DNA of 39,528 nt from assembly GCA_002633005.1 (NCBI GenBank), contig NMRA01001054.1:1-39528 (forward strand), read 5' to 3'. Every line of letters begins with the position of its first letter. The stretch's first letter is position 1. The notes under the pieces are model-generated. The model was not told the DNA's origin. It worked only from the letters and a program-made list of their open reading frames with translations, and did no database searches. The position numbers and the translations under genes are program-made. The stretch comes from Phoronis australis. Its lineage: Eukaryota; Animalia; Phoronida. Positions 1 through 39,528 of the stretch are shown piece by piece.

Positions 1-2199
1 ACATGGATGTGAGTTCGGGAAAATCGACAATCCAAACCGCGACTAGCAGACGACCATGACTAGCAGACGGCATACTTGAAGGAAGTAAGACCTGGTAACA
101 CACCAGGTGCCGCAAGTGAACAGTGACATCACGGCTTGTGTGTACGATCACAGATTTCGTGCATTGAGAATATACGAGTCGGTGGTCCACCTACTAAAAA
201 TAGCCTATGGTCACTTAGCATTTAGTACATTTGCCGTGGCACTAACAGATAGACTCTTGCCATTTGAACAACCAAAATCCCATCGTTCACAGTTTTGGCC
301 AGTTTCTGCTACAATTATACATTGTCACAGATGACAAAAATAAATGAAAGCTTTGTTCACATTTTTGGTGACAGCACATTAAAGGCCAAGTGTGGTGCCA
401 AAATGACTATTTTTACATCTAAAATACATTTATTGATAAAAAACTCAAAATACCGTGTCATAGCATACCCCAGTCGGTAATTAAGTAGGCCTTCGACAAT
501 ACGAAACGCCATCACGAACCCCATTTAGCGATAAAAAAAACTTGAGACGGCGCTCGCACCAATCGAAGTCTATGACATCATCGTTACCACGAATTTGGCT
601 TTTACCGTGTCTCCACAGTATTGAAGTCAGCAATGACTGGCCATTTAATTTAGTGCAAAATACGTGGAAAATCAAGGAAACACATTAATTTTTCAGTTCA
701 TGTCAGTTAATATTAAAATTAATCAAAATCACTACCTTTAGAATTTTTATTTAATTATTTAGCACACATTCTAATACGGGGCGGTATGGGAATCCCCGGG
801 AGTGTGACAGGTGTCGTCGAAACAGCCGGAAAAACAAAACGCTTAGTCTGAATTGTTATCAGCAATTTCCCAATGTTTATTATAAAGTGTAGTTTGTTTG
901 ATACGAAAACTTTGATGTTAGTAACTTTCCATTCATGTCTTTTTGAAGCCGAAGGTGTGAACGCTGCGCGATTCCAATACGGACGGCTCTCCAGTGTGTG
1001 TTCCGTATGGGTATAGAAGATGACAGGCCATTTAATTTGGTGCAAAATAATTAGAAACGTTAGGCTTACAGCACATATCAGCATGATCTTTTCGTACAAT
1101 GCAACTAAGTATATTCAAATTCATTGGAAATTTTATATTAGCAGCTCAATTTTCAAAATAAGTCACCTTGAAATGCTGCAACCCGTAATCGGTCAAGCTA
1201 AAAAAAATTGAAATTTAATAGCAACAGAACATTGTGCGTGTCTCTAATAAATTAAAACTACGTTCAAATAAAATCTGTATTGCATGAAAACATACCCAGT
1301 CATAAGAATTTGTAATCAATTGAATGTTTTAAATTCAGTATCAGAATTCCGTTAGTCCTACGGGAACGACTCAAATCAGACAGAATATTCCGGATTTGGG
1401 CTGGATTCCCTATACTCTGGGCCGGAACAGTAACACGAAATGTCGAAGTACACACTGCAGATTTTTTGTAGCCAACCAGCTAGCTGTTTGAAGGCTATCA
1501 CCAAAATACAGCTAGGTAACACTGTGACTTGAGCTCTGTTTTACCATAGACCATAGACTGTAGTCTATCACGGAATTTCATAGGCCCACCTACAGATCAG
1601 GTATGAGTTGTGTTAGTCAGCTCGTGAAACTTATATCGCAGAGCCAACGACCGAAGACAGGGGTGCATGCAAAATCTGGGAGACAATTCGGACACTCACC
1701 TTGCCCATTCAGTGCCGTCGTTTAAGGGAAGAACAATCTAATAAACGTCATTTTCTAGCATTTCTCTTGGCCTTTTGAGTTTTCTAACAAAGAAAGTCTG
1801 TTGTCTTTTTGAAACAGTACCCTCGTGAAACGCGCACGTGCCAAGCTAAAATCTTGCGACTACTTTTGGGACATGATAACAGCTTCGCAGCAGTAAAGTT
1901 TGTTCTAAATTCGGTTTGTTGGTCTTAAAAATGCTAATAACTTGTAACGAAATGAGACCAGTTCCGACAATTCGTTGTGACAGTACGCAACCTCGTGGCA
2001 GCAAAGAACAGTTGATAGAAGAATAAACCGGGGGGAGAAGAAACTGTTCAGGTCAGGTGACGTAATCGTCAAACGCAGACTCCCAAGACTGCACTTCAAT
2101 TTTAGCAGTAGATGAGCGGTAGGCCTAGAACGATAATTCTTCCAACACCGGTAAATAATTTGGTTTACTCCAAGAGCGGTGCAGCTTTTAATGACGCTA

Positions 2200-2445
2200 T
2201 TTCTGCATCAGATTTTATTTAGTCCTTTTTACCCACATCGACACGAAGCTGTAGATTTTGTATACAGCTTTGCACCAAGCCTAAATCAGATCTTGCCGAT
2301 CGGGGAAGTTTGTCGCCAGGCCTTGTCGTGGATACGGATCTATTCCACGTATGGCACACGACGTGATTGGTGGGGAAGTTGTGCAAATGTATCCCATTGC
2401 CGCTGACTTTGCTACACCCGCACACCACGCAAAGAGGCCTTTTAG
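2200..2445 (-). pseudogene. Degenerate THAP zinc-finger domain, probably a DNA-transposon remnant
   Basis: ORF 2219..2485(-) reads CVVCGCSKVSGNGIHLHNFPTNHVVCHTWNRSV, matching the THAP N-half (C-x4-C, LHxFP, W). The CxxHF part is disrupted, and IKSDA after the stop resembles the LKxDAVP box. Confidence 0.6.
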
Positions 2446-2756
2446 CCCAGAGATCGACAAGTGCAGAGCGTCCAAGAAATGGCACTCAGTTGTTACGCAA
2501 TGGGCTTCCCAGTAAATTCATGGCCACGCTGATGTCATATGAACCACTTTACGCTGATTGGTTGAGATTTTTTCTGGGGCGCTCGAAGGGGCTACGAATT
2601 ATGAGCGGTGTAATTTGCGTTGCAATTAATTACTTTCCGTGGTATGTAAGAAGCAAAAACAATATTTTTTACGAACACTTTATACATGGATTTCTGGTGC
2701 CAAAAAGGTGTTTTAGCCGCTGGACGCTGTCTTTAACGGTACTGACGCTAACTTAC

Positions 2757-2990
2757 CCTCTGAACACTGTCCATAATTACTTCCAATTATGATACCATAA
2801 CTTCCATTTAATTGCATACTAGGTAAAGTTGGACACTTACCATCGGAACAATATTGAACACGTTCACAGTTCTTCCCGGCTCTGGTGGCAGCACAAACAC
2901 ACTGGTAATGCGCGATCCCATCGACACATGTTCCCCCAGCCTGGCATGGGTCTGATGCACACTCGTTGATATTCTGTTCACAATTGGGAC
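2757..2990 (-). CDS. LDLa/EGF/mucin gene, exon H: end of EGF4 plus calcium-binding-type EGF5 (alternative donor would end it at 2841)
   Basis: CAG acceptor (AG at 2992-2991), phase 1. Reads GPNCEQNINECASDPCQAGGTCVDGIAHYQCVCAATRAGKNCERVQYCSD. GTAAGT donors at 2840-2835 and 2756-2751, both phase 1. Joins the upstream exon as [13 protein letters not shown]. Confidence 0.9.
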
Positions 2991-3818
2991 CTGTTGTCAA
3001 ACAACATAGCATAAGGATACTCATAAAGCTTTGTTCAAGCTGGTCAATGCCGCATGAGAAAATTCAATTTCGGCTTGAAATCCTGCATCCCAAATTTTAG
3101 GGACTTCCCAAACTAAAGACTGATGTATTACAAATGAAAAGCGCACCACAAAATGAATGACACATGCCACAGTACAACTAAGTCCTAACATGTTCGTTTT
3201 CATGGCAGTAACACGACTGATAATATTACAACACAACTGCAATGCACCACTGGACAAAAGACAAATAGATTTCACACAAGGTTCCTGAAACAGTCAGCCA
3301 CTGAGCACCTGCTGCACGTGAATAACCTTTCAACATAAAGCATACGACAATTCTATCACCAAAATTTCAAAACGCACGACCCCTCAAAGTGCTCCACCCT
3401 ATTCCAAACAAAACCCACAAGTGGGACAAAAGAATAAAAAGTGACACAAAAAACTACAAAAATAATTTGAGGTATCACTCATGGCCACATAACACACACC
3501 TCACAAATTTTCACACTGAAACGCCTATGCCAATCCTTCACTTATTGCGTGCTAAAATGTTTGCCAAGGCTGAGTACCTTTTGCAAACAACTTGAAATCA
3601 AGCAAGTATTGTTTTCAAACATCTAGACACTACAATCCATGCTTGTAATAGACTGATGTTCTTAACTTTTGTGGAGAAATTCAACAAAAAATAGAATTTC
3701 AGTTTGGTGGCTATACTGTGTTCTGAACACAAAATGAATTATGTAACCATACCATTCGTCCAACCCCATAATTACAGAGTATTACAACTTATATTTCCTA
3801 CAAAGAGCTCAATGTGTT

Positions 3819-4545
3819 ACGATACTTACTGGATAGGGTTGAGTAATTTACAGGGGATCATTTTCGACACAAAACTCGTTCTTAAAAACATTTAGGCATT
3901 TTAAACCTACTTCACATTCACATCGTCGCTATATGTTGTGTTTCTAACTAATTTGACCAAGCAATCACAGAGACAATGAATTAGCTTGCCANAGAATTAA
4001 CCATTATGTAATACACCCCCAACATGAGGAATTGTAGTAAACATGTTTGTTCACTATATCCTGTTATGATTCATGTATGTCACTATATAAGTGTATGATC
4101 GCATGGATTGTAACAGACTCAGTAGTATCAGCAGAAGAGTATGCAATAAAACTATTATCCTCCTTCAGACTAGTATTATCCTTGGACCGCGTTCTCGCAC
4201 TGTGTCGCGCATTCAACGTTCCTAACCGAACAGAATGCCTTTCACTGCTAGCACATCAACAACTTGTAAATATGAAAACAAAAAATCGGCCAATAGGTGA
4301 CCTTTGTACTAATGACGTACCTTGGGATTCACACAGTCCACAACATGCAGTGTTATTCGTCAACACCACGTCACGATACTTACTGGATACGGCTGAGTAA
4401 TTTACAGGGGATCATTTTCGACACAAAACTCGTTCTTAAAAACATTTGGGAATTTTCAACCTACTTCACATTCACATCGTCACTATATATTGTGTTTCTA
4501 ACTAATTTGACCAAGCAATCACAGAGACAAGGAATTAGCTTGTCA
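3819..4545 (+). repeat. 173-bp direct duplication (3819-3991 and 4373-4545)
   Basis: The copies align end to end with scattered substitutions. The first copy stops exactly at the single N at 3992. Confidence 0.85.
3993..4232 (+). mobile_element. Possible 3' part of a retrotransposon LTR
   Basis: TATATAAG (~4084), then AATAAA (~4145), ending ...CCGAACA. The 5' side is cut by an N; no TSD or partner LTR seen. Confidence 0.25.
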
Positions 4546-5010
4546 AGTTCCACTTTAAAAATATTATCTAAAAATTGTGTATAAAAATGAATGTTCTATT
4601 TGAGTATTGCACATGATGCGGCTGACATAAATTCAACGGTCCTGTCAGTAACCCAAATCGGCCTTCGTTTAACTTTGACTCCTGCACGTGATGTGGCAAC
4701 TCTTGGGTCTGAACTGATAGCACTACAAATCATGGCTTTCCACAACAAATACTAGTTTTGTCCAATTGAAGAATCTCTATGAAAATCAATGAAAACAAAG
4801 TAGCAAGGTAGACAGAACTTAACGTCTCGTGTAACTTTTTCTTATAATTTTCCTAACATGTTTTCCCATAGCACCACACAGCATTCCTTAATTGCTAGTC
4901 CGAATCATAGGTTACCTTGGAAACTGTTTCACAGGTCATTATGTGCAATTATGTGACAGAAATATCTGTACCAGCCACCAATTCATGAATCAAATTTCCG
5001 TTTTGAGCAC

Positions 5011-5038
5011 ACACGTCATACATGTGTCTCTATAAAAG
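5011..5038 (+). promoter_or_regulatory. Core promoter of the nested gene: bZIP (CRE/ATF-like) site and TATA box
   Basis: ACACGTCA at 5011-5018 and consensus TATAAAAG at 5031-5038, followed about 100 nt later by a donor AAG/GTAATG (GT at 5143-5144). Confidence 0.6.
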
Positions 5039-5059
5039 CGGCGTCAAAGAAACAGAACA

Positions 5060-5142
5060 TGTTAAAAATTTGTTGACGGCAGATTAACAAACAAGTCAGA
5101 CTAAGAGATTCTACCGTTGGGACCACCCACTAAAGTTCTAAG
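5060..5142 (+). other. Putative non-coding first exon of the nested gene (start approximate)
   Basis: Lies 25-30 nt after the TATA box and ends at the donor at 5143. A T-rich intron follows, with acceptor TTTTGTACTTCTAG ending at 5841. Contains a short uORF (MLKIC*). Confidence 0.5.
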
Positions 5143-5885
5143 GTAATGATTATTTTTTATTATTAAAAGCATCGACGTACACATCACCTGTACGTATCTT
5201 CAGCATTGAGATCACGGGTTAAGTTCTCGTTTCTATCTAACCTCCCAATTTTTTATTAATTTTTGTCTTAACTTTCTTTTGGTTAATTTGTTAGTAATGA
5301 AAACATGGTAAAGTACACTTCACCTTGTGCCATGTAATTCCATAATCTGACACATATTCAACAATTTTTTGTTGAAACAACATTCTGTAAAGGGGTGGAT
5401 GAGAAGCCCAAAATCAAGACTTTTCTGTAAATACTTGGCAACTTCCTAGCATGAAGAGGCAGAAATACTCCAACAACCCAACTGACCCATTGATCTTTAT
5501 ACGGGTAACGCGGGATGTCAAACCCACGAAGGATTGTGGGAAACCGATCTACCGAAGTGCATTTCCAGTATTTGAAGATACCCGATCAGTAGAGCTCACT
5601 TCACAGGTAGCATTTCTACCTGACAGAACTGTCCCAGATACATTAAAGAAATGAGTTAAGGAACCGTTCACAAAAACCACAATTTTCAGGTGAAATAGTT
5701 TACTTGATGAGTGCCACTAAACCAGCAAACTCCACAATGTTGCTGTAGATGGCATTCATACACCAGCAACCTCCTTGCTTTAGTTAGTTTAATGCCTTCA
5801 TGACCTTGTAGCCAGTAACTGTACTCATTTTGTACTTCTAGAAGGTGAACAAACACAGAGATTGCCACAGCAGAAGAGAACAAGT

Positions 5886-6473
5886 ATGTCTACAGACAGC
5901 GTATCAGTGCTTAACTTTAGAACAGAGAGCAAGATGACCAGTCCAGACATGAGCCCAATGAGCTTCGATTACAGTAATTTTGTAGCTATTGCAGATGACA
6001 GGTTATGGGACAAATCAGCACAGAGTATTGGTTTCGGGAGACACGAAACACCGTATCCCAAAGAGCGGAAAACCAGCAATGAGACTGGCATTGTTCTATC
6101 ACGAGAGCGGAAAATAAGTGACATTAGCGGGCTAGCGATTGCCGAAGCAGTGAAAAACACCCAAGCAGATCATGTGCGAAAAGCGTGGGAAGACATTTTC
6201 CCAGTAACTGATGCGAAAAGGGGAAAAGTACAGCGCATGAGTGTCATCTGCACTTCTCACAATGGCAACCGACACCAGACAGCTGATTACATGAGGGAGA
6301 CAAAGCCAGGTGTTAAAGTGCACGTTTCAAATAGGACTAAAATAAGCATGGCGTCAAGGGACAAGGGGGAACGATCGAAGACAGTGACATTCTCACAGAA
6401 CTTGACAACGGCATACAGCTACCCATTCCAGCAAGACAGTCAGAAGCGGACAAAGGTGTGCTGTATTCTTTGA
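5886..6473 (+). CDS. Uncharacterised ~195-aa low-complexity protein with a C-terminal CaaX motif (KRTKVCCIL); nested antisense gene
   Basis: Long intact ORF (track 5862..6473, first ATG at 5886) just after a splice acceptor at 5841. Ends in basic residues plus CCIL-stop, with AATAAA at 6658-6663. The start codon could lie in an upstream exon. Confidence 0.75.
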   Translation: MSTDSVSVLNFRTESKMTSPDMSPMSFDYSNFVAIADDRLWDKSAQSIGFGRHETPYPKERKTSNETGIVLSRERKISDISGLAIAEAVKNTQADHVRKAWEDIFPVTDAKRGKVQRMSVICTSHNGNRHQTADYMRETKPGVKVHVSNRTKISMASRDKGERSKTVTFSQNLTTAYSYPFQQDSQKRTKVCCIL

Positions 6474-6657
6474 TATCTGACTCGGAACATTATTGTGCAA
6501 AACAGTGGGAAAACGTGAACACAGTATGGTCGAACAGTGAAATTTGTAGGCAAATAGACATTTTTGATAAATTGTTACTAGCCAGTGCAGCAGTCAGCCA
6601 CCAACACATGGTGTAATTCTGAGCGTATTGAGTTTTAAAGTGTAGAAGCCGTAGAAA

Positions 6658-6663
6658 AATAAA
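6658..6663 (+). terminator. Polyadenylation signal of the nested gene
   Basis: First AATAAA after the stop, 185 nt downstream, with a GT-rich tract (CTGTTGTGTTT) at about 6703-6713. Confidence 0.55.
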
Positions 6664-6759
6664 GAATTGAAAAACAGGAAGTCACACACTCTTCCGAACC
6701 AACTGTTGTGTTTATACAATGCAATGTTCTCTGTGGGTGCAGTCTTGGAGATTCCACTA

Positions 6760-7325
6760 TCTCGGTTCTAACTCTTGCCACAACTTGCAACTTTCACAAA
6801 AATACACTTGATAAATTTCACAAAGATCTTACAGAGGGTTTGGGACATACAGCCACAGATGCAAAAAACAAACTGTCACTAGGGGACGCCACAGTAGTCC
6901 GACCCATCCAAAAATAACTAATATGCTATTCATAATTACAATGATCCTCTTAGTGGTTTGGCCAAGAGAAAGCCAGACTCGAAAACAGTGAAAATGGTAG
7001 ATAGGTGGGTAAAATACTTCAAATCCATAAAAATGGAAGGTAACGTTGTCTCTCAGCCAGATAACTATTTGAAAATCCATTAAGGAACTCCGAAGACACA
7101 GTGGCAAAAAATAAACATGCCACTAGAGGGCTCGGCCATAATTCGATCTGTCCCAAAATTTGCCCATGCCTACCCATCTATGATAAGAACAGACTTGCAC
7201 ACTTCCTGTACATCTATCCAGAGAGTTTGCAGATACAGCAGCATACACTGGATGCCAGACAAGACTCCAGACGGACAAGGACGACGCCATAATACACTCA
7301 CATATCAATACATGGGCACATAAAC
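6760..7325 (+). mobile_element. Non-autonomous Helentron/DINE-like element with internal degenerate tandem units (same family as 11885-13447)
   Basis: Units contain CACTAG.GG and AAATTTCACAAAGATC motifs. A GGAC/AGAC microsatellite-like tract and a decayed 3' end (CATAATAC...CATAAA) follow. Confidence 0.5.
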
Positions 7326-7823
7326 TCTATGTTCTTATTGTTAACACGGTCAATCCTAAAACATTTGGAGAAAGTTTGAAAACTCCTTACAAAGTGTACT
7401 ACCAGCAGCTGCGACAAAATTAATGCTTTATGTGTCTGAGTTACACAACGACATCGGGGAAAGACCGTTGACTTCAAAACACAAAATCCAGTTTACTAGA
7501 TATTGAGAAAGTATCTTATTTCTTATTTGAATAATCCTTTTGACATTCCACGCAGGAACAAATGGGGCCCTAGCAGGTGAAAGTACCAGCTTTGTGCAAA
7601 ATCTTCAGAACAGAATTTAGTATCTTTTTAACTGACCAACAGACCAAACACAAGTCATCTCTAAGTTGACCAATGTCACGACTGTGATGAGACTGCCATC
7701 AATACATGGGAACAAGAGACCACACCCATCCTCACTACTAGACCTTTGACTTCAATTTACCCGAAATAAGAACAAGGTCAAAGGTTTGCCTATCAACCCG
7801 CTTATTTGAAACACAAATTATAC

Positions 7824-7983
7824 CTTGATATCCCGGCTGGCATGCACACTGATAGCCATTCACGACATCGACGCATGACCCACCATTTTGGCAGGGGGAG
7901 CTGACGCACTCATCTAGTTGGACTTCACACTGTCTACCAGCAAAACCCCGTTGGCACCTACAGCGGAAACTTCCATCCTCAAT
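7824..7983 (-). CDS. LDLa/EGF/mucin gene, exon G: end of EGF3 plus calcium-binding-type EGF4
   Basis: TAG acceptor (7985-7984) and GTATAA donor (7823); 160 nt, phase 0 to 1. Reads [54 protein letters not shown]. Absent from the ORF track. Confidence 0.93.
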
Positions 7984-9108
7984 CTACAACAACGGATTAT
8001 TCTGTAGCAATGTCAATGAAATCAACAAGACACCTCCTGCTCTTGCTGATACATCCAACAGTCTCACAGCACTCAACATGAAATTTGAATATTCTAATCA
8101 ACAGAAAAGGTTATTTGTAAAAGTGTCGCCATTTGAGGAAAACCCTTCCAACTGGACGTGTTACAAGGATGGGAAATATCTACCTAAATTTTTAATGATC
8201 AATGAAAATGAATAGATTTCAGGGGGTCTCTGGTTTGATCCCTGGTCAGGGTATAAATCTTTTCGGAAGCTGTCTTGATGGACTTATCAAAGGCCTTTGA
8301 CATCATTTAACCATCTCCACAGTAATGTACTCCTTAACAAGAACACAATGTGAATTTACAGAAGCGTGCTTTAGTATCTGATTTTGAAGGAAAAGAAGCA
8401 TGGTAATTTTATGGGAAACGGTAAAATCTCACCAATTAAGGTTACACGTACCACTATTTCACAAAAAAAACATTAAAAACATTGGCGCTGACTATGGAAA
8501 ATCCCAGACACACTTTCTCTATGAATTTTTGCAGAAGTTTTAATACAGAAAACTTGGAGAATGCTGGTGAAAGGATTTTTCCCAATCAATGTACCTTAGT
8601 TTTAAAAACAACACTTTTGCCAAAAAGGCATGATCACGTAACCACAAAAATGGTACAGTGTTGTGGATGACATGATTAGATTTTTCTCTGTCAATTCCTA
8701 GTTTCAGAAAATGTATTACTTTGTGAATTGACGCGTCAGTTACTTACTAATAATAAATATTTCAAGAAGGCAAAATTTTAATTAGAGATACGCATAACCT
8801 TAAGGCCACAATATGGCCGACAGGTGAACTAACACAGAATGAAGGCTCCTATCAGTCTTAAGTTGTATACCATGATACATACCATCAGACAGTGTTTTGA
8901 AAAAGTGAAGGCATTCACAACTACAAGTTAGAAGCTTTTGAAATCAAAAAAAACGCTAATTTTGACAATTATTTTAGTCCAAAAATGGTGAAACGTTACC
9001 ATTTCCATCCCAGAATGCAACACCAGAAAAACGTTCCGATGAGTGCAATCGGTGGCCTTTTTAGCAAACAGCTACATGTAGTTACTGTATTGATAGGAAA
9101 TTACTTAC

Positions 9109-9185
9109 ATAACAGTTACCGGAGTTCTGACACGGCAGCAACGAACATGGATTTGTTAGCTGACTACAGGTTGAGCCACTGTAAC
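9109..9185 (-). CDS. LDLa/EGF/mucin gene, exon F: end of EGF2 and start of EGF3
   Basis: TTTCTTAG acceptor and GTAAGT donor (9108-9103); 77 nt, phase 1 to 0. Reads GYSGSTCSQLTNPCSLLPCQNSGNCY, completing the EGF cysteine patterns on both sides. Confidence 0.92.
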
Positions 9186-9566
9186 CTAAGAAATGGATAT
9201 AAAGTGGTCTGTTTAGTTAAACAAAATAAACAGCAATAAGTGTGACTAAAACACATAGAATGCTAAACTACAAGTGTTATGGGTGAACGCCACTAACTTA
9301 GGCAACTGCGTGTCAAATAAATAATTTTGCGTGGCTGAAGTTTAATATACTTATGCCACGTATTAAAACTTTTAAAAAGATTTAATCCAAGTTGTTTCAC
9401 TAACTCCCATGCAAATAAAGCTAGTCACGTGACCGTACAATAATTGTTACACAGACACCTGACAAAGTTATTGCGTGGGCATATCGAAACGTGTCGTATC
9501 AAGTTTATTTTGATGTTTTATGGGCACAAATATCAGGGATCACGTACTGGAGTTTTCAGTTATTCC

Positions 9567-9735
9567 AGCAAGGAAACCAACCATACTGTATTCGACAAAA
9601 AAAGCTTTAAACTGGTAATGAACCCGCGTTCTGTCAAAGAGGCGAAACTTTGATTTCGACTACTCACCACTATAAAATTGGTCTCCACTTCTTGTTCTTT
9701 ACTCAATTGAGAAGTGAGTTCAGGGTTTGCATGGA
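9567..9735 (+). repeat. Dispersed repeat with an inverted diverged copy at about 15503-15641
   Basis: CACCACTATAAAATTGGTCTCCACTT...TTACTCAATTGAGAAGTGA matches the reverse complement of 15503-15582. AAGGAAACCAA is also shared. Confidence 0.7.
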
Positions 9736-10467
9736 AATGACTGTCAGTCATTTCTCGATACCCTGCTCGACGCAAAAAACGACACGCCGTGAAAAGCTAA
9801 ATTCAGTTGAGGCTTTTGCAGCCCTGAAATCACCTCCAGTTTAACTAAGGATCAGTATGCAGTCTAAATCAAAGACCTTCGGGTGGTTTTTGTGATGGAA
9901 GGCGGGTTCATAGCAGCTTTATTAACACTTCCCTCAAAAATGTGCTGGCTTAACCGGCCAAATGTATCAAATAGAAATTAAATTCTGTCAAGTCTGTGTG
10001 GACAATAAGTTAAGGTTGCGTGCGACCTTGTCTGGGTATAGAGCCCAGTAAGTACAATATCATAGATTTTAAATCAGTAAAAGAGATTCTGTAGAGGTTG
10101 GTTTTTGGCATTATACTAGTCTGCTACTAATGCAGTCATGTATGTAATGTCTTTTTAGTAAAATTTAACACAAAAATTTCATAGTTAGCAAAAACAACAG
10201 TACCAATAACATAACTTTTGTTTGACACGAAATCTCAAAAATGCTGCTAAAATTTTCTAACCTATCATTTTGTGTTCGTTTTATGCACCTTTTGAATTTT
10301 TCCTGTTTTTGATAGCCCTTCATGCAAAACTGTAACATTTTAAAAACAATTTGTCTTGAAGAAGAGAGTATAAAGCATGATGATGTCTGAAAGTTCCACA
10401 CGAGTCCATACTGCCATGTCTGAGAGAAGCTGTTCTGAAATTTGAAGGTCCTAAATAACATCAATAC

Positions 10468-10594
10468 CTGGCTTGCAGCTACAATGATAGCCAGACCGAA
10501 GAGCTGTACAGACGCCGTTCAGACAAGGTGAGGGGTCGCAAACTCTGGGATTAATTGGTGGTAGACTTGTTGTAGTCACGGCAACAGAAATCAA
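10468..10594 (-). CDS. LDLa/EGF/mucin gene, exon E: end of stalk and most of EGF2
   Basis: CTTTTAG acceptor and CAG/GTATTG donor; 127 nt, phase 0 to 1. Reads LISVAVTTTSLPPINPRVCDPSPCLNGVCTALRSGYHCSCKPG. Confidence 0.92.
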
Positions 10595-11651
10595 CTAAAA
10601 GTAGCAAATTCACCAATATGAACATTTAGGACACAAGGGCTGCAACAAAAAACAAAACAGTGCAGGTTTCAGGCTAGGCTGTGAAAGTATAACAAATGCC
10701 ATAAAGTTCGTAATTTCAAACACGTACATTGGCTGATGTGAATTTCCATAAATGAAATTGCAGGATTTTTTGGTAAAATGTGACAATATAAATAAAAAAG
10801 TCTAGATGCCATTTTGTAAAGAAAAACAATAACAGTTAACCGACATTACCAAAATCAAAAGTTATTATTTATTACAAAGATTTACCACGAAAATCTATAG
10901 AAGACATCTTAAAAAATTTTCATAATTGGTGCTTAAATAATGCATTTAAGAGAATTTATGATAAGAGAAGTCAATTATGTACATTGAACGATTTGCAAAA
11001 AAACATGAAGGTTGACAACTATCTAATAAATAAATGTAATTTTTCCTTTGCTTGCCAATCTTCAAAAGATTTTTATAAATTTCACACTTTCTTGTTCTCA
11101 GATACCTTTTTGAACCTGTATAATGCCATGGCCTGTTTGTAAGCACTAACAATGTATTGGAATGGCTGCAACATTTTTGCAAAATAGTTACAAGTGTCAC
11201 CCAACTTTAACAATGTCTTTACTGCACTACATTAGGCTGAACCACAATTATGGCAATTACTAATTAATTATAATAAGCGCATTAAGCAGGTATTATGCAA
11301 TTAACTTAGCACAAATAGGACATTTTACTGCAATCAGTTATAAGTACATTAGGCAGATATATATACTGTCTTAGTCTGGTATGNCCTGAGTTTGAATGGC
11401 ACAGCGGTTTTCAGTAGAAAAGCCCACGGGCATTTCATCGGGTGGGCTTATCTACAGAAAATCCCGGTATTGGTTAGCACACTACGAGGCTATAGAACTA
11501 AGGGCCTATTTCCTTCCTGTATTAGGTCTCAGCAGGAGTGCGTGAAAGGAAGTGAACGTGCACAGATTGGTTAAAGCCCCTCATGAAAGAAAGGCCCAGG
11601 AGAGATGTTGTTACGGTCGTAGCAAAACTAATGAAATAAAATGAATGTTAC

Positions 11652-11804
11652 CTGAGTGGGCGACGTCTCTGGAGCAGAAGTTACCGACAGTGTTGTAGTG
11701 CCATCTGTTGTCATCAGTGAAGGATTAGAGGTGGCGAGTGGGTTCCCTGAGTTATCGGGGGGAGATGTAATGTCGATATTAGCAGATGCGCTGGCAAGCA
11801 AGGT
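11652..11804 (-). CDS. LDLa/EGF/mucin gene, exon D: Ser/Thr/Pro-rich stalk
   Basis: TTTGTAG acceptor and CAG/GTAACA donor; 153 nt, phase 0-0. Reads TLLASASANIDITSPPDNSGNPLATSNPSLMTTDGTTTLSVTSAPETSPTQ. Confidence 0.82.
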
Positions 11805-11884
11805 CTACAAATAATGAAAGAATATTATATGCATGTAACTAAACAGTGGCACTAAAATACTAATGAGGCAGTATGTGAAATAGA

Positions 11885-13447
11885 TGCTCAAGAGGGCTTT
11901 TTATTGAAATGCGTCCGCGACAACAATGCAAAGAGTGTGCTTCTAGAGGTGTTAATTAGTATCAAAAATAGACACTAGGTGGTGCAGAAAATGTCAAATC
12001 CATCCCAAAATGGATAGATGCTATCGCCATCATAACAGAAATTTGTTTACCACATTTCAATAAAAACTGTCACAAAACTCAGATACAGAATGCAAAAACT
12101 AAAATTGACACTAGGAGGTACAGCAGTAACTAAAACCGTCCAAAAGCTGTAAGTAGCTGTAGTCACATTGATAATTCTTGCAAAATTTCACAAAGACTCT
12201 TCAAAGAAGTGAGGAGATATGGCCGAGGAAGCGTCACAGTTGTCAAATCTGTCCACAAATCAACGTCTTCTTATCAGGAACAAAAACGCGCTAGAAAATA
12301 AAAATGGCCACTAGGTGATGCAAAAGTACATCAAATCCATACAAAAATGGAAGACTATTATGGTCATCTCCTTAATAGAAACTTTTTTTCTGATTATCAC
12401 AAAAAAACAAATCAATGAACTCCGAAAATACTGACTGAGGCAAACGTAAACAACTAAAACTGCCACTAGGCGACACAGTCAGTGGTAGTCGAAAGGGTCT
12501 GAAACACATCATAAAATGTTGTCAGCTCCATAGGAACACGTCTGCCAAATTTCACAAGGATCCTAAAAAAGGTTGAGGAGACACAGCTGCACATAAAAAA
12601 AACCACTAAGGGGCGCCAAAGTAATGAAACCCATCTGAATATCAACGTCAACCGTAGTGTTCTCATCAGGAACGCATCTGCCTAATTTTCACAATGATCC
12701 TCCAAGTAGTTTGGCGGATAGAAAGGCAGACGCAAAAAATGGATTCGAAACTGCTAAAAATTCCCACTAGGAGGCGTACAATACAAAAAATCTATCTGAA
12801 AATGGAAAGGCATTGTCAAGAAACCTATTTGCAAGTTTCATGAAAATCCATCACTGATTTCCGAAGATACACAGTAAAACGTAACTAGAGGCACACCAAT
12901 TATTGTATTGGGCTGAAACTCGTCACCATCTCTTATCAACTCCATAGAAACACATCTGCCAAATTTCACAAAGTTCCTGCAAAGTGTAAAGGAGACACAG
13001 CCATAGATACAAAATGAAAGAAAATGTCCACTGGGGCGGCAAAGTACTCGAACACACCCAAAAATCAACATCAATTGTGGTATCCTCATCAGAAACACAC
13101 CTGCCAATTTTCATAATGATCCTTCCAGTGGTTTGACAGATAAGAAAGGTGGACACCAAAAATGAACTTGAAAATTTAAAAAACGGACACTAGCTGGATC
13201 GTCAAAGACATCAGAAAATGTAGAGGTGTCATCGCCTTCATAACAGAAATCTATTTGTCAAATTCAAGNGTCCGATTTGTCCGAAAGTCGGCGTCATCCG
13301 TCGTCAGCTTCATAGGAACACACCTACCCAATCTCATTTAGATCATGTAAAGGGTTTAGGAGACACAGCAGCGGATGCCGGATGCCTTGATGTCCAGACA
13401 GTGATGATGGCAATATACACCTGCATAAAAATATGCAGGTGCATAAA
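11885..13447 (+). mobile_element. Non-autonomous Helentron/DINE-like element with about 9 degenerate 120-200-bp internal units and a 3' stem-loop
   Basis: Recurring CCACTAGG.GGC / AACACATCTGCCAAATTTCACAA units and a GGATGCC-type microsatellite-like tract (13370-13398). Perfect 10-bp hairpin CACCTGCATA-AAAA-TATGCAGGTG at 13418-13441. The family call rests on structure only, and the 5' boundary is approximate. Confidence 0.6.
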
Positions 13448-13466
13448 TGCATATACATTGACTCAC

Positions 13467-13658
13467 ATTCTCAATGCTCGTTTTCCCACCAGAGGTCACC
13501 ACTCTGCTGTCAGTAATTACATCTGATTGGGTGGTTGCTGCTGCAGTTGTGCCAACAGAGACCTCTGTGGTGGCTGGTTCATGTGATTCTGTTGTTACAC
13601 GAGCTTGTGTTGTAGATTCAGCACTTGGTGATGAAGTAACTGTTGCTGACTCTTGGTT
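13467..13658 (-). CDS. LDLa/EGF/mucin gene, exon C: Ser/Thr-rich stalk
   Basis: TTTTCCTTAG acceptor and GTGAGT donor (13466-13461); 192 nt, phase 0-0. Reads NQESATVTSSPSAESTTQARVTTESHEPATTEVSVGTTAAATTQSDVITDSRVVTSGGKTSIEN. The + ORF 13474..13662 is its antisense shadow. Confidence 0.88.
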
Positions 13659-14239
13659 CTAAGGAAAATGATGTATTTTAACATCAACACATGCTGCAAA
13701 TCTAACAACAAATAGAGACCAAAAACATCTAGAATGAATATATTCCACATTCACTTAGTAATTATCCAACAAAGCAAAAGGAACATAGAAACATTTTTTT
13801 ATTTTTCAAGTACATCAGATAAATGCCACTACTCCCAATTCTGTTAAGGCTATAGTCAGCCTTACATCGACAAGTAAAAGAATTAAAGTAAGATAAAATA
13901 AGAAATTAGAAATATTTTCTTATGTCAAAAATAACACCTATGAACTTTAATCCAACCACAGCATAACCACAGAAGTCTAGATGTCATTGAGTTAACTTGC
14001 CTTATTTCACAGCTAATTGACTTGTCACTAAATCAATACTTAAACTGCTGACACTCGCCATTGTGTGAAATGGGATGTCCCAAAGGAACAGCCACATTAC
14101 CAACGAATATAACTTAAATGCAATACACCACTCAACGAGGAGACAAGCAGATAATAACATAACACGTCTTCGGTAACCTTTGACAACAGTGTCTCCACTT
14201 CAACACATAGTTCAACACGGTGATGTTCACCCCACCTAC

Positions 14240-14418
14240 CGTAGTTAACCGTTCGGTTGTCTTGTCCAGTGTAGTGGCTGAAGCTTTAAACTGGCAGTTA
14301 GTTCCACTGGTGCCAGCTGGACACGTGCACATATAGTAGGCAACGGTGATCCTGTCACGACGACTGAACGCTTCACACGAACCGCCATTCAGACATGGTT
14401 GACTGTGGCAGGAGTCGA
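14240..14418 (-). CDS. LDLa/EGF/mucin gene, exon B: EGF1
   Basis: CTTTTTCAG acceptor and GTAGGT donor; 179 nt, phase 1 to 0. Reads DSCHSQPCLNGGSCEAFSRRDRITVAYYMCTCPAGTSGTNCQFKASATTLDKTTERLTT. Confidence 0.92.
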
Positions 14419-15122
14419 CTGAAAAAGATGCAAAGCTAGATAGCGTTTGAGGGAATAAGTCCACAGACTTCCAAAATTAATGGTGTGTAATAACAAGTGT
14501 CAGCTGGGCGGAGCCTAAACGCAATTACTACCTATAATGATAAGAATAATGACCAGTATTCCATAAGAGGTCAGTGACCACTCGCCACTATGGCAAAAGA
14601 ATTACACTTCATTCACAATTACCATATAAATATTAAAGAAGCATTTAAATGATAAAAATGGACTCGAAACACTTCCTTATAGTCGGTTTCTGCCAATAGG
14701 AATGTCCACTTTCCGATATAGCAGGGACGTGATGAAATATGCCTCGTCGCAGGATAGCATTTCGGAAACTGTGTCAAGCATTTAAGGATTCAGTTTTAAG
14801 GTAAACAGTTATCATTAATAATTTACTAAAGACCATTTTCTAAGTGTATAAAATGATAGTCATTTGTCTATGGGAGAAATCATGAATGCAATGTCTTGCC
14901 AAAATAAACAGAATTTTTAAGTATTTTAAAACAATCTACGAGATTTTCAGAACAAGCAAACCGTTACCGAAAATACACACATAGCCATACTTCTTGAAAA
15001 TTTTCAGAAAATAAGTTCATCGGCATACTTTTGGTTGACCCTGTTTTGGGAAATTACCGGTGCTGCAGTAATTTTAAAAATTTGACAGTGAATAAGAAGG
15101 AAACGTCAACTTAAATTCTTAC

Positions 15123-15290
15123 CAGGCTGAAGTCCCATGACACTGTTACATGTAGCGTTAGACTCATCTGAGCCTCCAGGGCAGTCAACCTTACCATCAC
15201 ACACCCAGTCACACATTGTGCAATCAGTGACAACAGGGTGACCACAGGACATCTGGCAGATGAACGAGTTGTCTGGACATCCATCCATAA
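15123..15290 (-). CDS. LDLa/EGF/mucin gene, exon A: LDL-receptor class A module (8 Cys)
   Basis: TTCTTCCACTAG acceptor and GTAAGA donor; 168 nt, phase 1-1. Contains the LDLa signature WVCDGKVDCPGGSDE. Confidence 0.9.
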
Positions 15291-15770
15291 CTAGTGGAAG
15301 AAAAGAGATCTATTTCTAGACACTATTAAATTGGTAAAAAATGAAGTTAAAACTTTATATTTATGCCATTTACCATGGTCTTATCTTGCTCCTTGCCGAG
15401 TCAAGAAAAACTGATATCTGAGCTCCAGAAGAACTATCAGTTTGTTATTTTTTTAGATCAAGGTAAAAAAAAATTACAAGCTTGGTCTAAGGAAATAACA
15501 GCTCTTTGCAAGACTAAAATCATTTCTCATCTGAGTAAGGAACAAGTTGAGACCAATTTTGTAGTGGTAAGTGGTCTAAAGCAGGTTTATTGCCATTTCA
15601 AGTACTTCTAAAACAGACCGTAACTGAATTGGTTTCCTTTACCCCCACCAGTAGTAGTGAGTCAGGATAATTCAACTATGGGACACAATAGACACCATGT
15701 ACTATTAATACAATTCCAATCATAGTGATATATTATTACATAAATTATTACATACATTGACACTACAAAT

Positions 15771-15859
15771 TAACCAATGGAGACTACAAGTAAGCACCTT
15801 GACTACAGTTAATTGTAACCAATGGAGACTACAAGTAAGCACCTTGACTACAGTTAATT
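15771..15859 (+). repeat. Tandem duplication, 45-bp unit x2
   Basis: TAACCAATGGAGACTACAAGTAAGCACCTTGACTACAGTTAATT at 15771 and 15816. Confidence 0.95.
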
Positions 15860-16206
15860 ATAATTAGCACAGATAAAAGAGTGATATTACATAAGACTGT
15901 TGATGTCAGAGCGTGATCAGTTAAAAAGGTAATGCTAAATTGGTAGTTAGCTGTTTGGCTCATCACTCCATCATGGGAGCTCATTGCGAACTGTTGGACG
16001 ATACCTCTCACATAAATTATAAGTAAAGAAGGGAGTAAAACGTATGTAGAAACTTTTGCTGAGACCGAGACTTGAATCTGAGTTGACTGTGCAATAACCG
16101 AGCATCCAAACCGTTCAGTCAAGAGGCAACTGCCACTTGACAAATAATTTAGGAAGGCTTTTTATTGCTGTACATCACACTCGGAAGTCACTTGTCACAA
16201 CACGTA

Positions 16207-16450
16207 ATTATGCCATTATATTGGAATATAGATGTGTCGGAAGTGTAGCAAGGTTCCCAATCTTGCCATTACAAGACACTCGCAATAACCTGCTGCTTGA
16301 CATTTGATCAGGGTCTGACAGTGAATGACCCCGATCAAAGGTCAAGCAGCAGCCTGTTACAGCGATACACACGTGTCACATACTAGTAGTATCAAGATTG
16401 CAAACCTCATCCAATCCAGCGCATCTATATTTCTGAGTAATGGTGTATAT
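16207..16450. mobile_element. Degenerate palindromic (foldback/MITE-like) element
   Basis: Core arms 16290-16315 and 16327-16352 (26 bp, 2 mismatches). Outer matches AATATAGATG/CATCTATATT and CAATCTTG/CAAGATTG are symmetric about the same centre. Confidence 0.6.
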
Positions 16451-16511
16451 ATTTCTCCCTCACTGGTGTATACAAGAGGAATGTTCTAACACATAATTCA
16501 AATATAACTAT

Positions 16512-17052
16512 ATCAATTGAAATCCTATCTTCCTCTCCCAGCTCTCAGGTTAATATATAATTCATTTCTCCCCACTCATTTAAACTACAGCATTGCAACT
16601 TGGGGTTTTAGCAACACTAAGAAACTCCAGACAGTCCAGAAGAGAATCCTTAAGAATATATCCACACTCTGCCAATATGTAATGAACTTCACCTCCCTCT
16701 ATTTCAAGACATCTTTAAAATCTCACAACAAAATTTTACTTCAGCTTCCTAAGTATTTTTACACTAACAAAAACTTCTGTAGTAACCCCATCCAATATAA
16801 ACCAACCAGACACATTAAAACTCCTACATACCAAAATCAATACTTAGCTGCTATTCCGACAATACAACCCAAAATTTCAATTCCCCGCCCAACAAATTGT
16901 CATCAAGAGCCTATATCAGATTTGAAATTCCTCCCCTTGTAAACAACAACGAAATACCAGTCTGTGCTTTAAATATAATAAAAACACTCTTTGCAAGCAT
17001 TCTCCAGGTCCTAAACCAATTCTATAATTAGCAACTATTGATCCAATCTGTC
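16512..17052 (+). mobile_element. Decayed 3' fragment of the same LINE ORF2 found downstream
   Basis: Paralogous to about 18400-18972 (YLPLPAL.LIYNS...HLNY.IATWGF.NTKKLQT), with several small deletions and frameshifts. Confidence 0.9.
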
Positions 17053-18972
17053 ATAAATAAAACATGGGATACGATAAAGACAGTTATGAACAACGGCGTT
17101 CGAACAAAAAATGACACCCCAGAATGTCNACAGTTATGAACAACGGCGTTCGAACAAACAATGGCACCCCAGACTGTCTCTTACGTTCAGATAACACTAA
17201 AACCAGTGACCTACCCGAAATGGCAAGTTTTTTTAACACCTACTTTACCCAAATCGGTCCATCCCTTTCTGAATCAATAACAATGATAAAAAACAAGAAT
17301 TTCAAAGACTATCTTCCCACGCCAAACAAATTTAAGTTCTCTTTCAAACCAATTAATAATAAACATGTACTAGATATTATAAGAGACATGGACGCAAAAA
17401 ATAGCACTGGTCATGACAATTTATCATCTAAAATTATCAAAATAAGCAGTCCTTTTATAATTGAACCTCTCACGACCATCATCAACCAGTGCTTGCACAC
17501 TGGTATATTTCCAGATGCTCTAAAGATTGCTAAAGTGATCCCAGTTTTTAAACAACATGGATTGGACCCAGAGCACCCGGGCAATTATAGACCCATTTCT
17601 ATTCTTCCAACAATCTCAAAAATTATAGAAAAAATTATCCATAATCAACTTTCAACTTTCCTAAATGAAAATGATATACTTAATAAGCATCAATATGGTT
17701 TCAGGAAATGTCACTCTACAGAACTTGCTTTGCTTGAACTTTTAGACCGCATTTGTTCCCATCTTGATAATGACATGAATCCCCTGGTCATCTTTCTAGA
17801 TCTCTCAAAAGCTTTTGACACAATAGACCACCAAATACTCTTGCAAAAGATAAATCACTATGGTATTACTGGAGTTGAATATTCACTGGTTAAAAGTTAA
17901 CTCTCAAACCGCACCCAATATGTTTCACTAAGTGATACAACATCCACTTGGTTACCAATATCTACCGGAGTTCCCCAAGGCTCTGTCCTTGGCCCACTTC
18001 TCTTCCCAGTTCACATAAATGATCTTTCGTTTTCTTCTCCCATGGACACACTTCTTTATGCTGACGACACTTGCCTCACCACACCTTACAAACTGACGGA
18101 ATCTTCCCAACACACTTTACAGCAATTAAACACCATCAACAACAACCTTAAATCTATTTCAAACTGGTTTTCTGTGAACAAACTTTCAATTAACACATCA
18201 AAAATAAATTAATGATCTTCCACTACCCCCAAAAGAAAATTGAAAAATGTATTATTCCCACCATTTATATAAATAGCAAAACAATACATCATGTGAACAG
18301 TTTTCCTTTCCTTGGTATTACTGTTGACAAAAACCTCTCATGGTCCCCCCACATTAACCTCATCTCAAACAAACTTAACAATCTCGGTGGACTCTTATAC
18401 AAATTGAAATTTTATCTTCCTCTTCCCGCTCTCAAGTTGATATATAATTCACTTGTCCTTCCACATTTAAACTATGGCATTGCAACTTGGGGTTTTGGCA
18501 ACACTAAGAAACTTCAGACAGCCCAGAAAAGAATCCTTAGGAATATATCAAATTCCAGTTATAACGCTCACTCTCTGCCCATATGTAAGGAACTTCGCCT
18601 CCCTCTAGTTCAAGACATCTTTAAAATCTCAACTGCAAAATTTTACTACAAATTCCTCAATAATCAGCTTCCTAAGTATTTTTACACTAACAACTTCTTT
18701 AGTAAACCCATTCAATATAAGCCAACCAGACACATTAAAACTCCAACATACCTGAATCACTACTCAGCTACTATACCGACAATACAACCCAAAATTTTAA
18801 TTCCTCCGTCCAACAAATTGTCATCAAGAGCCTGTATTAGATTTCAGATTCCTCGACTTATAAACAACAACGAAATACCAGTCTCTGCTCTAAATATAAT
18901 AAAAACGCATTCTTTGCAAGCATTCTCCAGGTTCTTAACCAATTTTATTATTAGCAACTACGATCCAGTTTG
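17053..18972 (+). mobile_element. 5'-truncated non-LTR retrotransposon (CR1/L2 group) ORF2 reverse transcriptase, pseudogenised
   Basis: Motifs NYRPISILP, QYGFR, FLDLSKAFDT, GVPQGSVLGPLLF, YADD (18057-18068) and FLGITVDKNLSW all lie in one frame, interrupted by TAA at 17898-17900 and 18209-18211. Runs into the N gap. Confidence 0.95.
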
Positions 18973-19518
18973 NNNNNNNNNNNNNNNNNNNNNNNNNNNN
19001 NNNNNNNNNNNNNNNNNNNNNNNNNNNNNNNNNNNNNNNNNNNNNNNNNNNNNNNNNNNNNNNNNNNNNNNNNNNNNNNNNNNNNNNNNNNNNNNNNNNN
19101 NNNNNNNNNNNNNNNNNNNNNNNNNNNNNNNNNNNNNNNNNNNNNNNNNNNNNNNNNNNNNNNNNNNNNNNNNNNNNNNNNNNNNNNNNNNNNNNNNNNN
19201 NNNNNNNNNNNNNNNNNNNNNNNNNNNNNNNNNNNNNNNNNNNNNNNNNNNNNNNNNNNNNNNNNNNNNNNNNNNNNNNNNNNNNNNNNNNNNNNNNNNN
19301 NNNNNNNNNNNNNNNNNNNNNNNNNNNNNNNNNNNNNNNNNNNNNNNNNNNNNNNNNNNNNNNNNNNNNNNNNNNNNNNNNNNNNNNNNNNNNNNNNNNN
19401 NNNNNNNNNNNNNNNNNNNNNNNNNNNNNNNNNNNNNNNNNNNNNNNNNNNNNNNNNNNNNNNNNNNNNNNNNNNNNNNNNNNNNNNNNNNNNNNNNNNN
19501 NNNNNNNNNNNNNNNNNN
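18973..19518. other. Assembly gap (N run)
   Basis: 546 Ns; ORFs spanning it in the track are artefacts. Confidence 1.
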
Positions 19519-19535
19519 CTCTCTCTCTCTCTCTC

Positions 19536-19570
<35 letters not shown>
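19519..19570 (+). repeat. (CT)n microsatellite followed by AATAAA, possibly the LINE 3' UTR
   Basis: Read directly; AATAAA at 19571-19576. Confidence 0.9.
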
Positions 19571-19571
<1 letters not shown>

Positions 19572-19934
19572 ATAAAGTGATACTTAATTGTTTATTGTCT
19601 CTTTTAATAATCAACTATGAGCTGAGAGCATCATCGTTCGCCAGTTTTTCTCGTAAAGATCGAGACAGAACACATGTTTATTTCCGGACTAACAGTGCAG
19701 TTCTTCGTTCTTAAACAACTTGAGGCTGCTGCCACGCGATCACCTGATATCAAGTTTTTACGCCCCGTCGGTGCTCCTTATGCTCTTGAATATTTGGTAG
19801 TTGTTTAAACCCCTGCATACACACCACACTTTCGTATGCTAAAAAAGGTGTGTGTAAGCAGATGTTCCAACAAAAATTTTTGCTGGTGGCGTGACTCATA
19901 CCCAGATGTGCACAAATATGGTTTCGGGAGCAAG

Positions 19935-20254
19935 TTTTCTTTTATACAGAATTTGTTGAATACACGACACTTTTCATTTTTCACGGTCTTTATTCCGTTG
20001 CGTTCATACTTTCTGAACAAACTCTACTCTCTACTGAACATAGATACAGTAACTGACCTAGCGACATAATTAAAAAGACACACGATATTTCGAAACATAC
20101 TTGTGTGTGTCTTTTTAATTATGTCGCTAGGTCAGTTACTGTATCTATGTTCAGTAGAGAGTAGAGTTTTGTTCAGAAAGTATGAACGCAACGGAATAAA
20201 GACCGTGAAAAATGAAAAGTGTCGTGTATTCAACAAATTCTGTATAACAGAAAA
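19935..20254. repeat. Near-perfect long inverted repeat (149/150-bp arms, 21-bp spacer)
   Basis: Arms 19935-20083 and 20105-20254 are reverse complements, with one substitution and one 1-nt indel seen. Confidence 0.97.
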
Positions 20255-21442
20255 TATGGTTTCACGAAACTTATGAGCCAAGTTCATGTGACGAAATCGA
20301 GAAAGGTTATAAATTATCTTAAGAAAAACTCCAGAGATATGTTAAGTGCCAGAAACTTACCAGATGCGTGGAAATTTCCATGTGGAGAATTTCTCGCTTA
20401 CACTGTTTACCGCTCTGAGTCCCTAAGCCCCAGACATTTTTTACCACCTCTATTCATCACGCCCTTTGTATTGATGTAGATCTGAGCTAATGAAGTGGAA
20501 AGGTAATCGCTAGCACTACTTTCTTAACAATGGTGGTTGTTATTACACCCAAATTGTTTTTCTCTGGTGTTTGCACAGAGTTAAAGTCTGCAATATGGAG
20601 AGCAGTTTTAAGTTGGTACATTTTAAATTCTACATAAAGACTAAAAAGTTGATTTGCGTTGATCTTGACAAAGGGCCACTTCCCAAAGGAACGTTGGTTT
20701 TAAATATGGGTTTCATACGTGTTTTCATTACTTTATTTTAATACTCCTGTCTACTTGCTTTTTTTCTTGCCGGTTAAGGTTGCTATCTTTTTATTTTGTG
20801 TTTAACCGAAGCACCAAAACAACTTAGAAGTCAGTTAATTATGAACCCATCCCTAATTTTTGCAGATTACAGGTACATGTCACAGCAAACAAAGCTACAC
20901 GTGCCACTAGTTCAATTTTAATTTTTATTAGAACTAAAATCATAAAATATACAAATGTGCAAATATGGTGATTGCCAAACTGAAGATTTGGAGCCTCTAC
21001 ACAATTCTGGTTGCAGTGACTACATAACTATTCTAGCATTTCCTCAGTCATAAAAAAATGAAATCACAGGTCTTGCCCACCGACCAACCTCGTCCACTGC
21101 TTGCACTCTCTCGTTGATTACAAAGCTAGCCATCTTAGTTGTCTTTACAGGTATTCAAGCTAACTATCGAAATTGACGCATTTCTGCGAATATCTGTTTT
21201 CCGGTTGGTGTACTACCCCTGGAGTAGAGTAGTTCGGAATGCACCGGGCAATAAGCGATGTTTTAAAAAATATTGACATCTAATTTAGTCACAGTGTGTT
21301 GTTCATAGATGTTTCAATGTAGCTTGGTTGTATCAAGGAGTGTAGTAGAGTAGGAGAGTTCACTTGTGAGTTCGCTGCTACCGCTACTACTAGCGCCGCC
21401 AAGTGGTGACTATGCTACGGTCAACCAGGAAGCGCCAAAACA

Positions 21443-22360
21443 ATGGGGAAGGACGCATTTTGCATTGCGATAAATTGCATGAATTCATTCACGAAAACCC
21501 CAGACGTGTCATTTTTAGGTTTCCTAAGGATCCAGAAAGGTAAGGATTATCTGTTAATCAATAATATGATACATTGTCTTTCATTTTGTGTGTTGTGTTC
21601 ACGGTTGTTAGACAAGTCGATCGCATTCCCGTTGCCTACTGTGCAGCCGGGCTGCCGGCGGAATGACTATGATTAACGTACGATGTGATCGTCAGCTTTT
21701 TTGATACTTGCAGTTCATGAATTCCAAATCAAAATGTCACCCGAACGATGGTAGGGATAATTTTAAGAAAACATACCCATGGCCATGGGTAATATGACTC
21801 GGGTGACACGTCACAATCACAGGCAGCCACAAGGCCTCAAAGACTGTCATGAGTCAAGTTAGAGAATCTGTGGGTCTCGGTCAAAAGGTGAAAAAATCGA
21901 CATAATTTTAGTGTGCCAGTTGGACCAATTAAGTTAAGCAGTGCATCATCGAAAACTTAATTCTAGGTGCCAATGATGCTGGGGCGCGGCCCTTAAAATA
22001 TCCGTGGATCGACGTTTGAGTCCTATTTTTTCAGTTGACATCAAGACGCTTTTGTCTCTATTACAATCACAGTACGACAGGAATTCGGTAGTGTAGTGTA
22101 GTTTAGTGTAGGCTACCAGTCCTCTGTGAACCTAGTGAGTATGAGGTTTTTTCCTGAGTCTCTCATTGTTCTGTTCAGGTGCAAGCGCTGGGAGCCGACC
22201 TTATGAATAGAGATGCAGCCTACATGTACATGTACTTGTCCAACAACTGCAAGTTATGCTGTCATCACTTCGAGGAGTCCATTTTCATGAATGAAGAACA
22301 AGATGGTATTGAATGCAGCGCCCGAGCAATACTTGATGTCCCGAATCCACCAAAAATGAA
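21443..22360 (+). pseudogene. Intron-split THAP domain pseudogene (transposase N-terminus)
   Basis: Exon 1 reads MGKDAFCIAINCMNS...VSF, then a frameshift to RFPKDPER. A phase-2 intron spans 21540-22178 (GTAAGG...TTCTGTTCAG). Exon 2 reads CKRW..., KLCCHHFEES (CxxHF) and DVPNPPK. Confidence 0.85.
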
Positions 22361-22639
22361 GATGCCAAAAACTTCTCCGGAATTTATATTACAGCTCTGG
22401 AATAGGCTTTTTTGCATTTCTGATTATCCTCTCACAAAGCTAGTACTGGAACATATTTACGTGTAGAAAGGACAATTAGTCAAAATATGGTTTTCTTATT
22501 TTACTAAGGTTGATCATATTGAAACATTTTATGAATGGTTATCCTGTGACTTGGAGAGAGCCAAAGTGAAAGTGATTGATCTTTCAGAGTCTGAATGGTA
22601 GGCTGAAATTCTGTTACACCCAAGCTATCCGTATCGTTT

Positions 22640-23373
22640 TGCTTCACCTCTGTGTTTGGGGGGGCATACCAGTGACACACTTGTCAGCAAAGTCCAAGTA
22701 ATCCAAAATAGAGCCACTAGGGCTATCCTGGGTACTAGAATTAGGGACACTAGGGTTGATGACTTGTATTCTAAGCTGGGATTTATGAAAGTAAAACAAA
22801 GAAATAAATATCTCTCTGCCTGTTGTATGTACAGATGTATCAATGGCTTGGCTCCAGCATATCTCAGCAGTAAATTCAATAGCAGTAAGGCTGTATATTC
22901 TACACGCTCTTCTGTTGCTGGAAATGTTTCTTCTAAAAAAATAAAACTGAGACGGGCAAGAGATCTTTTATCTATGCAGCTGTTATAATATGGAATTCTC
23001 TTAGCCCAGAAATTAAACGGTCCAATTCATTTACTACTTTCAAAGCAAATATTAAATGTGGCTGTAATTTACCTAACCTTTTTATACCCTGCCTGTCTTA
23101 ATCATGTCATTTTTTCATTGTCGTAAATACTCTCACTGTCTAGAGTCATCTCTTTATTCATTTCGTCTGTCTTGGTTAAATTTTTACCATTCTTCGTCAT
23201 TTATTTATTGTCTTAATTCTCAACCTGTTTTAATTGTATCTGTGTTACGTATGTTTCATTGTTGTTTAATGACTTCATTGTATTATATTATTACTGTTTT
23301 TTTTGTTGAGGGCCCTCTTTGAAAGCAGTGCTATCACTGAAGAGGCCACTGACCCTCATTTTAAATATCATTA

Positions 23374-23404
<31 letters not shown>

Positions 23405-23405
23405 A
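22640..23405 (+). mobile_element. 3' fragment of a second LINE family (L2/CR1-group-like) with a (TAAA)n tail, nested in the THAP element
   Basis: The ORF2 C-terminus reads WGG...KVQVIQNRATRAILG...MYRCINGLAPAYLS, followed by a T-rich 3' UTR and (TAAA)n at 23374-23405. Confidence 0.85.
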
Positions 23406-23968
23406 AAATAGAGAGTGACAAGGTTGGTCAGATTTTCTTGTTGTATTGGTGTATGTGTTACCTATTTTGTACGTTTATGGAGATTGTGATTAATTTAAGC
23501 CCCATTTGTGGCTAGGTAACAGATATAATCTTGTGGTCTGGCTTTAACTGACCTGAAATATTTACTGTTATTGATAATAAGAACAGTGGGTTTATAAAAT
23601 AAAATTTTGGTTTTATAATCCAAGTCTTTTTATTCAGTTTTGTATGAAGCTATGTGGGTAGTGAATATTTTGATTGCTGTTCAGTACCTCTTAATTTTTT
23701 GTCATGACATTTTGAGCTTGGACTAGTTATGAGTGATGACATACTCAATGTTACTACGTTTTTTTAAGTTGTGAGCTATTCTGCAGATTAGGAGCTGACT
23801 TGTAACTGTTGGTGATTATAGTGGGGAATGGGATCGAGTATACCCTATACTGACATGTCTAAGAAATAATGGAATGTTTTAAAATTATATGACGATTTTG
23901 TGGTAGTGATGATATGCCTTGCTTTCTTCTTCTTACTTGTGTAACACCCACCACACAACTGCCTGCAG

Positions 23969-24195
23969 CATGCGCCCACCCAGCCTTTCAATTTGGGGGG
24001 CTCGAATTCCCGGCGTTGTGGACCTTTTGCTAATATAAGAGCGGGAGCACCACTGTGAATTGCGCGTTTAGCTTGTTTAGTGAACTTTTGTCCCATTTTC
24101 TCCTACTTTTTGTCTCTCTGGGGCGGACCTTTTTGCCCACTTCGCCAAAGGGGGGGCTCGTTCGAGCCCTCCGAGCCCCCCTGGGTGCGCGCATG
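23969..24195. mobile_element. MITE nested in the THAP element
   Basis: Termini CATGCGCCCACCCAG and CTGGGTGCGCGCATG (15 bp, 1 mismatch), with internal GGGGGGCTCG motifs. No exact TSD seen. Confidence 0.65.
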
Positions 24196-25339
24196 TGCAT
24201 TGCTAGTATCCTGGTGCATTGAATAGGAGCACATGCAGAATTTCTTGGTGGAGATGAAAACAGCTGTGAGCTGGGAGCAACATGTTTGTCAATTGTCAGG
24301 GGGGCAACCAAAATTTATGACGATGGGAGGGACTCAAGACCCATGTGGCATACCCCATTGGTTTTTACTTGTTTAGCACTCCTCCCATGTAACCCCCCCC
24401 CCTGGGAGGAGGTCAATACCCATTTGGCGCCCACCAACCCTCAGGAGCAATCATTCAAATTATGTAGTCCATGGAGGTATGAACTGTTATAAGGAACGAT
24501 AATTTGCCTTGTTAAGAACTCAAACATGAAACAAAACCAGGATTTTGAAGTAAGCTTCAAGAGAATAAAAACAAAATACACTTATACATGTATATTGATA
24601 AAAATACACATTTTCGTTCTCATTTGATTATAAGTGAATGTTAGTTAACGTATTCTACCCATTTTCAATCACAAATTAATGCTATTGCACGTTGAACGTC
24701 ATTAAAGTATGAATTTTTCAGTGTTTACATTGTTCGGACAGCGCTCCTAAGTAAGTGTTGATTATTCACCGCTTGGGGCGCTAGTGTTTCGACCGGTTAC
24801 CATTGCAGCGAATGGCAAAATGGCGTAGTGAACTCTCCTACTCTGCTACACTCCTTGGTTGTATATGGAAAGAATAATCCGCGTGATATTGTTAACACTG
24901 AAAAGCGTCTGTAAATCACCGAGTATATACGTACAGTCGTTTATCTTTAATCGTACCCAATGTCTGTAGTTTTTAGCTTAATAGTTCATCGATTTTTAAA
25001 AATCGGTAACCAAACTTGGTGTTTTTTTCCATCTGAATACAGCTGTGGTATTTGTTTATAACTAAAACTGTTGGTTAATATATTTTGAAAATTTGCCAGT
25101 ATGTAGCCTACAGGTTATAATCGGGTAATTACACTTAATTGCGTCTTGCTCGCACCAGACAATGCGGTCATCGCAACCAAGTCCGACTCTGGCGCCGCGC
25201 CTCTTTGATCCCGGTAAAAGCCGCTCCGAAGGACGAGCGGTTAAAAGTCACGCATTTCTTTACAAATGCGTGACATTCGTGTAAGCGTATTATTCACCGC
25301 ATGCACCATTTGGCTACAAAAACAAAAAAAATTGTCTTA

Positions 25340-25454
25340 CATGGGATGGGGGAAGTCCCCTCCCGACCTCCCCCCGCTCGGGGCCACACGCCTCGGATTC
25401 GACCTTTGCGGGAACCCTAAGCCCCCCTTTACTGAAAACGTAGATCCGCCACTG
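25340..25454 (-). mobile_element. Terminus of a CAGTGGCGGATCTA-type non-autonomous element (related terminus at 38997)
   Basis: TAGATCCGCCACTG at 25441-25454 is the reverse complement of CAGTGGCGGATCTA at 38997-39010. Both have G/C runs internally. Confidence 0.5.
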
Positions 25455-27520
25455 AGCAGCACGTCCCTGTCACTATAAATCAAGACTGCGTGTATAACCT
25501 CATGGGTGTATAAGCTGAAAAATCAATATACAATGCTGAGGATCGCCCATAACTTGAAACGCTCTCAAACAGGGATTCATGGCCTCACGTACATGTACAT
25601 GTAAGCTACGGACGCAATTAGTTTCCTAAACTTCCGTTGTGAAAAAAATTGCTTGTAATCACAGCACATACATAAACTGTTGCACAAAGGCGAGTCACAC
25701 TTTTGTTCTGAACTTCTTAGCTAATGATTTATGTCGTAACACGTGACCAGTTTTCTATGACTGCGTGACTTTAAAACTCGCTGGTTCCCTGCGTGACACC
25801 AGGTTGTAGCCAGCACGCAGGTAGTAGCATGCGCTTTATCATTGGTTGATGTAACCTCGGTAATCATTGGTTAGCTTTACAACAAAGTGAGAAAATGGCG
25901 GACTATGAACGATTTTTAGCCTTTTCATGCAAGTGGGGTACCAGCAACTATTTCGTTTCTGCACTGATGTTTAATAGCCGCGTGCTTAAAACACATACAT
26001 GTACAATAAACACGCCGTCATCTGGCCGATTTAACTAGTGTGTTATTCATACTGTATGAATACAGGACAGCAACGTAAACAAAGGTCAGCAACAGTAGAA
26101 AGATGCACTCCGAAAAGGCGCAACCACAATTTTCTTTGATTCACATTTCTTGAACACGAACTTTAAGCACCGATTTGTCTGTACAACAGACCACATTTAC
26201 ACTTCTTCCATCAATCATGCCAGTTTGTTTACAGCAAGCGCTGCCTGTTGATAATTCGACCAGCCAATCGCAAGAAACTAGGCCTACGGAACACAGGTGT
26301 GGTCTACGCTCGACTCCGTTTGACACTTACTGTACAGTATGCCTCGCTGATCATGACGATTTCAGCTTGCATCAAGCGACTTTTATTTTTGAAAGTATAT
26401 GCAACTAAAAATATGTTTGCATATTATTGAAGAATAAAATTATGAAAAAAATATGTTTGGTCATTGCATCAATTATCAAAAATTTGAAAACACTGAGAAC
26501 AAACATGCTATCTTCGTTGTCCTGGCCGACTTTATTTCTGCTAATTGCCAAATATTTTTATTCAAGAAATTTGTGTTAAAGCAACCAGAAATAGGTGACT
26601 GTGTTAAATTGTTCAGTTTTTGCTCACTACATGTACTTAGTGTTAGGGCACATTTGAGATTCAGTGTAGACAGTAGGTGCTTAGCAGGTATCATGGAGAC
26701 TATGGTTATGCATAGTTGATGATATTCAATGCATTTTGATTTATAAAACGTTTACCCAAGCGCACATGCAATATAAGTAAGCTAGTTGACGCATGACGCC
26801 CGCGAAGGGAAATGGCGACTAGTAATATGGAACACCCTCTGTTGGAGAGTTGAACACCAGAGTCGCAGAAAACTTTGGAGTTTTTGGGACCTGGGGACAA
26901 AGTGAAAGAACATGGCTTACCCTTGGGGTTGATAACTTTACTATGTATTTTGCTAAATGATAACTATAAATGTATGGAATTCACAGTAACTCAGGGTAAG
27001 TATAATTTTTTGAAATTATAAAGAGAAGCTGGGATATTGGACGTGTTCAACCCTGTCTTTGTAGTAAAGTAAGAAAAATACCCGAAATAAAACAACAAAA
27101 TCCGTCGTAATCTTGTGATTTTGCCACAAATCGCCAATTGTCATCGGTTGTCTGCCTGAAGGTCGATGAAAGATGAAATCAAAGCCGGCGATGACTTTTC
27201 CAGCTTTATAATCAAGAATCCTTGTTTGTTTATCGCAGAGGACAGCTAAATAACACTATCAACACCGCACTTGAGGCGGACTTTGTGACAAGGCGGCTGA
27301 ATGGGCATGCAATAAATAACCATCGGTTTTTTTAATGCACTCCCAAATGAAACATAGCAGGCTCTCAGGAAAAAATGAGTTTGTGACAATCATGAATCTG
27401 TGGGTATGGCATAACTCCAACTTTTTGCCAATCTAGTGGCGATCTTTCACAAAAATAATGGTTTTGAGTAACCTTGCTCTCGCGTCCTCTTACGTGGGGA
27501 ACGCACGTGAAATGGTTTCT

Positions 27521-27625
27521 TTAAAGTCCTTCTTGCAAACTGCCCATGTGGTTCCAGTATCCGAAAATACTTACTACATAAATTCTTATTTTCGACACCC
27601 TTTCTTTATATTCTTTTCGCCTTTC
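27521..27625 (+). repeat. 105-bp dispersed direct repeat, second copy at 39424-39528 (window edge)
   Basis: TTAAAGTCCTTCTTGCAAACTGCCC...TTCGCCTTTC; about 4 substitutions between copies. Confidence 0.95.
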
Positions 27626-30600
27626 TTGCCAAAAGCGATTTTTTAACAGTATTTGACCCTTCTCTCTGAGCGTATGATTACCGGTTGTCATCGGTTATTT
27701 CTGTACCCACATTTCCGGCTCATCAGTTCAGGAACTTGTCCTGAACGCCGCCATTTTTTCCTTGTAACTGAATGTGCTATGTCTTGCTCGAAAAGTCTTC
27801 ATTATTTTGTTTTATTAGTGATTTATCGTGATTCGTTTGCATATGTAGTGTATTTATAGTTAGTAGTTAGTGGTCGTTGATTTTTTTTGGAATGTTACGC
27901 GTACTTAGTATGTTAAAATAACATTGGTGTTTAGTTCCTTACGTAGGCGGGTCGAACGTAGGAACCAATATGGGTCCAACCTATTTTTTTCGGTTTTATT
28001 TTTTCCTCGTTTTGAAAAAGTACTTTGCTATCATCGGAAAGATAGTACATTCTACTCAGTAAAAATCGAAAAAGTATCAAAATCGGGGCAAGCACTGTAA
28101 AGTTATTGCAAGTTTTGTGGCGAAATTTGGGTCACTTTGTTTGGATCGCGTCGGCCATATTGGAGGACAGCGGGATGAGTTACGAGTTTAAAACTTTGTG
28201 TAAATTGTTTTCGCCAACAAATTACGGTGAAATTTTGTTAGACATATCTTTACTTAACATTGTGACCGATTTAGCAGTGTTCACCAAATTTCACCCTCGC
28301 AGTTGTTACTCATTAAGTGATAAATGTGCTCACAATTCCCGTTGGACTTCGTCTCATTTCTGGCGGCACCTACAATGTCGAATTTTGCTGAACTGAAAGA
28401 CGTGTTCAATCGGCTACTTTGTAATTTGTGAAGATTTAACGTTGACACATTTTGACAAACGTTGCTACAAAAAAGAAACTTTGTTCAATTTTCGTGTTTT
28501 TGTGTTTGTGGCCAGCGACCAGTTAGGCCTAAGGGTAGTCTTGGCGCAAAGCTGTATAGGCCTACAAGCTGTATTTTGACTATAGTCTTCACTGGTAGCT
28601 GGTGACTGAGGCTAACTAAGGTCTGCCGCGGCAGTGTGACACAGGACTCACCAGCCCGTAATTTCATGCAAGTGTCTGAAACTACCCTTGAATACACTGT
28701 ATATGCAGCATTTATCATTTGACCATTTTACTTCGACAAAACAGCTTGCAACCGCATGCATTTACCGTTCGCCAGTGTCTGGTCTCGATCCGCACCAGGT
28801 CCGATAGGCTGCGGTCCCGAGTCTGGCAAAACAATTTCTGTCAAAATTTATTCGCCACATTTCTTCAGCAAATTCCATAAAATTGTCCGTAGTTTGATTT
28901 TATCAAAATTAAGGCGCGTTGTCGATTTTTTATCCCCGTTTGCTGGCTGGTAACAGTACAGGCACTGCTCCAGTCGCACTGACGGCGTTTTCTCGGCCTG
29001 GGTTCCTGAATGAATTGTACTTCCGGGTTCGCGGTGTTTCTTCGGGTGCGAATCGTGAGTGGCGCGTTCATTTAAACTGTTTTCGAGTACGGATCGTGTA
29101 TTAGTTATGGGGTATGTACTTCTTGGATCCTTATAACATCTTCTAACCATGTATTAAGGGTTAACAACGCGTGAGAGAAGGACTTTAAACTAAGTATTTA
29201 CATATTCAAAATAGTGGGCAAAGCGTGAACTCGAAAACGCCGGCACTTTACAATGTATTCAAAAATTTATTGAGCACAGGAGTTTCGCAGGAAGGAATAC
29301 AAGTTTGTGGTAATCCTGAATATGTTAGTAATGACAGGATTCCAAATTCTTAACCGTCTACTGAAGATCTAATTAATTTAAAAAAATAATGGTCTTAAGT
29401 TCCCGTGCACGTACATAGGAAATGCACGCGAAATAGTTTGTTTAAGGCTCGATTTCGGATGTACATGTAGGCCCACATTGGTTTTGTCCTTTTTGGACAC
29501 CATTTTTTCAGTCATTAAGAAATTTCAGATATAAACAGTTATAAGTTAGTGTAATTCAATGTACTCTAGTTATAAAGCGCGCTGCTTGTTATAAACATAA
29601 GTAACAATTGTATTTTCAATAAAATGTGGTCCATGAAAAGCAGGTCTAGTTTGAAAGAAAACGGGTGAGTCTAAATGTACAAGCGTGTATGCGAAATTAA
29701 TGAATGTGCCTATGTATGGGTCATTACCTGGTCTTACATGTATGTACATGTTAAACGCAGGCGCTTGAGCCAATACGCAAACCACTTGGGTAAAGAGAGG
29801 CCGCAAAGATACATGTATCATTTCGGATATAGGACCACTGGTCGAAAGGCGCGGCAATACTGTATAATTGTGCACAATTTCCAGGCTTTAAATGCCATTT
29901 TTATGTTCATTGATTTTGTTATTTTTGTCATCAGACACTAAATTGCAATTCCGTTTAAAGGTGATGATCGGCTTTCCGATACGACGCCTCTTGACATATC
30001 ATGGAACTGTATGACATCATCGATATTTAGTGAAGTATCTACAATACTGTACGGGTTTAAGAGGCATGTAATTTCTGAGATAGCCAGTAAAATTTGATTT
30101 CTAACTATATCAATTTTGGGGTCACGTGACCATGTCGTGTTAGTATTTTTTACAAAAGAGGAAGGAACGTTGATACATGGTGCCAAATTACATTATTAAC
30201 AACATGACCAAATTTTTATTAAAGCAAATGATCAAAATGATCTCTCAAAAACGTGGGAAGAGTTTTTTAAACCTCATAGTCGTATTTGTTTTGGGCAACT
30301 TTTGAGGTTTTCATGAAAATCATCAAGAACCAATTATTTGATAGTCCCTCATACACAAGTGGAACTTCTGAAAAATAATTAGTAACAATATAAACAGCAC
30401 GGTATCTGAATATTTCACATCTATCTCTAGGATACGGTTGTCCGGAAGTGGCTAAGTCTGGACGTTTTCAAAGCCATCCTACAAAACTTAACGCCACTCA
30501 CAGGCGCGATATATGGATTAAGTCAGAAGTGTAGGGCCTCAAATCAATTTTTGCCTCGGCCCCTAAAGGTTTAGGGCCGGCCCTGGGTACCAGTAGGCGG

Positions 30601-31104
30601 GGGGAGGGTGGTTGGTCGACTTCTGCGTAAATGTGTCTCGTAATTCGCTCTCAAATCGTAGATACACCGTTATGGTGCACGGTGTTTAGCCGTCAAACCA
30701 TTCTTCAAAAACTTCAACAAAGCGAATGTTAACCCTGTACATTCCGTAGAAGGAATTAAATTTTGGTTGAGCCCACTGATTGACGTATGACCTTTGACAT
30801 AAACTTGTTCGTTACTCAGATGAGAGGTGTCTGTTGGGTTTGGAAATACCGACAATTCTTTAAGGCTCGGCGCTCAAAATAAAATGTCGTAGCATTAGCC
30901 AACTTTTCAAACACTTAACTTGGTCTAAAGCAATAAGGAATTGTCAACGCCCAGAAGCCACCTCTGAATTGACTAAGGAGGACTATTGAGAGCAATTTCT
31001 AGACGGCGAATGATATGGAATCAGATTTTCTCAAAGTCATGTAAGTTTCTTGTCATAATCGCAAAAAAATGACAAAATGACATTTTTACATACGCGCCAG
31101 TTTG

Positions 31105-31246
31105 GTGAGCAGTTACTAGACAGACACTCGGTTCATTGTGAGCGGTTAGCTAGTCAGACACTCTGCTCATTCTGAGCAGTTAGCTAGTCAGACACTCGGC
31201 TCATTGTGAGCAGTTAGCTAGTCAGACACTCAGCTCATTGTGAGCA
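31105..31246 (+). repeat. Minisatellite, 34-bp unit x about 4
   Basis: GTGAGCAGTTAGCTAGTCAGACACTCGGCTCATT repeated head to tail with no spacers. Confidence 0.95.
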
Positions 31247-33230
31247 TTTCAACCCATTCTACAAAAGATTAATTCATTCACGAAAAATAATTCAATGTTC
31301 TTGTTGGAGGATCTGATGCCAACGCCATCCCAAGCATTCAGTGTTCTATTGTCCAACAGTTCACTGCTACAGTCTCGTTTTGAACAGGAGGTAATCGAAA
31401 ATCAAAATTCGCAGCCACTGATATTCATACAGTTAGCGAGAAATGCAGCGATAAAGAGACAAATGAAAGTGGATTTAACAGATCTTTATTTTACCTTGGT
31501 CGTCAGCACGTTCATTTAAATGTGCAAATTTCAAACGTTTAAATGCTGTAGTCCAATCAGTCTGAAAATCAAGAGTGAAACGTTAATCCTGTAATAACAG
31601 ACGTGATATCATCGAGCACAAAATGAAAGACACTTGTGTTGAGTACAGACTGAGACAGAGTCTAGAATTTTCATGTAGTTCAAGTTTGAAGAATGGATTT
31701 CCGACAAGAATGTGGACACGTTCCGATACGAACAAAGTCCTAAATCACAACTTTTGTAACTTCCAGCAAAATAATTTTCATGAAGTTACGTAGCCGTCTG
31801 GCTCCTTCTATTGGGACTGACTGGGTCAAGCACAAAATTCGTCACCCTCTGTTGATTGTCACAGACAAAAACTGCAAGAACCCCTCTTGAATGAAGGAGA
31901 GGTCAGATTAAGTTATCTGGCTGGTGGCCCAGGGCCTTGTAGCTGGTGTAGTCTATGAATACCAGACGAGAGTGACGAAATCGTCACCAGTCAGTCAGTC
32001 ACCAATGCCTAGCGGTAGGAGGGAGGTCGCTCTGTCTAAAACGTCAGGATAATAATTTCGCAGAAAGTTCCAGACGATTCATAATTTTTTCATCTAGTTC
32101 TTCAACTGAATGAGTTCACAGTAACTCCGCCATGTGGGGTTTAAAATGATATTTCAGATATACTGTAGAATAATAACTACAAGATAAATTATTCACAATT
32201 CCTGGACACAGGGGGTCTAATTTCCAAATTCAGCCTCGTCTCACACATGGACTCTGAATTTAGTCAATCATCTAATTTCCCTAAAATGTTTGCGTACTTC
32301 TGTCGTTCATAGCTCACATGTGTGATCGTTTTCTATCATCTTATCTTTGTTAAGAGCTCCTTTTGGTTGACGGCAAACTCTAGTAAAATAACTAAAAACT
32401 GAGTCTTTAGTTCAATAGAGACTTAGTCCAAAATTAGGGTCGGTGCCTTAACAGCTCACAGACTGCTTATGTTCTCGATTTAACTTAGTAACAAATCCAC
32501 AGCGGATAATCAGTGTAATCATATATCTACAGTAAATTTAGGGAGCTTAGTTGAGTCTCTACTTGGGTCAGTTGCATTGAGACAAGTGGGCAGTGGTTCC
32601 AAATTATCTTTCATCAACATCTTGCCGACGCCGCCTTGCTGTTAGTCCGGGAGCCAGTGGGCTGAACCTGGATTTGTCGGATTACTTTTTTTCTTTGCAG
32701 TTTCATGTAGCCCAGGGTTAAGAGACCATGATTTAGGGGAGTGACCGTTCGTAATTCTCGAGGATTATGCAAATTAAGGTCGTCACTATAAAAAATTCGA
32801 TTATTGCTCATAATTTCCTTACCAAGCACTATTATTTTGACGTTTTCACCCATCCTTTCATGGTCACCAAATTTAGTAGAGCAAGTTTTTTTGGTGGATT
32901 CATCTCCAGTTTGCATGATTTATGCAAATATAGGCGGCCATTATTAGAACTTCTGTTTCTGCTCGTAACTTTCTTACGGGGGTACTACACTGTACATGAA
33001 GAATATTCTGGTATTGAACTGGTGAATTGAATGAAATGTCATTACATCATAAATTTAAATAATCTGTAATTTATTTCACCCATTACAAATTTTAGTTTTG
33101 TCCGATACCCAGAGTAGATGTAGTAAATGATCAAATTATTTAATTGCATGAACCCAGGACAATAACCTATCGAATAGGGCATAATCAGAAGATGCTTCAA
33201 ATGCCAATTCGAAACTCAGACGTGAGCACA

Positions 33231-34050
33231 CTAATATATAACATACCCAAAATATAATGCAGGTAGGTTGCTGCAACTGTATCTACTTGAATTACATGGA
33301 CTCTGACCTTTGTCACACCTAATCATCTCCAGTACAATATGCTGGACCCCATCCGGAATTGTATATGGTGAGAGCAATTGGCTTATGGCATCTTTCTTCC
33401 ATCCACAGTCCTCTAGGTCTAGTGCTGGTGGCACACCGTCACATGACTGGCTGGTAACGGGCTCTGTTTACATTCTCTGTGAGTGCCTGTGTTGTCAGTG
33501 ACAGAGTACACAGTTTAAGGCCGGACATATGTGTATATCCCTTGCCGTTTTTCTTCCCCAAACTAGTAGTCTTGTTCCTGACATCTTCGTGATTCTCTTC
33601 ATTCCATAACTGTTAACAGGCCCACATGCATTTAGTGGCATGTACTATAACATCAGAAAAAATGCGCATTAATAGTGCCGATGGTAGACAGGTCATTTCC
33701 AGCCTTCGATAGTTTAACGATGGATCCCTTTCCAACTCCATAGTAGCATGCCACCGTGGTACACCCCTACAGCGCATGGGCAGGGCTGAGACATCCACAA
33801 TGTCACTACGTGTTTTCACTTAATGTACCCTTCTACGCTTACTAGATGATTGGGGATATTTGAAGCTATTCGTTATCATAATAACGCACACAAAGCACAA
33901 ATACATGTACACATGTGTCGTCCGAAACAACCGAAAAGTTTCTAACTTCACATGTACATTTCACGACCTGCTGCACAATAATGGAGCCGTCTTCTTCCTG
34001 GGACGTCTCCAGATGATAAGTACTACTAATGCCCTTGTACAAGATTAAGG
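33231..34050 (-). pseudogene. Academ-like DNA transposon ORF remnant (XPG/PIN-like nuclease region plus C-terminal Cys cluster)
   Basis: Across stops and frameshifts, in order: LETSQEEDGSIIVQQV (EEAD-like), VVSDDT..VFVL (DTDV-like), PAHAL*GC-TVACYYGVGKG (H3TH-like), MSGTRLLVWGRKT, KLCTLSLTTQALTENVNRARYQ, PPALDLEDCGW...VLEMIRC.KG..PCNSSR.SC. Confidence 0.8.
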
Positions 34051-36099
34051 GACGGGGTTATTCTTCACTTGCTTGTGTTCCTTTCGTACTGCTAGCCTTT
34101 CTCGAACTCTGATAACATCCAATACTTATTGTTTCGTGTACATTAACTGTTGTGTAGCATTTCTGTCACTACTAATGTCCAACACTGCGTCTTTGGGATG
34201 GACCTTATTGACATGCAGTAGGTCGATGCCGGTATCTACTTCTTGACAGATTCGTGCAATATTTTGGTCATATGCTTCAAGATGTGCCTTATTTTCTTCT
34301 GTGTGGTAGGTTTAAATGCAAGATTCAACGTTATCGCCCTCCATCTGTTCAAGAGCTGTTTCAGTCTTGTAGGACAAATGCAACTTTTGCCAGAGCTTAA
34401 GTAGCAATTTCTGATGGAACTTTTGGAATCCAAAAAAATCTAAACTTAAATAACCCGTCACAGATTTTGCTGAAATGTTACCAGTGAATTCATATTCACC
34501 TCAAACGACACCAACCACCGTAAAACACTCAATGACCTCTCCGTCTATTTTATACACCCCCTAATTTTTTACTTGAAACATGTAAACATTTCAGCATCAA
34601 AATGACCTATATTGGTAACAAGATGAACTCGTATAGATTAAGGACTGATATTCGATACTGTGTACGGATGTATACTATTTTTACCACACTCCAAAAATAT
34701 AACTTTCAAGGAAATGAAATTACCCTCCTTCGTGTGGACAATCGTTTTTTCATACCACGCAATTTAAGAAACCAAAGCCAAACTAAGTTATTGGTAAGAA
34801 TATAGCAAGCTGTAACATAATGGCCCTTGGAACTTGTAGACGATGAACAAAAGTTACAACAACAAAGGTCAAAAGTCCAGGTTTCTTTTGATTTCTTGCA
34901 TGGAAATTTCAACTGAAAGTAGGCACTTTTGGATGACAAGTGTCGAGTACTTTTTGTAGTTGCTCAGTAATACAAAACAAAAACAAACCAATGCCTGAAA
35001 GTTTTCAGTTGGCATTAGAAACATTATTTAGCGTGCACAATATTCCTGTTTACGGTTTCTCTGCTCTCAGACGAGTTGGTTGTATCAGAGATTCCATCAG
35101 ATGCTAAGTGCAGAGGGCAAGTTCAGCAAGTGGCAACGTGTGGCGGTGCAGTAGTAGAACTTCCTGTACTTAATATGACTGATGAAGTGTGCAGTTTTAG
35201 AAGGTATTCCTCGCGAAAATGCTCGCATGAAGAGTTCTTTATCAAAGTGGGAAGCTGCACAAGAAGTACAGAACAGCATTTACGATCTACTTTTAATGTG
35301 AGTGAGCCAGATTTTTAAAATGAACTCGTCCTGGCGACAGTAGGCGTGTTTTGTGTATTTCTCCATGCACAATCGTTCACTTCCTTGGGTGAAATAAATA
35401 CTTCCTTAGGCATTGACAGACATACGTGTGATCTGGTGAGGGTAAGTGCACTTGACGTCATTGCAAGGCAGCGGGTGTCTGCCGCGAATGGATTTGGAAC
35501 ATCGGCACTTCAATCGGCTTCTTATGAAGAACTGGTGTCGGGTGCACTCCTGCAGTCGTTGCTAAAGATATAACTTTAGCAAAGAATGGCCAGCAAAAAG
35601 TTTTTAAATACGATGACTAAAAACGGTTTATGCAATGAGGATTTCTTCCTTGTGGCCGCTCAAGCAGACATTGCCAACAGTTCCTTAAGTAGGCTAAAAC
35701 GTATTGTAGCTGAAGTAATTGCAAAACTCTTAAAAAAGTCACAAATACGAGACAATTTCATGACCCATATCCAAGCCTGTTGAAATGCAATAAATATTTA
35801 TTTTCTACTTAAGTGCTACACTCTGATATAGTGTATTTTAGGGACTGATCTGAGTGAAGTTATGTTAATCACGCAGACCTGGCTGTATGAGTATTCTCGT
35901 ATTTTGTAATTCGTTGAGTTACTAGAGTCGCCCCCCGGAACCTCCATAATCATCACCACTTGAATTTATGTTCCATACCCGTCGTGCTATTGCTCCATCA
36001 CCACCAATTTGATGTGAATGCTGCCACCAGACTAGAAAAAAAAGTTTACAGAAAGGGAAATAATGCTCCCGGCCACCGTCCCCCCTTCTTCGGCTTCTG

Positions 36100-36533
36100 T
36101 GCCCGGTTGCTTTAAACAGTTTCAAATAGGGAGTCAACTAGGGTCCCTAAGTCTACTGCGTATTTTTGGACTTATGAAAACATCCATTGTCCTTTCTTGT
36201 ATTGTTTTAGTTTCATTACTAAGTCAACTTTTGACTTTGATTCAAATCGAGAGTGAACTCTACGTTGAATTGTCAAAATTATTGAAAATAAGTAGTCATC
36301 TTTTCATGCATCAACCCCAATTTAAGGACTGAGTCCCTACTTAGATTTAATGAACTCAGGGCTCAATTTTTAGTAATATTAATAGAAAATGTCATTAAGC
36401 AAAGATGATCTCATAATAAAGATGAAACGATAGAAAAACATTGCATCTGTGAGTCCATAATGACACAAATACCCAAAAAGACTTAGGGACCTTAGTTGAG
36501 TCCCTATTTGGGACTGTTTCATGCAACCAGACA
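36100..36533. mobile_element. PIF/Harbinger-like MITE with ~50-bp imperfect TIRs and a CTG TSD
   Basis: TGCCCGGTTGC...CAAATAGGGAGTCAACTAGGGTCCCTAAGTC pairs with GACTTAGGGACCTTAGTTGAGTCCCTATTTG...GCAACCAGACA. CTG occurs at 36097-36099 and 36534-36536. A related decayed end lies at about 32535-32590. Confidence 0.7.
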
Positions 36534-36964
36534 CTGGTGGTCTCAAAACCCTCTAAATTAAAAGTGCCTTCAAATTCATTTAACGTATTGATGTTTGAAG
36601 TGTATCTATTATAAAACTCCTGTGTAATCACCGTACCTGAGGTGTACTCAGTAAAAGTACACGTTAACCACAAAGCTGACAAAAACCAAACTTCATAATT
36701 GATGCATAATTTATGCATGTACTAAACCAGTTCATTACCGTTTAGTCACACATGCTCCATTTCTCATTGAAAATGAAAATGAAAAAAAAAATTCGCAAAA
36801 ACGCTCAAATTTTGAAAATCCAGTACTTAAATACTAAAATGTCTATATTAAATATGAAACGTGTGTCTGGATTTTCATGTCAGATATATTTACAGAAAAA
36901 ATCATTATACGGTCCGATTCAATTAATATCTTCAAACTTAATATTAAAAAGTGACAGTAATTTT

Positions 36965-37245
36965 TCGTAACCTTGCCTGTCCTAATAATGTAATTTTTCA
37001 TTATTTAGTATCATCTCTTTTATTATTTGGTCTCTCTTTGTCCAATTTTCTCCATCCTTCGTCACTTATTATTTACATGTAAACTTTATATTTGCTACAT
37101 GTACTTAATTATTGTTTCACTACATTATTATATTATGTTACTGTTTTATATTTTGTTGTCGAGAGCCCTTTTGGAAAGCAGTGCTGTCACTCACGAAGGC
37201 CATCCTCATTTTAAATATCACAATAAATCAAGAAATAAATTAAAT
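36965..37245 (+). mobile_element. LINE 3' UTR fragment related to 23050-23405
   Basis: Shares GAG.GCCCT.TT.GAAAGCAGTGCT.TCACT...CCTCATTTTAAATATCA..ATAAAT with the nested LINE tail. Confidence 0.75.
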
Positions 37246-37712
37246 TCATTGACGACAGAAACATGTGTGCAAATATTAATGACTAACCTCTGTCTGATGC
37301 AGCAGTTATAAGCACAAGTAGAATTGTGAATAATGGCAGCCTCAATTTGTGAAAAATTATCAATTATTATGCAAATTCATGATGACCATGAAAATATGAG
37401 ATCTGATACGAAAATAATCTACATTTAATAACCATAAGGATGTTATGTGCACAAACAATACTTCTAATATGTTGCCCTTTATTATGGAAAATTGTTATGT
37501 AACAACTTGCAAACGGATTTCACCAGAAACATGGGTTCAGACGTCAAAATAGTTTACCTGTAGTGCCGGGTACTTCAGCTATAAGCAAAAGTAAAATTTT
37601 GAATGATGGCGGCCTTAATTTGCAAATATAATGTAGAATAATGCAGGCCTTAATTTGCATTAGTTATGCAAGTTTAGCATATAACAATTTGCAAACTGAT
37701 GTCATTAAACTG

Positions 37713-37890
37713 ATTGACCTATCGCTAGGATTTTGAGTGACGGCTTAACTGACCAATCAGAACCCAACATCCTTGACAAACTTTCGCATCGAAGCCGCCA
37801 TTTCACTCTACAAACAACACGTTGCCGGGGAAAAACTTATTGTTTGTTTGTCGACATTTTTCAAGTGGGCGGAGTTAGCGATAGGTCAAT
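37713..37890. mobile_element. 178-bp MITE with perfect 15-bp TIRs
   Basis: ATTGACCTATCGCTA (37713-37727) and TAGCGATAGGTCAAT (37876-37890), flanked by TG on both sides. Confidence 0.7.
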
Positions 37891-39528
37891 TGACTATAGG
37901 AACATAGGCGCAAATATCATGATAGTTCACCTGTGGTGCTTGGTGACGTAGCTATAAGAACAAGTGAAATTTTAAGTAATGGCGGCCTAAATTTGCATAA
38001 ATTATGAAAATTCACTAGGTATCCCCCAAAAAATGCACTATTAAATTCGCTGACCATGGTTAAGTAAAAAACAGTCTTTGGCTTCCGGACTATGTTAAAT
38101 AAGCTGCCATTAGATTCCGCTCCACACGGTACACAGCGTATGACACCAAGATAAAGTTCAGTGGCTGTCTTCCCAAAATCACGTCCTATCATTTTGAATA
38201 CACAGCAATATCTCGCGTAATCTCGTAAAGTCGTGGTTTTCCGTTATTGAGCTCCACATAGTTTTGGAAAAATAGAAATCAAATCCTTCTATCGTATGTC
38301 TAAGATTTGAAAGGATCTTGGTTAGATTAAAAAGTCATAATAGGCTCTGGAAGGTGTCTTTGAGAATTGATGCGGTGATACGGTATGCATGTAGTTTTGA
38401 ATTTTTAAAATTTGCATAATATGCACTAAAGTGGTGATCCCAACAATTTAATGACCACGTGGTACTCTGATCTACCGGTTGTGATTGTGCTCGTGTGGTT
38501 TGCTGAGATGGCTGCGACCCAAAACCGCACTACTTGCAACTAAGAAAGAGGTGGTTCTTGTTAAGTTGTCACACAATGTCGTTACATTACGTTGTGTAGT
38601 TTTTGGAACAAAAATTGCCAAAATTGTTGGGGTTGGGCTTTGTTTTTTCTCAAACATTGAGGCGCAGTTTTCAAAAACGCTTAGTAGGAGACCAGAGCCA
38701 ATTATATTATTTTCCTTGATTCTGTATAGTTTTATACGTACCCGACACACACGTACAAACTTCATTGATGCACTTTCCAGATGTGCCCAACTTCCAATTA
38801 ATGCACAATTCAGTGCACTTATAAGTATAACATCGTTGGAATTCTCGAGTTGCAACTGCAAAGGAGGGAAATTATTCACTTGTAAAATACAGTCGTACAT
38901 CATTCTCATCTTTCTAGGCTCGAAAGAAGGGTTAGACGTTAGAACGACAGAACCACAATGTAGAAAATGACGGAAACATAACACATATTGTTGCATCAGT
39001 GGCGGATCTAGGATATCACAAGGGGGGCCCAACATTTTGTACGGCCGTAAGTATTTACGGAAACCACGATTGTAGATGCGTACACGGGAGAGGAGTTTCC
39101 CCCTTCCCTCCCAGGAAATTTTTCTGTTTTTTCCTTTAAAAATCAAGCATTTTCCTTGATTCCTGAAATATTATCCAAGAAAAAAAGGCAAAAAAAACAC
39201 TACACCACCACGACAAAACTAGCAATAGTGTGCTACGAGACCTACTTGTTTATAGTCCACAGCGTTTGCGCGCGAAACCTACTTCTTTTTGTAATGCTTA
39301 TTACACGTTTTATAATTTGTGCAATCGGTTCTTAACAAATTCGTTGTATTTCAAATAGTCTTCAAATGCCCAAAAGACCAAATCCGGCAATAATGACGGG
39401 ATTGCTTTGGAAATCGTCTTAAGTTAAAGTCCTTCTTGCAAACTGCCCGTGTGGTTCCTGTATCCGAAAATACTTACTACATAAAATCTTATTTTCGACA
39501 CCCTTTATTTATATTCTTTTCGCCTTTC

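What the first reader, a model, noticed from the sequence alone, without database searches (positions are those of the whole stretch)
5011..6663. Complete antisense gene nested in the EGF gene intron, encoding an orphan-looking CaaX protein
Seen: inside intron 2991-7823, on the opposite strand, are a TATA box (5031), donor (5143), acceptor (5841), an intact ORF to 6473 and AATAAA (6658). The protein ends KRTKVCCIL. Established: CaaX ending in Leu is a geranylgeranyltransferase-I signal; CCIL is the RalA C-terminus, and CCaX tails can be both prenylated and palmitoylated; upstream basic residues aid membrane binding. The protein has no GTPase motifs or recognisable fold. Inference: an undescribed lipid-anchored, probably disordered signalling protein whose transcription must coexist with the host gene. 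This is the best candidate for new biology in the window.
Basis: partly seen in the sequence, partly recalled or inferred. Interest (0 to 1): 0.8.

Follow-up and report, generated by a model that had tools for sequence, protein, structure and literature searches.

The report
Orphan membrane anchor for phosphatase PP1
Inside an intron of an invertebrate cell-surface-protein gene sits an opposite-strand, gene-shaped unit for a small protein with no known relatives, whose last 31 residues hold a lipid-anchor signal and a motif predicted to grip the phosphatase PP1, so it likely pins that enzyme to a membrane, although no RNA from it was seen in the samples checked.

Summary
In detail: TATA 5031, donor 5143, acceptor 5841, a 195-codon ORF (5886-6473) ending in CCIL, and AATAAA 6658. 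The host intron 2991-7823 is spliced in 9 RNA reads. Chance is unlikely: such an ORF appears in 4 of 2000 intron shuffles and a strict CaaX in 7 of 15,661 shuffled ORFs. No relative was found. No read from 3 RNA runs lies on either exon, so expression is unshown.

A complex prediction puts residues 165-180 in the RVxF and ΦΦ sites of a fungal stand-in PP1: score 0.82, best control 0.01, partner pLDDT 45-48, possibly from memory of solved complexes.

Best reading (0.5): a minimal, disordered, geranylgeranylated PP1-targeting subunit that works like TIMAP but has no ankyrin repeats. The tail also resembles the cysteine plug of Inhibitor-3, which allows a bolder switch model (0.08). Nesting itself is ordinary in animals. 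The scan's earlier notes hold no look-alike.

The parts
5014..5078 (+). Three CRE-like half-sites (5014, 5042, 5074) around the TATA box; weak lead for a cAMP-inducible promoter
   Evidence: 59 half-sites in the window; three-in-70-nt clusters start at 3 places (4313, 5014, 31973). The CRE label is recalled, not tested.
5031..5037 (+). TATA box
   Evidence: sequence
5060..5142 (+). Predicted non-coding exon 1 (start inferred about 30 nt after the TATA box)
   Evidence: no RNA reads
5143..5841 (+). Predicted 699-nt GT-AG intron in the 5' UTR
   Evidence: junction not seen in RNA
5886..6473 (+). ORF of 195 aa (P0001), Ser/Thr- and Lys/Arg-rich, no confident fold, no relative found
   Evidence: searches
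6066..6119 (+). Two PKA-like sites (residues 61-64 and 75-78); not enriched over chance
   Evidence: two or more such sites in 27% of shuffles
6378..6392 (+). RVxF PP1-docking motif, K165-T-V-T-F169
   Evidence: consensus from PMC10731240; docked in the RVxF pocket
6399..6449 (+). Extension after the RVxF motif (residues 172-188): predicted phi-phi strand at 172-180; F181 and R188 fall in the same register as human PNUTS F413 and R420
   Evidence: one search places 172-180 on PP1; register; residues 181-188 were not confidently placed
6444..6470 (+). Basic stretch plus CCIL CaaX box (C192 predicted geranylgeranylated, C193 possibly palmitoylated); also resembles the Lys-Cys plug of Inhibitor-3
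   Evidence: Pfam PPI_Ypi1 E=0.14, below cut-off
6658..6663 (+). AATAAA poly(A) signal, with a T/G-rich stretch at about 6704-6713
2991..7823 (-). Host intron between two EGF-domain exons
   Evidence: 9 junction reads; EGF Pfam hits on both flanking exons

Best explanation
The unit is likely a real, tightly restricted two-exon gene whose unfolded 195-residue product is predicted to be lipid-anchored through its CCIL tail and to hold protein phosphatase 1 (PP1) next to the membrane through an RVxF motif 23 residues upstream. Shown: the gene-shaped signals, the ORF, both motifs and the spliced host intron. Predicted: residues 165-170 fill PP1's RVxF pocket and 172-180 run along its phi-phi strand. 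Inferred from known pathways: GGTase-I adds geranylgeranyl to C192, with or without palmitate on C193; the basic residues 187-190 help bind acidic lipids; phosphorylation of T168 in the motif would release PP1; the first 160 residues would recruit substrates or be substrates. The gene lies in the host intron as a passenger.
For: Gene anatomy beyond chance: ORF in 4 of 2000 shuffles, strict CaaX in 7 of 15,661 ORFs; flanking signals at 0.15% of 6618 positions. RVxF matches the published consensus (PMC10731240) and has Thr at x, the usual phospho-switch position (PMC10066265). In 100,000 shuffles of the protein a strict RVxF arose in 3.9%, RVxF followed by aromatic-x-aromatic in 0.33%, and the PNUTS register (aromatic at +12, Arg at +19) in 0.16%; the last two patterns were defined after seeing the sequence. 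Complex prediction with a fungal PP1 (P0044; the pocket residues I169, L243, F257, R261, C291, F293 named are all kept): score 0.82, best of 3 controls 0.01; the mark was reached by 51 of 78 solved and 2 of 108 mismatched microbial pairs, and by 39 of 65 solved and 2 of 126 unrelated eukaryotic pairs; runs agree in at least 51% of contacts; partner pLDDT 45-48. The model was given 68 residues and placed only 165-170 and 172-180 confidently. Precedent for prenylated PP1 subunits: TIMAP.
Against: No read on either exon in 35.1 million reads (about 18-19% of each of 3 runs) or in one contig set; upper bound about 0.09 RPKM pooled. No relative, so neither motif can be tested for conservation. A loose RVxF occurs in 32% of shuffles. 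The complex pass may come from memory of solved RVxF complexes; no control carried a decoy RVxF; the calibration did not cover disordered chains or peptides; the PP1 is a stand-in from a fungus. Codon bias is weak. Another 187-aa ATG ORF with no Pfam match exists in this window at 38472-39170, so long ORFs do arise here outside recognised genes.
Confidence: 0.5

Rival explanations
1. A real prenylated, disordered membrane adaptor in which the RVxF match is incidental and PP1 plays no part.
For: The CaaX signal and gene anatomy stand without PP1. A loose RVxF appears in 32% of shuffles. The model may dock any RVxF from memory (caveat).
Against: The motif is of the strict type (3.9%) and is followed by a docked extension at 172-180.
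Confidence: 0.2
2. A silent relic or a presence/absence variant: a once-functional gene or duplicated segment that is now unexpressed, or that the sampled animals lack.
For: Depth is zero in all 11 bins from 4601 to 6701 in 4 of 4 runs at 90% likeness, on both strands, while the neighbouring intron part 3073-3836 has host-direction reads in 4, 2 and 2 of its 4 bins in runs X1, X2 and X3. The block is flanked by repeats.
Against: ORF, splice sites, TATA, poly(A) signal and both protein motifs are all intact. Another host-intron bin, 10681-11214, is also empty. Host expression is very low, so empty intron bins are expected. No terminal inverted repeats enclose the block.
Confidence: 0.12
3. An Inhibitor-3-like PP1 inhibitor: after the RVxF motif the tail's K190 and two cysteines plug PP1's active site, and prenylation of C192 would switch this off while moving the complex to the membrane.
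For: The only Pfam match of the last 35 residues is PPI_Ypi1 on the last 9 residues (E=0.14, 12.4 bits against a cut-off of 27). In Inhibitor-3, Lys59 positions Cys60-62 over the active site, and single Cys-to-Ser variants bind only about 2-fold weaker (PMC10066265). K190-V-C-C-I-L lines up with Lys59, the three cysteines, Ile63 and Tyr64.
Against: Basic-plus-CC tails are typical of CaaX proteins, so the match can be coincidence. The spacing from the RVxF aromatic to the lysine is 21 here and 16 in Inhibitor-3, and the conserved 49-DNE-51 is missing. No Inhibitor-3 chain was among the 4 PDB matches at E<=10. The model routes the chain along the phi-phi site, not the Inhibitor-3 path.
Confidence: 0.08
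4. Exon 5842-6473 is the last coding exon of a longer + strand gene whose other exons lie elsewhere, so the orphan look comes from searching a disordered tail alone.
For: The frame is open from the acceptor through 14 codons before the ATG.
Against: A TATA-donor pair lies 0.7-0.8 kb upstream in the same host intron and closes the frame with a stop. The search for longer relatives found none among 391 candidates (weak evidence by the tool's own note). No + strand coding exon is evident upstream in the window.
Confidence: 0.07
5. A chance arrangement of an ORF and short signals in intron DNA.
For: No RNA, no relatives, weak codon bias. The locus was picked from a genome-wide scan, so rare chance events are sampled.
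Against: The product of the separate rates (ORF 0.002, strict CaaX 0.00045, ordered signals 0.0015) is about 1e-9 per intron-sized stretch, before the RVxF motif is counted. The criteria are post hoc, but the margin is large.
Confidence: 0.03

Closest known systems
TIMAP (PPP1R16B), a prenylated MYPT-family PP1 subunit; MYPT3/PPP1R16A is recalled as its paralogue
   Same: RVxF motif plus C-terminal CaaX box that brings PP1 to the membrane; PKA sites (PMC10296329 passages; PMC10744335 passages).
   Different: TIMAP has its RVxF, a MyPhoNE motif and ankyrin repeats at the N-terminus. Here there is no ankyrin repeat or other Pfam domain, the protein is 195 aa, and the RVxF lies 23 residues from the lipid-bearing cysteine.
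RVxF-phi-phi-Phe-Arg PP1 interactors: PNUTS (PPP1R10), neurabin/spinophilin, Phactr, PPP1R15
   Same: Human PNUTS 398-TVTW-401, F413 and R420 (PMC10731240) match T166-V-T-F169, F181 and R188 in register; the predicted contacts are the RVxF and phi-phi sites.
   Different: No sequence homology outside the motif string (searches list none of these chains). F181 and R188 were not confidently docked. I recall none of these proteins as prenylated (not searched one by one).
Inhibitor-3 / Ypi1 (PPP1R11; Pfam PF07491)
   Same: Small disordered protein; RVxF followed by basic residues, a lysine and a cysteine cluster then Ile (PMC10066265); weak Pfam match.
   Different: Five more residues between the motifs; DNE missing; two cysteines rather than three; the cluster ends the protein and forms a CaaX box, whereas Inhibitor-3 (126 aa) continues beyond it.
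CCaX-tailed small GTPases (RalA CCIL; brain Cdc42 CCIF)
   Same: Tail type: basic stretch plus CCaX.
   Different: No GTPase domain; only the anchor is shared.
Nested intronic genes of animals
   Same: Own promoter, opposite strand, inside one host intron (PMC3325483, PMC8527503 passages).
   Different: Nothing; this part is ordinary.

Membership tests
RVxF-type PP1-interacting proteins | RVxF consensus [K/R]-X0-1-[V/I/L]-X-[F/W] | tested here: met
   K165-F169, the only match in the protein (consensus)
RVxF-type PP1-interacting proteins | Motif lies in a disordered, accessible region | tested here: inconclusive
   pLDDT below 50 throughout, but a single-sequence model is low whether or not the protein folds; composition is polar
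RVxF-type PP1-interacting proteins | phi-phi motif 5-8 residues after the RVxF motif | tested here: met
   Residues 172-180 contact PP1 residues 293-300 and 70-78 in the model; a prediction only
RVxF-type PP1-interacting proteins | Motif conserved in orthologues | tested here: inconclusive
   No orthologue found
RVxF-type PP1-interacting proteins | Physical binding to PP1 that needs the V and F residues | not testable with these tools
   Needs a pull-down; one search supports but does not show binding
MYPT/TIMAP family (PPP1R12/16) | Ankyrin repeats after an N-terminal RVxF | tested here: not met
   No ankyrin match in Pfam at E<=10; RVxF is C-terminal
MYPT/TIMAP family (PPP1R12/16) | C-terminal CaaX box (TIMAP type) | tested here: met
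   CCIL before the stop
Inhibitor-3/Ypi1 (PF07491) | Pfam domain above its cut-off | tested here: not met
   12.4 bits against 27, 9 of 57 positions
Inhibitor-3/Ypi1 (PF07491) | DNE residues and 16-residue spacing between the RVxF aromatic and the anchoring lysine | tested here: not met
   Spacing 21, no DNE
CaaX (GGTase-I) proteins | Cys fourth from the end, final Leu, upstream basic residues | tested here: met
CaaX (GGTase-I) proteins | Prenylation shown biochemically | not testable with these tools
   bench test
Ras/Rho small GTPases | GTPase domain | tested here: not met
Nested intronic gene | Lies wholly within a spliced host intron | tested here: met
   Host junction in 9 reads
Nested intronic gene | Own transcript | tested here: inconclusive
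   No reads in 3 samples of unknown tissue

The most novel reading that the evidence does not exclude
One nine-residue tail serves two exclusive jobs: unprenylated, its lysine and two cysteines plug PP1's active site as Inhibitor-3 does; once geranylgeranylated and trimmed, the plug is destroyed and the RVxF-bound PP1 becomes an active, membrane-tethered enzyme. Prenylation would then act as an on-switch for a phosphatase.
Probability: 0.08. Interest if true: 0.85.

Novelty: new variant of a known kind. Interest (0 to 1): 0.45.

Why it matters
Prenylated PP1 subunits are known from the ankyrin-repeat TIMAP type. Two full-text searches (RVxF+CaaX+PP1, 5 papers; RVxF+prenylation+membrane, 3 papers) listed no paper whose title or abstract opening describes a small, domain-free protein of this kind; most subscription journals are outside that library. 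If real, this is a minimal design in which a PP1 dock and a lipid anchor share 31 residues, and it shows how a lineage-specific gene can plug into a core pathway through two short motifs. It is cheap to test in cultured cells. Its weight is limited because it is one copy, with no transcript and no relative yet.

Tried and rejected
Whole genome: none is held for this window, so paralogues elsewhere could not be sought. Sequencing-run search: no RNA holder listed. Protein searches: 0 of 28 near-length candidates and 0 of 391 longer candidates at E<=1. The single hit among 1.84 billion representatives (P0002, E 1.1e-6) is a 607-aa tandem repeat whose score sums nine weak stretches; rejected. Pfam on the whole protein: two matches below cut-off, DAC E 0.082 and APC_u9 E 0.2; rejected. 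PDB sequence matches (a LuxR regulator E 0.28; AMA1 chains E 0.8-1.6): rejected as chance. ESM Atlas: best 0.83, unnamed clusters, low recognition. Metagenome and viral contigs: 63 and 5 pattern matches, none confirmed. Rfam: 0 matches in the window. Single-sequence fold: pLDDT 30, so no fold search was run. PKA-site enrichment: not significant (27%). Codon-position test: not significant overall (p=0.21). The small + direction depth in bin 5341-5874 (0.13 in X1, 0.2 in X2) disappears at 90% likeness and was not counted as expression. A scan of metagenomes for distant relatives sharing only the C-terminal motif pair was not done, so such relatives remain untested. The alignment of 45 PP1 sequences was not used by the complex predictor.

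Full report
Context. The window is animal DNA, about 38% GC, rich in repeats. No whole genome is held. Earlier notes on other pieces of this genome call it likely a mollusc (unchecked AI notes); I did not test the taxon. A minus-strand host gene runs through the first 15.3 kb, with exons for an LDL-receptor class A module (15124-15288, Pfam E 1.2e-4, below cut-off), an EGF domain (14192-14419), two Ser/Thr-rich stretches (13491-13658, 11655-11804; no Pfam match) and further EGF domains (7825-7983, 2842-2988). A secreted or cell-surface protein is inferred from these domains.

Observation. The protein has 195 residues and ends KRTKVCCIL. Exon 1 is non-coding, since the join puts a stop in frame just before the junction; a five-codon upstream ORF starts at 5059, at about the inferred start site. 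The host intron 2991-7823 is spliced in 9 reads from 3 of 4 runs, all with the first mate on +, which fits a minus-strand host in a stranded library.

Chance. An ATG ORF of 195 aa or more arose in 4 of 2000 dinucleotide shuffles of the host intron and 0 of 150 shuffles of the window. A strict CaaX ended 7 of 15,661 shuffled ORFs (93 of 15,661 for a broad pattern). In the real window 3 of 378 ATG ORFs of 20 aa or more end in a broad CaaX, and the other two are 32 and 39 aa. An acceptor within 100 nt upstream, AATAAA within 250 nt after the stop and a TATA-plus-donor pair within 1.5 kb coincide at 0.15% of 6618 positions. These criteria were set after seeing the locus, and the same acceptor rule misses the host's own proven acceptor, so the numbers give a scale only. 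Codon-position bias is weak (p=0.21 overall; p=0.044 for purines at position 1). The stretch 4560-6750 has no copy elsewhere in the window (best BLASTN E 0.88). One caution: a 187-aa ATG ORF with no Pfam match lies at 38472-39170.

Expression. At 90% likeness, depth is zero in all 11 bins from 4601 to 6701 in all 4 runs. At 80%, bins 4807-5340 and 5875-6408 are still zero; bin 5341-5874 has depth 0.13 (X1) and 0.2 (X2), which vanishes at 90%. About 18-19% of each raw run was read, 35.1 million reads in all, giving an upper bound near 0.09 RPKM for a 927-nt message. The three raw runs come from one study and their tissue is unknown. The gene is therefore silent in these samples or absent from these animals. 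Host-direction intron reads exist at 3073-3836, which hints at absence, but bin 10681-11214 of another host intron is also empty, so the hint is weak.

Relatives. None was found: 0 of 28 near-length and 0 of 391 longer candidates; one hit among 1.84 billion representatives, which is a tandem-repeat artefact; no confirmed locus in metagenome or viral contigs; no Pfam family above cut-off; no meaningful PDB or Atlas match; the exact sequence is not in the 15-billion collection; no look-alike in earlier scan windows. These collections are mostly microbial and a disordered protein evolves fast, so this shows that no close relative is on hand, not that none exists. The protein is polar (40 Ser/Thr, 31 Lys/Arg, 22 Asp/Glu; GRAVY -0.73; no hydrophobic segment), and a single-sequence model has pLDDT 30.

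The missed motif. Residues 165-169 (KTVTF) are the only match to the RVxF consensus given in PMC10731240 (passages). That paper gives human PNUTS 398-TVTW-401, a Phe motif at F413, an Arg motif at R420, and a phi-phi motif five to eight residues after the RVxF. Here F181 and R188 fall at the same +12 and +19 offsets from F169, and A176-Y177 at +7/+8. In 100,000 shuffles a loose RVxF appears in 32%, a strict one (pattern recalled) in 3.9%, RVxF plus aromatic-x-aromatic in 0.33% and the PNUTS register in 0.16%; the last two are post hoc. The x position is Thr, where phosphorylation weakens PP1 binding (PMC10066265, passages).

Complex prediction. PP1 of this animal is not available, so a Mortierella PP1 was used (P0044; E about 1e-197 to PP1-beta in the PDB). 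It keeps the RVxF-pocket residues named, with L for I at 266. Folded with residues 128-195, it scored 0.82 (runs 0.82, 0.79, 0.83) against a best control of 0.01. The mark was reached by 51 of 78 solved and 2 of 108 mismatched microbial pairs, and by 39 of 65 solved and 2 of 126 unrelated eukaryotic pairs. Runs agree in at least 51% of contacts, and partner pLDDT is 45-48. Confident contacts involve partner residues 165-170 and 172-180; V167 and F169 touch PP1 residues 169, 243, 261 and 289-292, and 175-176 touch 294-295. This is the textbook geometry, so the pass may reflect likeness to solved complexes. No control held a decoy RVxF, and the calibration did not cover peptides or disordered chains. 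Residues 181-195 were not confidently placed, which says nothing either way.

Mechanism. Best reading (0.5): a TATA-driven, tissue- or signal-restricted gene makes a disordered protein. GGTase-I would modify C192, since a final Leu favours that enzyme, and C193 may be palmitoylated as in CCaX Cdc42 (PMC9868626, passages); CCIL is the RalA box (PMC6291162, passages). PP1 bound at 165-180 would then sit about two dozen residues from the bilayer. The N-terminal 160 residues, with two PKA-like sites that are not enriched over chance (27%), would supply partners or regulation. Three CRE-like half-sites surround the TATA box, but such clusters start at 3 places in the window, so cAMP induction is only a lead.

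Rivals. An adaptor with an incidental RVxF (0.2); a silent relic or presence/absence variant (0.12); an Inhibitor-3-like inhibitor or prenylation switch (0.08); the last exon of a longer gene (0.07); chance (0.03). The Inhibitor-3 idea rests on a sub-threshold Pfam match of the last nine residues (E 0.14) and on the published role of Lys59 and Cys60-62. Against it stand the longer spacing, the missing DNE and the phi-phi route in the model.

Comparison and novelty. It would work like TIMAP, which carries an RVxF, ankyrin repeats and a CaaX box (PMC10296329, PMC10744335, passages), but it is not a member of that family, since it has no ankyrin repeats. It fails membership of the Inhibitor-3 and GTPase families. 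Searches for RVxF with CaaX or prenylation listed 5 and 3 papers; from the listings, and passages of PMC10296329, none describes a small domain-free protein of this kind. Nesting is ordinary: 158 cases in human and almost 800 in Drosophila (PMC3325483), 2357 in a ctenophore (PMC8527503). All papers were seen as search listings and selected passages, none in full, and no supplements were opened; PMC12185105, PMC3507197 and PMC3654263 were read in passages for background only.

Verdict. The anatomy is confirmed, the gene is probably real (about 0.8), and its likeliest job is to anchor PP1 at a membrane. It is a new variant of a known kind, resting on one copy without transcript or orthologue. 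Interest 0.45.

Noticed in passing
window 19935-20254: A near-perfect long inverted repeat: arms of about 150 nt (87 nt at 99% plus 65 nt at 100%) around a 21-nt loop; a foldback element or hairpin-RNA source.
   Followed up: no
window 21334-24857: 31-nt inverted arms (97%) 3.46 kb apart enclose short frames at 21410-21676 and 22158-22466 with Cys/His spacing that recalls a THAP zinc finger; possibly a decayed DNA transposon. The second frame had no Pfam match at E<=0.01.
   Followed up: partly
window 16509-18973: A LINE-type reverse transcriptase (RVT_1, E 4e-18 and 3e-10) broken by stops, with a partial second copy of its 3' end at 16509-17037, next to an assembly gap.
   Followed up: partly
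window 1700-15291 (minus strand): Host gene with LDLa, EGF, two Ser/Thr-rich exons and more EGF domains; very low expression; only the 2991-7823 junction appeared in the joint tables shown. The donor of the 14192-14419 exon was not located.
   Followed up: partly
window 4601-6701: A 2.1-kb block with no read on either strand in 4 of 4 runs at 90% likeness, bounded by repeats; could be a presence/absence variant.
   Followed up: partly
window 38472-39170 (minus strand): A 187-aa ATG ORF overlapped by a 161-codon open frame on the + strand; no Pfam match.
   Followed up: partly
L002, L003, L004, L007, L009, L013, L015, L017, L023, L025, L027, L028, L029, L032, L035, L036, L037: 17 of 37 viral-contig loci, several from giant-virus bins, carry 303-351 aa ORFs with phosphatase signatures; the one checked (L013) is PP1-like, E 5.5e-127 to PP1-alpha.
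   Followed up: partly
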